Part shown: positions 1 through 64,000 of the stretch, piece after piece | How the letters are laid out: every line of letters starts with the position of its first letter | Numbering within the stretch: the stretch's first letter is position 1 | Assembly: GCA_031416315.1 (NCBI GenBank) | Contig: JANOTL010000109.1 | Span: forward strand, 1-64,000 | Source: Pseudomonadota bacterium | Lineage (GTDB): Bacteria; Bdellovibrionota_B; Oligoflexia; Oligoflexales; CAIYRB01 | Direction of reading: 5' to 3' | Length of the DNA: 64,000 bases | Notes under the pieces: model-generated | What the model saw: only the letters and a program-made list of their open reading frames with translations | Told to the model about the DNA's origin: nothing | Database searches by the model: none | Position numbers and translations under genes: made by a program

Positions 1-187
1 CGACGACCGCGCTTTCGTCCGTATGTGTGGCCTCGAGGCTCGTGCGACAGGCCGTGCACCAGCTGGAGAAGAAGACGAGCTTCACCTGGCCGCCCCGCGC
101 CTTTGCCAGCTCGGCCAAGCCCTCCGGCGTCAGCGTCGCGCAATTCAACGCCGCGGCGGCCGCTGCCGCCAACCACATCGTGATCAC
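1..187 (-). CDS. Thioredoxin/TlpA-like exported redoxin, 3' end runs off the window
   Basis: Manual translation from GTG at 187 (overlaps the upstream TGA): MITMWLAAAAAAALNCATLTPEGLAELAKARGGQVKLVFFSSWCTACRTS. It has a signal-like N-terminus and an FxxWCxxC motif. Confidence 0.7.
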   Translation of the reverse strand, partial: MITMWLAAAAAAALNCATLTPEGLAELAKARGGQVKLVFFSSWCTACRTSLEATHTDESAVV

Positions 188-1032
188 CACGCCCCCAGCC
201 AAGCCAAAGTCACGCCGCGCGCCGACGACGCGTTTCGATTCCTTCCGTAAGCCGCCGACCGCGACACGGTCAAACGTACCGCCTGGGTCGCCGTCACCAT
301 CACGTCGCCGCCGAGAAAGACCGCGTTGTCCACCGTCTCGGAGCCCTTGATGGCTTCGCCGCCCGCTTCCCGTTTTCCCCGGCGCTCAACGGTCGTCCCG
401 GCGACGACTTTCCCGAGCTCGCCGAAAGCGTATCCAACCGTAGCTGTAGCTCGAGCTCCGCGCCCAGGCCTACGCTCGACCCCATCGATCTCGCGCGCAT
501 GCGGACTAAGAACAGTTGCTGCGATGCCGGCCTTCACCGTCGAGGAGCCCCACCACAGGTCTGCTCCGACACGGGACTCGTCGAAGCCGCCGCCGAAAAC
601 GTCCAGCCAGCTCACGTCTTCGGCCTCGTAGACGCTCCTCCCGACCGCCTTCTTGTGCGCGGCGAAGACTTGCACCTGCGGCTTCTTCGGCGAAAGCATC
701 GAAGGCTGAACGATCGTCCAATGGACCGACAGCAATGGATCGCCGACGCCGCTGTCGCTGCGACCGTCGCGCGCATTCTCCACGCGCGGCAGCGTCAACG
801 TCGCGAATCCGTCCGTCAAGAACGTCGCTCCGACCGCCGCGACCGCCGTCTGCTTCGTCTGCGGCCCGATCTCGGCCCCGCGCACCCCGGCGCCGTCGAC
901 GACGGAGAAATCGTCCTGCCGCGTCAGCGCAAAATAGGCCTTCACGGTCTCGTTCGGATAAAGAACCAAGGGCGCGTCGCCGCCGCTACCGCAGGAGGCG
1001 CAAGCGGTGACGATCATCGCGACGATCGTCAT
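184..1032 (-). CDS. Putative outer-membrane beta-barrel protein with N-terminal CxxC
   Basis: Part of ORF 184..1227; start reassigned to ATG 1032 (TGATG overlap with the upstream gene). N-terminal ACASCGSGG, GVGDP motif, alternating beta-strand pattern, C-terminal Trp. Confidence 0.55.
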   Translation of the reverse strand: MTIVAMIVTACASCGSGGDAPLVLYPNETVKAYFALTRQDDFSVVDGAGVRGAEIGPQTKQTAVAAVGATFLTDGFATLTLPRVENARDGRSDSGVGDPLLSVHWTIVQPSMLSPKKPQVQVFAAHKKAVGRSVYEAEDVSWLDVFGGGFDESRVGADLWWGSSTVKAGIAATVLSPHAREIDGVERRPGRGARATATVGYAFGELGKVVAGTTVERRGKREAGGEAIKGSETVDNAVFLGGDVMVTATQAVRLTVSRSAAYGRNRNASSARGVTLAWLGAW

Positions 1033-1523
1033 CAGGGCACGCTGACGGGCAGGACGGCCGTGTCGGCGACGCCGTCGACGGTCGCTTCGATCCGGAGCTC
1101 CCAGGCCCCCTTCATGATGAAGTGCAGCTTTGCGACGTCGATCTCGTTCGTCGCCTCGCGCTTCGCCGTCAGCGTCAGCTTTTTCATCGAATCCCGCGGC
1201 GCGCCGTGATCGTGCTCCGGCATCCACTGCACCAGCGAGACGGTGTCGACCAGGTTCGGCTTGGTCCGCGCCGCCGTGCCGAAGATCAAGGTCACGCGGT
1301 TGTCGGCGTCGACCTTCGGACCTTCGGTCCAGAGCGCGCCGACGGTGAAATGGCCATGCGCCGACACGACGCCCCCTTCGAAAAGAGAGCCGCCCGCCGG
1401 CACGGCCGGTTCGCCGCCGCCGCGATCCTTGCCCCCGCGATCGACCTGCTCCGCTTCACCGGCCCCACACCCGACCGCCGAAAGCACGGCGCAAGCCAGC
1501 GCGAAGGTCAATCTAACGCTCAA
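1032..1523 (-). CDS. YtkA/FixH-like lipoprotein
   Basis: Lipobox AVGC; motifs WMPEHDHG and LHFIMKGAWELRI typical of YtkA-like Ig domains. Start (TTG) is approximate. Confidence 0.65.
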   Translation of the reverse strand: MSVRLTFALACAVLSAVGCGAGEAEQVDRGGKDRGGGEPAVPAGGSLFEGGVVSAHGHFTVGALWTEGPKVDADNRVTLIFGTAARTKPNLVDTVSLVQWMPEHDHGAPRDSMKKLTLTAKREATNEIDVAKLHFIMKGAWELRIEATVDGVADTAVLPVSVP

Positions 1524-1929
1524 TTTGCACCTCGAACACCGCGCGGTCGCCGTCGTCCGGGAAGTGGACTTGCACCTCCCAAAGGCCAAGCATCATGAAG
1601 TCGACGTCCGCGATCTCCGTGCAGCCGTCCGGCGCGCGCGCCAAGCTCGTCGGCCCGCTGCCGTGCTCGTGAGCCGGCATCCACAGCACCGCCTCGTCGA
1701 TCGACGCGCTGGGCTCAGAGCAAAGGCGAGCCGCTTCCGTCTGACGCGTCACGCGCTCACTGGCGAACACGAGCGTCAACGCCTTGCCTTGCTCCGACAT
1801 CGTCCGACAAAGAAGGGAGCGACCGCGCGCCGGCGCCGCCAGCTCACAAATCGTTTCCGCCGCCGCGAAGGGCGCGCTCCCCGTCAGGATGACCAGGGCG
1901 ATGGACGCGAGCATCCGAAAAGGCTTCAT
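1513..1929 (-). CDS. YtkA/FixH-like secreted protein
   Basis: ATG 1929 after a GGGGG RBS; signal peptide MKPFRMLASIALVILTGSAPFAAA; motifs LWMPAHEHG and FMMLGLWEVQV. Confidence 0.65.
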   Translation of the reverse strand: MKPFRMLASIALVILTGSAPFAAAETICELAAPARGRSLLCRTMSEQGKALTLVFASERVTRQTEAARLCSEPSASIDEAVLWMPAHEHGSGPTSLARAPDGCTEIADVDFMMLGLWEVQVHFPDDGDRAVFEVQIER

Positions 1930-2045
1930 GTTTTTCCCCCAGAGCGTGGATTCGAGCCTCATTTCTACCCGCGAGCGTCGCGGAAAATCAAACGGGCAGC
2001 CCATTTCATCCGAAGGTTTTGAATTAACTGCCGATTGTGCAAGGC

Positions 2046-2489
2046 TCAGCGGCGCCGCGCCCGGAAGAACTCTTTCAGCACGAGCCCGCACTCTTCTCCG
2101 AGGACGCCCGCTTCCACCGGCAAGCGGTGATTGAGCCGGGTGTCTTCGTGCACTTTGTAGAGGCTCCCCATCGCGCCGGCCTTGGGGTCCAGTGCCCCAA
2201 ACACGACGCGCTCGAGGCGCGCTTGGTAGATCGCACCAGCACACATCAGGCACGGCTCGAGTGTCACGTAAAGCTCGCAACCCGTCAGCCGCCAAGACTT
2301 CAAGGTCGAGCAGGCTTCGCGGATCGCCGCCATTTCCGCGTGCTCGGTCGCGTCCTGGCGCGTCTCGCGCAGGTTCGCGCCGCGCCCGACGACGACGCCG
2401 TCGCGCACGATCACCGCGCCCACGGGCACCTCGCCGCGGGTCGCGGCGTCCCGGGCCAAGGCCAGCGCTTGGATCATCCACGCGCTCAA
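2046..2489 (-). CDS. tadA: tRNA adenosine(34) deaminase
   Basis: GEVPVGAVIV, HAE, YVTLEPCLMCAGAI, LNHR and FFRARR motifs. Confidence 0.93.
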   Translation of the reverse strand: MSAWMIQALALARDAATRGEVPVGAVIVRDGVVVGRGANLRETRQDATEHAEMAAIREACSTLKSWRLTGCELYVTLEPCLMCAGAIYQARLERVVFGALDPKAGAMGSLYKVHEDTRLNHRLPVEAGVLGEECGLVLKEFFRARRR

Positions 2490-3382
2490 GAGGAGCTCGC
2501 ACCCGACCGGCCCAGGTGCTTCGCGATGTTGCCCATCCGCCGCAGGCCGAGTCGCTCCATGATCTGATCCGGCGTCAAGCCGAGCCCGAGCATGTGGCTC
2601 ACGGCGTAGTGCCGCAGCGCTTCGGTGTTCAAGCTCTTGACCCCGGCCTTCTCGCCCAATTCGTACAGGATGAACTTCAAGCCGTGCCGCGTCATGTCCG
2701 GTAGGGAGCTCGCCGCATCGCGCCCCTTGAACGCGACGAACACGCGACGCTCTTTAGACGGCAACCCTGGCGATTGGTGGACCCCTTGATACGCCTCGCG
2801 GTAGCTCTTGAGCTGGTCGCGCGTCTCTTTCGACAGCGGCACCGAGCGCGAGCGCCCGCCGCCGACCAAGATCGAGCCGCCGCCTCGCTCCTCGATGATC
2901 GAGCTCCAGCGCAAATTGATGAGCTCGTTGGCCTTCAAGCCCTCGTGGGCCAGCATCGCGACGATCGTCGCATCGCGGTGCGCCTTCACCGGCGGCTTCC
3001 CGGCCAAAGCGACCGTCATGAGCTCGAAGACGTCGTCGTGGTCCAAACCCTTGGGCAGCCTTTCGTCCCGCTCGGGGATCGGCACCGCGTCGAACGGCGT
3101 GCCTTTCAGCGCCTTGGTCTCGGTCAGGTAGCGAAAGAATTGGCGCACGCCGATCGTCGTGCGGCGCACGGAGTTGTCGGCTTCCTCGAGGTCGGCGCGC
3201 AGGTGGTCCTGGTACGCGATTAGGGTCTCCGGCTCGACCTTGGTCACTGGCAGACGGCACCGCGTCAGGTAGTCGAGGAAGCGCTGCGCATCGCGGCAGT
3301 AAGACTCTACCGTCGAGGGCTGCTTGCCGCGCCGCGCCAGGCTCTCGCCGAAGCGCTCGACCGACTTTTGGTCCACCGTCAT
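2486..3382 (-). CDS. XerC/XerD-like tyrosine-recombinase-fold protein, predicted catalytically inactive
   Basis: N-terminal SAM-like domain (STVESYCRD, VRQFFRYL), LPKGL, RD...GLxxxEL and LRH motifs are present; most catalytic residues are substituted (see findings). Confidence 0.8.
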   Translation of the reverse strand: MTVDQKSVERFGESLARRGKQPSTVESYCRDAQRFLDYLTRCRLPVTKVEPETLIAYQDHLRADLEEADNSVRRTTIGVRQFFRYLTETKALKGTPFDAVPIPERDERLPKGLDHDDVFELMTVALAGKPPVKAHRDATIVAMLAHEGLKANELINLRWSSIIEERGGGSILVGGGRSRSVPLSKETRDQLKSYREAYQGVHQSPGLPSKERRVFVAFKGRDAASSLPDMTRHGLKFILYELGEKAGVKSLNTEALRHYAVSHMLGLGLTPDQIMERLGLRRMGNIAKHLGRSGASSS

Positions 3383-3462
3383 GGGGGGGTGCCAATCTTT
3401 GGTATATGGTATGATACCCCTCGCAAGTTACCCCTAATTCTTGCGATGCGCCAAGGTCGAAA

Positions 3463-4143
3463 ATGCGCGCTTTTCGTATGTCCGTCGTCGCCGTGATCGC
3501 GCTCTCCGCTGGACCAGCCGGTGAGGCGGCCGCCTGGGTGCGCCCCGAGATTCCCTCGACGCAGGCGCCCGCTAGCGGTCCCGCCGCACGGCTCGACTAC
3601 GTCCTCGTCGAGGTGAACGGCCAGCCGCGCGTCATCCGCGACGGCGAGGAGCTCCAGGTGGTCACCGGCGACCGCGTCATGATCAAGGACGCCCAGCTCC
3701 GGGACGCCGCGGGCAAGATCCGAGAGCTCAACGTCGTCGGCTTCCAAAGCGCCCGCGGCGGCGAGGATCGCGGCGCCACCATCGACACCGCGAAGGACCT
3801 CAAGGCGAAATACTCGGAAGGCGGCAAAGGCTCGGTCTACGCCGTCGTCGCCAGCTCCAAGGCCACCCTCCACGGGGCCGTCTATTTGAACCTCGTCGCC
3901 CCGACGCTCCGCTACGCGGAGATCAGCGTCAACGGCCAGAAGCGCGTGCTCCGCGACGGTGAGCTCGTCAGGGTGAAGGGCGCCGACGCCGTCAAGGTCG
4001 AGCGCGTCGTCACCAACCTCGAGTCCCACGACGGCGTCCTCTTCCAGATGGCCGAGGTCGATCCGGCGCAAGGCGACTACGAGATCCGCTTCACGCGCGG
4101 TGATGCGGTCTTCGCGACGATCCCGCTCAAGGTCAGCGAGTGA
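3463..4143 (+). CDS. Secreted hypothetical protein with internal tandem duplication
   Basis: Signal peptide; repeated VNGQPRVIRDGEELQV / VNGQKRVLRDGELVRV; GTGA overlap with the downstream kinase. Confidence 0.7.
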   Translation: MRAFRMSVVAVIALSAGPAGEAAAWVRPEIPSTQAPASGPAARLDYVLVEVNGQPRVIRDGEELQVVTGDRVMIKDAQLRDAAGKIRELNVVGFQSARGGEDRGATIDTAKDLKAKYSEGGKGSVYAVVASSKATLHGAVYLNLVAPTLRYAEISVNGQKRVLRDGELVRVKGADAVKVERVVTNLESHDGVLFQMAEVDPAQGDYEIRFTRGDAVFATIPLKVSE

Positions 4144-6428
4144 CCTCAAAGCGCACTCCAGCGGAGAGACGGCGCATCCTTGAGCTCTTCGCGATCGTCG
4201 CCACGACGGTCCTGCTCATCCTCCTCTCGCGCCTCGAGACGCGCCTCTTCGACCTCTCGGAGACCTTGGCGAAGAACCACGACTTCTTCACCACCGTCGT
4301 CTACTTCGGCCTCATCAATTTCAACGTCATCCTGATCCTGGTCCTCTCGTTCCTCCTCTTCCGCAACGTCGCCAAGCTCGTCGTCGAGCGCCGCCGCGGC
4401 GTTTTCGGCTCGAACCTGCGCACGAAGCTCGTCGCCACCCTGATGTTCTTCGCGCTCGCGCCGACGATCCTCCTCGTCTACGTCTCCGCCCGCTTCATCA
4501 TCACGAGCTTCGACGAATGGTTCTCGGAGAAAGTGCGGGTGACGATGCACCAAACGCGGGAAGCCGGCGCCAAAGTCTACAAGCAGGACCAGAGGCGTCT
4601 CGAGTCCCTCGCCCGCATCGCGCTGCAACGCGTGAAGACCGTGCTGCCGAACGAGCAGTTCATGATCGACCAGCAGCTGATCATCCCGGAGCAGCTCGAG
4701 TCCTTCGACAGCCAGTACGGCATCGACGCCGTGAAGGTCTACGACAACACCGCGCGTCTCCTCTGGTCGAGCAAAGGCCCGACCGACGAGGCTTTCAAGG
4801 GCCCCGTCGACGTCTTCGTCACCGAAGCCCTAGAGCGCTTCGGCCTCGAGCCCGGCCTCTGGTCGATGAGCACCGTCGCCGGCGAGGACCAGCAGGACGT
4901 CGTCAAAGGCGTAGCCCCCGTCGTGCACCCGCAAACCAAGCAGCTCTTGGGCGCCGTCCTCACCGAGACGCGCTTCGAGACGCAGATCCTGAAGTCGATC
5001 GAGTCGATCCAGCAAGGCTTCGCCAACCTCAGGCCGGGCGCGCAGCTCATCAAGCTCAGCTACCTCATCCTTCTCGTGGTGATGACGCTCTTGATCGTCT
5101 TCTCCGCCGTCTGGCTCGGCTTTTATGTCGCCCGCGGCATCACCGGCCCCATTCAAAGCCTGGCCGAGGGCACGCGCGAGGTGGCCCTCGGGAACTACAA
5201 CGTGACGCTCACCGCGCGCTCCGAGGACGAGACCGGCCAGCTCGTCCAGTCGTTCAACATGATGACCAAGGATCTGCAGCGCCACCGCTCGCAGGCCGAG
5301 GAAGCGCGCATCGCCCTCCTGAAGTCCAACGAAGAGCTCGACAAGCGCCGCCAGTACATGGAGGTCGTCCTCAAGAACGTCTCTGCCGGCGTCCTTTCGG
5401 TCGACGCCGACGGCATCATCACCACGGTCAACGACGCCGCCGCCTCGCTCCTCAACCTCGACTCGCGCTTGGCGCTCGGCGCGAAGATCAGAGACGGCCT
5501 CGGCGCCGCCATCCACGAGGCCTTCTGGAAGCCGATCGAGGAGAAGCTCAGCGAGGGCGGCGGCCGCGACAGCTTCAGCGCCCAGATCGACCTGGTCGTC
5601 CAGCGCCGTGACGGCGCCCGCGAGGTCACGGTGCTCGTCGACGGCACCCGCTTCTTCGACGACGGCGGCGAGAACCTCGGCATGGTGCTCGTCTTCGACG
5701 ACGCCGCCGAGCAGGTCAAGATCCAGCGCGTCGCCGCCTGGAAGGAAGTCGCCCGCCGCATCGCCCACGAGATCAAGAACCCGGTCACCCCGATCAAGCT
5801 CAGCGCGCAAAGGCTTCTTCGCCGCTTCCTGACCAAGTTCGAAGGTGAAGAGAAGGAGGTCTTCGAGTCCTGCCTCGAGACCATCTTGAAGCAGGTCGAC
5901 TCGCTGCGCGACCTGGTCAACGAGTTCTCCAAGTTCTCGCGGCTCCCGCAGGTGAAGCTGCGCAATGCCAGCATGAATCAAATCATCGAAGAGACCGTCA
6001 GCCTTTTTAAAATGAGTTACGCCAACGTCGCGTTCGACACCTCCGGCTTGGCCGAGGTCCCCGAGTTCCCGCTCGACCGCGACCAAATGAGCCGCGTCTT
6101 CGTCAACTTGATCACCAACGCCGTGCAGGCGATGGACCCCGCTCTAGGCCCCGGACGCGTCGAAATCCGCAGCATGTTGCTGCAGGATCTCTCGACCGTC
6201 CGCATCGAGACCTTGGACAACGGCTCCGGCATCCCGGCGCATCTTCGCGACCGCGTCCTCGAGCCGTATTATTCCACCAAGGACGGCGGCACGGGCTTGG
6301 GGCTCGCCATCGTCAACCAGATCGTCACCGATCACGGCGGCTATCTGCGCATCGCCGCGAACGAGCCGCGCGGCACCCGCATCATCATCGAGCTGCCGCT
6401 GCGTGTTTTGACCAGGAGCCCCGCGTGA
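4140..6428 (+). CDS. ntrY: NtrY-like sensor histidine kinase (TM, HAMP, PAS, HisKA, HATPase)
   Basis: LRTKLV..F..LAPT, AAWKEVARRIAHEIKNPVTPIKLSA H-box, NLITNA, DNGSG, GGTGLGLAIV. Confidence 0.88.
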   Translation: MTSKRTPAERRRILELFAIVATTVLLILLSRLETRLFDLSETLAKNHDFFTTVVYFGLINFNVILILVLSFLLFRNVAKLVVERRRGVFGSNLRTKLVATLMFFALAPTILLVYVSARFIITSFDEWFSEKVRVTMHQTREAGAKVYKQDQRRLESLARIALQRVKTVLPNEQFMIDQQLIIPEQLESFDSQYGIDAVKVYDNTARLLWSSKGPTDEAFKGPVDVFVTEALERFGLEPGLWSMSTVAGEDQQDVVKGVAPVVHPQTKQLLGAVLTETRFETQILKSIESIQQGFANLRPGAQLIKLSYLILLVVMTLLIVFSAVWLGFYVARGITGPIQSLAEGTREVALGNYNVTLTARSEDETGQLVQSFNMMTKDLQRHRSQAEEARIALLKSNEELDKRRQYMEVVLKNVSAGVLSVDADGIITTVNDAAASLLNLDSRLALGAKIRDGLGAAIHEAFWKPIEEKLSEGGGRDSFSAQIDLVVQRRDGAREVTVLVDGTRFFDDGGENLGMVLVFDDAAEQVKIQRVAAWKEVARRIAHEIKNPVTPIKLSAQRLLRRFLTKFEGEEKEVFESCLETILKQVDSLRDLVNEFSKFSRLPQVKLRNASMNQIIEETVSLFKMSYANVAFDTSGLAEVPEFPLDRDQMSRVFVNLITNAVQAMDPALGPGRVEIRSMLLQDLSTVRIETLDNGSGIPAHLRDRVLEPYYSTKDGGTGLGLAIVNQIVTDHGGYLRIAANEPRGTRIIIELPLRVLTRSPA

Positions 6429-7816
6429 AGGACAAGCCGAAGAAGACTGGACCTTTGGCGCTCATCGTCGACGACGAGGTGGCGATCTGCACGTCGCTTT
6501 CCGGAGTGCTCGAGGACGAGGGCTGGCGCTGCGTGAGCGCCCACTCCGGCCGCCAAGGCATGATCGAGTACAAGGCCAACCCTCCCGACATCGTCTTTCT
6601 CGACGTTTGGATGCCGGGCATGGACGGCATCGAGGTCTTGCAGTCTTTGAAAGAGATGCGCGACGACATTCCGGTCGTGATCATGAGCGGCCACGCCACG
6701 ATCGAGACCGCGGTGAAGGCGACGAAGCTCGGCGCCTTCGACTTCCTCGAGAAGCCGCTTTCCCTGGACAAGATCCTGCCGATGATCGCGCAAGCCAGGG
6801 TCATGAAGGAACGCCGCGAGAAGGGCGGCCTGCCGCTCAAGCGCCACGACCTGATCGGCGACTCGCCGGCGATGCAGCAGATCAAAAAGCAGATCAAGGT
6901 CGTCGCGCCGCGCAACGCTTGGGTCTTGATCACCGGCGAGAACGGCACCGGCAAGGAGGTGGTGGCGATGAACGTCCACGCCTCTAGCTCCCGCGCCGCC
7001 AAGCCGTTCATCGCGCTGAACTGCGCCGCGATCCCCGAGAACTTGATCGAGAGCGAGCTCTTCGGCCACGTCAAAGGCGCCTTCACCGGCGCGACCGGCA
7101 CGCAGCGCGGCAAGTTCGAGCTCGCGCACGAGGGCACGCTCTTCCTCGACGAGATCGGCGACATGGCGCTCAAGACGCAGGCGAAGATCTTGCGCGTTCT
7201 TCAAGAACGCCAGCTCGAGCGCTTGGGCGACGACGAGACCATCGCCGTCGACGTGCGCGTCATCGCCGCGACCAACAAAGACCTGGCCGAGGGCATCAGA
7301 GACGGTAGCTTCCGCGAGGACCTCTTTTACCGCTTGAACGTCGTCCCGTTCCACCTCCCGCCCTTGCGCGAGCGCGCCGAGGATGTCTGCGACCTCATCC
7401 GCCATTTCCTCGCGGCGATGACGGTCGAGCTGAAGGAGCCGGAGAAATCCGTGAGCCCCGAGGCGATGGAGCACCTCATGGCCTACTCCTGGCCCGGCAA
7501 CGTCCGCGAGCTCAGGAACCTCGTCGAACGCCTTTGCATCATGGTCCCCGGCGAGGTCATCCAGGTGGAGGATCTCCCCGAGCAGCTCACCAGCGCCGCG
7601 GCCCGCGAGGATTCCCGCGCCGCCAACGCCGCCGGCATGGGCGCCTCCACCCTGAAGGAAGCGAAATCCGACTTTGAGCGGGCCTATATTCTTGATAAAC
7701 TTCAAGAAAATGCTTGGAACGTGTCCAAGACCGCGGAGGCGATCGGCATCGAGCGCTCGAACCTTCACCGCAAGCTCCGCGCCTACAACATCGATCCCAA
7801 GCGTTTGAAGGAGTGA
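6425..7816 (+). CDS. ntrX: NtrX-like sigma-54 response regulator (REC-AAA+-Fis HTH)
   Basis: VDDE, LDVWMP, GENGTGKE, intact GAFTGA, LFLDEIGD, WPGNVREL, C-terminal HTH; coupled to the kinase. Confidence 0.88.
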   Translation: MKDKPKKTGPLALIVDDEVAICTSLSGVLEDEGWRCVSAHSGRQGMIEYKANPPDIVFLDVWMPGMDGIEVLQSLKEMRDDIPVVIMSGHATIETAVKATKLGAFDFLEKPLSLDKILPMIAQARVMKERREKGGLPLKRHDLIGDSPAMQQIKKQIKVVAPRNAWVLITGENGTGKEVVAMNVHASSSRAAKPFIALNCAAIPENLIESELFGHVKGAFTGATGTQRGKFELAHEGTLFLDEIGDMALKTQAKILRVLQERQLERLGDDETIAVDVRVIAATNKDLAEGIRDGSFREDLFYRLNVVPFHLPPLRERAEDVCDLIRHFLAAMTVELKEPEKSVSPEAMEHLMAYSWPGNVRELRNLVERLCIMVPGEVIQVEDLPEQLTSAAAREDSRAANAAGMGASTLKEAKSDFERAYILDKLQENAWNVSKTAEAIGIERSNLHRKLRAYNIDPKRLKE

Positions 7817-7818
7817 GC

Positions 7819-9072
7819 ATGTCGACGACCACCGTCGCCCAGCAGGACCAAGGCATCTTGATCTCCGGCGAGGAGTTCGCGGCCCAGGCCGGCAACGTCT
7901 GGGCTGCCGAGCGCGTCGACGACAAGCGCGTCCTCCTCACCGTCCAGGAGGGCGCTCTCGGCGTGAAGACCGAGAACGTCAAGGCGATGGCCTCGCTCCC
8001 GGTCGACGGCTTCCGCGAGCTCCTCTTCGGCCTTCTCGCCTCGCGTTGGACCGGTGCCGTGCACGTCGACACCGGCTACGGCCTGAAAAAGCTTTATCTC
8101 ACTGCCGGTCAGGTCGTCTTCGCCGCCTCCAGCGTCATCGACGACCGCCTGGGCGAGGTCATCTACCGCGAGGCGAAGATCTCCCTCGACGAGCTCACCG
8201 CCGCCGCCGCACAGGTGACCAAAGCCCGGAAGTTCGGCCAGGTCCTGCTCGCCTCGAGCCGCTTCGGCAACTTGGATCTGTGGGAGGCCCTGCGTTTGCA
8301 GGTCCGTCAGATCGTACGCTCGATGTTCATGAACGACCGCGTTTATCTGGAGCTGCAGGAGGGCTCCGGACTCGCGCCCACCGAGGTCGTATTCGAGGAA
8401 TCGGGCGAGGACCTGATCGGTGAATGCTATGCCTTCGGCGCCGCCTACCGCGCTTTCCTCGCGCGTCTGCGTGCCGAGACGACCGTGCACCTAACGCAGC
8501 CGCGCAGCCAGCTCGCGACGCATCCATCTGGGCAGTTCAAGCCCGGTACCTTTCTCGGCGACCTTCTCGAGCTGATCGAGGCGCACGCGAACGTGCAGGA
8601 GCTCCTCTACTCTTCCAAGCTGATCGACAACTACACGGTCTCGGCGATGTTGCATCTGGCGAACATCGGCGTCGCCAAGCTCGCCCCAGATTTCGACGGC
8701 GAGCGCAAAGGTGCGCAGAGCGCGCTCGCGCCGCTGAAGTCGCGGCTCGACGGCTATTCCTACGTCCTCGTCGCCGTGCGCAAGGCCTTCGCCGACGCCA
8801 AGCGCGATTTTCCGATCCGAGACGTCGCCGCGTTCGCCGGCCGCCTCAATCCGTCGAGCTTCGTCAGCGTCACGGTCGACGGCAACGGCGAGCTGACGCG
8901 GCAATCTGTCGCTGCGATGCTGGCGCAAGGCGCCGCGCATCCGCCGCGTGTGCAATACTTCTCGACCCGCATCGACGCGCTGACGCAGTTCCTCCTGCAG
9001 ATCGCCGGCGACAACCTCGAATTCCAGACCGCGAAGAAGATCCGTCAAGACTTCCGCGCGATCTCCGCATGA
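7819..9072 (+). CDS. DUF4388/PATAN-like domain protein
   Basis: ATG 7819 after AAGGAG; LASRWTGAVHV...KKLYLTAGQVVFAAS...RLGEVI...KFGQVLL pattern. Confidence 0.6.
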   Translation: MSTTTVAQQDQGILISGEEFAAQAGNVWAAERVDDKRVLLTVQEGALGVKTENVKAMASLPVDGFRELLFGLLASRWTGAVHVDTGYGLKKLYLTAGQVVFAASSVIDDRLGEVIYREAKISLDELTAAAAQVTKARKFGQVLLASSRFGNLDLWEALRLQVRQIVRSMFMNDRVYLELQEGSGLAPTEVVFEESGEDLIGECYAFGAAYRAFLARLRAETTVHLTQPRSQLATHPSGQFKPGTFLGDLLELIEAHANVQELLYSSKLIDNYTVSAMLHLANIGVAKLAPDFDGERKGAQSALAPLKSRLDGYSYVLVAVRKAFADAKRDFPIRDVAAFAGRLNPSSFVSVTVDGNGELTRQSVAAMLAQGAAHPPRVQYFSTRIDALTQFLLQIAGDNLEFQTAKKIRQDFRAISA

Positions 9073-9836
9073 GCGGCGCGCCCAACAGCTACTTCGTCGA
9101 CGGCCTGCCCGCGGTGCGCGAATACGCGCGCTTCAAGCCCGAGGCGATCCTCTCCGTCGAAGCCGTCACCAAGGAGCGCCAAGCCGTGGAGCGCGTGCTG
9201 AAGGAGCATGGCGTGACGGTGAAGGTGCAAGAGCTCCGGCGCGACCCGAAGAAGCCGCAGCCGCAGGACGCCTCCCCGGTCCGCGCGGTCGTCAAGGTCG
9301 CGGCGCTCGACGACCTCGAGTTCACCAGGCGCCTGGAGATCCGCGCCGCCGGCAACGAGCGCGACCTGATCATCGCGCTCGACCACATCACCGATCCGCG
9401 CAACCTCGGCGCCATCGTGCGCAGCGCCGCCTTTTTCGGCGTGCGCGAGGTCGTCGCGCCCGAGCGTCGACAGGTTTTGTTTACTCAGGCCTCGGTCGCC
9501 ACCGCGCAAGGCGGCTTCGCGCTCACCGACCTCGTCTGCGTCGTCAACCTCGGCCGCGCCCTCGACGAGCTCAAAGAACGCGGCTACTGGATCGTCGGCA
9601 CCGCGATGGACGGCGAGCCCCTGATGAAGATCGCCGCCCGCCGCTACGACAAGATCGTCCTGGTCCTCGGCGCCGAGGACGTCGGCATGGCGCTGAAGGT
9701 TCGCGAGCGCTGCGACCTCCTCGCCTCCATCCCAGGCGCCCACGCACACGGAAAAGGCCTCGATTCCCTGAACGTCAGCGTCGCCGCGGGCATTTGCCTT
9801 GCCGCGCTCGCGCCGGCCGCCGACGCGGCGCCCTAG
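9069..9836 (+). CDS. rlmB: 23S rRNA 2'-O-methyltransferase (SpoU/TrmH family, RlmB-like)
   Basis: LDHITDPRNLGAIVRSA, VLGAEDVG, SLNVSVAAGI; ATGA overlap with the upstream gene. Confidence 0.85.
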   Translation: MSGAPNSYFVDGLPAVREYARFKPEAILSVEAVTKERQAVERVLKEHGVTVKVQELRRDPKKPQPQDASPVRAVVKVAALDDLEFTRRLEIRAAGNERDLIIALDHITDPRNLGAIVRSAAFFGVREVVAPERRQVLFTQASVATAQGGFALTDLVCVVNLGRALDELKERGYWIVGTAMDGEPLMKIAARRYDKIVLVLGAEDVGMALKVRERCDLLASIPGAHAHGKGLDSLNVSVAAGICLAALAPAADAAP

Positions 9837-9963
9837 ACGACGCCTTCAGCTTTGCTCCCGGCAAGCCGTGATGGGAGCGCTTTGCTCCCAATCCGCTTGT
9901 GCTCGCGTCGAGATTTGTAGATAAGACGTCTCGACCGACACTCGAATCAATCGGAGCACTCGC

Positions 9964-11223
9964 ATGCGTCTCTGCTTTCAAAGGGCAGCTGTCATTTTCG
10001 CCGCGTTCTGCGTCGCCGCCTGTAGCGCCTTCGATCCTCGCCCCGCGGCGACCGGGTCACCAGGGGCCCACGCGAGCGACGGTCCCGTTGCGGAGGCGGC
10101 AGCCCGGGCCGAAGAAACGCAGGTGACCGCTGCGCCGAATCGCAGGGCCACGACGCTCCTGGCCGGCGGGGATGAGCGCGGCAATGGTGGCGGCGTTGTT
10201 CTATGCCGGAACGCCGATGGATCAATCGCCTTGATCGAATCAATCGATCGGTACGAGGCGCGCGGCAACGGCATCGAGCCCGATCTCGGAAATGACGCGA
10301 TGACGATCTCGGAACGCGCCGCGATCGCCTTCGGCCGCCTGGCTCGCCTGGACGATGTGCGGGCAAAGCGCTACGCGGCGTCCGCAGCGCGCCTCGTCGA
10401 CAGCGGGCGCTTTATGCCTGGAATCACCATCCCCTGGCTGAGCGACGGCGACGTGATCCCGATCCCCGTTGGCTGCGTCCTCGAGACTGTCGTCGCCCGG
10501 CAGACTCCCCTCGACGCCGCGGACCCGGAATTCATCGTCAACAAGGATCTTTGGGATGCCTTGACGCCTCTCGATCAAGCGATTCTGCTCGTCCACGAGG
10601 GCATCTACGAAGAAGCGTTCCTCGATTTCGAGCATGGAAACGCTCGCTCTACGCGCCGCTTCTGCGCTGCGCTTTTTTCCCACGCTCTTGACCAGGCGAG
10701 CCCCAAATACTACGCGAAAATGCTCATTCGACTCTCGCTCCCGAAACTCGATTTGGCTGGTTTCGTCGTGGAGTTGAACGGCGACGTGCGTTTCGACCTC
10801 GATGAAAACATCGTGAAAGTCAGAACGTGGACCAAAAAATGGCGCTTCGGCGACCGCGATTTGCGAATGCATTCGCGGAGTACGGTCAATAGCGGGTTTG
10901 TCTATTTCTATCCCTCGAAAGCCATCCGCGCGGTCGACTTTCTTTACTCCGAGGAGGCGATCGCATTTCAAGGCAATCAATGGAGCCACCTCGGCCCGAG
11001 CGGCGGAAGTGCGGCCCCAATAAGTCCCATTTGTTTGTACGAAAGCGGCGGGATCCGCGCCGCCCTAACGGAACGCGGCACGATCAAGATGCGCGACGGC
11101 ACGACGTTCACCGGTCGCGGCTGGTTCGAGCTGGACGAGGAAGGCTTCTTCGTTCGCAATATCCCCAACCCGAATGGCTCGACGATCGCGGCCGGTTGCT
11201 ATCCCGAGACGGCGCAGCCTTAA
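9964..11223 (+). CDS. Secreted lipoprotein with GGDERGNGG motif
   Basis: Lipobox VAAC; GGDERGNGG and LLVHEGIYE motifs. Function unknown. Confidence 0.65.
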   Translation: MRLCFQRAAVIFAAFCVAACSAFDPRPAATGSPGAHASDGPVAEAAARAEETQVTAAPNRRATTLLAGGDERGNGGGVVLCRNADGSIALIESIDRYEARGNGIEPDLGNDAMTISERAAIAFGRLARLDDVRAKRYAASAARLVDSGRFMPGITIPWLSDGDVIPIPVGCVLETVVARQTPLDAADPEFIVNKDLWDALTPLDQAILLVHEGIYEEAFLDFEHGNARSTRRFCAALFSHALDQASPKYYAKMLIRLSLPKLDLAGFVVELNGDVRFDLDENIVKVRTWTKKWRFGDRDLRMHSRSTVNSGFVYFYPSKAIRAVDFLYSEEAIAFQGNQWSHLGPSGGSAAPISPICLYESGGIRAALTERGTIKMRDGTTFTGRGWFELDEEGFFVRNIPNPNGSTIAAGCYPETAQP

Positions 11224-11224
11224 C

Positions 11225-11980
11225 TTGGAAGCCTCCGAACCGACATTCCCGCAGCTCCTTCGGGACGAATTCCTGGTGCGCCGCGCGAAGAATCCTGCGT
11301 ACTCGTTGCGTGCCTTCGCGCGCGCGCTCGGCATCGGCTCGGGCCGACTCTCCGAGTTTCTTTCCGGCCGGAGGCGCCTCACGGAAAAGACGGCGCTCAA
11401 AGTGTCCGAGCGCTTGGGCGTGGCCCCCAAGCTCCAAATGAAGCTGATCAGCGAGCTTCGCGGCGAGCGCGTTCCGGCCGACGACTTGCGCCGGCAGCTT
11501 TCGGACGACGAATTCTGCGCCATCGCCGATTGGGAGCATTTCGCGATCTTGAGTTTGATCGCGACCATCGACTTCGATCCGAGGCCGGTCGCGATCGCCC
11601 GTCGCCTCGGGATCTCGGCCGCCGCGGCGACGAAGGCCCTCGGCCGTCTGAAACGCTTGAATCTGATCGCCGAGTCGGAAGGCGCCATCTCCAGGACCTG
11701 CTTGCCGCTGCAAACGACGCACGAGATCCCTTCGGCTGCGATCCGCCGCTCTCATCGACAGTCGCTCGAGCGCGCGATCGAGGCGTTGGACGCGGTTCCC
11801 CTCGATCGGCGCGACATCACCTCCATCACCCTAGCGTTCGATCCGGCCGATCTCGTCGCCGCCAAGGCCGCGCTAAAGCGGTTCAGACGCCATTTCTCGC
11901 GGCAGTTCGCGACCGAGCGGGCCACGGAGGTCTACGAGCTCAACCTCCAGCTCGTTCCCGTCACTCGGCGGAGCGAATGA
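11225..11980 (+). CDS. TIGR02147/DUF4423-family HTH protein
   Basis: KNPAYSLRAFARALG...LSEFLSGRR, IADWEHFAIL, RDITSIT, VYELNLQLVP. Start uncertain (TTG 11225 or ATG 11174). Confidence 0.85.
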   Translation: MEASEPTFPQLLRDEFLVRRAKNPAYSLRAFARALGIGSGRLSEFLSGRRRLTEKTALKVSERLGVAPKLQMKLISELRGERVPADDLRRQLSDDEFCAIADWEHFAILSLIATIDFDPRPVAIARRLGISAAAATKALGRLKRLNLIAESEGAISRTCLPLQTTHEIPSAAIRRSHRQSLERAIEALDAVPLDRRDITSITLAFDPADLVAAKAALKRFRRHFSRQFATERATEVYELNLQLVPVTRRSE

Positions 11981-12012
11981 AGCAAACCGACGTGATTCTC
12001 CCTCGCAACTGG

Positions 12013-12041
12013 TTGACATGACGAATCAATCGGTGTACTCA
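12013..12041 (+). promoter_or_regulatory. Candidate sigma-70 promoter for the tRNA-tuf cluster
   Basis: TTGACA at 12013, 17-nt spacer, then TACTCA, in an AT-richer intergenic region. Confidence 0.4.
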
Positions 12042-12152
12042 TAGACCTCTACGATTCACGGAACATGTTGAAAACACTGGTTTTTTGCCGAACCGGGAAG
12101 CGTGGATAGTGTGACTCAGAGGTTGATTTTGTCGGCGCCCAGTAGCTTCCAA

Positions 12153-12228
12153 GCTGGCGTAGCTCAATTGGTAGAGCACCTGATTTGTAATCAGAAGGTT
12201 GTGGGTTCAATTCCCGTCGCCAGCTCCA
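12153..12228 (+). tRNA. tRNA-Thr(TGT)
   Basis: GCTGGCG acceptor, anticodon loop TTTGTAA, GGTTCAATTCC T-arm, encoded CCA. Confidence 0.95.
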
Positions 12229-12282
12229 CTTGTTAAGCAGTGAACCGCGAAAGAACGCGCACCAGGTTCCGGCGAGATCGAT

Positions 12283-12368
12283 GGAGGGTTGCCCGAGTGG
12301 CCAATGGGGGCGGGCTGTAAACCCGTTGTCTTACGACTACGAAGGTTCAAATCCTTCACCCTCCACCA
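12283..12368 (+). tRNA. tRNA-Tyr(GTA)
   Basis: GGAGGGT start, loop CTGTAAA, long variable arm, encoded CCA. Confidence 0.95.
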
Positions 12369-12451
12369 TCTCTGAATCGCGAATCGGTACTGGTTCATTT
12401 TGCGGTGGGAATATCTAGCGGTTCGGCTAGTATCCAGCGTTACGTTCAAGG

Positions 12452-12528
12452 GCGGGAATAGCTCAGTTGGCTAGAGCATCAGCCTTCCAAGCTGAGGGTC
12501 GCGGGTTCGAATCCCGTTTCCCGCTCCA
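12452..12528 (+). tRNA. tRNA-Gly(TCC)
   Basis: GCGGGAA acceptor, loop CTTCCAA, GGTTCGAATCC, encoded CCA. Confidence 0.96.
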
Positions 12529-12543
12529 TGAACGGACGAAGAA

Positions 12544-12618
12544 GCCCGGGGAGCTCAGTGGTAGAGCACGTCCTTGGTAAGGACGGGGTCGTGAGTTCAA
12601 TCCTCATCCTGGGCTCCA
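12544..12618 (+). tRNA. tRNA-Thr(GGT)
   Basis: GCCCGGG/CCTGGGC acceptor, loop TTGGTAA, encoded CCA; position 8 reads G. Confidence 0.92.
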
Positions 12619-12687
12619 TTCATACCACGAAACGACATTCACTTTTTTAGCGATATTTTTAGCGCTGACTGAAAGCGGGAGGACGCG

Positions 12688-13881
<1,194 letters not shown>

Positions 13882-13975
13882 AGCTTCCGGTTCCTCAGTT
13901 TAGCGCTATTGCGTCCCGCCATAGTCCGCGCAAGCGGACGACGGCGGGCCGCAGTTTTCCTGGAAAACAGTCCAT

Positions 13976-14051
13976 AGGCGAGTAGCTCTAGCGGTAGAGC
14001 GACGGATTCCAAATCCGTAGGTCGTGGGTTCGAATCCCACCTCGCCTGCCA
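13976..14051 (+). tRNA. tRNA-Trp(CCA)
   Basis: AGGCGAG acceptor, loop TTCCAAA, GGTTCGAATCC, encoded CCA; usual position before secE. Confidence 0.95.
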
Positions 14052-14082
14052 CCTTTATCTTCGCAAGCCGAGGTCACGGTCC

Positions 14083-14460
14083 ATGGCGAAAGACGATGCA
14101 ACATGGCTGAACGTTTCCTACGTCGCCTTCGCATTGCTGTCGGGCTTCTTCTTCTTCCAAGCCGTCCAGCTGGTCGGCGTCCAAACTGACTGGATCGAGA
14201 AGTACGAATGGTTCGCGGCCGCCGCGACCGTCCTCGCGGCCGCCTTCGGCATCGGGTTGACCATTTATCTGAAGTCAGACAAGGACCGCCACGAGTACCT
14301 TCTGTCCTCGATCACCGAGCTGCGCAAGGTCTCCTGGCCGACCTGGGCCGACACCAAGCGCATGACCCTCATCGTCGTGGTCGTCTGCGGCATCTTCGCG
14401 GTGATCGTCGGCGTCTTCGACGTCATCTGGGCCAAAGCCCTCAACCTGCTCTTGGTATAA
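14083..14460 (+). CDS. secE: Preprotein translocase SecE (three-TM form)
   Basis: ELRKVSWPT motif; lies between tRNA-Trp and nusG. Confidence 0.93.
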   Translation: MAKDDATWLNVSYVAFALLSGFFFFQAVQLVGVQTDWIEKYEWFAAAATVLAAAFGIGLTIYLKSDKDRHEYLLSSITELRKVSWPTWADTKRMTLIVVVVCGIFAVIVGVFDVIWAKALNLLLV

Positions 14461-14472
14461 GGCCCTAAGTCC

Positions 14473-15084
14473 ATGGAAACCACCGATCCTCAAGAGACTC
14501 CGGCGGAAGGCGCACCCGCGCTCGGCAACCGCTCGCGCAACCCGGCCCTCCGTTGGTTCGTGGTGCACACGTATTCGATGTTCGAGGAGAAGGCGAAGTC
14601 GACCCTCCTCGACCGCATCAAGATGAACAAGATGGATCAGTTTTTCGGCGACATCATCGTCCCGAAGACCGCGACCGAGACGGTCTTGAAGTCCGGCAAA
14701 AAGAAGAAGGTCGAGCGCAACGCCTTCCCGGGCTACATCATCGTCGAGATGGAAATGAACGAAAACACGAACCACCTGGTTCGTGACACCCCCAAGATCA
14801 CTGGATTCGTCGGCAATGCGCGTAATCCGCGCCCGATCTCCGACCAGGAAGTCCTGCGCCTCACCTCCCCCGAGACCGTCCGGGAAGAGAAGAAGCAGGC
14901 CGCCGCGTCCCTGACCTTCGAAAAAGGCGAGAGCGTCAAAGTCATCGACGGCGCCTTCACCAACTTCGACGGCGTCATCGAGTCGGTCCAGGCGGACAAG
15001 ATGAAGCTCCGGATCCTCGTCAGCATCTTCGGCCGGGAGACCCCGGTCGAGCTCGACTACGGCCAAGTGCAAAAACTGGGCTGA
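14473..15084 (+). CDS. nusG: Transcription factor NusG
   Basis: WFVVHTYS, FPGYIIVEM, KOW motif VKVIDGAF, IFGRETPVEL. Confidence 0.97.
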   Translation: METTDPQETPAEGAPALGNRSRNPALRWFVVHTYSMFEEKAKSTLLDRIKMNKMDQFFGDIIVPKTATETVLKSGKKKKVERNAFPGYIIVEMEMNENTNHLVRDTPKITGFVGNARNPRPISDQEVLRLTSPETVREEKKQAAASLTFEKGESVKVIDGAFTNFDGVIESVQADKMKLRILVSIFGRETPVELDYGQVQKLG

Positions 15085-15158
15085 AAGTCTGTCGATAAAC
15101 GGCCGGCGGCACGACAGCTGACCATTTCTCGACAGACTTTGAATTTATTATTTTCGCA

Positions 15159-15187
15159 TTGACAGGGTCTTGCCGTTCCCGTAAACC
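15159..15187 (+). promoter_or_regulatory. Candidate sigma-70 promoter of the rplK operon
   Basis: AT-rich UP-like tract, TTGACA at 15159, 17-nt spacer, TAAACC at 15182. Confidence 0.55.
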
Positions 15188-15217
15188 ACGGCACTCTGTC
15201 CTTTAAGGAGTTTAGCG

Positions 15218-15640
15218 GTGGCCAAGAAGATTGTTGGCTTCATCAAGTTGCAAATCCCCGCTGGTAAGGCCAACCCCTCACCGCCGGTCGGTCCTGCGCT
15301 CGGTCAGCGTGGCGTCAACATCATGGCGTTCACGAAAGAGTTCAACGCCCGGACGACGAAGCAGATCGGCTCGATCCTCCCGACGGTCATCACCGTCTAT
15401 GCGGACAAGAGCTTTTCCTTCATCACGAAGAGCCCGCCGGCCTCGGACCTGCTGAAAAAGGCGGCCAAGATCGAGAAAGGCTCGCAGACGCCCGGCAAGG
15501 CGACCTGCGGCACGATCAGCGCGGCCCAAGTGAATGAGATCGCGGCGATCAAGATGAAGGACCTCAACTGCTACGATCCGGAGATGGCCTTCAAGATCAT
15601 CGCCGGCTCCGCACGCAGCATGGGTCTGGAAGTCAAGTAA
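15218..15640 (+). CDS. rplK: 50S ribosomal protein L11
   Basis: [21 protein letters not shown]...GSARSMG. Confidence 0.98.
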
Positions 15641-15675
15641 GACGGTTTTTTCGGGTCACCTGACCCACTCACATA

Positions 15676-15713
15676 GTAGGAGAGCCGTCCTCGAGTCGGC
15701 TCGCTCGCACTAC
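15676..15713 (+). promoter_or_regulatory. Candidate L1-binding autoregulatory RNA structure before rplA
   Basis: GTAG-GAG...A-CTAC outer stem with an inner AGCCG/CGGCT stem, next to the rplA RBS; resembles the GUGGGAG...ACCAC L1 target. Confidence 0.5.
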
Positions 15714-15724
15714 GGAGAATATGT

Positions 15725-16420
15725 ATGGCCAAGGCCGGTAAAAAATACCGCGCAGCTGCATCCAAGATCACGCTGGACAAGCTGTATCCCCTCGATGAAG
15801 CTTGCAAGCTCGTCAAGGACGCGACCTTTGTGAAGTTCGACTCGACCGTCGATCTCGCGATCAATCTCGGCGTCGATCCTCGTCAAGCCGACCAGAACGT
15901 CCGCGGCGCGACGCCGCTGCCGCACGGTCTCGGCAAGACGATCCGGATCATCGTCTTCGCCAAGGGCGAGAACCTGGCGAAAGCGAACGTCCCGGGCGTC
16001 GTGAAGTCGGGAGGCGACGAGCTCGCCGCCGAGATCATCGGCGGTTGGATGGAATTCGATGCCGTGATCGCGACCCCCGACATGATGGGCGTGGTCGGTA
16101 AGCTGGGTAAGGTCCTCGGACCCCGCGGCCTCATGCCGAACCCGAAGCTCGGCACCGTCACCTTCGATGTCACCAAAGCGGTCAACGAGCTGAACGCCGG
16201 TCGTACCGAATACCGCGTGGACAAGTCGGGTATCGTGCACTGCCCGGTCGGGAAGATCAGCTTCGGCCCGGAGAAGCTCGCCGACAACATCAAGGCCGTC
16301 ATCGACGCCTTGGTCAAGGCGAAGCCCTCGACCTCCAAGGGTACGTATCTCATGAAGATCGCGGTCTCGTCGACGATGAGCCCGAGCGTCAAAATCGATC
16401 CGTCGCCGTACCGGCTCTAA
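15725..16420 (+). CDS. rplA: 50S ribosomal protein L1
   Basis: KFDSTVDLAINLGVDPR, LGPRGLMPNPKLGTVT. Confidence 0.98.
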   Translation: MAKAGKKYRAAASKITLDKLYPLDEACKLVKDATFVKFDSTVDLAINLGVDPRQADQNVRGATPLPHGLGKTIRIIVFAKGENLAKANVPGVVKSGGDELAAEIIGGWMEFDAVIATPDMMGVVGKLGKVLGPRGLMPNPKLGTVTFDVTKAVNELNAGRTEYRVDKSGIVHCPVGKISFGPEKLADNIKAVIDALVKAKPSTSKGTYLMKIAVSSTMSPSVKIDPSPYRL

Positions 16421-16435
16421 TCAGAGGTATCGTCC

Positions 16436-16966
16436 ATGGCCCGCAATAAAGCCGAGAAACGCGTCCTGAAGGACCAGTTCGCCGAGGAGTTCTCCAAGGC
16501 GAACGCCGCGATCATCGCCGAGTATCGGGGCCTCAAGGTCTCCGAGCTCACCGAGCTCCGCGTCAAGCTGCGCGAGGCGAATGCCTCGTTCAAGGTCATC
16601 AAGAACCGCGTCGCGAAGTTCGCGCTCAAAGAGCACACCCCGAAGCTCGCGGCCTTGGCCGACCAGCTCAAGGGACCCGTTGGCCTCGTCCTCGTTTTCG
16701 GTGAGCCAGCGCCCGTAGCTAAAGCTCTCCTCGAGTGGGGCAAGGACAAGGAAAACTTCAAGCTCAAGAATGGCGTCCTCGACGGCATCATTCTGAAAGC
16801 TGCGGACATCAAAGAGCTGTCCGACATGCCGTCGCGCGAGGCGATGCTGGGCCAGATCGCCGGCCTCCTGCAGACCCCTGCGCAGAACATTCTGAACCTC
16901 GCCGTCGCGATTCCGCGTCAGCTGGCCCAGGTGATCTTCGCTTTGTCCGAGAAGAAGCAAGCTTAA
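16436..16966 (+). CDS. rplJ: 50S ribosomal protein L10
   Basis: EYRGLKVSELTELR, VIKNR; synteny. Confidence 0.96.
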   Translation: MARNKAEKRVLKDQFAEEFSKANAAIIAEYRGLKVSELTELRVKLREANASFKVIKNRVAKFALKEHTPKLAALADQLKGPVGLVLVFGEPAPVAKALLEWGKDKENFKLKNGVLDGIILKAADIKELSDMPSREAMLGQIAGLLQTPAQNILNLAVAIPRQLAQVIFALSEKKQA

Positions 16967-17041
16967 GTCAAGTATCAGTTATCATTGTCTATTTATCGCT
17001 TCGGGCAAGACCTCTGCACCGAAGACTGAGGGAGGATCGAG

Positions 17042-17425
17042 ATGTCTGCGCTTACCCAGGACCAAGTTTTCGAATTCTTCGAGAAGATGACCCTTCTCGA
17101 GGCCAAGGGCTTCATCAAGGAGTTCGAGACCCGCTTCGGCGTGTCGGCGGCAGCTCCGGTCGCCATGATGGCGGCTGGCGGCGGCGGCGCGGCGGCTGCT
17201 CCGGTCGAAGAGCAAACCGAGTTCACGGTGATCTTGTCTGCCGCTGGCGACAAGAAAATCAACGTGATCAAGGAAATCCGCACGATCACCGGTCTTGGCC
17301 TGAAAGAAGCCAAAGACCTGGTCGAAGGCGCTCCGAAGACCGTGAAAGAAGGCGTCACGAAAGACGAAGCCGCGAAGATCAAGAAGGTCCTCGAAGAGAA
17401 CGGCGCCAAGGTCGATCTCAAGTAA
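17042..17425 (+). CDS. rplL: 50S ribosomal protein L7/L12
   Basis: [27 protein letters not shown]. Confidence 0.98.
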
Positions 17426-17675
17426 TCCTCTTCGATTGCGACGTCGTTCTTCCGGGAATGCGTCTGTGTGGTCCCCGCCAGGGGTCTGCGCAAGCGCTTT
17501 CTCGGGAGCGCCATTTCGTCTCTCACCGAGGCAGGCCTCCATCCCGGAGTCTGCTTTGGCTCGACACATCGTTATTGCGGGATAAACCTGCCTGCGCGTA
17601 TGCTTTCCGCCTTACACGCTCCGCTAGGGTTTTCGTCGCAGGTCGCCTGCGTCCCTTTCGACTTTAGGAGTGCCC

Positions 17676-21815
<4,140 letters not shown>

Positions 21816-21851
21816 TCGTTTTGCTACTACCTCATACCTGAGGGGACGAAC

Positions 21852-24800
21852 TTGAAAGATTTGTTGAATTTCTTCGACAAACCGACCGATCCGCTGTCTT
21901 TTAACGCGATCAAGATCTCACTGGCCTCGCCGGAGAAGATCCGCAGCTGGTCCTACGGCGAAGTGAAGAAGCCGGAGACGATCAACTACCGGACGTTCAA
22001 GCCGGAGCGTGACGGTCTCTTCTGCGCCAAGATCTTCGGGCCCGTGCGTGACTTCGAGTGCATCTGCGGCAAATACAAGCGCATGAAGCACCGCGGCATC
22101 GTGTGCGACAAGTGCGGCGTCGAGGTCATCCACTCGAAGGTCCGTCGCGAGCGCTTGGGCCACATCAACTTGGCGACCCCGGTCGCGCACATCTGGTTTT
22201 TGAAGTCCTTGCCGTCGCGCATCGGCGCGATCCTCGACATCACGTTGAAAGACGTGGAGCGGATCCTCTACAGCGAATCCTACGTCGTCCTCGACCCGGG
22301 TGCCGCCGACGTCACGAAGCTGAAGCCGGGCCAGGTCCTCGCCGAAGAAGAGTACGACGCGGCCCTCGCGGACCACGGCAACAACGCCTTCCGCGTTGGC
22401 GTCGGCGCGGAAGCGATCATGGAGCTCCTGTCGCAGATCCGCGTCGAGGACTTGGCCGACGATCTGCGTCGCGACCTCAAGGATTGCAAGGCGGAAGCCA
22501 CCCGCAAGAAGCTGCAGAAGCGCCTCAAAGTCATCGAGGCCTTCAACCACAAGGACCAGAACGGCAACTTCCTCGCCAAGCCCCAGTGGATGATGCTCAA
22601 CGTCATCCCGGTCTTGCCGCCGGACCTGCGCCCGCTCGTGCCCCTCGACGGCGGTCGCTTCGCGACCTCCGACTTGAACGACCTCTATCGCCGCGTGATC
22701 AACCGGAACAACCGTTTGCTCCGCCTGATCGAGCTCAATGCTCCTGAAATCATCATCCGCAACGAAAAGCGGATGCTGCAGGAGTCGGTCGACGCCCTCT
22801 TCGACAACGGCCGCCGCGGTAAGGTCTTCACCGGCCCGAACAAGCGTCCGCTCCGCTCGCTGTCCGACATGCTCAAGGGCAAGCAAGGCCGCTTCCGTCA
22901 GAACCTTCTCGGCAAGCGGGTCGACTACTCCGGTCGTTCCGTCATCGTCGTCGGTCCCGACTTGAAGCTGCACCAGTGCGGTCTGCCGAAGAAGATGGCG
23001 ATCGAGCTGTTCAAGCCCTTCCTTTACAACAAGCTCGAAGAGCACGGCATCGTCTCGACGATCAAATCGGCGAAAAAGCTCGTCGAAAAAGAGCGTCCGG
23101 AAGTGTGGGACTCCCTCGAGGAAGTGACGAAGGAGCACCCGGTTCTTCTGAACCGCGCGCCGACGCTGCACCGCTTGGGCATCCAGGCCTTCGAGCCGGT
23201 CTTGATCGAAGGCAAGGCCATCCAGCTTCACCCTCTGGTGTGCTTTGCGTTCAACGCCGACTTCGACGGTGACCAGATGGCCGTGCACGTTCCCTTGAGC
23301 GTCGAAGCTCAGCTGGAAGCGCGCGTCCTCATGATGTCGACCAACAACATCCTGTCGCCGGCGTCCGGTAACCCGGTCATCGTCCCGACGCAGGACATCG
23401 TCCTCGGCATCTACTATCTCACCCGTGAAGACATCGGCGCCCACGGCGGCGGCAAGATGTTCGGGTCGATCGAAGAAGTGCGGGCAGCTTACGACCACAA
23501 CGGCGTGTCGCTGCAAGCTCCGATCATCGTGCGTCTGCGCGGTCAGCGCGTGAAGACGACGGTCGGCCGCGTCCTCCTCTTCGAGATCCTCCCGGACGAC
23601 GTCTCCTTCGACTTCATCAACCGCGCTCTCGGCAAGAAAGAGCTCGGCAAGCTGGTCAACGAAGTCTTCCGGCGTTGCGGCCCGAAGCGCACGGTCCTCG
23701 TGGCCGACGCCCTTCGCGCCATGGGCTACCGCTACTCGACGAAGGCAGGTCTCTCGATCTCCATCGGCGACATGGTCGTGCCGAAGATCAAAGTGAAGCT
23801 GCTCGAGGAAGCGTACGAGGAAGTGAAGAAGATCAAGGAGCAGTACTCCGAAGGTCTCCTCACCGAAGGCGAGCGCTACAACAAGGTCATCGACATCTGG
23901 GCCAAAGTGACCGAAGGCATCGCCGGCGAGATGTTCAAGAACATCTCGACGATGGCGCGCAACGACCACAAAGGCGTCGAGCACCGCGTTCCCTCCAACA
24001 ACTCCATCTTCATGATGGCCGACTCCGGCGCCCGGGGCTCTGCGCAGCAGATCCGCCAGCTGGCCGGTATGCGCGGTCTCATGGCGAAGCCGTCGGGCGA
24101 GATCATCGAGACGCCGATCACCTCGAACTTCCGCGAGGGACTGACGGTTCTCGAGTACTTCACCTCGACCCACGGCGCGCGTAAGGGCCTGGCCGATACC
24201 GCTCTGAAGACCGCATCCTCCGGTTACTTGACGCGTCGTCTCGTCGACGTCGCGCAGGATTCGATCATCTCCGAGCATGACTGCTTCACGCAAGACGGCC
24301 TCCTGCTCGTCCCCTTGCGCGACGGTCCGGAGATCAAGGAATCGCTCGGCAAACGGATCCTCGGCCGGGTGCCCCTCGAAGACGTCAAGAACCCGGAGAC
24401 GGGCGCGGTCGTTATCCCGACGGGCACGCTCATCTCCGAAGCGCTCTCCATCGAAGTCGACAAGGCCTCGGTCGAATCCGCACGGGTCCGCTCGACCCTG
24501 ACCTGTATCGCCAAGACCGGTTGCTGCGCTCTGTGCTACGGCCGCGACTTGGCGACCGGGCACCTGGTCAACGTCGGGGAAGCGGTCGGCGTCATCGCCG
24601 CCCAGTCCATCGGCGAGCCGGGCACGCAGCTGACCATGCGGACGTTCCACTTCGGTGGCGCCGTTTCGCACGCGGTCGAGTCCAGCGCCTTGAACTCGCG
24701 CTTCTCCGGCAAGGTGAAGTTCGAGAACCTGCGGACGGTCGCGAACCGCGAAGGCGTGCTCATCGTCTTGTCCCGAGCCGGCGAGATCAAAGTTCTCGGC

Positions 24801-26006
24801 GACGACGGCTCGACGAAAGAGAAGTACCCGATCGTGTACGGCTCGACCCTGCGCGTGAAGGAAGGCGACATCCTGTCCGCCGGCGACAAGCTGGCCGAAT
24901 GGGACCCGTTCACGGTGCCGATCATCGCGGAAGTCCCAGGCGCGGTCCGCTTCATCGACTTGCGTGAAGGCGCGACGATGGAAGAGCGCGTCGACGAGAT
25001 CACGTTCCAAACGCAGCGGGTCGTGACCGAAGGTCGTACCGCCGAGCTGAAGCCGCGGATCGAGATCGCGGACCCTCAAGGCGTCACGGCGAAGGTGACC
25101 AGCACGAAGAAAGACGCCGTCTACAACTTGCCGGTCGGCGCCATCATCACCCAGGAAGACACGACCATCGTGCATCCTGGCGACATTTTGGCGAAGATCC
25201 CGCGCGAGCAGACGAAGACGAAGGACATCACCGGGGGCCTGCCGCGGGTCGCCGAGCTCTTCGAAGCTCGTAAGCCCAAAGACCTCGCGGTCATGGCCGA
25301 TCGCGACGGTACGGTTTCCTTCGGCGCCGACACCAAAGGCAAGCGCAAGCTCTTGCTGACGGACGACGCGGGCGAAGCGAAAGAGTACCTGATCCCGAAA
25401 GGCAAGCACGTCGTGGTCACCGAGGGCGACTTCGTTCGTCGCGGTGAGCTCTTGGTCGACGGACAGGTCAACCCGCACGAGATCCTCGAAGTGCTCGGGC
25501 GCGTCGAGCTGGCTCGCTTCCTCGTCGACAACATCCAGGAGGTCTACCGACTCCAGGGCGTCGAGATCAACGACAAGCACATCGAAGTCATCGTGCGTCA
25601 GATGCTGCGCCGCGTGAAGATCGTCGATCCGGGCGATACGAAGTACCTCCCGGCGGAGCAGGTCGACCGGTTCGACCTCGCCATCACCAACGGTCAGATG
25701 AAGGAAGAGGGTAAGCAGGAAGCCACGTTCGAATCGCTGCTCCTTGGCATCACCAAGGCGTCCTTGTCGACCGAAAGCTTCATCTCGGCCGCGTCCTTCC
25801 AGGAAACGACGAAAGTGCTCACGGAAGCCTCGATCAACAGCAAGGTGGACTACCTGCGCGGTCTGAAAGAGAACGTGATCATGGGACGTCTGATCCCGGC
25901 CGGTACCGGAGCCAAGGTCTATCGCGACCTCAAGGCCGAAGTTCCGAGTCGCGTGAAAGCCCCTGCCGCCAAGGCCGAAGTCGCCGAAGCTGCCTCCGCG
26001 ACCTGA
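21852..26006 (+). CDS. rpoC: RNA polymerase beta' subunit
   Basis: TTG start; NADFDGDQM catalytic motif, zinc-binding Cys residues, [13 protein letters not shown]. Confidence 0.99.
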
Positions 26007-26032
26007 TCTGTAGTGTTTTTCGAGTCCATGCG

Positions 26033-26063
26033 AGAGGGCGGTCTTAATGACCGCCCTCTTTAT
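26033..26063 (+). terminator. Hairpin terminator after rpoC
   Basis: 11-bp stem AGAGGGCGGTC/GACCGCCCTCT followed by TTAT. Confidence 0.65.
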
Positions 26064-26265
26064 ACGGGTAAGCCGCGCATGAAATCGTGGAGGCCGAGAA
26101 TTCCGTCGACAACGGTACGGGAGCGTCATTCAGATGTTGCGGCATCTTCAGTCTTTTGGTACGGATACACTCCCTTATCCCGCATAAGGTCTGTTTCTCG
26201 GGCGTGCTGAGCCCGGGTAACTCCATGATTTAGTTGATAATGTTCTCCCTGAGGGACCTCGTTAC

Positions 26266-26679
26266 ATGCCTACGATCATGCAGCTCATCAAAACCGGCCG
26301 TCACGCGGTCAAAGCCAAGAGTAAGTCGCCTGCCCTCGTCAGCTGCCCCATGCGGCGTGGCGTTTGCGTGCGCGTCTACACGACGACCCCGAAGAAGCCG
26401 AACTCGGCCCTTCGTAAAGTCGCCCGCGTGCGCCTCACGAACCAAATCGAAGTGACCAGCTACATCGGTGGCGAAGGTCACAACCTCCAAGAGCACAGCG
26501 TCGTGATGGTGCGCGGCGGCCGGGTCAAAGACCTTCCCGGCGTGCGCTACCACATCATCCGCGGCACGCTCGACACCAGCGGCGTCACCGCTCGTCGTCA
26601 AGCGCGCTCGAAGTACGGCGCCAAGCGCCCGAAAGCCGGCGCGGCTGGCGCTGCCGGTGCGGACAAGAAGAAGAAGTAA
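26266..26679 (+). CDS. rpsL: 30S ribosomal protein S12
   Basis: [31 protein letters not shown]. Confidence 0.99.
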
Positions 26680-26714
26680 TTTCCGAGTTTGCATCTCTAG
26701 GAGAGAGTTGAGAT

Positions 26715-27203
26715 ATGGCACGCCGCCGCGAGATTCCGAAACGCATCATCCTTCCCGACCCCAAGTACAAAGACGTACTCGTCGCGAAGTTCGTGAACTG
26801 CATGATGAAGCACGGCAAGAAGTCGGCCGCCGAGAAAGCCTTCTACGGCGCGATCGACATCATCGAAGCCAAAGGCCCGAACGCTCTGGCCCCGTTCAAG
26901 AACGGCGTCGAGCTCTTCAAAGCCGCGGTCGACAACTCTCGCCCCCTCGTCGAGGTCAAATCTCGCCGGGTCGGTGGCTCGAACTATCAGGTCCCGGTCG
27001 AAGTTCGCCCGGAGCGCCGTCAAGCGCTGGCGATCCGTTGGCTGGTCGAATTCTCGCGCGGCCGTCCGGGTCGCTCGATGGGTGAGCGCCTCGCCGCCGA
27101 GCTGCTCGACGCGGCCAACAAGCGCGGCGGCACGATCAAGCGTCGCGAGGACGTGCACAAGATGGCGGACGCCAACAAGGCGTTTGCGCATTACCGCTGG
27201 TAA
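26715..27203 (+). CDS. rpsG: 30S ribosomal protein S7
   Basis: [30 protein letters not shown]. Confidence 0.99.
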
Positions 27204-27223
27204 TCGGCAAAAGAACGAGGAAA

Positions 27224-27246
27224 GGGCGGGTCGACCGCCCTTTTTT
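27224..27246 (+). terminator. Intrinsic terminator between rpsG and fusA
   Basis: GGGCGG-GTCGA-CCGCCC followed by six T. Confidence 0.75.
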
Positions 27247-27276
27247 CATTTCCAATTATTTTTCTGAGCTGAGACG

Positions 27277-29361
27277 ATGAGCGTCAAGAAAACCGACCTC
27301 GCCCGCTACCGCAACATCGGCATCATGGCGCACATCGACGCCGGGAAGACGACGACCAGCGAGCGGATCCTCTTTTACACCGGCAAGATCTACAAGATCG
27401 GCGAAGTCCACGACGGCTATACGACGATGGACTGGATGATTCAAGAGCAGGAGCGGGGGATCACGATCACCTCCGCCGCCATCACGTGCTTCTGGAAAGA
27501 TCACCGGATCAACATCATCGACACGCCGGGTCACGTCGACTTCACGGTCGAGGTCGAGCGCTCCTTGCGCGTGCTCGACGGCGCCGTCGCGGTCTTCGAC
27601 GGCGTGCACGGGGTCGAGCCGCAGTCCGAGACCGTTTGGCGGCAGGCCAACAAATACAAGGTCGCGCGCGTCGTCTTCATCAACAAGATGGACCGCGTCG
27701 GCGCCGACTTTCCCGCGAGCGTGAGCTCGATCCGCGAGCGTCTGCAGGCGAATCCGATCCCGTTCCAGCTGCCGATCGGCGTCGAGGAGACATTCCGCGG
27801 CGTCGTCGATCTGGTCGCCATGAAGGCGATCGTGTGGGACGGCGACGAAGCCGAGAAGGGCGTGAGCTTCGACACAATCGACATCCCCGAGGCCATGACG
27901 GAAGAAGCCGCCGTCGCGCGCGAGAAGCTGGTCGAGGCGATCGCCGAGACGGACGAAGCGCTGACGGAGAAGTTCCTGGAGGGCAAGCCGATCGCCGAGG
28001 ACGAGCTCTGGGCCGCGGCGCGCCGCGCCACGATCGGCTTCAAGATCGTTCCCGTCTTCTGCGGCTCCGCGTTCAAGAATAAGGGCATTCAGCCGTTGCT
28101 CGACGCCGTCGTCCGCCTTTTGCCGTCGCCTTTGGACGTCCCCGACGCCGAGGGCCTGTCCGCCGACGACAAAGAGCGGCCGATGACGCGCAAGCGTCTG
28201 CCGGAGGAGCCGATGTCGGCGATCGTGTTCAAGATCGTCAGCGACGCCTTCGTCGGCCAGCTTTCCTACGTGCGCCTTTATTCCGGCACGCTCGAGGTCG
28301 GCGATGCCGTCTACAACTCGCGTACGGGCAAGCGCGAGCGCGTCGCGAAAATTCTGATGATGCAGGCGAACCAGCGCGAGGAGGTCAAGACCGCAGCCGC
28401 CGGCGACATCGTCGCGTTGGCGGGGCCGAAGTTGGTCGCGACGGGCGACACGGTCTGCGATCAAAAAGACCCGATTCGCTACGAGTCGGTGCAGTTTCCG
28501 ACGCCGGTCATCTCCATCGCGATCGAGCCGAAGAGCGGCGCCGACAACGACAAGTTGGTAAAGTCGCTCGAGCGCTTGACCGTCGAGGATCCGACCTTCC
28601 AAGTGTCGATCGACTCCGAGACGGGTCAGACCCTGATCCGCGGCATGGGCGAGCTCCACCTCGAGATCATCTGCGACCGTCTGAAGCGCGAGTTCAAGGT
28701 CGACGCCAACGTCGGCGCGCCGCAGGTGTCCTACCGCGAGACGATCTCGGCCAAGGCGTCGGAGACCGAGGAGTTCCACCGCGAGACGGCGGGGCTGACG
28801 CAGTATGCGAAGGTCACGATCGAGGTCGAGCCGGCCGAGCAGAAGGACGGCCTCGTCTTCGTCAACGCGTCGAAGCCGACGCAGATCCCCTTGCCTTTCA
28901 TCAAGGGCGTCCGCACAGGCCTCGAGGAGAGCATGCAGGCGGGCGCGATTGCCGGCTTCGGCGTGCTCGGCGTGAAGGTGACGCTCACGGGCGGCGCGTT
29001 CCAAGAAAACGTCTCCGACGAGATCGCGTTCAAGATCGCGGCCGCGACGGCGCTCCGGACGGCCTTCCGCAAGGCGAGCCCTTTGCTCCTCGAGCCGGTC
29101 ATGGCGATCGAGGTCCTGGCGCCGGAGAACTACCTCTCCAACGTCATCTCCGACCTCAACAGTCGCCATGCCAAGGTGAACAACGTCAGCTTGCGGGGTC
29201 ACCTGCAATCGGTCGACGCGACGGCTCCCTTGGAGGAGATGTTCGGGTACTCGACGCAGCTACGGTCGATCTCGCAGGGGCGGGCGACCTATACGATGCA
29301 GTTCTCGCACTACGAGCCGGTCTCCAAGCAAACCTTGGAGCGGATCACGGGGCGATCGTAA
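27277..29361 (+). CDS. fusA: Elongation factor G, divergent domain IV
   Basis: [40 protein letters not shown]; domain IV loops are non-canonical. Confidence 0.92.
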
Positions 29362-29441
29362 GTCGAAGCGCGAGCAGGCGGATTTTGCCGTTGACTAGGG
29401 TTGGGGCCTGCGGTTAGAAAGCCACCCTGGCCTTGTCTCTT

Positions 29442-29518
29442 GCGGGTATAGCTCAGTTGGTTAGAGCGCCACGTTGACATCGTGGAGGTCCACAGTTCGA
29501 GTCTGTGTACCCGCACCA
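29442..29518 (+). tRNA. tRNA-Val(GAC)
   Basis: GCGGGTA acceptor, loop TTGACAT, encoded CCA; TTGACT box upstream at 29391. Confidence 0.95.
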
Positions 29519-29529
29519 TCTTTTCGCCG

Positions 29530-29556
29530 ACCCTCGCGCTTTTCGCGGGGGTTTTT
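29530..29556 (+). terminator. Terminator after tRNA-Val
   Basis: ACCCTCGCG-CTTTT-CGCGGGGGT followed by a T run. Confidence 0.6.
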
Positions 29557-30558
29557 CTATGGGTCGCAGCGGTCCGTTGGCGTCACTTGGTAGCCTTTGG
29601 CCGCGAGGAGCGTGATCAGCGAGGCGTCTCCGGTCATATGGCCGACGCCGACGGCGACCAGCGCCGGACCTCCGGCGAGGTGCTTCTCCAGACGCGGAAG
29701 CCACGCCAAGTTGCGCCGGCGGATCAGCACGTCGTAGCGCTGGGCGCTCATCAGCTTTTTCACGAGCGCTTCGACGGCGGTGTGATCGCCGGTCTTGTAG
29801 GTGACGGCGAGCTCGTACGCGCCGGTGAGGTGGCGCTTGTAGGCTTCGAAGGGATCGCCCTCGAAGATCTTGCGGAAATCCTCGACGGAGAGTGGCTCGA
29901 GCAGGCCCTCCATCATCTCGAAGGTCGGCGCGAGCTCGGCCTCGGTGTCGAGGCTTGCGATCTTCTTCCCGAGCTTGCGCGCGTCGAGGAAGATCTCGCT
30001 GTCCATGTGGCTGTCGTCGCCGCGCACGAATTCGTCGCGAATATACAGGAAGTAGTTGAGCGCCAAGGTCGGAGAAAGCGCCTCGAGCACGGAGCGCCGA
30101 ATCGGCAGCATCTCGTCTTTGTAGCGCGACCAGGCGCTCGGGCCGGCGGCGCTGGCGCGCGGGCCCGCGAGCTCCTTCTCCGCCAATTTCTGGTAGGCGG
30201 CGAGGATGGCATCGCTCGGGCCGCGGTCGAGGTCGACCTCGAAGACGGCGGTCTTCGCGCGGGTGAGGCAGTCTTTGATGCGTAGGGGGAAGCTCGTCCA
30301 CGCGACGCCGGCGTGGATGGTGCCGATCAGATAGTGCGTCTCGCCGGGCTTCTCGACGCGCCATAGGTGCGTGCGCGTTGCCTTTTTCGAGAGCAAAGGA
30401 TCACGGTACTTGCGGAGCTCGGCGCTCAGGCGACGCTTGTCGGCCTCGATTTTCTGGTTCCAGCGCTCGACCTCTCCGGCGCTCAGGTCGTCCCGAATCA
30501 CGGGGTCACCGGTCACGCAACCCGTAAGGAGAACCACGAGGAAAAGGGCGCGGAACAT
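29557..30558 (-). CDS. TraB/GumN (Tiki-like) family lipoprotein
   Basis: Lipobox LTGC; HYLIGTIH, RRNLAW, VAVGVGHM. Confidence 0.85.
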   Translation of the reverse strand: MFRALFLVVLLTGCVTGDPVIRDDLSAGEVERWNQKIEADKRRLSAELRKYRDPLLSKKATRTHLWRVEKPGETHYLIGTIHAGVAWTSFPLRIKDCLTRAKTAVFEVDLDRGPSDAILAAYQKLAEKELAGPRASAAGPSAWSRYKDEMLPIRRSVLEALSPTLALNYFLYIRDEFVRGDDSHMDSEIFLDARKLGKKIASLDTEAELAPTFEMMEGLLEPLSVEDFRKIFEGDPFEAYKRHLTGAYELAVTYKTGDHTAVEALVKKLMSAQRYDVLIRRRNLAWLPRLEKHLAGGPALVAVGVGHMTGDASLITLLAAKGYQVTPTDRCDP

Positions 30559-30696
30559 GGCTGACCTCCGGGCGAAATCGTCGGGCTAGACCGGCGGAAG
30601 GAAACACGAAAAGGCCGCTGCCGCAAGGTTTTAGCGGCGAGGCCGAATGGGCTTGCGGTCATGGAAGCCCTCCACGGGGCTCTAGAGGAGTAGGAC

Positions 30697-31896
30697 ATGT
30701 TTAAACTGAGTTTCCACGTCGGACTCGTCGCGCTCGTCGCGGCGTGCGGTACGACGGAGTTTGCGAGTGGGCCTGCGGGGGGCAAGATGCCGCCGCGGAA
30801 GCCTGGCATTCAAAGCGCGGGCGATGCACGGCCAGCCGACACGCCGCTCCCCGCGGAGGAGCGCGACGAGGCGCCGCCAGCCGCAGCCGAGATCGCGACC
30901 TCACAGATTCCGCCAGGACAGTCAGGTACCGCGACGCAGATGATCTCCCCGCAAGACGCCTCGCTCGAGATTCCCGCCAGTCCCTCCGATCCCGCCGATT
31001 CCACCGCATCCCCACAAGAAGAGCCCGTAGACCCCGAGTTGCCGATGCCGGCGCCGGCGATGCCGCGCACCTGTCCGGAGACGGATCAGCACGTGCTCGT
31101 GCTGGATTTCAAATCGGGTTGGTGGGCCGGCGACGGCGGCACCTTCTTCCAGACTTTGCTGCGCGAGCTCTCCGATCCGTGCATCGCGACGGTCTCTTTC
31201 GAATACCACCACATTGTGAGTGGGTCGAACACCTCGCAGGTGATCCCGGGCGAGACCCAGACCACGGAGATGCCGGTTTTGGGCGACGTCGACTTGACGA
31301 CGCGGCATGCGGATTGGGGCAACTACTCGCAAATCTGGGTGCTGTCGGGCTCGTCGAGCGACAACCTCGACCTGCGCGTCACGGACGCGCTCTTCGCCGG
31401 CCTTGCGGCGAAGATCAAGGCCTCCGGCCTGCCGTTGATGGTCGGCAGTGGCAACGGCAACATCACCCACGCGAACGCGTTGATGACGAAGCTGGGCTCG
31501 GCGTCGCGCTTCGCGACGAGGCTTCCTGAAGGACCAGTGGTCGATGCGACCGGGTCGTTCTCGGTGTTGACGAAGCTCTTCCGCGGTGCGGCGCTCTCGT
31601 CGGAGCACGCCTTGTTTCAACGACTGTCGGCGGTCGATGGCGTGGCCGACACCGTCGAGACGGATCTCACGGCAATGCGGAGTGACTACCTCGTGGTCGC
31701 GCCGGACTTCGTCAACGTCGGCCGCAACACCGCGGCCGACTGGTCGATCGCCGCTTCTGCGCCAGGAGCGGCGCGGCGGATGGTGCTGGAAGCAGGCTTA
31801 CAGCGCTTCTACGCGATACGCGCCGGCTCGAACGAGCCGACGCGCATCTATCTGCAGAACATTCTGATCTTCTTGGGGACGCCCGAGATGCCTTAG
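30697..31896 (+). CDS. Hypothetical lipoprotein with Pro-rich linker
   Basis: GAGGAG RBS; lipobox VAAC; Pro/Ala-rich N-terminal stalk followed by a globular domain (LDFKSGWWAGDGG). Confidence 0.7.
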   Translation: MFKLSFHVGLVALVAACGTTEFASGPAGGKMPPRKPGIQSAGDARPADTPLPAEERDEAPPAAAEIATSQIPPGQSGTATQMISPQDASLEIPASPSDPADSTASPQEEPVDPELPMPAPAMPRTCPETDQHVLVLDFKSGWWAGDGGTFFQTLLRELSDPCIATVSFEYHHIVSGSNTSQVIPGETQTTEMPVLGDVDLTTRHADWGNYSQIWVLSGSSSDNLDLRVTDALFAGLAAKIKASGLPLMVGSGNGNITHANALMTKLGSASRFATRLPEGPVVDATGSFSVLTKLFRGAALSSEHALFQRLSAVDGVADTVETDLTAMRSDYLVVAPDFVNVGRNTAADWSIAASAPGAARRMVLEAGLQRFYAIRAGSNEPTRIYLQNILIFLGTPEMP

Positions 31897-33581
31897 AGAG
31901 TCTCGTTGCTGGCGACGCGGTGTGCACCTTCTTCGTCGCCGAAGAAAACGCTCGCGAAGGAGCTTGTCAGGCGTTGGAGCGCGTTCGAGCGAAGGCGCAC
32001 GCCGACGGGCATGCCGAGCTCGACTCCAGTGAGCACCTTGCTCGGGGAGATCACGACGCGAGCGTAGTTCTGAAGGTCTTGCGGGCGATCGGGGAGGCCC
32101 AGGCGCTTTTGGCTCTTGGGCACCCGGTTGATCTCGACGACCCGGCCGGAGAGCGGCGTGCGATTCGACGGGAGCATGATCTCCGACACGGCGCCGATCG
32201 TAATGCGGTCGGCGTCGTCCTGCGAGATGAGGGCGTCGACCGTGAGCTCGTGCGACTCCCGCGGACGAAGGCGTAGGACGAGGTCGCCCTTCTTCGCTTG
32301 CTCGCCGACGGCGGAGTGGACGCTTTCGACGACGCAGTCGCAGGGGCTCCTGACTTGCAGGTCCTCGCGGCGGAGGTTCAGGGCCTTCGAGCGCGCTTCG
32401 CGGACGGCGACGTCGGCGCGCGCCATCGCCACGCTCTGTTCGAGCTTGAGGCGGTTGGCGACGTCGGTCTTCGCCATGCCGGTGTCGAAGCCCTCGCCGA
32501 GGAGGCGGCTCCGCGCCTCGGCCTCGGCGAGCTCGCGCTCGGCCGTCTCGGCTTTCGTCTGCGCGGCGAGACGCAGGGACTCGTCGGCGTCGAGCTCGGC
32601 GAGCGCCACGACTTTCTCGGCGAAGAGCTGCTTCGTCTTCGCGAAGCGCTGGTCGGCCATCTCCGCCTCGCGGCGCGCGCGCTTGGCGGCGTTGCGCGCG
32701 AGCTTAACGTTGGAAACGCCGCTCTTGATCGACTCGGTCTCGACGACGCCGGCGATCTGTGCTTCGCGCTCAAGGTACTTCAGGCGCACGCGATCACGGT
32801 CGAGCTCGGCCGCGGCGACCTCGAGGTCTCCACGCAGCTCGTTGTCGGTCATCTCGAAGACGACGTCGCCTTTCGCCGCCGCGGCGCCGACTTTGAGCTT
32901 CGGCAACTCGCGGCCGTCGAGGGCGCCGTCGACCGGTGCCTTGACGTCGAGGGTCGGCGCGGAGACGGCGGCGAGCTTCGTCTCGAGGATCGTGATGCGG
33001 TCGTAGGCCAGGACGCCGGCCAAGGCGAGGATCAACGCTCCGGCGGCGATCGAGGCCGTAAGCGACATGATGCGGCGCGTTTTGCCGAAGCGCGGCAGGG
33101 GCTTTTGCCCGGCGGCCGCGATCTTCCTCTGGGCGCTGGTGCCGCCACCTTCAGCCAGGACGCCGTCGACGGAGATGAGGCGGCCCGACAGGTGGCTCTC
33201 GATCAGATAACGCAAGGTCTCCGACTGCGAGCGCGTCAGCTCCAGGAAGCGCAGGCCAGCGCGGCCGCTATCGGGGGACCGCCAGACTGGGATGACGGGG
33301 AGCGCGAGCTTGAGCTCGAAGCCGTGGCACGGCAGCGAGATCTCGACCACCGAGGTGCCGAGCGTCGCGCCCGCGGCGACGCCCCGGATGCCGATGCCCC
33401 CGATCGACACGTCGCGCAGCTCGAACGGCGCGCCGTTGAGCGTGACGAGCGAGTTCAGCTCGACGCGCATATGGTGCCGATCGCTCGGCCCGTCGCGCTC
33501 GATGCGCGCCGGGACGTCGCTCGTCCCCGCCTGGATGCCGCTGCCGCTTTGTGCGGCCTCCGATCCGTCCTGTAGATTCAT
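31893..33581 (-). CDS. alg44: Alg44-like c-di-GMP-binding co-polymerase (PilZ + TM + membrane-fusion domain)
   Basis: PilZ motifs RHHMR and DVSIGG; LSGRLISVDGVL; one TM; coiled coil; SPCDC barrel-sandwich; ATGA overlap with alg8. Confidence 0.8.
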   Translation of the reverse strand: MNLQDGSEAAQSGSGIQAGTSDVPARIERDGPSDRHHMRVELNSLVTLNGAPFELRDVSIGGIGIRGVAAGATLGTSVVEISLPCHGFELKLALPVIPVWRSPDSGRAGLRFLELTRSQSETLRYLIESHLSGRLISVDGVLAEGGGTSAQRKIAAAGQKPLPRFGKTRRIMSLTASIAAGALILALAGVLAYDRITILETKLAAVSAPTLDVKAPVDGALDGRELPKLKVGAAAAKGDVVFEMTDNELRGDLEVAAAELDRDRVRLKYLEREAQIAGVVETESIKSGVSNVKLARNAAKRARREAEMADQRFAKTKQLFAEKVVALAELDADESLRLAAQTKAETAERELAEAEARSRLLGEGFDTGMAKTDVANRLKLEQSVAMARADVAVREARSKALNLRREDLQVRSPCDCVVESVHSAVGEQAKKGDLVLRLRPRESHELTVDALISQDDADRITIGAVSEIMLPSNRTPLSGRVVEINRVPKSQKRLGLPDRPQDLQNYARVVISPSKVLTGVELGMPVGVRLRSNALQRLTSSFASVFFGDEEGAHRVASNETL

Positions 33582-35248
33582 GGAGCCCCATCCCCCCCAA
33601 TTGACCCGACGATCGGGCGAAAAGCGCTCGCGGTCGGCGACGGCAGGGCCTTGCTGGCGATGGCCATCAAGGTCAAGAACGTCGCGCCCGCGAGCGCCGT
33701 GAAATACCTGGTCCAGAAAAGTTGCTTGAGCGAGGCGCGCGCGCTCGAGAGTCCTTGCCGCGTCCAGCTTTGCTGATCGATGCGGAAACTCATGTGAATC
33801 TTCAGCAAAGCGCCGTAGAGCTGCGTGTAATAGAGCAAAAACGGGAAATGCGGGCTGACACGTCCGCGCAGGGCGCCGAGCGCCACGCCTTGGAAGAAAC
33901 GGCTGCAGAGGACCCATACGGCGTAAGCGACGAGATAAGCAGGATTGCGCGTCACGGCGCTCAGCAGGGCGAAGCTCGGGCCGCACAGCGCGGTCCACAT
34001 CGAGATCCGCTGGTCCAAGAGGCAGAACCAGGTGAAGAGGCCCGCACGACGCGGTCCGAGGGCGACGGCGCGGCCGTTGCTCCTCAGCATGTTGCCGAAC
34101 CAGCGGACCATGAGGCGCGTCGTGCCCTCGACGAAACGCGGCGTCGGCAACTTCTCGAAACAGCCGGTGGCGAGATCCGGCAGATAGAGCATCCGGTAGC
34201 CGTGGGAGAGCGTCCAGTACCAGGTTGATTTGTCGTCGCCGGTGAGGAACCTGAAATTGCCGTGGCGCCAGTGGTCGACCGCGTCGTTCTGCAGGCGGTC
34301 GATGAAGCTCGGGTCGGTCGCGACGGAGGCTCGGAACATGGAGAAACGCCCGGTCAGCACGAGGAGGCGGCGCGACAACGACAGTGAGGACATGGTCATG
34401 TGGCGATGCGCAAGGCGCAGATCGTACCACTCCTTGACCCAGTCGTTGCCTTCCACGATGGCGTAGTTGTCGGTCGTGAGCGCGCCCAGGTCGGGCATCG
34501 TGCGGAAGAAGCCGACGGCTTTGTGGAAGGTCCCGCGCTTCACATAGGTGTCGCCGTCCATCAGGAGGACGACGTCGTCGGGGCGTGGACGGCGGCGCAC
34601 GATCGCGCGCAATGCTTCGGCCATCGCGTCGCGCTTGCCCGTTCCGGCCTGCCGCATGAGGACCAGGCTGACGCGGCTACGGTCGGCGAGGCGCGCGTGC
34701 AGGGAGGTGATGTAGCGCATCTCGGCGGTATCGGTGACCGCGGCGACGATGGTGACGGGAGCGCCGTAAGCGGAGGCCTCGCGGAAAAGTGCCTCGTACA
34801 CTTTGTGAGTGACTTGCGCCTCCATTCTGTAGCTGGTCACGAGCGCGAACACGCGCGGAAGCGTGCGCGTCGCGAGAGCTTCTTCTACGGCGGCGTCGGC
34901 GGCATGGCGGTGGCGCGGGAACGAGACGAAGCGGTACGCGAGATAACGCGTGAAATGCACGAGCGCCCAGGCATAGCGCCACGTGCCGATCACGCCGAGC
35001 GTGAAGAAGACCTCTTCGTGACCGGGCGCGATCAGAGAGCGCGGCAGGAAGCCGTAGAGCGCCAAGAGCGCGGCGATCCACAGCGCGAAGCCCAAACGCC
35101 GCGAAAGCGGCGAGGCGAGCGTCGGAACGGAGATCGGGTCGGCCTCGGCGGCGACCGGCTCGTCGTCACGGCGCCGGCCGCGAACAACCGAGCGCGCTTC
35201 GCGTTTGGCGACGCTCGTCTCTTCGGTTCGCGCTCGTGCCGAGAACAT
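33578..35248 (-). CDS. alg8: Alg8-like GT2 mannuronan synthase
   Basis: IGTWRY, VTSYR, GTGKRDAMA, DGDT, LTTD, VLTGR, FLTGDDKSTW, RWFGNMLR, LDQRISMWT. Start is approximate. Confidence 0.85.
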   Translation of the reverse strand: MFSARARTEETSVAKREARSVVRGRRRDDEPVAAEADPISVPTLASPLSRRLGFALWIAALLALYGFLPRSLIAPGHEEVFFTLGVIGTWRYAWALVHFTRYLAYRFVSFPRHRHAADAAVEEALATRTLPRVFALVTSYRMEAQVTHKVYEALFREASAYGAPVTIVAAVTDTAEMRYITSLHARLADRSRVSLVLMRQAGTGKRDAMAEALRAIVRRRPRPDDVVLLMDGDTYVKRGTFHKAVGFFRTMPDLGALTTDNYAIVEGNDWVKEWYDLRLAHRHMTMSSLSLSRRLLVLTGRFSMFRASVATDPSFIDRLQNDAVDHWRHGNFRFLTGDDKSTWYWTLSHGYRMLYLPDLATGCFEKLPTPRFVEGTTRLMVRWFGNMLRSNGRAVALGPRRAGLFTWFCLLDQRISMWTALCGPSFALLSAVTRNPAYLVAYAVWVLCSRFFQGVALGALRGRVSPHFPFLLYYTQLYGALLKIHMSFRIDQQSWTRQGLSSARASLKQLFWTRYFTALAGATFLTLMAIASKALPSPTASAFRPIVGSIGGDGAP

Positions 35249-35447
35249 CGACTCACCAGGCCCGGCCTCAGAGAGGTCGCACAAAGGGTTTTGCGAGGCG
35301 CAAAGAACTGACGAGCTTTTAGCAGCTCGGGCCATTTGCCGCAAGCGGCGGAGACCGCAAGCCCTTCCCGGCCAAAGCTGCGCATGAGAAGGGTTTGCGG
35401 GCTTTTGACCTTCGCCGATCGGAAGAAAATCGGCTATAAGGGCGACC

Positions 35448-36737
35448 GTGAAAACTTTGCGCCATCTTCACTTTGCGAGCGCGCTCGCGATCCTCTCCGT
35501 GGGGGCCTGCAGCCTACCCGAGTCGAAAGTCCGTTGTACGCCGCCGGGACCCGCGCTGAGCCAGGGCGCCTTGGCCTTGGAGGGCGCCGTAGGGATCCCG
35601 CTGGTGACGCTCGACGGCAAGGGTCTCGAGCGGGCGCGAACCCGCCAATTCACCTGCCCAAAGAGCTGGGGTGGCGAGGCCAAGCAGCTGAAGTACTCGT
35701 CGAGGCGCTTCCTGACGCTGCCGATTCGGACGGTCGTCGACAAGGGCGCGGTGCCGCCGAGCGGCGACAAACACGACTTCTTCAGCATCGGGCGGTACTT
35801 CTGGCCCAATGCTCAGACGGCCGACGGGCTGCCTTGGGTGCGTCGCGACGGCGACGTCAATCCGACCGGGTTCAGCGAGCTTTACGACAAGCAGGCTTCC
35901 GACGACATGTTTTCGGCCGTTGCCATCTTGGGGCAAGGCTATTTTTTCCACGGCGAAGAAGCGATGGTGGCGCGCGCCGCCGAGTACGTGACGAAGTGGT
36001 TCGTCGATCCCGCGACGCGGATGCATCCGAACTTGAATTTCGCCGAGGGAGTTCCCGGCAAGGCCTTCGGTCGCGCTCAGGGCATCATGGCGTTCTCGAA
36101 GATGGTGGACCTCCTGGACGCCTTGGCGCTGGTGCAGGACTCGCCGTCGTGGACGCCCGAGGTCGCCTCTGGGCTGCGCGCCTGGATCTCCGAGTTTTAT
36201 GTTTGGCTCGGCACGCATCCGAACGCGCTGCGCGAGGGCGAGGCGAGGAACAACCACGGCACCTATTTCGACGCCCAGCAGGCGGCGCTCGCGCTCTATC
36301 TCGGGAAGCAGGACGAGGCGCGCGCCATTGTCGAGGCCGCGAAGGAGCGGCGCATTGCGACGCCGATCGAGCCGACGGGATTGCAGCCTTTCGAGGTCGA
36401 GCGCGCCAACAGCTGGTTCTACTCGACGTTCAACCTGCGGGGTCTGATGGATCTCGCCGCGATCGGCGAGCGGGTCGGCGTCGACCTCTGGCGCTACGAG
36501 ACGGCGGACGGGCGCGGGATCCGAAAGGCGCTCGACCTCCTCGTCGCGGTTGTCCAGGGTACGGAGCCTTGGCCGTACGCAGGCGAGGTCGAGGAGGGGA
36601 GGATCTACGAGCTCCTGCTTCGGGCCTCGAAGGCCTACGGCGAGCCGCGCTACGCGCAGATCGCCGAGGCGCTTCCAGCCGTGGACGAGTCGGAGGAAAG
36701 GTCTCGTCGGATCCTCCGCCTTCTCTGGGCTTACTGA
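35448..36737 (+). CDS. Alginate lyase family lipoprotein
   Basis: Lipobox VGAC; PPSGDKHDF, YFWPN, WFVDPATRMHPNL, NNHGTY motifs. Confidence 0.82.
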   Translation: MKTLRHLHFASALAILSVGACSLPESKVRCTPPGPALSQGALALEGAVGIPLVTLDGKGLERARTRQFTCPKSWGGEAKQLKYSSRRFLTLPIRTVVDKGAVPPSGDKHDFFSIGRYFWPNAQTADGLPWVRRDGDVNPTGFSELYDKQASDDMFSAVAILGQGYFFHGEEAMVARAAEYVTKWFVDPATRMHPNLNFAEGVPGKAFGRAQGIMAFSKMVDLLDALALVQDSPSWTPEVASGLRAWISEFYVWLGTHPNALREGEARNNHGTYFDAQQAALALYLGKQDEARAIVEAAKERRIATPIEPTGLQPFEVERANSWFYSTFNLRGLMDLAAIGERVGVDLWRYETADGRGIRKALDLLVAVVQGTEPWPYAGEVEEGRIYELLLRASKAYGEPRYAQIAEALPAVDESEERSRRILRLLWAY

Positions 36738-36743
36738 TCGGCA

Positions 36744-38207
36744 CTAGCGACAGTCGCTGCCGTTCAAGACGTTCTGGAGCGTGGCGTCGTAGCACAAGTC
36801 GGTACCTGAAGTGCCGCCGGCGGTGCCGCACTTCCATTCGCTCGACGAGACGGGGCCGAAGTAGGGCGCCAAGGGCTTTCCGTCCTTGAAGACGACGCAG
36901 TATGTGCGCGCGGCGTCCCAGGCGCATCGACAGCGGCCTCGCTTGACGGAGCCTGGGGCGGAGCCACCGGAGACGGCGACGCTCGGGGTGCTGACCGGCG
37001 CGCGGCCGTTGTCGCGGACGGCGCGTTTGCAGGCTTGCTCGAAACCGTTGACGTTGTTGTCCTTGTAGTCGTCGAAGAAGACGCGGAGCGGCAGGCGGCT
37101 CTTGCCGCAGGTGCAGTTCATGCCGCCGTCGGCGTGCGCGTCGTCGCTGGCGCGGCCTTCGCCGTTGAGGCAGGCGCGACGGAAGGCGGTCTTGACGTCC
37201 TCGGATTTCATGTCGACCGGCTTCTCGCGCACGAGACGGCGGCATTCGTCGCTGCCTTTGTCGTAGAAAATCGCCTCCGTCCATGAGACGGAGCTGCCGC
37301 AAGTGCAGCTGACGGCGCTCGCGGTGCCCTTTTGCACCATGCCACCGGCGTTGCGGCAGTCGGTCTCGAAGCTCGAGCGCGGTCGGCCGCCGGAGGTCGG
37401 CGCGCGCAAACCTTCGAAGGCTGCGCCCGTGCGGAAGTCGCGGCACTCCTTGCCGCCCCGAAAGGCGACGGTGAGATAGTCCTCGTCACGCTTGAAGCAA
37501 TCTTTCATGACGGTGGCGGCGCAGGACGCGATCTTGCGCTGGCTGTCGAGACGCACGCAGGCGCCTTGTCTCGCATCGAGGAGGTCTCTGTAGTCGTCGT
37601 CGATTTGGAAGTCGTCGCAGGTGCCGAAACGGTAGAAAAAGGCGCCATTTTGCGGTGAATAGGCGCGGCAGCCGGCGCGCGTGCGGCCGGCGTTGCACGA
37701 GGTGATGTCGCGGTCGCCGCGGATGTAGACGCAGATGCCGTTCTCGTCCGCGTCGCCGCGGCGCCGCGTGAGCTCCTTTTCCATCGCGGTGTAACGCTCT
37801 TGGAGGCGGAGAATGTCGGCGCGGAGCGCGTCGAGCTCGCGCTGCTTGCGCTCCGTCTCGGTGTCGGCGGTGAGGCCTAAGCCCTCGGGTGCGGCGTTGT
37901 TGACGGGGACGTTGGTCGCGACCTTCGGCTTTGCGGCCGGCGCATCGCCCTCGACCGGAGCGTTGAGGGCGTCGAGGCGCTGGTCGATACGGCCGAGGTC
38001 GCCTTCGAGCGAGCGCTCTTCGGCCCGCAGCGTGGCGTCGTCGCAGCCCTGGAGGTCTCCGTCCTTTGGAACGGTGAGGTTGTCGTCGGAGCTTTGCGGG
38101 CGGACGTTGCAAAATGCGGACGAGGTCCCGTCGTTCTTCAGCGTCGCGGCAGTGGGACCCTTACACGCCAAGGTGGCAAGACAGAGCGCGGTCAGCGTCG
38201 CTCGCAT
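36744..38207 (-). CDS. Cys-rich secreted lipoprotein with coiled coils
   Basis: GGAGGAA RBS then MRATLTALCLATLAC; many Cys; paired repeats ending CTCG. Confidence 0.7.
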   Translation of the reverse strand: MRATLTALCLATLACKGPTAATLKNDGTSSAFCNVRPQSSDDNLTVPKDGDLQGCDDATLRAEERSLEGDLGRIDQRLDALNAPVEGDAPAAKPKVATNVPVNNAAPEGLGLTADTETERKQRELDALRADILRLQERYTAMEKELTRRRGDADENGICVYIRGDRDITSCNAGRTRAGCRAYSPQNGAFFYRFGTCDDFQIDDDYRDLLDARQGACVRLDSQRKIASCAATVMKDCFKRDEDYLTVAFRGGKECRDFRTGAAFEGLRAPTSGGRPRSSFETDCRNAGGMVQKGTASAVSCTCGSSVSWTEAIFYDKGSDECRRLVREKPVDMKSEDVKTAFRRACLNGEGRASDDAHADGGMNCTCGKSRLPLRVFFDDYKDNNVNGFEQACKRAVRDNGRAPVSTPSVAVSGGSAPGSVKRGRCRCAWDAARTYCVVFKDGKPLAPYFGPVSSSEWKCGTAGGTSGTDLCYDATLQNVLNGSDCR

Positions 38208-38397
38208 CGACGGTTCCTCCTGAAGATCGTTCCGTATTTCGTCTTTTCGGCGCATCGGCTCAAAACTTGAGCCGGACCTATCCGCGGCAAGCGAGAGGTA
38301 TGGCGCCGAATCTAGACGATAAATCGGCGAATCGCGGGTGGCGAGGAGACGGAGGACGCGACGCACCCACGTTGTTGTGGGTCGAGGGCAGGCAAGG

Positions 38398-39585
38398 CTA
38401 CTTGATCTCTATTTTCTGCGGGTCGAGGACGAGGTTGCCGGGACCGTCGGGCGGCGCCCAGCCGGATTTCGCCTCGGTCCGACGGATCTTGTTCCAAGTG
38501 TGGCCGCGACGCGGGAGGATCGTGGCGCCCTCGACGCGGTTGCGCTGGGTGAAGCCGCCGTGGAAATTGACGTCGCAGTCGGAGTCGAGACCGCTGAACA
38601 AGTTGTCGTGGCTTGACCATTGAATGGCGAGGTGACGCAACCCGCGCAGGCGCAGATCGCGGAAGACGCCGTAGTACGTCCGGGCGACGCGGAAGTAGCC
38701 GTTGCCCTCCTTGCCCTTGTTCCAGGCGCCATCAGCGCGGATCTTCTCGACGCGTGGCGACAAGACGCCGTCGAGATGGACGGCGTGGCGGCCGGCGTCC
38801 AGGATCTCCAGATCCTCGAGGCGCGGCGCGAGAGCGCCGTGGACGAAGATACCGTCGACGACGGCTTCGGGCTTGGCGTTCTCGTAGCGCGTCGGGTCGG
38901 GATGCGCGCCGAGATCGTAGTGCAGGGTCATGCCCTTGATCACGACGTCGCGGAGAACGGGTGCAGCCATGATCTCGGCGCGTGCAGGGAAGGCGATGCC
39001 CAAGGGCAGGTCGAGAGTGAGAGCCGGGCCGGCGACGGAGCGCACGTGAGCGAGCGTCTGGCGCACGTACGGATAGCGCTTGCGCCAAGCCTTGGCGCCG
39101 ATGGCGTCGAGGAACGCGGCATCGTTCGGGGCGCGGACGAGGACGACGTCGCCGGCGGCAAAGGGGGCGAGCTTGGTCTTCTCCGGCGCGAGTGTGATGG
39201 TCGTGGCCGTCTCGTCGACGGCGGCGGCGAGATGGCGTTTCGCGACATGCGTCATGGTCGCGAACGTCGGACCCTCGACGCGGAGGATGGCTTCGGGACG
39301 CGCTTCCGTGCCCTTGAATCTGGCGCGAAGGATGGTCTTACCCGGACCTTTGCCAGAGACCGTGAGGCGGTCGACGGCGAGGCGGAGCGGCGCGTCGAGC
39401 TCGTAGGTGCGGGCCTCGAGCTCGATGGTGTCGCCGGGCTTGGCGGCGGCGACAAGAGCGCTGAGGGTGGGGGCGGGCGAGGCTGGCGGCGCCTTCGTGT
39501 CGACCGGCGGCGCGACCGCGGGGGCGGCCGCGAGAAGGAGCGCGCGGCAGATTTTGCCCGGCCGGCAGTCGGCAAATGTGGCCAT
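38398..39585 (-). CDS. Pectin-lyase-like right-handed beta-helix protein
   Basis: AAAKPGDTIELEARTYEL, LTVSGKGPGKTIL, GAWNKGKEGNGY and beta-helix-like repeats. Confidence 0.7.
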   Translation of the reverse strand: MATFADCRPGKICRALLLAAAPAVAPPVDTKAPPASPAPTLSALVAAAKPGDTIELEARTYELDAPLRLAVDRLTVSGKGPGKTILRARFKGTEARPEAILRVEGPTFATMTHVAKRHLAAAVDETATTITLAPEKTKLAPFAAGDVVLVRAPNDAAFLDAIGAKAWRKRYPYVRQTLAHVRSVAGPALTLDLPLGIAFPARAEIMAAPVLRDVVIKGMTLHYDLGAHPDPTRYENAKPEAVVDGIFVHGALAPRLEDLEILDAGRHAVHLDGVLSPRVEKIRADGAWNKGKEGNGYFRVARTYYGVFRDLRLRGLRHLAIQWSSHDNLFSGLDSDCDVNFHGGFTQRNRVEGATILPRRGHTWNKIRRTEAKSGWAPPDGPGNLVLDPQKIEIK

Positions 39586-39640
39586 CACGATGCGCCCTCC
39601 CCGCTGGCACCATATAATGGGGAAAGACAGAGGAGGAAGG

Positions 39641-40240
39641 ATGTTTTTCGCACGCCTCGGGCTCATGACGCTCGTATCGCTGCCGCTCGGCTGCGCGACG
39701 GCGATTCCGGCGCGCGATCTCGCCGAGGCCGTCGCCGGCAACACGTTCACGCGGCAAGGTGAATACCTGCTGAGCGCGAACGACCAGGTGAGCGTGAAGG
39801 TTTACGGCCAAGACAGCTTGAGCGGCCTCTACACGATCTCGCCGTCCGGCGTCTTGACCTTCCCCTTGATCGGCTTCGTGCAGGCGGCGGGGTCGACGTC
39901 GTTGCAGCTGACGGAGCGGCTCGGACGGGCGCTGCAGAGCTACGTGAAGAATCCGATCGTCACCGTCTCGGTCGCGAGCCAGGGGAGCTTGTCCGTGTAT
40001 TTTTCGGGCGAGTTCAATCGTCCCGGGGTCGCGAGCTTGCCGGGACGCACGTCGATGGTGCAAGGCGTCGCGCTCGGGGGCGGGCTTTCGAAGTACGCTT
40101 CGGGGAGGATCGTGCTCATTCGCCAGGGCGCGAACGGCACGACGCAACGTTATGCGAGCACGTACGACCGCCTGCTTTCAGGGCGCGGAGAGCTCGATCG
40201 GCTGACGCTCGAGCGGGGAGACGTCGTCCACGCCGAGTGA
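39641..40240 (+). CDS. Polysaccharide export lipoprotein (Wza/OPX-like, Poly_export + SLBB)
   Basis: AGGAGG RBS; lipobox PLGC; YLLSANDQVSV, GVLTFPLIG, YVKNPIVTV, LERGDVV. Confidence 0.85.
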   Translation: MFFARLGLMTLVSLPLGCATAIPARDLAEAVAGNTFTRQGEYLLSANDQVSVKVYGQDSLSGLYTISPSGVLTFPLIGFVQAAGSTSLQLTERLGRALQSYVKNPIVTVSVASQGSLSVYFSGEFNRPGVASLPGRTSMVQGVALGGGLSKYASGRIVLIRQGANGTTQRYASTYDRLLSGRGELDRLTLERGDVVHAE

Positions 40241-40242
40241 GG

Positions 40243-41316
40243 TTAGTTGGGCGGATCGGGCGCCAGGTCTGGAAAATCGAGCTTCTCGGCCGCAACGATC
40301 TGCCGAAGCCAGGCGAGATTGTGGTCAGAGATGATGCTGACGTATTTCGACCGCTTCACCGCCGCGCCGTCGTCGCCGTCGTCGCCGTCGAGGAGCGAGC
40401 CGCCGGAGGTGGCGCCGGCGAGGTACCAGACGTCTTCCTCGCCCTCGAGTAGGAGCGGGCCGCCTGAGTCGCCGCGTCCGGAGGCCGCGTTCTCGCCGTC
40501 CTCCTTGCCGCCTAAACCGCCGCGAAAGTCGATGACGCCGCCTTTGACCTTATCGACGACGTTGAAGCCGGCGCGCTTCGGACCCGCGCCGGATTCCTTA
40601 TAGCCCCGCGTGTCGAGGGTGCCACCGCAGCGCGTCTGGAGAAAAAGGTCTACGGTCTCGTCCTGGCGCAGGGCGGCGAATTGCGCGCGGAAATCGCGCG
40701 AGTCGCACTCGGCGGGACACGCCGCGTCCGCGTCTTTGCGCACCGGATCCCAAGTGAAGGCGGTGGCGTAGTCGAACTTCACGCCCTGTTGGCGCGTGCC
40801 CAGGAGGAGGTGGCATTTGCCGTCGGGACGCTTGGCCTCGGGAATCGAGCAATAGCGGTCGTACTGTTGGATCACGCTGTGGCCGTAGCCGATGATCATG
40901 AGGCGGTCGCCTTCCTCCGGCTCGCGGTGGGGCAGGCGCGCAAGCTCGGTGCCGACGTAGGTTTTCGGCGGGAAGCGCACGAGAGCCAGGTCGAACTCGG
41001 GCTTCACTTCTTGCTTACAGTTTGTCCCCTGACGCGGCCAGTCGGGCTGGATGAAGAAGTCGGCGCGCTTGGCGCTCGCGCCTTGAAACTCCACCGACTG
41101 CGCACGGTCGACGCAGTGCGCGGCCGTGAGCAGGAGCGAGTCGCTGACGAAGCTGCCGGTGCAGGCACCGCTTCCGTCCATCGTCACGCGGACGACGTAA
41201 GGAAAGCCGGACTCGGCGCGGCCGTTCGTGATCTTGACCGCTGACGCGTCTGGGTGACGCTGCTTGCAACCCGGGGCGGAGGCGAGCGCGAGCGCGAGGG
41301 CCAGGGAAGGCCGCAT
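40243..41316 (-). CDS. Trypsin-like (S1) serine protease lipoprotein
   Basis: CTGS, LLTAAHC, DLAL and GDSGGP catalytic motifs; lipobox APGC. Confidence 0.88.
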   Translation of the reverse strand: MRPSLALALALASAPGCKQRHPDASAVKITNGRAESGFPYVVRVTMDGSGACTGSFVSDSLLLTAAHCVDRAQSVEFQGASAKRADFFIQPDWPRQGTNCKQEVKPEFDLALVRFPPKTYVGTELARLPHREPEEGDRLMIIGYGHSVIQQYDRYCSIPEAKRPDGKCHLLLGTRQQGVKFDYATAFTWDPVRKDADAACPAECDSRDFRAQFAALRQDETVDLFLQTRCGGTLDTRGYKESGAGPKRAGFNVVDKVKGGVIDFRGGLGGKEDGENAASGRGDSGGPLLLEGEEDVWYLAGATSGGSLLDGDDGDDGAAVKRSKYVSIISDHNLAWLRQIVAAEKLDFPDLAPDPPN

Positions 41317-41432
41317 GAGGGCTCCGGTAAGGCAGGGTGGTCTTTGAGCTTTGGGGATTTTTCGGCGCTCGGGCGAAAGAGCTTGAGACGGAGTGCTTCC
41401 CGGCGATATATCTGGGGAAAATGAGGTGATGC

Positions 41433-42047
41433 ATGCGTTACGGAATCCTCGGTGCTTTGGTGACGGCGGCGCTCTCGGCCTGCGCGACGGTGGATCAGCA
41501 GGCTGCGAAGCCCACGGTCGCGACCGGAACCGTCGAGGCGGGCACCTCGGTGAGCCGCAAGGGCGAGAAATTGGCGCTGGCCAAGGGGCATCTCGCGTTG
41601 AACGAGCCGGTTCCCGGCGCCATCTTGCTCGATGCGCAGTTCAAGCCGGTCTCGTTCAAGCCGGACGGCAAAGTGAAGGTCGTGAGCATCGTGCCGTCGA
41701 TCGACACGCGGGTTTGCGAGCTGCAGACGCATGAGCTGGGCGAGAGCAAGGGGCTTGATCCGCGGATCGAGCGCATCACCTTGAGCCGTGACCTTCCGGT
41801 GGCGCAAAAGCGCTTCGCGATGGAGTCGAACCTCGAGAACATCACCTACCTGTCGGATTTCAAAGACGGCAGCTTCGGCAGGGCATCGGGGCTTTTGATC
41901 GAGGAGAACGGCCTCCTCGCTCGCGGCGTCATGGTCGTCGACGGCGAGGGGCGCGTGCGGTATCTGCAGATCGTGCCGGACATCACGACCCTGCCGGACA
42001 TGAAAAAGGCGTTTGCGGCGGCGAATGCGCTGTTGGCGAAGCCCTAG
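41433..42047 (+). CDS. tpx: Thiol peroxidase (Tpx family) with lipoprotein signal
   Basis: VPSIDTRVC, SRDLPVAQKRF, LSDF, GLLARGVMVVD; lipobox LSAC. Confidence 0.82.
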   Translation: MRYGILGALVTAALSACATVDQQAAKPTVATGTVEAGTSVSRKGEKLALAKGHLALNEPVPGAILLDAQFKPVSFKPDGKVKVVSIVPSIDTRVCELQTHELGESKGLDPRIERITLSRDLPVAQKRFAMESNLENITYLSDFKDGSFGRASGLLIEENGLLARGVMVVDGEGRVRYLQIVPDITTLPDMKKAFAAANALLAKP

Positions 42048-42101
42048 ACGGATCGGGCTCTGCTTCGGGCCTTTGCTGCTGCTGACGTAGCGAGGGCTCG
42101 C

Positions 42102-42497
42102 TCAGCGCGCATTGATCTCGTGCGCCTGTTGGTTCAGCGTCCAGAAGTCGTAGATGACGCCGACGAGCAGGAGACCGCCGGTGAGGAGGTAGAGCACGCC
42201 GCTCAGGACTTTTCCCATGTAAAAGCGGTGGATCCCGAAGATGCCGAGGAAGGTGAGGAGGAGATAGGCGACGTTGTAGTCGACCGGGCCGGGCGTGAAG
42301 CGCAGGTCCGCCTTGCGGTCCATGCCGGGAATCAGGAAGGCGTCGACGAGCCAGCCGACACCGCAGAGGCCGAGCGTGAAGAACCAGATCGTTCCCGAGA
42401 CCGGGCGGCCGTAATAAAAGCGGTGCGCGCCCGTGAATCCGAAGATCCACAGCAGGTAGCCGACGTAAACCGAGTGGGTGCCGGAGCGGACGCTCAT
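42102..42497 (-). CDS. TM2-domain membrane protein (two TM2 repeats)
   Basis: GFTGAHRFYYG and GIFGIHRFYMGK. Confidence 0.88.
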   Translation of the reverse strand: MSVRSGTHSVYVGYLLWIFGFTGAHRFYYGRPVSGTIWFFTLGLCGVGWLVDAFLIPGMDRKADLRFTPGPVDYNVAYLLLTFLGIFGIHRFYMGKVLSGVLYLLTGGLLLVGVIYDFWTLNQQAHEINAR

Positions 42498-42633
42498 TGC
42501 GGGGACTCCTATCTGCCCGATCTTAATCCGGATTGCGCGGCAATTGCGCGGGCTTTCTTCGGCTTTCCGTCTCGGATTTAAGGTCTTGGTGATTTTCGGC
42601 CGACCAAGGGCACAAGGCTTTTGGAGGTCTTCG

Positions 42634-44265
42634 ATGCGCGTTTCACGGGTGTTAATCGGCGTTTGTCTCGCGCTCGGCGGCTTCTCGGGCTGCGGTCCCC
42701 AGACCGACTACAAGGAAAAGTCGGCCACGGTGAAGGCGACGAGCAAGATCACCGCGACGGGCGGCAAGCTCCTATCCAACAACGGATCCGAGGTGGTCGT
42801 GCCCGCGGGGGCGCTCGCGGTCGGCGCCGAGCTGAGCTTCGGCGAGACGACGCCGCCGGCCGAATTCGCCAAGATTACGGCCGCGGCGGCCTCGCTGCCG
42901 GTCGAAGTCGGCGCGATCGGCGCGGACGGCCAACCGGTGCTCCAGGCGCAGCAGGCGCTGACGGTCAGCATCTCCCTCGACGGCACGTCCTTGGCGCTAC
43001 TCGCCGACAAGACCGAAGCCAATCTTTGCGTCGTGATGCGCGCGCGCAACGCGTCGCTTTTCGTCTGGCGCAAAGCGGAGCTCGCGCACGACGCGGCGCA
43101 GCGCAAGGTCTCCGTCTCGACGCTATACCTCGGCATCTTCCAGGTCTTTTACTGCGGCCAGGACGCGATGCCCGGCTTCGTGGACTCGAAGGAGCAGAGC
43201 GCGGCGGCACAGGTTTCCGGCGGCACCTCGGCTTCGGTTGAAATGACGGTTCCTGGCGCTTGGGCGCCGACGCGAAACGTCGCCAAGCACTGTCTCTCGA
43301 TCGTAGACAACGTCGCGACCGCGGACGGCGACGAACTGAGCGTGCTCGGCATCGCCGAAGCCGAGGCGACGGGCGCCGCAGCCGTGCTGCTCGCCAAAGG
43401 CTTGAAACCGCGTCCAGGCGCCAAAGAAGTCTTCGCCTTGCTCCATCTGCAAGCGGCCGGCGTTCCCTGTGCGCTCGGGCTCGGCGCCAAGCTCGGCGAG
43501 TTCGAGGAATTCGTCGGCGCCGTCGGCACCTTCGCCTGGCAGCTCGACATGGGCGTCCTTGCCGCGGGCGGAACGATCTCCGGCACGATCGGCAGCGCCG
43601 GTCCCTTCCCGACCGCGACGATCGACATCGGCGTGGGCGCGCCGGGATTCGAGGGCGAGGCCGCGTTGCAGAACGTCACCGAGCCGATTGTCTGCGTCGA
43701 CCTCGACGTCGAAGGCGGCGCCAAAACGATGCTGCCCGTGAACCTCTCTTTCGCCAGCGGCGTCGGCCGCGTCGGCCCCGAGGCGCTCTACCGTCCGACC
43801 GTGGCAGTTCCGGCGAGCGGCCTCGTCCTCGCGCACACGCTGACCTTGCGCGTCGGCGCCAACTGCCAGCGCTTCGAGATCGGCGCTCAGAACGCGACCA
43901 CCGGCAAGCCTTACGAGACGCGCTTCCGCGGCGCCGCGTTGCTGCCGTCGTATCACTTCGCGCCGGTCGCGATGCGGATCGTCAGCTCGAACCCGCTCGT
44001 CGCCTCCATGAACGGCTGCATCAATGTCTCGCCGTCCGGCGCGACCGACGATCAATCTTGGGGCGAGATCTCGGTCGCGCTCGCCGGCGGCGCGTACCCC
44101 ATCCTGCTGCCTTTTTCGCCGGCGAATACGAGCTACGATCTCCGGGTCGACGTCCTAGCGCAGGGTAAGACCTGTCGCGACGGCAGCGCCGGCAAGTCCG
44201 CGTTTCCGAGCGTGCCGGTCGCGAACCGGCCGCTCACCGCGGAAATCCTCGTCGAGCTCAAGTAA
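42634..44265 (+). CDS. Hypothetical lipoprotein with ZU5-like N-terminal domain
   Basis: Lipobox FSGC; GGKLL...VVVPAGAL motif. Confidence 0.6.
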   Translation: MRVSRVLIGVCLALGGFSGCGPQTDYKEKSATVKATSKITATGGKLLSNNGSEVVVPAGALAVGAELSFGETTPPAEFAKITAAAASLPVEVGAIGADGQPVLQAQQALTVSISLDGTSLALLADKTEANLCVVMRARNASLFVWRKAELAHDAAQRKVSVSTLYLGIFQVFYCGQDAMPGFVDSKEQSAAAQVSGGTSASVEMTVPGAWAPTRNVAKHCLSIVDNVATADGDELSVLGIAEAEATGAAAVLLAKGLKPRPGAKEVFALLHLQAAGVPCALGLGAKLGEFEEFVGAVGTFAWQLDMGVLAAGGTISGTIGSAGPFPTATIDIGVGAPGFEGEAALQNVTEPIVCVDLDVEGGAKTMLPVNLSFASGVGRVGPEALYRPTVAVPASGLVLAHTLTLRVGANCQRFEIGAQNATTGKPYETRFRGAALLPSYHFAPVAMRIVSSNPLVASMNGCINVSPSGATDDQSWGEISVALAGGAYPILLPFSPANTSYDLRVDVLAQGKTCRDGSAGKSAFPSVPVANRPLTAEILVELK

Positions 44266-45241
44266 GCTTTTTTTCCCACTCGTAAGCGTGCTTCGCGATC
44301 ACCTCGAGGTCTGCGAAGCGCGGCTTCCAGCCCAGGACTCGGCCGATTTTCGAGCAGTCGGCGAGGATCGAGGCGACGTCGCCCGGCCTTCGCGGGCCGC
44401 TCGTGACTTGGAGCTTCCGCCCCGTGGCGCGCTCGATCGCAGCGAGCACTTCCTTCACGCTCGCGCCTTTGCCGTAGCCGCAGTTGAAGGCGTCGCTTTC
44501 GCCACCCGCGCGAAGATACGCGAGGGCCGCGAGGTGGGCGTCGGCCAAATCCTCGACGTGCACGTAGTCTCTGATGCAGGTGCCGTCGCGCGTCGCATAG
44601 TCCTCGCCGTAGACGGTGACGCCCGCGCGTTTCCCGGCGGCCGCCTCGGCGGCGATCTTGTAGAGGTGGACCGCCACCTTCGAGCGCTGCCCGAGGCTCA
44701 AGCCCGGCTCGGCGCCGGCGACGTTGAAATAGCGCAGGACCACGTACTTCAGGCCCGTCTGCGCGGCGAAATCCATGAGGATGCGCTCGCTCATCACCTT
44801 CGACCAGCCGTAGGGGCTCGCGGGATTGGGGCGGTCGCTCTCGAGGACCGCGCGATCGCCGCAGTCACCGTACGTGGCGCAGGTCGAGGAGAAGACGAGG
44901 CGCCCGACCTTGGCGGCTTTCACCGCCTCCATCACCGAGAGCATCCCCGTGGTGTTGACGCGGTAGTATTTCCCGGGATCGCGAACCGACTCGGGGACGC
45001 TGAGCACGCCGGCGAAATGAGCGACCGCCGAGATCGCGTGCTTTTTCATGATCTCGGTGAGCGCACCGGTGTCGTTGACGTCCAGCTGATAGAAGGGCGC
45101 CTCGGAGACGAGGTTCTCGCGGAAGCCGGTGGTGAGGTCGTCGACGACCACGACACGGCCGCCGCGCGCGGTCAGAAGACGTGCGAAGTGGGAGCCGATG
45201 TAGCCGGCTCCGCCCGTCACCAATACTGCTTGCTCCGTCAA
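44258..45241 (-). CDS. galE: UDP-glucose 4-epimerase
   Basis: TGGAGYIGSH, YGWSK, LRYFNVAGA, DGTCIRDYVHV. Confidence 0.93.
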   Translation of the reverse strand: MTEQAVLVTGGAGYIGSHFARLLTARGGRVVVVDDLTTGFRENLVSEAPFYQLDVNDTGALTEIMKKHAISAVAHFAGVLSVPESVRDPGKYYRVNTTGMLSVMEAVKAAKVGRLVFSSTCATYGDCGDRAVLESDRPNPASPYGWSKVMSERILMDFAAQTGLKYVVLRYFNVAGAEPGLSLGQRSKVAVHLYKIAAEAAAGKRAGVTVYGEDYATRDGTCIRDYVHVEDLADAHLAALAYLRAGGESDAFNCGYGKGASVKEVLAAIERATGRKLQVTSGPRRPGDVASILADCSKIGRVLGWKPRFADLEVIAKHAYEWEKKLT

Positions 45242-45279
45242 GGTCGCCTCGTGTTAGCTTGATCTCGGAGGATACCATA

Positions 45280-47550
45280 GTGCCACGCGATCAAAGAGGG
45301 ACGGGGCCGGAGGCGCCGGCGTTCGGACGCTCGGTGCCGCGCCGCGAAGGCCGCGCCAAGCTCGAAGGCCGCGGCGAGTACGTCGACGATCTCGTGCTTC
45401 CCGACATGTGGTTCGGCGCGACGATCCGCAGCCGGGTCGCGCGCGGGAAGATCGAGGAGATCGTCTTCGCGAAGGACGTGCCCTGGGACGAATACGTGAT
45501 CGTCACCGCGCGCGACATTCCGGGGAAGAACTCCGTGCTGCTCCTCTTGGAGGACCAGCCGTACCTGGCCGACGGCGTCGTCAATCATCCCGAAGAGGCC
45601 GTCCTCCTCGTCGCCCATCCGGACCGCCATGCCCTCGAGCGCGCGCGTCGCGGCATCGAAATCCGGACCTCCCCTTTGCCGCCGCTCTTCGACCTCGAGG
45701 ACTCGCTCGCCAAGAAGCTCGTCATCTGGGGCGAGGACAACGTCTTCAAGGCGATCGACATCGTCAAGGGCGACGTCGATTCGGCCTTCCGCGACCCGAG
45801 CCTCGTGGTCGTCGAAGGCGTCTATCACACCGGCGCGCAGGAGCAGCTTTACATCGAGCCTAATGGCGTGATCGCCGCTTACGACGCGAAAGAAGGCGTC
45901 ACGGTTTGGGGCTCGCTGCAGTGTCCATATTACGTTCACAAGGCGCTGAAGCCGCTCTTCGGCTTGAGCCCCGATAAGATCCGGGTCATCCAGATGGAGA
46001 CCGGCGGCGGTTTCGGCGGCAAGGAAGAGTATCCGTCGATGATCGCCGGTCACGCCGCGCTCCTCGCCTACAAAGCGAACAAGCCGGTGAAGCTCATCTA
46101 CGACCGAGCCGAGGACATGGTGGCCACGACCAAGCGCCACCCTTCGCGCACGCGCCATCGCACCGCCGTCACGAAGGCCGGGAAGCTGGTCGCGATGGAC
46201 ATCGACTTCGCGCTCGACGGCGGCGCCTACGCCACGCTCTCCGCCGTCGTGCTTTCGCGCGGCGCGATCCACGCAGGCGGCGCCTACGAATGCCCGAACG
46301 TGCGCATCAAGGCGCGCGCCGTCGCGACCAACCATCCTCCGCACGGCGCATTCCGGGGCTTCGGCGCGCCGCAGTCGATCTTCGCGGTCGAGCGGCAGCT
46401 CGACCTGGTGGCGAAGACGCTCGGCATGAGCCCGGAGGCGCTGCGTCGCGCCAACTTCCTCCAGCGCGGCGGCCATACGGCGACGATTCAGGAAGTGAAG
46501 GAAGATCCCGAGCTCGACCGCCTGATGCAGCGTGCCTTCGAGCTGAGCGGCTACGCGCAAAAGCGCCCAGCGCTGACGGCACAAAACGCCGCGGCGAAAA
46601 CCGGGCGCATCCGCAAGGGCATAGGCTTCGCCTCGTTCATGCACGGCGCCGGATTCACGGGCTCCGGAGAGAAGCTCCTCGGCTCCGAGGCGGCGGTCGA
46701 GGCCACGCCGGATGGCCGCGTGCGGGTGCTCGCGGCGAGCACCGAGATCGGTCAGGGGACCAACACGGTCTTCGCCCAAATCGTCGCCGACGCCCTCGGT
46801 CTGCCTTACGACGCCGTCGAAGTCGCGCAGCCCGACACGAAATTCGTGCCCGACAGCGGCCCGACCGTCGCCTCGCGCACGGTGATGGTCGTCGGCAAGC
46901 TCGTCGAGAACGCGGCGAAAGGGCTGAAAGGCACTCTGCGCGAGGCCGGCCTTCTCGAAGACGTCTACGACCACGCGGCGTTTCGCACCGCCTGCGGCGC
47001 CTACCTCGCCAAGCACGCCGCCTTGAAATCGGTCGCGAAGTACCAACAGCCGACCGGGATCGTCTGGGACGACAAAAAGTATCTGGGCGACGCCTACGCT
47101 ACGTTCGCCTGGGCGGTTTACGTCGCGGAGGTGTCGATCGATCTGGATACGTATGCGACCACCGTCGACGACTTCTGGGCGATCCAGGAGGCCGGGCGGA
47201 TCGTGCACCCGATCCTGGCCGCGGGCCAGATCGAAGGCGGCGTGGCGCAAGGCGTCGGCTTCGCGCTCTACGAGGGCGTCGTTTGGAAAGAGGGCCGCAT
47301 GGCCAACGCCAGCATGACGAACTACATCGTGCCGACCGCGGTCGACGCGCCGCGCATCCACGTCGAGTTCGTTGAGAAGGACGCGCCTTACGGCCCCGGT
47401 CGCGGCGCCAAGGGCATCGGGGAGTTGCCGATGGACGGCGCCGCCCCGGCGATCGCTGCGGCGATGGAGCACGCGCTCGGCATCGCTGTGACCCGCGTGC
47501 CCTGCCTTCCGGAAGATCTGTTCGCGCTGCTGGAAGGGGGAAGGTCATGA
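45280..47550 (+). CDS. Xanthine dehydrogenase family molybdopterin-binding large subunit
   Basis: GTG after GGAGG; GGGFGGK, AFRGFGAPQ, EIGQG, GQIEGG, KGIGE. Confidence 0.92.
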   Translation: MPRDQRGTGPEAPAFGRSVPRREGRAKLEGRGEYVDDLVLPDMWFGATIRSRVARGKIEEIVFAKDVPWDEYVIVTARDIPGKNSVLLLLEDQPYLADGVVNHPEEAVLLVAHPDRHALERARRGIEIRTSPLPPLFDLEDSLAKKLVIWGEDNVFKAIDIVKGDVDSAFRDPSLVVVEGVYHTGAQEQLYIEPNGVIAAYDAKEGVTVWGSLQCPYYVHKALKPLFGLSPDKIRVIQMETGGGFGGKEEYPSMIAGHAALLAYKANKPVKLIYDRAEDMVATTKRHPSRTRHRTAVTKAGKLVAMDIDFALDGGAYATLSAVVLSRGAIHAGGAYECPNVRIKARAVATNHPPHGAFRGFGAPQSIFAVERQLDLVAKTLGMSPEALRRANFLQRGGHTATIQEVKEDPELDRLMQRAFELSGYAQKRPALTAQNAAAKTGRIRKGIGFASFMHGAGFTGSGEKLLGSEAAVEATPDGRVRVLAASTEIGQGTNTVFAQIVADALGLPYDAVEVAQPDTKFVPDSGPTVASRTVMVVGKLVENAAKGLKGTLREAGLLEDVYDHAAFRTACGAYLAKHAALKSVAKYQQPTGIVWDDKKYLGDAYATFAWAVYVAEVSIDLDTYATTVDDFWAIQEAGRIVHPILAAGQIEGGVAQGVGFALYEGVVWKEGRMANASMTNYIVPTAVDAPRIHVEFVEKDAPYGPGRGAKGIGELPMDGAAPAIAAAMEHALGIAVTRVPCLPEDLFALLEGGRS

Positions 47551-48029
47551 GCTCGATCGACCTCGTCGTCAACGGGGAGAAGCGCCGCGTCGAGGCACGG
47601 CCGATGGAGCGCCTTCTCGATGTCCTGCGCGAGGAGCTGCGCCTCACCGGCACGAAGGAAGGCTGTGGCGAAGGAGAATGCGGCGCTTGCAGCGTCCTGC
47701 TCGACGGCCGCCTCGTGAACAGCTGCTTGATCCCGGTCTTGCAAGCCGAGGGCGCCGACGTGCGCACGATCGAGGGCGTCGAGAAGACGCCGACCGGCAA
47801 AGCCTTGCAAGACGCGTTTCTGGCCTGCGGCGGCGCGCAATGCGGGATCTGCACGCCGGGCATGGTTCTGGCGGCCGTCTACCTCCTGGACAAGAACCCG
47901 CGGCCGACAGGCGAAGAGATTCGCGACGGCCTTGCGGGCAACATCTGCCGTTGCACCGGCTACACCAAGATCTTCGACTCCGTCGCAGCCGCGGCGAAGG
48001 CGCTCCACGACGAAGGAAGCACCCGGTGA
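47547..48029 (+). CDS. 2x[2Fe-2S] small subunit
   Basis: GCGEGECGAC, QCGICTPG, GNICRCTGY. Confidence 0.95.
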   Translation: MSSIDLVVNGEKRRVEARPMERLLDVLREELRLTGTKEGCGEGECGACSVLLDGRLVNSCLIPVLQAEGADVRTIEGVEKTPTGKALQDAFLACGGAQCGICTPGMVLAAVYLLDKNPRPTGEEIRDGLAGNICRCTGYTKIFDSVAAAAKALHDEGSTR

Positions 48030-48895
48030 GGGGCGCTCCGGGAGACGTCGAGCTTCGACAGCCGCAGGGCCTCGCGGCCGTGCTGGCGCTGCTCGCCGCG
48101 GAGCCGGGCGTGTGGACGCCGCTCGCCGGCGGCACCGACGTCATGGTGCAGTACGAGGCGGGCCAGCTCGCCGCGAAGAAGCTCCTGAGCCTGGCGCGGG
48201 TGCCAGAGCTCTTGGGCGTGCGCACGACCGCAACCGGGATCGAGATCGGCGCGCTCGCGACCTACATGGAGATTCAAGAGCACGACGTCGTGCGGCAGGA
48301 ATTCCCGAGCCTTGCCGCCGCCGGCGCCGAGACGGGCGGCGTCGCCATCCAGAATCGCGGCACGCTCGGCGGCAACATCGCCAATGCCTCGCCGGCCGCC
48401 GATTCGCCGCCCGCGCTCCTGACCTACGACGCTGAGATCGAGCTCGTGTCGACCCACGGCACGCGCCGGGTTCCCTACGCCACGTTTCATCTCGGCTACA
48501 AGAAGACCGCGATGCGTCCCGACGAGCTGATCCGCGCCGTCCATTTGCCGCGTCGTGCGAAGGCGGCGCCGACTCTCGTGCATCATTACCGCAAGGTCGG
48601 CACGCGCAAAGCGCAGGCGATCTCGAAAGTCGTCTTCGCCGCGACCGCGTGGCGCGAAGGCGCGATCCTGCGCGACGTGCGTCTCGCCTTCGGCAGCGTC
48701 GCCGCAACGACGGTGCGCGCGCGGGCGGCGGAGGCCGCGCTCGAAGGTCGTGCGCTCGACGTGAAGACGGTCAGTGCCGCAATCGCGGCTCTGGGCCAAG
48801 ACGTCCAGCCGATCGACGACATCCGCTCCACCGGCCCCTTTCGCCGCCAGGTCGCCGCGCATCTTTTGCGCGGCTTCCTCGACCGCCTCGCATGA
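48026..48895 (+). CDS. FAD-binding medium subunit
   Basis: AGGTD, IQNRGTLGGNIANASPAAD, PIDDIRS; GTGA overlap with the upstream gene. Confidence 0.92.
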   Translation: MRGAPGDVELRQPQGLAAVLALLAAEPGVWTPLAGGTDVMVQYEAGQLAAKKLLSLARVPELLGVRTTATGIEIGALATYMEIQEHDVVRQEFPSLAAAGAETGGVAIQNRGTLGGNIANASPAADSPPALLTYDAEIELVSTHGTRRVPYATFHLGYKKTAMRPDELIRAVHLPRRAKAAPTLVHHYRKVGTRKAQAISKVVFAATAWREGAILRDVRLAFGSVAATTVRARAAEAALEGRALDVKTVSAAIAALGQDVQPIDDIRSTGPFRRQVAAHLLRGFLDRLA

Positions 48896-49677
48896 GCGCC
48901 GAATGGGACTGGCTCGAGAAGGCGGCCGAGCTCAAGCGCTTGCGCGAGGTCTTCGTCGTCGTCACCTTGATCGCGGTCAAGGGCTCGACGCCGCGCGCCC
49001 CGGGCGCGAAGCTCCTGGTGCTCCCCGACGGCCGATTCTTCGGTACGATCGGCGGCGGCCAGCTCGAGCATCTTTTGATCGAGGATGCGAAAAAAGCCTT
49101 GCACGACGCGAAGGCCGGGCCCTCGAGCTATCCCTTGTGCTTCCGGACCGGCCAATGTTGCGGCGGCGCCGTCGACGCGTTCTTCGAGATCGTCGGCTTG
49201 GGCCCCGAGCTCTACGTATTCGGCGGCGGCCACGTCGGCCAGGCGCTGAAAGAGACCCTGGTCGGAACGCCCTTCGCGGTCGAGCTCGTCGATTCGCGCG
49301 CGGAATGGGTCGCGCGGCCGCTGGATCCTCTCCAGTTTCTGGAGACGGCGCGCTGGGATCGTGAGCGAACCTACGCGCTCGTCATGACGCACGACCACGC
49401 TCTTGACCTGGCGCTCGTTGCCGCGCTCGTGACGAAGCCAGCACGCTTCATCGGGCTGATCGGTAGCGCGACGAAGTGGGACCGTTTCCAGCAGCGCCTG
49501 AAGGCGATGGGCGTCGGACCGGACGCGATTCAGCGCGTCCATTGTCCGATCGGCGTCGGCGACCTCGGCAAGGCGCCGCGCGAGGTCGCGATCAGCGCGG
49601 CGGCGCAGCTTCTCGCGGTCCATCACGAGACGGCGATTGGCGGCTTCGAGCGCCCGGGTTTGGTGCCGACGCGGTGA
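48892..49677 (+). CDS. xdhC: Moco insertion chaperone XdhC
   Basis: GSTPR, GTIGGG, CCGG, FGGGHVG, MTHDH, GLIGS. Confidence 0.9.
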   Translation: MSAEWDWLEKAAELKRLREVFVVVTLIAVKGSTPRAPGAKLLVLPDGRFFGTIGGGQLEHLLIEDAKKALHDAKAGPSSYPLCFRTGQCCGGAVDAFFEIVGLGPELYVFGGGHVGQALKETLVGTPFAVELVDSRAEWVARPLDPLQFLETARWDRERTYALVMTHDHALDLALVAALVTKPARFIGLIGSATKWDRFQQRLKAMGVGPDAIQRVHCPIGVGDLGKAPREVAISAAAQLLAVHHETAIGGFERPGLVPTR

Positions 49678-49806
49678 AACGACGCAGAGGCGGTCGCGTC
49701 ACTAAGTTGTGCCAAGGTCTCATTTTGTGACCGTGCCCGACGCGCGTCGCGGCAAGGCGCAGCCGTCTTGTTGAGGACTTGCGCGTGCGCCGCGCCTTGC
49801 CAACAG

Positions 49807-49823
49807 CTGGCATCGTCCTTGCT
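49807..49823 (+). promoter_or_regulatory. Candidate sigma-54 (-24/-12) promoter
   Basis: CTGGCATCGTCCTTGCT: GG-N10-GC with TGGCA and TTGCT context, in a non-coding gap. Confidence 0.6.
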
Positions 49824-49950
49824 CATGGAGCCTTATCCCGCCCTTGGATGGCGGCTTTTCGGCTTCGGACGCCCGGCTTTTCGCGATACCCGGCCGATCC
49901 GTTGAAGGGCGCCTCGTGCGCCCTTTGCCGTTCTGGGGCAAACTGCGCCG

Positions 49951-50580
49951 ATGCACACGCCCGCTCCGACCCCCTCGCTAGTCTTGCTCGCCGCTGGTCG
50001 CTCTTCCCGAATGGGCAGGCCGAAAGCCTGGCTCGAGGTCGAGCCGGGCTTGCCGCTCGTGGCCTGGCAGATGCGCCAGTTTCGCGCGACTGGCGGCGGC
50101 TCGGTCGTCGTCGTCCTCGGGAGCGAGCCGGACCCGGCGCAGCGAGCGTCCCTCGGCGACGCGACGGTCGTCGTCAACGAGCACAGCGAGCAGGGGCCGT
50201 TCGCATCGCTTCAGCTTGGTCTCCGCGCGACCGAGGGCGGTGCGGCGTTCGTCCTTCCCGTCGACGTGCCGGTGCTCGATCCGAGCCTCTTCGTGGCGCT
50301 GGCGCACGCCCTGCAGCCGGGTTTGGCCGCGGTCGTCCCCCGCCACGGCGGCCGCGGGGGCCATCCCGTGCTCGTCACCGCAGCCTTCGCCGCCGAGCTT
50401 TTGGCGCTTTCGGTCGAGGCGCCGGAAGCCCGCCTCGACCATGCCCTGCGGCGCCTGCCGCCGGCAGCGCTCGGGAGCCTTGCCGTCGCGAGCCCGTCGA
50501 CCCTCGTAAACCTCAATGATTCTAAGGCCTGGGAGACCTTCATGAATTCGCGGGACGGCGGCGTCGGGTCTGTACTATAG
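49951..50580 (+). CDS. mocA: Molybdenum cofactor cytidylyltransferase-like nucleotidyltransferase
   Basis: LAAGRSSRMG.PK, PVDVP, GGHPV, NLN; next to the xdh operon. Confidence 0.75.
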   Translation: MHTPAPTPSLVLLAAGRSSRMGRPKAWLEVEPGLPLVAWQMRQFRATGGGSVVVVLGSEPDPAQRASLGDATVVVNEHSEQGPFASLQLGLRATEGGAAFVLPVDVPVLDPSLFVALAHALQPGLAAVVPRHGGRGGHPVLVTAAFAAELLALSVEAPEARLDHALRRLPPAALGSLAVASPSTLVNLNDSKAWETFMNSRDGGVGSVL

Positions 50581-50612
50581 GTTCCCGAACTTTTTCTTCG
50601 GGGATATCTCGT

Positions 50613-51041
50613 ATGGCGCCCATCGGCATCGCCTTAGCTTTCGTCTTCGCCGCCGGCGTCGTGTCGGCCAACGATCGCTTCGAGCCGCTCGGTCTCGTCT
50701 GCAAGCTGCCTGAGGGCGGCGAGATCATCCTCGCGCCGATCGCGGCGCAGCCGACCCATCGTCCGCCGACGCCGGCCGGCTACGGGCAAACCCTATACGG
50801 CTTGAGCATCGCCTCGAAATTGCTGGCGAACGACCTCTTTTGTCGCTTGCCGCGCGACGCGCGCGAGCCCGCGACCACGAACTACTGCGCGCGCTTCGAC
50901 TCGCGCGGCAAGATCTTGGGCGCCGTCGCCACGTTTCCTCACGACAAGCTCCTCGACCTCGTGACGGATCTCGACGGCATCAGCTCTTACGTCGTGCCCC
51001 TTCGCAACTGCGCGGCGAAGCGGATTCACCTTCCGCGGTAG
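50613..51041 (+). CDS. Hypothetical secreted protein
   Basis: Hydrophobic signal-like N-terminus; four Cys. Confidence 0.55.
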   Translation: MAPIGIALAFVFAAGVVSANDRFEPLGLVCKLPEGGEIILAPIAAQPTHRPPTPAGYGQTLYGLSIASKLLANDLFCRLPRDAREPATTNYCARFDSRGKILGAVATFPHDKLLDLVTDLDGISSYVVPLRNCAAKRIHLPR

Positions 51042-51102
51042 TCGCAAATCAGTATAGTGGCGGCACCCCTCCCAAGCCACGAGAACACATAAAGGTGCCG
51101 CC

Positions 51103-53190
51103 ATGAGAAAGCTCAAGCTTTGGGTTATGCCTGCGCTCGCGTGGGCGCTGATGGGCGCGGATCATTGCCGCTTCGCCGGGGAGCCCGTCACCAGCGATCA
51201 AATCAACCTGCGCAAAGTCGCAGGCGGTTTCACGCGCCCGGTCGCCGTCGCCTTCCCGAACGATCGCACCGGCTCTTACTACCTCGTCGAGCAGCGAGGC
51301 GTCGTGAAGCTCGTCGACGCCGCCGGCGCCTCGCGCGTCGCCCTCGATTGGCGCACGCACGTCGACGACGGCGGCAACGAGATGGGCCTCCTCGGCTTGG
51401 CCTTGCACCCGCAGTTCCTGACCAACCGCCGCGTCTTCGTCAACTACACGCACACCGTGCGCGGCCAACTGAAGTCTCGCGTCGCCGAGGTGAAGGCGCG
51501 GGCCGACGGCACGCTCGACGGCGCCAGCGAGCAGACGATCCTCGAGTTCGACCAGCCGTTTTCGAACCACAACGGCGGGCACGTCGCGTTCGGCCCCGAC
51601 GGCATGCTCTACATCGGCACGGGCGACGGCGGCAGCGCCAACGACCCGCAAGGCAACGGGCAGAGTCTCCGCACCTTCCTCGCCAAGATGCTGCGGATTG
51701 ATGTCGACCATGGCGCGCCATATGTGGTGCCGGCCGACAATCCGCGCTGGGACGACGCCAGCGCCAAGCGCGAGATCTGGGCCAATGGTCTGCGCAACCC
51801 GTGGCGCTACAGCTTCGACAAGGTCACGGGCGAGCTCTGGGCCGGCGACGTCGGCCAGAACGCGTCCGAAGAGATCGACGTCGTCGAGAAGGGCAAGAAC
51901 TACGGCTGGAACACGATGGAAGGCACGCGCTGCTTTCGCACGGCGAATTGCAGCCAGGCGGGGCTTTCGCTCCCGGTCGCCGAATATCCGCGCTCGGAGG
52001 GCGCCTCCGTCACCGGCGGCTACGTCTACCGCGGCGCAGAGGTTCCCGATCTCGTCGGCGCCTACCTTTACGCGGACTACGTCAGCGGCAACATTTGGGC
52101 GCTGCGCCGCGAGAACGGCCGCGTGACCAGCAACAAGAAGATCCTGCCGAGCGGCCTCAACGTCTCGTCCTTCGGCGAGGACTCGGTCGGTGAGATGTAC
52201 CTCCTCGATCATACGAACGGCGACGTCTACCGCATCGCGCCGCCGAACCGCCGCGCGGAGGCGCCATTTCCGCGGACGCTGAGCGAGACGGGCTGCTTCG
52301 CCAGCCTCGCGCCGCTCGTTCCCGCCGCCGGGGTCACGCCGTTTCGGGTCTCTTCGGAGCTCTGGTCGGACGGCGCCGTCAAGCAGCGATTCGTCTACGT
52401 GCCCGAAGGCAACGCCAAGATCCCGTTCCGCGCCGAGGGCGGCTTCGCCGTCCCGGAAGGCACCGTCTTTTTGAAGAGCTTCGCCATCCCCGAAGTGGGC
52501 GGCTCGGCGCCGATCGAGACGCGCGTCCTCGTGAAGAAAGCGGGCCGGTACGTCGGCTACACGTATCGGTGGAACGCGGAGCATACCGACGCGCATCTCC
52601 TTTCGGGCGCGGCGACGCAAAGGACGCGGATCTTCGACGGGCGCGCGGTGGAAGAGTTCGACTACTATTTCCCGAGCCAATCCGACTGCACGCGCTGCCA
52701 CAACAACGCCACGCCGGGCGTCCTGGGCTTCGACCGCGAGCATCTGAACTTCGACGACCAGATCCCCGCGCTCGCGACCGCGGGGATCTTCGAGGCCGGG
52801 ACCGTGCCGCGGGACGTCGCGAGCCTGGGCTACATCCCGGCGATCACGGAGACCTCGGCTGCCATCGACGCGCGGGCGCGCGCTTATCTGCACACGCAGT
52901 GCGCGCATTGCCACACGCCGGAGAACCCGGGCAATCAGGGTGACTTCGATTTGCGGTTTGCGACCTTGCTGCGGGACACGAAGCTTTGCACGGCGGAGCC
53001 GCAGAATGACATGGGCATTGGCGGCGCTAAGATCCTGAAGCCGGGGAGCCCGGACCAGTCGCTTGCCTGGGTGCGTCTCCACACGTTGCAGAAGGACGTG
53101 CGCATGCCGCCTTTGGCTACGAGTCGACGGGATGCTGGGGGGAGCCAGTTGGTGCGGAACTGGATTTCGGGGCTCGCGACCTGTATCTAG
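51103..53190 (+). CDS. PQQ-dependent sugar dehydrogenase (GSDH propeller) fused to a diheme c-type cytochrome domain
   Basis: NHNGG, GDGGS, GLRNPWR, GDVGQ, NYGW, SSFGED; CxxCH motifs CTRCH and CAHCH; RMPPL. Confidence 0.85.
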   Translation: MRKLKLWVMPALAWALMGADHCRFAGEPVTSDQINLRKVAGGFTRPVAVAFPNDRTGSYYLVEQRGVVKLVDAAGASRVALDWRTHVDDGGNEMGLLGLALHPQFLTNRRVFVNYTHTVRGQLKSRVAEVKARADGTLDGASEQTILEFDQPFSNHNGGHVAFGPDGMLYIGTGDGGSANDPQGNGQSLRTFLAKMLRIDVDHGAPYVVPADNPRWDDASAKREIWANGLRNPWRYSFDKVTGELWAGDVGQNASEEIDVVEKGKNYGWNTMEGTRCFRTANCSQAGLSLPVAEYPRSEGASVTGGYVYRGAEVPDLVGAYLYADYVSGNIWALRRENGRVTSNKKILPSGLNVSSFGEDSVGEMYLLDHTNGDVYRIAPPNRRAEAPFPRTLSETGCFASLAPLVPAAGVTPFRVSSELWSDGAVKQRFVYVPEGNAKIPFRAEGGFAVPEGTVFLKSFAIPEVGGSAPIETRVLVKKAGRYVGYTYRWNAEHTDAHLLSGAATQRTRIFDGRAVEEFDYYFPSQSDCTRCHNNATPGVLGFDREHLNFDDQIPALATAGIFEAGTVPRDVASLGYIPAITETSAAIDARARAYLHTQCAHCHTPENPGNQGDFDLRFATLLRDTKLCTAEPQNDMGIGGAKILKPGSPDQSLAWVRLHTLQKDVRMPPLATSRRDAGGSQLVRNWISGLATCI

Positions 53191-53545
53191 ACCCTGGCGC
53201 GAAAGCGCCAGGGTCTATCCCGAGCGGAGCGAGGGATCTCGGCGCTTTCACCTGCGCCGCTGCGTCCCGGCACCATCATGACAGCTCCCGTCGATCAGGA
53301 TTAACGGCACTGATGAGCGCCTCTTTCTTAGCCCGGCTCAAACCCTTGAGCTGTCCTCGGCTTCAATCTGCGGCAACTGACCAGGGTGCAGCGAGCAGGG
53401 AAGGCAAAGGCTGCATGAACAAGCGATCGGGAAATTGCGAGGGAATCCGGCGAGAGCGAGGGTCGCGTGACGGACGTTATGGGTAGCGCCGCGAGATCCC
53501 TCGCTCCGCTCGGGATAGACCCTGGCGCTTTCGCGCTAGGGTCTA
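53188..53545. mobile_element. Small element bounded by ~59-bp inverted repeats, each holding a GAAA-loop palindrome
   Basis: 53188-53246 and 53485-53545 are reverse complements apart from one substitution and a 2-nt indel. Confidence 0.8.
53276..53353 (-). pseudogene. C-terminal remnant of a GIY-YIG (UPF0213-like) nuclease
   Basis: Manual translation QLKGLSRAKKEALISAVNPDRRELS*; in-frame TGA just upstream. Confidence 0.7.
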
Positions 53546-53550
53546 TCTAG

Positions 53551-54246
53551 TCAGCGCAAAGCCATCGCCTCGACCGCGTCGAAATCCGGCGCGGTCCGAT
53601 GGCGATCCGAGGCGGTGATCCCAGGCCGGATCAGCTGGATCGTCCCGACCCCGACCTGCGCGGCGGCGTCGAGCTCCTCGGCGACGTCGGAGAGAAAGAG
53701 CGCCTCGCCGCCCGAGCGCCGCACCTCTTTGAGGATGTTGCCGTAGGCCGCGGGCTCGCGTTTTTTGCCTACGGCAGTGTCGAAATACCAGGAAAACAGC
53801 GGCGAAAGGTCGCCGGCGCTCGAATGCGTGAACAGGAGCTTTTGCGCCGCGACCGAGCCGGAGGAGTAGACGCCGAGCTCGCGGCCGGACTTTTTCCAGC
53901 GCTCGAGCGCGGGCGCGACGTCGTCGTAGACGGCGCCCTTGTACGCGCCCGACTCGTAGCCGTGGCGCCAGATCAGGCCTTGCAGGGTCTTCAGCGCCGG
54001 ATGCTTCCGGTCTTCGTCGATCCAGCGCAGGAGCTCTTCGACGGCGCCGTCAGTGTAGATCGCGCGATTTTTCTCCTCGCGCACGGTGGCGATCGCGTCG
54101 TCTAGGCATTGTCTGACGATCGGATCGTCCTCGTTGGCGAGGACGAAGCTCGGCAGCCGCGCGGCGGAGTAGGGGAAGAGCACGTCGTGAACGAAGGTGA
54201 TCGGGGTCGTCGTGCCTTCGATGTCGGTTAAGATCAAGTGGATCAA
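53551..54246 (-). CDS. mtnC: Enolase-phosphatase E1 (acireductone synthase)
   Basis: DIEGTT, FVHDVLFPY, DRKHPALKTLQG, YSSGSV, FLSD. Confidence 0.92.
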   Translation of the reverse strand: MIHLILTDIEGTTTPITFVHDVLFPYSAARLPSFVLANEDDPIVRQCLDDAIATVREEKNRAIYTDGAVEELLRWIDEDRKHPALKTLQGLIWRHGYESGAYKGAVYDDVAPALERWKKSGRELGVYSSGSVAAQKLLFTHSSAGDLSPLFSWYFDTAVGKKREPAAYGNILKEVRRSGGEALFLSDVAEELDAAAQVGVGTIQLIRPGITASDRHRTAPDFDAVEAMALR

Positions 54247-54256
54247 ATGGGAAGCC

Positions 54257-55564
54257 TCAGAAGAGCGACTCGACGAACTCGGCCGGTTTGAAATCGCGCA
54301 GGTCTTTCGCCTTCTCGCCGACGCCGATGTAGCGAACGGGGAGGCCGAACTGGTCGGAGATGCCGACCACGACGCCGCCTTTGGCGGTGCCGTCGAGCTT
54401 GGTGACGACGAGGCCGGTGACGCCGGCGATCTCGCTGAAGGCTTTCACTTGCTGCACGGCGTTTTGGCCCGTCGTGGCGTCGACGACGAGCCAGGTCTCG
54501 TGCGGGGCGCCGGGAAGGTCTTTGCCGATGACGCGCGTCACCTTCTCCAGCTCCTGCATCAGCTCCTTGCGGCTGTGGAGGCGGCCGGCGGTGTCGATGA
54601 TCAAGACGTCCATCTTCCGCGCCATCGCGGCTTTCACGCCGTCATACGCCACGGCGGCGGGATCGGAGCCTTGCTTGTGCTTGATCACCTCGACGCCTAA
54701 GCGCTTGCCCCAGACCTCGAGCTGCTCGATCGCGGCGGCGCGGAAGGTGTCGCCGGCGGCGAGCAGCACCTTCTTGTCCTGCGCCAGGAAATGGGCGGCG
54801 AGCTTGCCGATGGTCGTCGTCTTGCCGACGCCGTTGACGCCCACGACGAGGATGATCCAGGGCCCTTCGGCGGGCACGTTGAGCGGCTTGGTCGGTCGCT
54901 CCAGGATCTCCCGCGCTTCCTGCTTGAGGCAGCGCGCGACCGCGAGCCAGTCGGTGCTCTCGTCTTTCTCCAGAGTCTTGCGAACTTTGTCGACGAGCTT
55001 GTCGGCGGTGGCGACGCCGATGTCGGCTCGGTATAGCGCCTCGTGCAGCCTCTCCAGGACGCCCGCGTCGATCCGCGTCTTGCCGGTGAACACCGCCTCG
55101 ATCGAGGCGCGAAAGGAATCACGCGTCTTCGACAGGCCGTCGCGCAGGCGAGAGAGCCAGGAGCTTCGGTCTGCGCCGCGCAGCTCGCTGAGCTCTTGGT
55201 CCTCGCCGGACGGCTCGGGATCGGCCGCCTTCGGCACGACCTTGAGCTGCGGCCGCGAGGGCGTCGGGACGACCGGCTCGGGCTCGGCCAGGTTCGGCGC
55301 AAGACGCCGGTCCTCGCCGCTGACCGGAGTCTCGATCGACAGGCTCTCGGCGTTCACGTCCTCGATGAGGAGGCGCGCCTCGCGGCGGCGGCTTATGTAG
55401 ATGACGATCGCGGCGATGGCGCCGACGACGAACAGAAGCCCGATCGGGGCCGCGATCAGGAACCAAAGGCCCGGATCGGAGCCGGCATTCTTCAACAGGT
55501 CGAACGGGTCGGTTCTCGGTTCCACGGGATCGCGTGCTCCAACGAAGGATCTAGGGTAAAACAA
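54257..55564 (-). CDS. ftsY: SRP receptor FtsY with N-terminal TM segment
   Basis: GVNGVGKTTT, DTFRAAA, DTAGRL, TKLDGTAKGG, IGVGE. Start is approximate. Confidence 0.93.
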   Translation of the reverse strand: MFYPRSFVGARDPVEPRTDPFDLLKNAGSDPGLWFLIAAPIGLLFVVGAIAAIVIYISRRREARLLIEDVNAESLSIETPVSGEDRRLAPNLAEPEPVVPTPSRPQLKVVPKAADPEPSGEDQELSELRGADRSSWLSRLRDGLSKTRDSFRASIEAVFTGKTRIDAGVLERLHEALYRADIGVATADKLVDKVRKTLEKDESTDWLAVARCLKQEAREILERPTKPLNVPAEGPWIILVVGVNGVGKTTTIGKLAAHFLAQDKKVLLAAGDTFRAAAIEQLEVWGKRLGVEVIKHKQGSDPAAVAYDGVKAAMARKMDVLIIDTAGRLHSRKELMQELEKVTRVIGKDLPGAPHETWLVVDATTGQNAVQQVKAFSEIAGVTGLVVTKLDGTAKGGVVVGISDQFGLPVRYIGVGEKAKDLRDFKPAEFVESLF

Positions 55565-55572
55565 TTTCAGAC

Positions 55573-56979
55573 ATGGTTCGACAAGTAGAAAAATCCAAGG
55601 CTTGGCCCCCGTCCCTGAAGCTTTGCGGAGTCAGGCGCGTCGAAGACGTGCGACTCGCGGCCGAGCGCGGCTTTCGCTGGGTCGGCTTTAACACCTATCT
55701 CGGGTCGAAACGGCACATTGACGCCGCGGCGGCGGCCGCGCTCTGGCGCGAGGCCGGGGTGTCCGGCGCCTCGGCCGTTCTGGTCGTCGTCGACCTCGAG
55801 CCGAAGGCGGTCGCGGCCGCGCTTGCGACTTTTCCCGAGGCGAGGGCGGTGCAGTGCCACGGGGCGGAAACGCCGGCGGCGCTCGACGCGGTGCGGGCCG
55901 TCCTCGAAGGACGCGCGCTTTGGAAGGCCGTGCCGATCCTCGCGGAGGCCGACGTGCGCGAGCTGCCGCGGCGCTACGCGGCTCACTGCGATCTCCTCCT
56001 GCTTGATCAGGGCAAGCCGCCAGAGGGCGCTGCCGTCGCGGGGGGAAGCGGCGTGCGCTTCGACTGGCGTTGGCTCGCCGCGTACGACGCTGCCACGCCG
56101 CTCGGCGTTGCGGGCGGCGTCAGACCCGAAAACGTTTCCGAGCTGCGCGCCCACGCGCCCGCGCTCATCGATCTGTCGTCCGGCGTCGAGAGGGCGCCCG
56201 GCGTGAAGGATCCGGGCCTGGTGGCGGCGTTCTGCGCCGCGCTCGCCGTGCTTTTTTGCCTCGCCATGCCGGCGCGCGCAGAGGACGCGCTCGAGAACGC
56301 GAAGGACGAGATCACCTCTTTGCCGAAGCCCGAGCTCGACGAGTTCGTCAGCAAAGCGGAGATCCACGAGTGGGATCGCTACGTGCGCGGATTTCGGCGC
56401 GACCACAACTTCGCGCTCAGCGCCGGCGTCAGTCAGGGGATCTGGAACGTCAAGCGCCTGGGCACGCTGGAGAAGCGGAAGTTCCGCAACTCGGGCGTCT
56501 ACTCTCGCTTTCAGTACTCGTTCCACCTTCCGTTGTGGCGCGGCTTCGGGTACATGCTTGGCTCGTCTTTCGGCTATCACTACGAATCGAGCGACCGCCG
56601 CCGGCCGTTCGCGCCGGTGCCGGCCTACATTTTCCCGGGGATCCTAACCGGGCTGGTGCTCAACATCTCGCCCGTCTTCCGCGCCGCCGCCACGTTCGAG
56701 GCGAACATGGAGCGCCACGACGGCGTCCGCGAGCACGACGGCCGCGGCGAAGACACCGAGATCAGCATCACGCTGCAGGCCTGGGATGCCGGCGTCTACT
56801 TCGACGTCTTCTACGACCTGGCCTGGGCGATCCGAGTGGAGGCGCACCACCGCTTCCTCGACTACCTGGAGCCCCGATGCACCCGGGACAACTGCCGAAA
56901 AAAGGGTTTCGACGTCAACGCCAACCTGAAAAAGGCGGACGACTGGCTCGGCATCGGCCTCGTCCATCACCTCCTGTGA
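55573..56979 (+). CDS. trpF: Phosphoribosylanthranilate isomerase fused in frame to a signal-like helix and a putative beta-barrel domain
   Basis: LKLCG, VQCHG.E, LLLD, GGSG..FDW, AGG, DLSSGVE...GVKD, with no stop before the aromatic-rich C-terminal domain. Confidence 0.75.
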   Translation: MVRQVEKSKAWPPSLKLCGVRRVEDVRLAAERGFRWVGFNTYLGSKRHIDAAAAAALWREAGVSGASAVLVVVDLEPKAVAAALATFPEARAVQCHGAETPAALDAVRAVLEGRALWKAVPILAEADVRELPRRYAAHCDLLLLDQGKPPEGAAVAGGSGVRFDWRWLAAYDAATPLGVAGGVRPENVSELRAHAPALIDLSSGVERAPGVKDPGLVAAFCAALAVLFCLAMPARAEDALENAKDEITSLPKPELDEFVSKAEIHEWDRYVRGFRRDHNFALSAGVSQGIWNVKRLGTLEKRKFRNSGVYSRFQYSFHLPLWRGFGYMLGSSFGYHYESSDRRRPFAPVPAYIFPGILTGLVLNISPVFRAAATFEANMERHDGVREHDGRGEDTEISITLQAWDAGVYFDVFYDLAWAIRVEAHHRFLDYLEPRCTRDNCRKKGFDVNANLKKADDWLGIGLVHHLL

Positions 56980-57052
56980 ATCCGTAAACCCCTGATTCCT
57001 CAAGTTCCCGCCGCATGCGGTCGAAAAGGGAGGGACGAGGGGGAAGCGCGGC

Positions 57053-57256
57053 ATGGCCAAAGACGAGAAGAAGATCACGAAGGACGTGAACCGGGGCACT
57101 CAGGACGAGCTCGAGGTCGTCATGATGATCGTGTCCGAGAACCTCGCGCTGCGGATGACGGTGATGGAGCGGATCAAACAGGTGAAGAATCGCATCGCGC
57201 AGCGTAACCGTTCGGGAGCGTCGGATGGGCCAAAGCTTTCGAAAAAACCTGAGTAA
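57053..57256 (+). CDS. Small hypothetical protein
   Basis: Purine-rich RBS region, ATG start, charged helical sequence. Confidence 0.6.
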   Translation: MAKDEKKITKDVNRGTQDELEVVMMIVSENLALRMTVMERIKQVKNRIAQRNRSGASDGPKLSKKPE

Positions 57257-57863
57257 TCCCGCCGTCTGGTCGGCCCTCGTCGTCGCGCTCGGGATGGGCG
57301 GCCCGACGGCTTGCGTAAGCACGACCGCGCCCAAGCAGGACGTCCTCGAGACCTCGAGCGCAAAAGCTCCGGCTTGGGTCGTGCTCGCGCCGGCGCGGTG
57401 GCACAAGCCGGCGCAGGCGGGCGCCGGGTTTCGCTTCATTTTCGCGCGCGACCGTCTGGGTGACGTCGCCGGCGGCATGAAGGACACGCAGCTAGGCGCG
57501 ATGGACGCAAGTCTCGCGGCCTACGTCGCGGCCGGCAGGGAGGCTACCACCGAGTTGGCGGGCGCGGACGCCGCCAAAGCCGCCACCGTCGAGCTGGAGC
57601 GCGCGCTCGAGGAAGCGGGGCGCGAGGCGCACGGGCGCTTGGCGCGGGTTTCGGATGTCTATTACGAGACGAGCGCAGCCGACGCAAACGGCAGGCTGCG
57701 GTATCGGGCTTGGGTCATGGTCGAGATGCCAACGGGCGCCGTGAGCCAGCTCCTGGAGGGGCTGGAGAGGCGCCTCGCTCGATCACGCGATCCGAAGGCG
57801 CGTCGCGTCGGCGACAGCTTAAAAAGGGCGGGGGCCAAGGGTGTCCCGGAGCTCGCCCGATAG
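57225..57863 (+). CDS. Hypothetical lipoprotein (LPP20-like)
   Basis: Hydrophobic segment, PTAC lipobox, KAPAWV motif. Start uncertain. Confidence 0.5.
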   Translation: MGQSFRKNLSNPAVWSALVVALGMGGPTACVSTTAPKQDVLETSSAKAPAWVVLAPARWHKPAQAGAGFRFIFARDRLGDVAGGMKDTQLGAMDASLAAYVAAGREATTELAGADAAKAATVELERALEEAGREAHGRLARVSDVYYETSAADANGRLRYRAWVMVEMPTGAVSQLLEGLERRLARSRDPKARRVGDSLKRAGAKGVPELAR

Positions 57864-57929
57864 GCATCTTTTAGGCACGGAGCGGGTGCTCGGGAGACTG
57901 GCACGGGGCGGGCGTGACTGCTAGGTTGG

Positions 57930-59747
57930 GTGGTTCGAAATGGGGAACCACTGCCTTTGTCCGATGTCGTGCCTGCCAGTCTCGCGTCGATTGCGCCGCA
58001 CCTCGTGTTGCCTGCGTGGTGGGTGCGCGCCTACGAGGAGACCACCTTCTCCGACGGTCCCGAGGAGAGCGCGATGCGGCGCGCGGCGCAGGCGGGGCTC
58101 GCTCCCGTCATGTCCTCGGTCGAGCTGAACGCGCTCGCCGTCGTGCTCGCGAGCTTGCAGGAGCAGATGCTCGCGGGGCAGCACCGGCTCCTCGTGATTC
58201 GCTCCGAGGATCATTTGAAGCATGCGAGCACGACAGTGAAGAGCCGCCTCTTCGCTTTCGAGCGCATCGTCCAGCAGCTCGCCGGGGTGCGCATTCTGGC
58301 GCCGGGCGTGGACAAGGTGCGGCGCTCTTACAAGATCTTCGCCGCCGATAGCTTCATTTCGGGCGAGGGCGATTCGACCGCGGTCGAGCTCTTGCCGACG
58401 CGCCTCGGAGCCGAGCTGACGCTCGGGCTCGCGGATCCGCATCTGGATCTGGTCAGGCTCGCGGCGGGCGAGCCGGAGGCGCACACCGTCCTCGGCGGGA
58501 AGGCGCCGCTCGGGCTTTGGCGTAGCGTCTGGCTCGAGCTCGGTGGGCTCGAGCAGTCCTTGTTTCTTCGCGTCGAGCGCGCGATGCAGTGGGAGACGCG
58601 CTGGCTCACTTTGGACGGCGTGTTCGGACTGCCGCTCGACGAGCTGTTTCGTGGGCTGCGCTTGCCTGAGACGCGCGACGCGGGGAGCACGGCGGAGCTC
58701 GTGCGCCGCCTGCGCGTCCTCGACCGGCTCGGGCGCCGGCTCGCCTCGCACGGGTTTTTGGCGCCGGCGGCCGCCGATCAGTACCTAGCGGTCGACGCGA
58801 AGGAAGAGACCGAGATCGTCCTGGCTTGGCAGGCCGGGCGCGAGCGGCTCGCGTCGGAGGCGATGTGCGCTTACCGCGTGCGCGTCGCCGAGTTCTTCGT
58901 GCGGCACCGCTTCGCCGATTTCGGCGACGCTTTCCACCGCCTTTTCCTTGGACCCTCGCCGACGCACGACGCGCTCGCGACGGCGCGCGCGGATTGGGGG
59001 CGCCTCACGGCCTTGCCCGTCGATCCCGAGGCGGCGACGGCGGTCGGCTTCTCGCCTTGCCAGCCGTTGGCGATGGCGGCGCTCTTTCATGAGTGGCGCC
59101 TGCGGCGAAGCTTCGCGCAGCCCTTTCCTTTACCTGATCTCGTCGTCCACGGAAGGCTCTCGGAGCTGACCGCGCCGGGGGGATCGGAAAGCGTCGTGGC
59201 CGAGCGGTTCGCCGCGTTCGCACGGTACTTCGCGGAGCATCCGCAGCTCGGCGCGTCGCTCCAAAATGTCGCGTTCGCCTCTTACGCCTCGACGGCGAGT
59301 AAGGCGAGCCGGGAGCTGCGCGAGCGTCTGAGCGCAGCGCTGACGCCGCCTTCGCCCGAAGTGCGGCTGAGCGGGGATGCGCCCAAGGCGGCGGCGCGCG
59401 AGCTGCCCTCGCCCCAAAGCGCGACGCAGGCCAGCGCCGGCGGGGCCTCCGTTGGTGTGGCGGCGCGGCCGGTTGTCGAGGGCTCGGTCTCCGGCGCTTT
59501 GGCGTCGCGTATGCGGCGCATCGCCTCCGACGAGCTGGCGAAGATGCGGGCTTCGGCGCCCGAGCGTTACGGCGAGCTACGCCGCGCCTATTTCTCGTCG
59601 ATCGACGTCGACCAGCGCCGGACCATCCTGGATTGTCAGAAGACGATGCCGGTCACGATGTTCGAGGAGCACCTGAAGCACCGTCTGGTGCGGTATATGG
59701 TGGAAAACCCTGGTGGCTGGCGGACGACGGCTCACACGTCGATTTGA
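57930..59747 (+). CDS. Hypothetical protein
   Basis: 605-aa open frame with protein-like composition; no family recognised. Confidence 0.65.
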   Translation: MVRNGEPLPLSDVVPASLASIAPHLVLPAWWVRAYEETTFSDGPEESAMRRAAQAGLAPVMSSVELNALAVVLASLQEQMLAGQHRLLVIRSEDHLKHASTTVKSRLFAFERIVQQLAGVRILAPGVDKVRRSYKIFAADSFISGEGDSTAVELLPTRLGAELTLGLADPHLDLVRLAAGEPEAHTVLGGKAPLGLWRSVWLELGGLEQSLFLRVERAMQWETRWLTLDGVFGLPLDELFRGLRLPETRDAGSTAELVRRLRVLDRLGRRLASHGFLAPAAADQYLAVDAKEETEIVLAWQAGRERLASEAMCAYRVRVAEFFVRHRFADFGDAFHRLFLGPSPTHDALATARADWGRLTALPVDPEAATAVGFSPCQPLAMAALFHEWRLRRSFAQPFPLPDLVVHGRLSELTAPGGSESVVAERFAAFARYFAEHPQLGASLQNVAFASYASTASKASRELRERLSAALTPPSPEVRLSGDAPKAAARELPSPQSATQASAGGASVGVAARPVVEGSVSGALASRMRRIASDELAKMRASAPERYGELRRAYFSSIDVDQRRTILDCQKTMPVTMFEEHLKHRLVRYMVENPGGWRTTAHTSI

Positions 59748-59896
59748 CTGACCTTTCCATTGAAAACCATATCAATTTTATAAAATCCGGTTTACAGCGT
59801 GGCTGAAATCTGGGATAAGCGCGTCGCTACTTTCTCACGAACCTACGCCCTCATGAACTCATATACCCCCCCCTCCACGCCATTAGGAGTGCCTAC

Positions 59897-61042
59897 ATGT
59901 CCGTTTCCCTTCGCAAGTGGATCCTCTCCACGGCTTTTGTTGCGGCCTTGCCGCTCGCCGGTTGCTCCGAGACGACGCCGAGCGCTTCGAATCCGCTCGT
60001 CACCGACGTCGAGCATACGATCGTCAAGCGCCAGTCTATCGGCAACTGCTGGCTCTACGCGCAAGCGACGTGGCTCGAGTCGCAGATCCTCCAGAACCAA
60101 GATCAAGATGTCGACGTCTCCGAGTCCTATTGGACCTGGTGGCACTGGTACGACCAGATCGTCGGCAGCTCGCGCACCGAGCTCCAGACCGGCGGCTGGT
60201 GGAGCACGTCCGCAAACATCGTCCTGCGCCACGGCTTCGTGCTCGAAGCCGAGTTCCTCTCCAACGAAGCTGGTGTCGAGATGTCGGCCGCGCAGAAGTT
60301 GGCCCTCGCCTCGATCAACGCCGCGCTCGGCGCAGGCGGCGAGCTCGCCACCGTCCAGTCCCGCACTCCGGCGCGCGTGCGCCAGCTTCTCGACACGGCG
60401 TTCGGCTCGAACATGGCGACCGCGGAAGCCGTCGCCCGCAACCCGGCGACCTTCGTCGCGATGAAAGACCGTTTCGGCAACGCGATCTCTTTGCAGAAAG
60501 CGCTCGCCGGTAACGCGAACCAGCGTTGGACCTCCGTCTCGTACCCGCGCATCTACGGCGAGACCGCCGTTGCCAGCGCGCAGACGCAAGCAAGCCGCAA
60601 CGCGGTCATGAAGCGCGCGCTCCGGGCGGTGAACGCGCGTCACCCGGTCGTGATGTCCTTGATGATCGACTTCAACGCGCTCGACATCACCGACGCGACC
60701 TTCAAGAAGTCGCTCGTCGACGAAGTCGGCGCCGGCACTCAAGGCGGCCACATGGTGGTCCTCGAGGACTACTCGGTCAGCAACGTGCCGGGCATCGGCG
60801 CCATCGGCTTCGGCGACGTCTCCGACGACCTGAAGGCGAAAGCGCTGACGGGCAAGGTCGAGATGCTCCGCGCCAAGAACAGCTGGGGCAAAAACCGCCC
60901 CGACCGCGGCCTGACCGACGGCTACACCAACTTCGACCGCGCTTACCTCACCGGCCAGTTGGCGTGGAAGGTGTCGGCCGAGTCCGAGCAGGTGAACTAT
61001 TACACGACGCTGACCGACTTCGTCTTGCCCCCGGGCTACTGA
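59897..61042 (+). CDS. Papain-like (C1) cysteine protease lipoprotein
   Basis: AGGAG RBS; lipobox LAGC; RQSIGNCW, GGHMVV, KNSWG. Confidence 0.85.
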   Translation: MSVSLRKWILSTAFVAALPLAGCSETTPSASNPLVTDVEHTIVKRQSIGNCWLYAQATWLESQILQNQDQDVDVSESYWTWWHWYDQIVGSSRTELQTGGWWSTSANIVLRHGFVLEAEFLSNEAGVEMSAAQKLALASINAALGAGGELATVQSRTPARVRQLLDTAFGSNMATAEAVARNPATFVAMKDRFGNAISLQKALAGNANQRWTSVSYPRIYGETAVASAQTQASRNAVMKRALRAVNARHPVVMSLMIDFNALDITDATFKKSLVDEVGAGTQGGHMVVLEDYSVSNVPGIGAIGFGDVSDDLKAKALTGKVEMLRAKNSWGKNRPDRGLTDGYTNFDRAYLTGQLAWKVSAESEQVNYYTTLTDFVLPPGY

Positions 61043-61066
61043 GCCTGGAGTTGGCGAGACGCACCG

Positions 61067-61094
61067 AAAAGCCCGTCGAGAGACGGGCTTTTTT
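61067..61094. terminator. Bidirectional intrinsic terminator
   Basis: AAAA-GCCCGTC-GAGA-GACGGGC-TTTTTT. Confidence 0.85.
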
Positions 61095-61207
61095 GTTGAG
61101 CCAGCCGGACTGCCGGCACGCGACCCACGGCGGGCCCCGGCAGCGCCCGGGTCGGTCTCGTCTTCGGATGTGAGTGTGCACGGTCTCGTAGCTCAGCATG
61201 GGTCCTC

Positions 61208-61420
61208 CTAGAGCTGGTTCATATGACGGGCACGGAGCTTTTTGTCGGCTCGCTCCGCGAGATAAGCGCGTCTTTCCGAGTCGTAGTGATAGCCACGCTG
61301 CCGGCGGCGGCGGATGTCGGCCGCAATCCTGACGAGGAGAAGCCGTAGGGTTTGCAGGTAACGCGTCCGCTGCAGCTGGTTCGTTCCGCGCATGAATAAA
61401 GCGCGGGCAGTGGCTCTCAC
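61208..61420 (-). CDS. Small basic hypothetical protein
   Basis: GGGAGG RBS before the GTG start; 70 aa, Arg-rich. Confidence 0.4.
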   Translation of the reverse strand: MRATARALFMRGTNQLQRTRYLQTLRLLLVRIAADIRRRRQRGYHYDSERRAYLAERADKKLRARHMNQL

Positions 61421-61544
61421 GGCAATGACCTCCCAAGGCCCGCAGGATTGCGGACGAGTCGCGACGATCTTTTGAACGAAAAATCCCGGGCACGCGCGGC
61501 GCGCGACCCGGGTCTCGTTTTTTGGCCCTCAGCGCGAGGGCGTT

Positions 61545-61573
61545 AAAAAACCCAGGTCTTTTTGGGACCTGGG
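61545..61573 (-). terminator. Intrinsic terminator after the 27-aa ORF
   Basis: Minus strand reads CCCAGGTC-CCAAAAA-GACCTGGG-TTTTTT. Confidence 0.75.
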
Positions 61574-61606
61574 TGTCTCGGCATCAAGCGATGCGGGGAG
61601 CGCGCC

Positions 61607-61690
61607 CTAGGTCCAACAAGCGTCGGCTTGGTCTTTACCGCATTCGCGGAGACCAGATACGAGTTGCGGAACTTGGTTGGAAATAAACAC
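61607..61690 (-). CDS. 27-aa small ORF / candidate leader peptide
   Basis: AAGGAGG RBS, GTG start, MFISNQVPQLVSGLRECGKDQADACWT. Confidence 0.45.
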   Translation of the reverse strand: MFISNQVPQLVSGLRECGKDQADACWT

Positions 61691-61712
61691 GCTCGACCCT
61701 CCTTCACTCACC

Positions 61713-61740
61713 ACTCTATCACAATGACGCGGCGAATCAA
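61713..61740 (-). promoter_or_regulatory. Candidate sigma-70 promoter
   Basis: Minus strand TTGATT, 16-nt spacer, extended TGnTAGAGT. Confidence 0.5.
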
Positions 61741-61749
61741 TAAACAAAG

Positions 61750-63735
61750 CTAGTTTATGGAGACGCCGGTGAAAGCGCTGACGGTACGTTTGACGTTTTC
61801 CGCGGTTTTGATGGCGAAGACGAAGCCGCACATGCCAAGCGAGATGAGGCCCACGACCATCACTTGAAAGACCCAGTAACGCTCAGGGTCGATGGCCTCG
61901 GGACCGGCGCCGACGATCATCGCGGCGCCGGCGAGCGGGATGATGCCGGCTAAGATCTGGAACACGGTGAGGCGAGCGGTGACATGCGCCAGCTCGGTGC
62001 GCGCCGAGCCGCGGATGTCGCAGGTGCCGGTCCAGAACTGCGGGTACACGACTTGTAAGATCACCGCCTCGAGCAAGAGAAAGGAGTACGTGAGGGCGAT
62101 GAGCCACGAGCTGACGAACGAGATGGCGAAGTGCATGTAGACGGAAGCCGCGATCGGGCCGGCGACCCAGTCGATCACGGCCGGAAAGATGATCGCGCCG
62201 GGAAGCCAGCCGACGGTGGCGGCGGCGAAGAGCGCATAGGGCGTGCGCAGAACGCGACGGCGCAAAGCCGACATGCTCGCCGGATCCGGCATGTAGCGGT
62301 CGCGACGCCGCTGCAGGCTCCGGATCAGGAACGCGAGCTGGCGCCAAACGAGCCAGAGCCCGAGCGGATAGAAGAGGACATTGTAAGGAAGGATCGTGCT
62401 CTCGAAGACGTCCTTCTGCTCCGGCGTGAGGCCGTCGACGACGCGCACCGCGTTGTAGGTAATGTTGACGACGCTGCCCATAACCTGCGGCAAAGCGGCG
62501 AGGATGACGAGGCCCAGGACCGGGCGACGACGGGCGAACTCCGGCCAACGGCCGGCGACCGGGAGATTGCGGCGCACCTCGGCCATCCGGAGGCAGTTGC
62601 GGAGCGCGTCGGCGAAGCGCGCGGCGCTGTCGAAGCGGTCCTTCGCTTGGGCTCTGGTGGCGACGTGCAGGACTGCCGAGACCTCGTCCGGTAGCACCTC
62701 GGTCCCCCGCAGGACGTGCGGCGCCCCGTCTTTCTCGGCCTTCGGGCTGGGCCAGACCTTGGCGCAGGTGAGGAGCTCAGTGAGGACGACGCCCAGGGCG
62801 TAGACGTCGGCGCGGTGGTCGATCGCCTGCATCGCGCGGGTGTCTCGGGTGCGGAAGAGCTCGCTTTGCTCCGGGGGCATGTAGGAAATGGTGCCGCCGA
62901 GGCCCGCCATGTTGCCTTCGGCGATGTCCTCGGGGGTGAGAGAGACGTTGAAGTCGGTGAGCATCGGCCGGCCGTAGCGGTTCAGCATGATGTTCGCGGG
63001 CTTCACATCCAGGTGCAGGATGCCGCGCTCGTGCGCGAATGCCAGGGCCTCGGCCAGGGCGCAGCCGATCCAAAGGCCGGCGCCCAGGAGGCCCAGGGCG
63101 CCGAGGCGCTCGCGGTCTCTCAGGGCGGCCGGGTTGAAGAGCGCGCCCGAGACCTCGTCCGCCCGGTCGACGATGTCCAGAATCGCTTGCCCCGAGCGGC
63201 TTTCCGGCGGCAGTTCCGCGAGGCGGTCGATGACCTTCTGCAGCGTCGCGCCGTGGACGAACTGCATGCAGACGAGCTTCAGGCCCTTGTCCGGGAGGAT
63301 CGTCTCCGAGAAGACCGGGACGATGTGGTCGTGCTCGAGGCCCGCCATGACGCGCGCCTCCTTGCCGACGTCGGCGGAGACCTTGAGGGCGACCTGGCGG
63401 GAGAGCGAGATCTGCCGGGAAAGGTAGACTTTGGCGAAGGCGCCCTCGCCGACCAGGCGCAGGATCTCGAAATCCTCCACCGTCTCACCGGCGGCAAAGG
63501 CGCGCGGTGCCTCGAAAAGCCGGGAAACGCGGCTCGCCAGGCCGCGAGTGCCGAGCTTGACCACCGGCTCGGCCAAAAAGGAGCCCGAGCGGGCGTGCGC
63601 GTCGAGAAGCGCCGAAAGCTCGGCCGAGACCTCCGGGTCTTCGGCGTCCGCGACGAGCTTCGCCCAGGTGTCCGCAGGCGCCTCGAGCGCGAGGTCGAAC
63701 AGCTCGTTCACCTTTTGCCACTGCGCCGGCGTCAC
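61750..63735 (-). CDS. Hanks-type Ser/Thr protein kinase with C-terminal multi-TM domain
   Basis: [42 protein letters not shown]-terminal [13 protein letters not shown]. Confidence 0.9.
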
Positions 63736-64000
63736 GGCGCCGTGCCCGTCAGCTCCTTCAAGAGGTAGGCACGGGCGAAGTTCCAGTCGCGCTTCACGGT
63801 CGCGGGCGAGGTTTTCAAGGCCTCCGCCGTCTCCTCGACGGAAAGACCGCCGAAAAAGCGCATCTCGACGACCTGCGCTTGACGGGCGTTGATCTTCGCC
63901 AGCTCGTTCAAAGCGTCGTCCAGGAGCACCAGATCCGGGCCGCCTTGGCCGTCCCAGAGGCCTTGGCCCTCGGCCATGCCGAAGCCTTTTTCGATCGCGT
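63732..64000 (-). CDS. ECF sigma factor (TIGR02999-like, kinase-associated), 5' end outside the window
   Basis: [41 protein letters not shown] overlap with the kinase. Confidence 0.85.

Follow-up and report, generated by a model that had tools for sequence, protein, structure and literature searches.

The window analyzed here is a stretch of 64,000 nucleotides (contig JANOTL010000109.1, positions 1 to 64,000) that contains a coupled pair of alg8-like and alg44-like genes, a polysaccharide lyase gene, a β-helix gene, a gene for a short OPX lipoprotein, and galE nearby (Table 1). Its genome, designated G000, is 93% complete, and a second genome of the same genus, designated G001, is 82% complete. 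The stop codon of alg8 and the start codon of alg44 overlap by 4 nt, indicating coupled genes. The start codon of the alg8-like gene was picked by a simple gene caller, and the open frame extends to 35344. Because the cluster genes have four transcription directions and a gene for a Cys-rich predicted lipoprotein lies in between, the synthase, lyase, β-helix, and OPX genes do not form a single operon. The Cys-rich lipoprotein had no match in Pfam, NCBIfam, or Atlas, has a paralogue on contig C203 of G000, and was seen in only one (L001) of 80 alg8 loci; it is probably a passenger.

A preliminary description of this DNA had reported a coupled alg8-like/alg44-like pair whose PilZ motifs are intact, the β-helix gene, and the nearby galE. 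All of these were recovered: the pair by its overlap, Pfam matches, and a motif check, the β-helix by a fold model and fold searches, and galE by its TIGR01179 score. The reported lack of algD, algK, algE, algX, algJ, and algF in the window also held, and none of these genes was found in the rest of the assembly. AlgI-like MBOATs are encoded elsewhere in G000, outside the window.

Table 1. Genes of the synthase cluster and its surroundings in the window.
Feature	Position	Strand	Properties
alg44-like	31893-33581	-	562 aa; PilZ (PF07238), one TM segment, HlyD_3
alg8-like GT2 synthase	33578-35248	-	556 aa; PF13641, E 2e-31
PL38-type polysaccharide lyase, predicted lipoprotein	35448-36737	+	PF05426, E 3e-71; divergent from alg8
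Cys-rich predicted lipoprotein	36744-38207	-	487 aa, 26 Cys
Right-handed β-helix protein	38398-39585	-	395 aa; fold model
Short D1-D2 OPX lipoprotein	39641-40240	+	199 aa; Poly_export + SLBB
galE	44258-45220	-	TIGR01179 over cut-off

The Alg8-like synthase, Alg44, and the route of export

The Alg8-like protein shares 39-40% identity with two canonical Alg8 proteins (E 1e-119 to 1e-124). Its catalytic motifs (DGD, GDDK, E365, and LMVRW) are intact, and the alignment shows that the acceptor-site Asp and the equivalent of E322 are kept. PDB sequence searches with Alg8 and Alg44 as queries returned no match at E 0.1. The alg8 gene occurs in 2 of the 131 genomes of the class and in 2 of the 12 genomes of the family, and this genus probably gained the synthase module by horizontal transfer, with insertion beside a resident OPX gene. 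Alg8/Alg44 pairs are common outside Pseudomonadaceae (361 relatives), and atypical alg operons without algKE have already been noted in print (10.1101/769745).

For comparison, 80 alg8 loci were annotated with our own simple gene caller (2 of them, L052 and L060, were badly called and are without an Alg8 row); these loci are not independent because they come mostly from Halomonadaceae and Microvirga. A dehydrogenase was called in 71 of the 80, being Ugd-type in 44 loci (43 with PL14, none with AlgA) and AlgD-type in 27 (25 with AlgA, none with PL14). When canonical Alg8 was sought through protein homology, Geminicoccaceae-like proteins came back, and the canonical operons were obtained separately.

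In our careful tree, the AlgD-linked Alg8 proteins and the two canonical operons formed one branch (support 100/99) that excluded the window, and an AU test rejected the grouping of the window with canonical Alg8 (p 2e-105). The window branch also lay outside the Ugd+Sel1 and TolC clades. In a first fast tree, the window and the Ugd clade had fallen on the same side, and this placement changed after the TolC clade was added and the careful tree was built. Since the careful tree leaves the window apart from every named clade, our claim is limited to a position outside the AlgD clade. Of 11 alignment columns that set the Ugd-linked and TolC-linked Alg8 proteins together apart from the AlgD-linked ones, the window agrees with the former at 8; in a direct AlgD-versus-Ugd column test, it has the AlgD state at 10 columns, the Ugd state at 7, and another state at 9. 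The window GT2 belongs to the Alg8 family, as first described, but not to the AlgD-linked clade in which canonical Alg8 is found.

The Alg44-like protein has an intact PilZ domain (R35-x3-R39 and D57-x-S-x-G-G), and G000 contains four GGDEF genes; the motifs make it very probable that the synthase is gated by c-di-GMP. The remainder of the protein includes a membrane-fusion-protein domain with a long α-helical hairpin and weak matches to HlyD/EmrA adaptors. The hairpin separates the two halves of the lipoyl-like domain by 198 residues, compared with 37 in AlgD-type loci (n = 26), 62 in canonical operons (n = 2), 121 in Ugd+Sel1 loci (n = 43), and 154 in TolC-linked loci (n = 17).

PF13372 had 0 matches in G000 and G001, and two canonical AlgK and AlgE proteins used as tblastn queries found nothing at E 1e-3, which extends the reported lack of both from the window to the genome. 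This supports another export route for the polymer. Canonical AlgG, AlgX/J/F, and PL5 AlgL queries likewise gave no tblastn matches. Relatives in which Alg8 is fused to a β-helix often have a TolC-fold gene alongside: among metagenome loci with an Alg8 domain, 24 of 33 carry one. The model of this gene family in the sister clade matches TolC (E 5e-11), and OEP was detected in 7 of 28 members. The family was not found in G000 or G001 by a five-genome search with the TolC-like alignment, a search that had no positive control. No locus with a hairpin of 194-198 residues has the sister-clade TolC-like gene alongside, and the eight TolC-family places read in G000 are all beside efflux-type genes. 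PMC13438883 states that the S. meliloti synthase BgsA and the HlyD-like BgsB need TolC. On balance, we favor a model in which the Alg44 hairpin docks tip-to-tip onto a shared TolC. We found no published report of a TolC/β-helix architecture with an Alg8-family synthase; TolC exit, if true, would be a second export route for the alginate family and would explain the membrane-fusion fold of Alg44.

Export through an unrecognized β-barrel porin instead of TolC, which would be compatible with either sugar donor discussed below, is unlikely. In L001, alg44 is followed by a codirectional Porin_O_P-like gene (E 4e-7), and PMC9601211 describes barrels in all characterized alginate, cellulose, and PNAG synthases; however, the L001 porin was not found in G000, nor was an AlgK-type TPR scaffold, and the longest Alg44 hairpins occur in loci without TPR/Sel1 proteins.

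The sugar donor, the lyase, and the β-helix protein

A genome-wide search for a GDP-mannose dehydrogenase, which the preliminary description had proposed as a check, found no AlgD in G000. A canonical AlgD query against G000 and G001 gave matches of only 28-36% identity, which were Ugd- or WecC-like, and an AlgD-like gene was not found in these two genomes or in G062, G063, G064, and G670. In G061, which has a fused Alg8, an AlgD-like gene is present in a separate cluster ~100 kb away. Because G000 and G001 are incomplete, algD could be unassembled. The two nucleotide-sugar dehydrogenases of G000 are Ugd-like (C174) and WecC/TviB-like (C108). The C174 enzyme was considered as a candidate AlgD and rejected: its 553 bits came from a mixed, mostly Ugd-type profile, and it is closer to the UDP-glucose dehydrogenase 2Y0E (E 2e-132) than to AlgD 1MFZ (E 1e-54). 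The presence of Ugd in G000 says little, since Ugd is a housekeeping gene found in 12 of 12 family genomes. A head-to-head ugd-GGDEF pair was likewise discarded as a specific link to the synthase, the arrangement being family-wide (11 of 12 loci). Both dehydrogenases seen next to the TolC-linked clade are Ugd-type, so that all 46 non-AlgD dehydrogenases adjoining Alg8-family genes are of this type. UDP-GlcA, which the unlinked Ugd on C174 would supply, is to us the better candidate for the donor.

The best PDB matches of the lyase are 3NFV (E 1.5e-67) and 8BDQ (E 8e-51), and AlgL was not matched. Lyase residues H270, R319, and Y325 align with H243, R292, and Y298 of BoPL38. We take 8BDQ to be BoPL38, which agrees with the residue numbers given in 10.1101/2024.12.11.627697. 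Within the family, the lyase gene is confined to the 2 genomes (of 12) that have alg8, and a PL38 lyase is nearby in 4 Ugd-linked alg8 loci. Of the "divergent alginate-lyase lipoprotein" first described, a lyase lipoprotein transcribed divergently from alg8 stands, and its type is PL38 rather than AlgL. The best PL38 matches of the window lyase are alginate lyases; as given in PMC11890756, PL38 and PL14 include glucuronan lyases, and PL38 holds both glucuronan and alginate activities.

The β-helix model (pLDDT 90) has as its nearest folds phage polysaccharide lyases/depolymerases and mannuronan epimerases (Z 23-24), and the fold search also revealed resemblance to polygalacturonases and capsule lyases. 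The protein is therefore predicted, from its modeled fold, to be a polymer-modifying or cleaving enzyme. In many relatives the protein is fused to Alg8, an Alg8-like domain being present in 27 of its best 150 homologues, and in G670 a stand-alone β-helix gene lies inside an alg8-alg44 operon.

The product is probably not alginate, judging from sequence comparisons, given that searches found no AlgD, AlgK, or AlgE, that the Alg8-like protein falls outside the AlgD clade, and that the lyase belongs to the PL38 type; the homologous Alg8/Alg44 pair on which the original "alginate" assignment was based stands, and the assignment itself is weakened. True alginate or polymannuronate would require that algD is unassembled or that the Ugd-like enzyme also oxidizes GDP-mannose, with the β-helix protein as a new mannuronan epimerase. 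The level of identity to canonical Alg8 together with a full set of catalytic motifs, the incomplete assemblies, a GDP-mannose pyrophosphorylase-like (ManC-like) gene on C223 of G000, the alginate lyases among PL38 matches, the mannuronan epimerases among fold matches, and distant β-helix homologues near AlgD-type clusters (L064 and G293 contig C16) are in line with this. Against it stand the missing AlgD-like gene in the six genomes named above (G000, G001, G062, G063, G064, and G670), the position of the synthase, and a β-helix sequence without the DPH motif (as taken from PMC4436075), and we regard alginate as an improbable product. Another uronan, made from UDP-GalA (via the GalE-like epimerase) or from a UDP-N-acetylhexosaminuronate provided by the C108 dehydrogenase, is still less probable. 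No dehydrogenase is linked to the Alg8 branch of the window, a WecC/TviB-like enzyme and a nearby galE are available, and the β-helix resembles polygalacturonases and capsule lyases; but the C108 dehydrogenase lies within its own O-antigen-like cluster, the galE synteny is older than the synthase (see below), and the non-AlgD dehydrogenases adjoining Alg8-family genes are uniformly Ugd-type.

UDP-GlcA as the donor bears on two wider points. As of 2023, no genes for bacterial β-1,4-glucuronan were known, as stated in PMC10180729, and hundreds of "mannuronan synthase" annotations would be wrong if UDP-GlcA is the donor of Alg8 proteins outside the AlgD clade. There is as yet no tie to a known glucuronan producer: neither Peteryoungia nor Sinorhizobium was named in the 120 homologues listed for a Ugd-type Alg8 or in 14 plasmid matches.

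The OPX lipoprotein and galE

The window OPX consists of Poly_export and SLBB only and ends with SLBB, having neither a D3 domain nor a C-terminal outer-membrane helix. This is the architecture of the class 3 (EpsY-like) D1-D2 lipoproteins. Of the description "OPX/Wza-like", the OPX lipoprotein stands and the Wza likeness does not, since the D1-D2 type has no pore helix. According to PMC9601211 and PMC9603273, D1-D2 OPX proteins need a barrel to cross the outer membrane. A BBP2- or AlgE-type barrel was not found in G000, and a barrel-like gene beside the OPX gene of G002 had no match in G000, such barrels diverging fast.

OPX is present in 11 of the 12 family genomes, compared with 2 for alg8. 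The OPX pattern matches that of a Wzy-like gene: one genome lacks both, two genomes have two copies of each, and in 8 genomes OPX lies directly behind the Wzy-like gene. OPX and the synthase cluster are neighbors in no genomes other than the two of this genus, and OPX was found at none of 83 alg8 loci and none of 80 β-helix loci of other lineages. In G000, the window OPX is the sole Poly_export protein; the Wzy-like and PCP-like genes are on C160 and Wzc is on C140 (Wzy_C was matched only weakly, E 8e-4, and Pfam gave no match to the PCP-like protein). From this co-distribution and adjacency, the most likely role of OPX is in a separate Wzy pathway of the family and not with the synthase. The galE gene was rejected as a part of the synthase system because OPX-galE synteny also occurs in G003, a genome without alg8, and thus predates the synthase; gene order places galE in the ancestral OPX neighborhood, not in the synthase cluster.

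The role of OPX as the exit of the synthase, proposed at the outset, is not supported by these results. Co-option of the short OPX as a periplasmic export part, docking on the long Alg44 hairpin as on a co-polymerase, is very unlikely: the head-to-head OPX and β-helix genes (55 bases apart, with similar placing in G001), the loss in this genus of the position behind the Wzy-like gene, and the pairing of D1-D2 OPX proteins with extra-long periplasmic helices proposed in PMC9601211 are outweighed by a distribution that follows the Wzy-like gene, by the retention of the Wzy-like, PCP-like, and Wzc genes in a genome with a single Poly_export protein, by the lack of OPX at alg8 and β-helix loci of other lineages, and by the need for a barrel that was not found. 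A complex prediction for the periplasmic part of Alg44 with OPX scored 0.00, which counts neither for nor against. The OPX gene beside the cluster is a false lead now closed, being no evidence for an OPX/synthase hybrid.

Proposed mechanism and related systems

Support remains for the view that the locus encodes an Alg8/Alg44-family polyuronan synthase outside Pseudomonadaceae that is minimal, split, and gated by c-di-GMP. Our main reading, tentative at a probability of about 0.4, is a c-di-GMP-gated UDP-GlcA polymerase with TolC-type export and OPX in a separate Wzy pathway. The Alg8/Alg44-like pair would be the inner-membrane synthase, switched on by c-di-GMP, and would polymerize UDP-glucuronic acid into a β-1,4-glucuronan-type chain, not alginate. 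The chain may leave through a TolC-type channel encoded elsewhere, on which the Alg44 hairpin would dock tip-to-tip; the β-helix protein may modify or trim the chain in the periplasm, and the PL38 lipoprotein may clear stray polymer, as AlgL does. A broader and more doubtful proposal is that an older Alg8/Alg44 branch is a c-di-GMP-gated glucuronan synthase with its own β-helix modifier (possibly a GlcA-to-IdoA C5-epimerase) and TolC secretion, that AlgD, AlgK, and AlgE were later additions of the alginate branch, and that the window holds a split, minimal form.

Comparison with the Pseudomonas/Azotobacter alginate system (AlgD-Alg8-Alg44-AlgK-AlgE-AlgG-AlgX-AlgL-AlgIJF-AlgA) revealed a shared homologous Alg8 GT2 with its motifs, an Alg44 with PilZ, TM, and membrane-fusion parts, coupled genes, and a periplasmic lyase. 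The differences are that (i) AlgD, AlgK, AlgE, AlgG, AlgX, AlgJ, and AlgF were not found in the window organism; (ii) the window Alg44 hairpin is ~3 times longer; (iii) the synthase is outside the AlgD clade; and (iv) PL38 takes the place of PL5 AlgL, and the β-helix is of a different family.

EpsY/EpsX, a composite OPX/β-barrel translocon described in PMC9601211 and PMC9603273, shares the D1-D2 OPX lipoprotein with the window, whose OPX tracks Wzy/PCP-like genes; by contrast, the window OPX has no adjacent partner barrel gene and adjoins a synthase without co-inheritance. In the BgsA-BgsB-TolC system for mixed-linkage glucan of S. meliloti, as outlined in PMC13438883, a two-gene, c-di-GMP-controlled GT2 and HlyD-like protein are likewise combined with a TolC gene outside the operon, and a cyanobacterial cellulose synthase/HlyD/TolC system cited there is a second likeness. 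In the window, however, the GT2 is Alg8-type, the predicted c-di-GMP site is the PilZ domain of the adaptor, and an acidic product and the use of TolC are both predictions. The Ugd-linked alg8-alg44-PL14-PL5-Sel1 operons of Halomonadaceae and several Alphaproteobacteria, known from genes alone, share with the window a non-AlgD Alg8, an extended Alg44 hairpin, the nearby PL38 lyase of 4 loci, and the in-operon β-helix of G670, whereas the window lacks linked copies of ugd, PL14, PL5, and Sel1 and has a longer hairpin.

The synthase cluster and its sugar donor

The window covers the opening 64 kb of contig C109 in a genome (G000) assembled to 6.36 Mb at 93% completeness, and six genes in four directions occupy its positions 31893–40240. 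The domains of the encoded proteins were borne out by Pfam and NCBIfam, the PilZ motifs of the Alg44-like and the GT2 motifs of the Alg8-like protein are all intact, and GC and GC3 are in line with those of the flanking genes. Phylum and class searches covered the same number of genomes (131 each), which, along with the window's DUF4423 gene, may point to Oligoflexia. The genes named in the preliminary description (coupled alg8-like and alg44-like genes, lyase lipoprotein, beta-helix, short OPX) and its intact PilZ motifs are thus present; its interpretation holds only in part, an OPX hybrid being unlikely.

Features of the window and of related loci (C, contig of G000; L, extracted locus)
Feature	Position	Strand	Remark
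alg44-like gene		minus	4-nt overlap with alg8-like gene
alg8-like gene		minus	4-nt overlap with alg44-like gene
Lyase lipoprotein gene		plus	
Cys-rich lipoprotein gene		minus	
Beta-helix protein gene		minus	
OPX gene		plus	199 aa
rpoBC/rpsLG/fusA cluster	window 12688–29361		ordinary
Xanthine-dehydrogenase-type molybdoenzyme cluster	window 45334–50580		with XdhC and MobA-like genes
TrpF fusion	window 55648–56979		second domain is a separate gene in G003
DUF4423 gene	window		
Wzc gene	G000:C140:15331–19809		neighbour SLBB only, without Poly_export
PCP-like/Wzy-like pair	G000:C160:22872–26535		adjoins large polyketide-synthase-like genes
ugd	G000:C174:14027–16391 (L081, L217–L227)		head-to-head with FHA-GGDEF gene, 11/12 family loci
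Second, shorter Alginate_lyase-family lipoprotein	G000:C201:46918–47841 (L106:2919–3842)		unlinked to cluster
Distant beta-helix homologues fused with RTX and CBM2 domains	L024:6277–9462, L028, L064:6807–8264, L238, L239		adjoin type I secretion pair in Caenispirillum

The preliminary description had called the synthase alginate-type and proposed an Alg8 phylogeny. The synthase family proved wide: a genome scan gave 361 relatives, from which the best 80 loci were retained, and the comparison set included two canonical algD-8-44-K-E-G-X-L-I-J-F-A-type operons. A careful tree, computed from 34 selected rows, gave the following: (i) AlgD-linked Alg8 and the canonical pair form a single branch (support 100/99); (ii) Alg8 linked to Ugd (UDP-glucose dehydrogenase) and Sel1 forms a separate branch (100/99); (iii) TolC-linked Alg8 forms a third (100/100); and (iv) the window Alg8 sits in a three-row branch inside none of these. 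Its 39–40% identity to canonical Alg8, its own branch and the rejection of a topology grouping it with canonical Alg8 place the GT2, by sequence, as an Alg8 homologue that falls outside the alginate clade.

A nucleotide-sugar dehydrogenase was called, with a gene caller written for this analysis, in 71 of these best 80 loci, whose counts are not independent because they are mostly from Halomonadaceae and Microvirga. The 27 loci with AlgD-type enzymes (GDP-mannose dehydrogenase, the alginate donor enzyme) have AlgA in 25, a TPR-AlgG fusion in 22 and PL14 in none; the 44 Ugd-type loci have PL14 in 43 and AlgA in none. Operons of the form ugd-alg8-alg44-PL14-PL5-Sel1, with no AlgD or AlgA (L004–L046 and similar; Halomonadaceae, Caenispirillum, Thalassobaculum, Pelagibius), occur in cultured strains, where the glucuronan idea is testable. 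AlgD-type operons of Microvirga, Asticcacaulis, Rhizobium and Loktanella (L047–L079, L102–L104) carry a 1,200-aa TPR-AlgG fusion or else a beta-helix encoded separately, and the loci likewise contain no AlgE-like gene that would explain the exit through the outer membrane.

AlgD was not found in G000 or in the second genome of its genus (G001), where canonical AlgD retrieved at best 28–36% identity, versus 48–74% for true AlgD elsewhere, nor in genomes G062, G063, G064 and G670; in G061 it does occur, within a Wzx-type cluster of its own lying ~100 kb away from alg8. This search for GDP-mannose dehydrogenase, suggested in the preliminary description, and the position of the synthase outside the AlgD-linked branch speak against alginate as the product. 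Two dehydrogenases of G000 exceed the Pfam cut-off, one Ugd-like (C174) and one WecC/TviB-like (C108). The window Alg8 has the shared state at 8 of 11 columns common to Ugd- and TolC-linked versus AlgD-linked Alg8; but a plain AlgD-versus-Ugd column test split 10 AlgD, 7 Ugd and 9 other. The lyase matches structures 3NFV and 8BDQ and conserves, with identical spacing, the His, Arg and Tyr of BoPL38 (catalytic or substrate-distorting); PL38, and PL14 likewise, contains both alginate and glucuronan lyases, according to PMC11890756. By exclusion and company, rather than direct dehydrogenase linkage, UDP-GlcA seems the likeliest donor.

The beta-helix protein

The beta-helix protein matches no Pfam family. 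An Alg8-like domain occurs in 27 of its best 150 homologues (some are fragments), and a beta-helix domain in 13 of 119 Alg8 homologues. Beta-helix and alg8 occur in the same 2 of the 131 phylum genomes, and in G670 a stand-alone beta-helix gene closes an alg8-alg44-lyase-Sel1 run. Such sequence associations assign the protein to the synthase system. Its predicted structure is a right-handed beta-helix plus insert (pLDDT 90), whose closest fold matches are capsule lyases and depolymerases of phages (Z 25–29), followed by mannuronan epimerases (Z 23–24). Activity does not follow from fold alone; the protein may act as lyase or epimerase or in binding. The RTX/CBM2-fused homologues resemble secreted epimerases of Azotobacter, but their motifs differ.

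OPX, TolC-fold genes and export

OPX, the sole Poly_export protein in G000, had been taken as exporter of the synthase product. In favour of that reading, it lies head-to-head with the beta-helix gene in both genomes of the genus (locus L001 and G001 were taken together as a single line of evidence), and G062 carries an OPX ~29 kb away from its fused alg8, accompanied there, though, by a barrel and a Wzc of its own. OPX has only D1 and D2 domains; proteins of this class cannot span the outer membrane and depend on a co-polymerase together with a barrel (PMC9601211, PMC9603273), and according to the second paper a crossover with synthase pathways was not known. In the family, 11 of 12 genomes have OPX and the same 11 a Wzy-like gene; G007 and G008 have two copies of each, and OPX directly follows the Wzy-like gene in 8. 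In G003, OPX keeps its galE neighbourhood with alg8 absent, and G000 still has Wzy-like and PCP-like genes (C160) and Wzc (C140). The co-occurrence check raised in the preliminary description found OPX at none of 83 alg8 and 80 beta-helix loci. An exporter role is therefore unlikely.

In 80 metagenome loci, drawn from a search that gave 129 relatives, 33 have an Alg8 domain, 27 have Alg44 and 34 have a helical protein whose predicted structure matches TolC (E 5e-11; OEP family match in 7 of 28 group members). This TolC-fold gene accompanies beta-helix-type Alg8 loci (24/33 Alg8-domain and 17/27 Alg44 loci); the only two dehydrogenases in these loci are Ugd-type. A three-gene module, alg44, alg8::beta-helix fusion and TolC-fold gene, recurs in low- and mid-GC organisms (L111, L117, L122, L124, L127–L129, L132, L136, L138–L144), bordering cellulose synthase genes in L127, L136, L141 and L144.

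The Alg44 hairpin span (residues between the halves of the lipoyl-like domain) is 37 in AlgD-type, 62 in canonical, 121 in Ugd+Sel1-linked, 154 in TolC-linked and 194–198 in the window's group, following the accompanying export genes. The TolC-like family of the metagenome loci was found neither in G000 and G001 nor alongside the long-hairpin (194–198) loci, which counts against simple transfer of the TolC linkage to the window. TolC-family genes of G000 adjoin efflux-type genes, judged by reading neighbourhoods. BgsA/BgsB of S. meliloti offers precedent for a shared TolC (PMC13438883). In L001 a porin-like gene follows alg44; no such gene was found in G000.

Proposed mechanism and known systems

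The proposed mechanism takes gene content, motifs, folds and distributions as observed, and its gating, donor, modification and exit steps as inferred, with a probability of about 0.4 for the whole. One of four GGDEF proteins in G000 would supply c-di-GMP, whose binding by the Alg44 PilZ domain would activate the GT2; the GT2 would polymerise UDP-GlcA and thread the chain into the periplasm, where the beta-helix protein would trim or modify it. The Alg44 hairpins would lead it to a shared TolC-type channel, and the PL38 lipoprotein would remove escaped polymer.

We found no report of Ugd-linked or TolC-linked Alg8 in the literature searched, which left out most subscription papers. In earlier work, atypical alginate operons without algKE are noted in environmental bacteria (10.1101/769745), Halomonas alg8/alg44 are mentioned as mannuronan synthases (PMC11890756) and glucuronan genes are stated as unknown (PMC10180729). 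The system in the window represents an alginate-type synthase variant that probably differs in both donor and exit.
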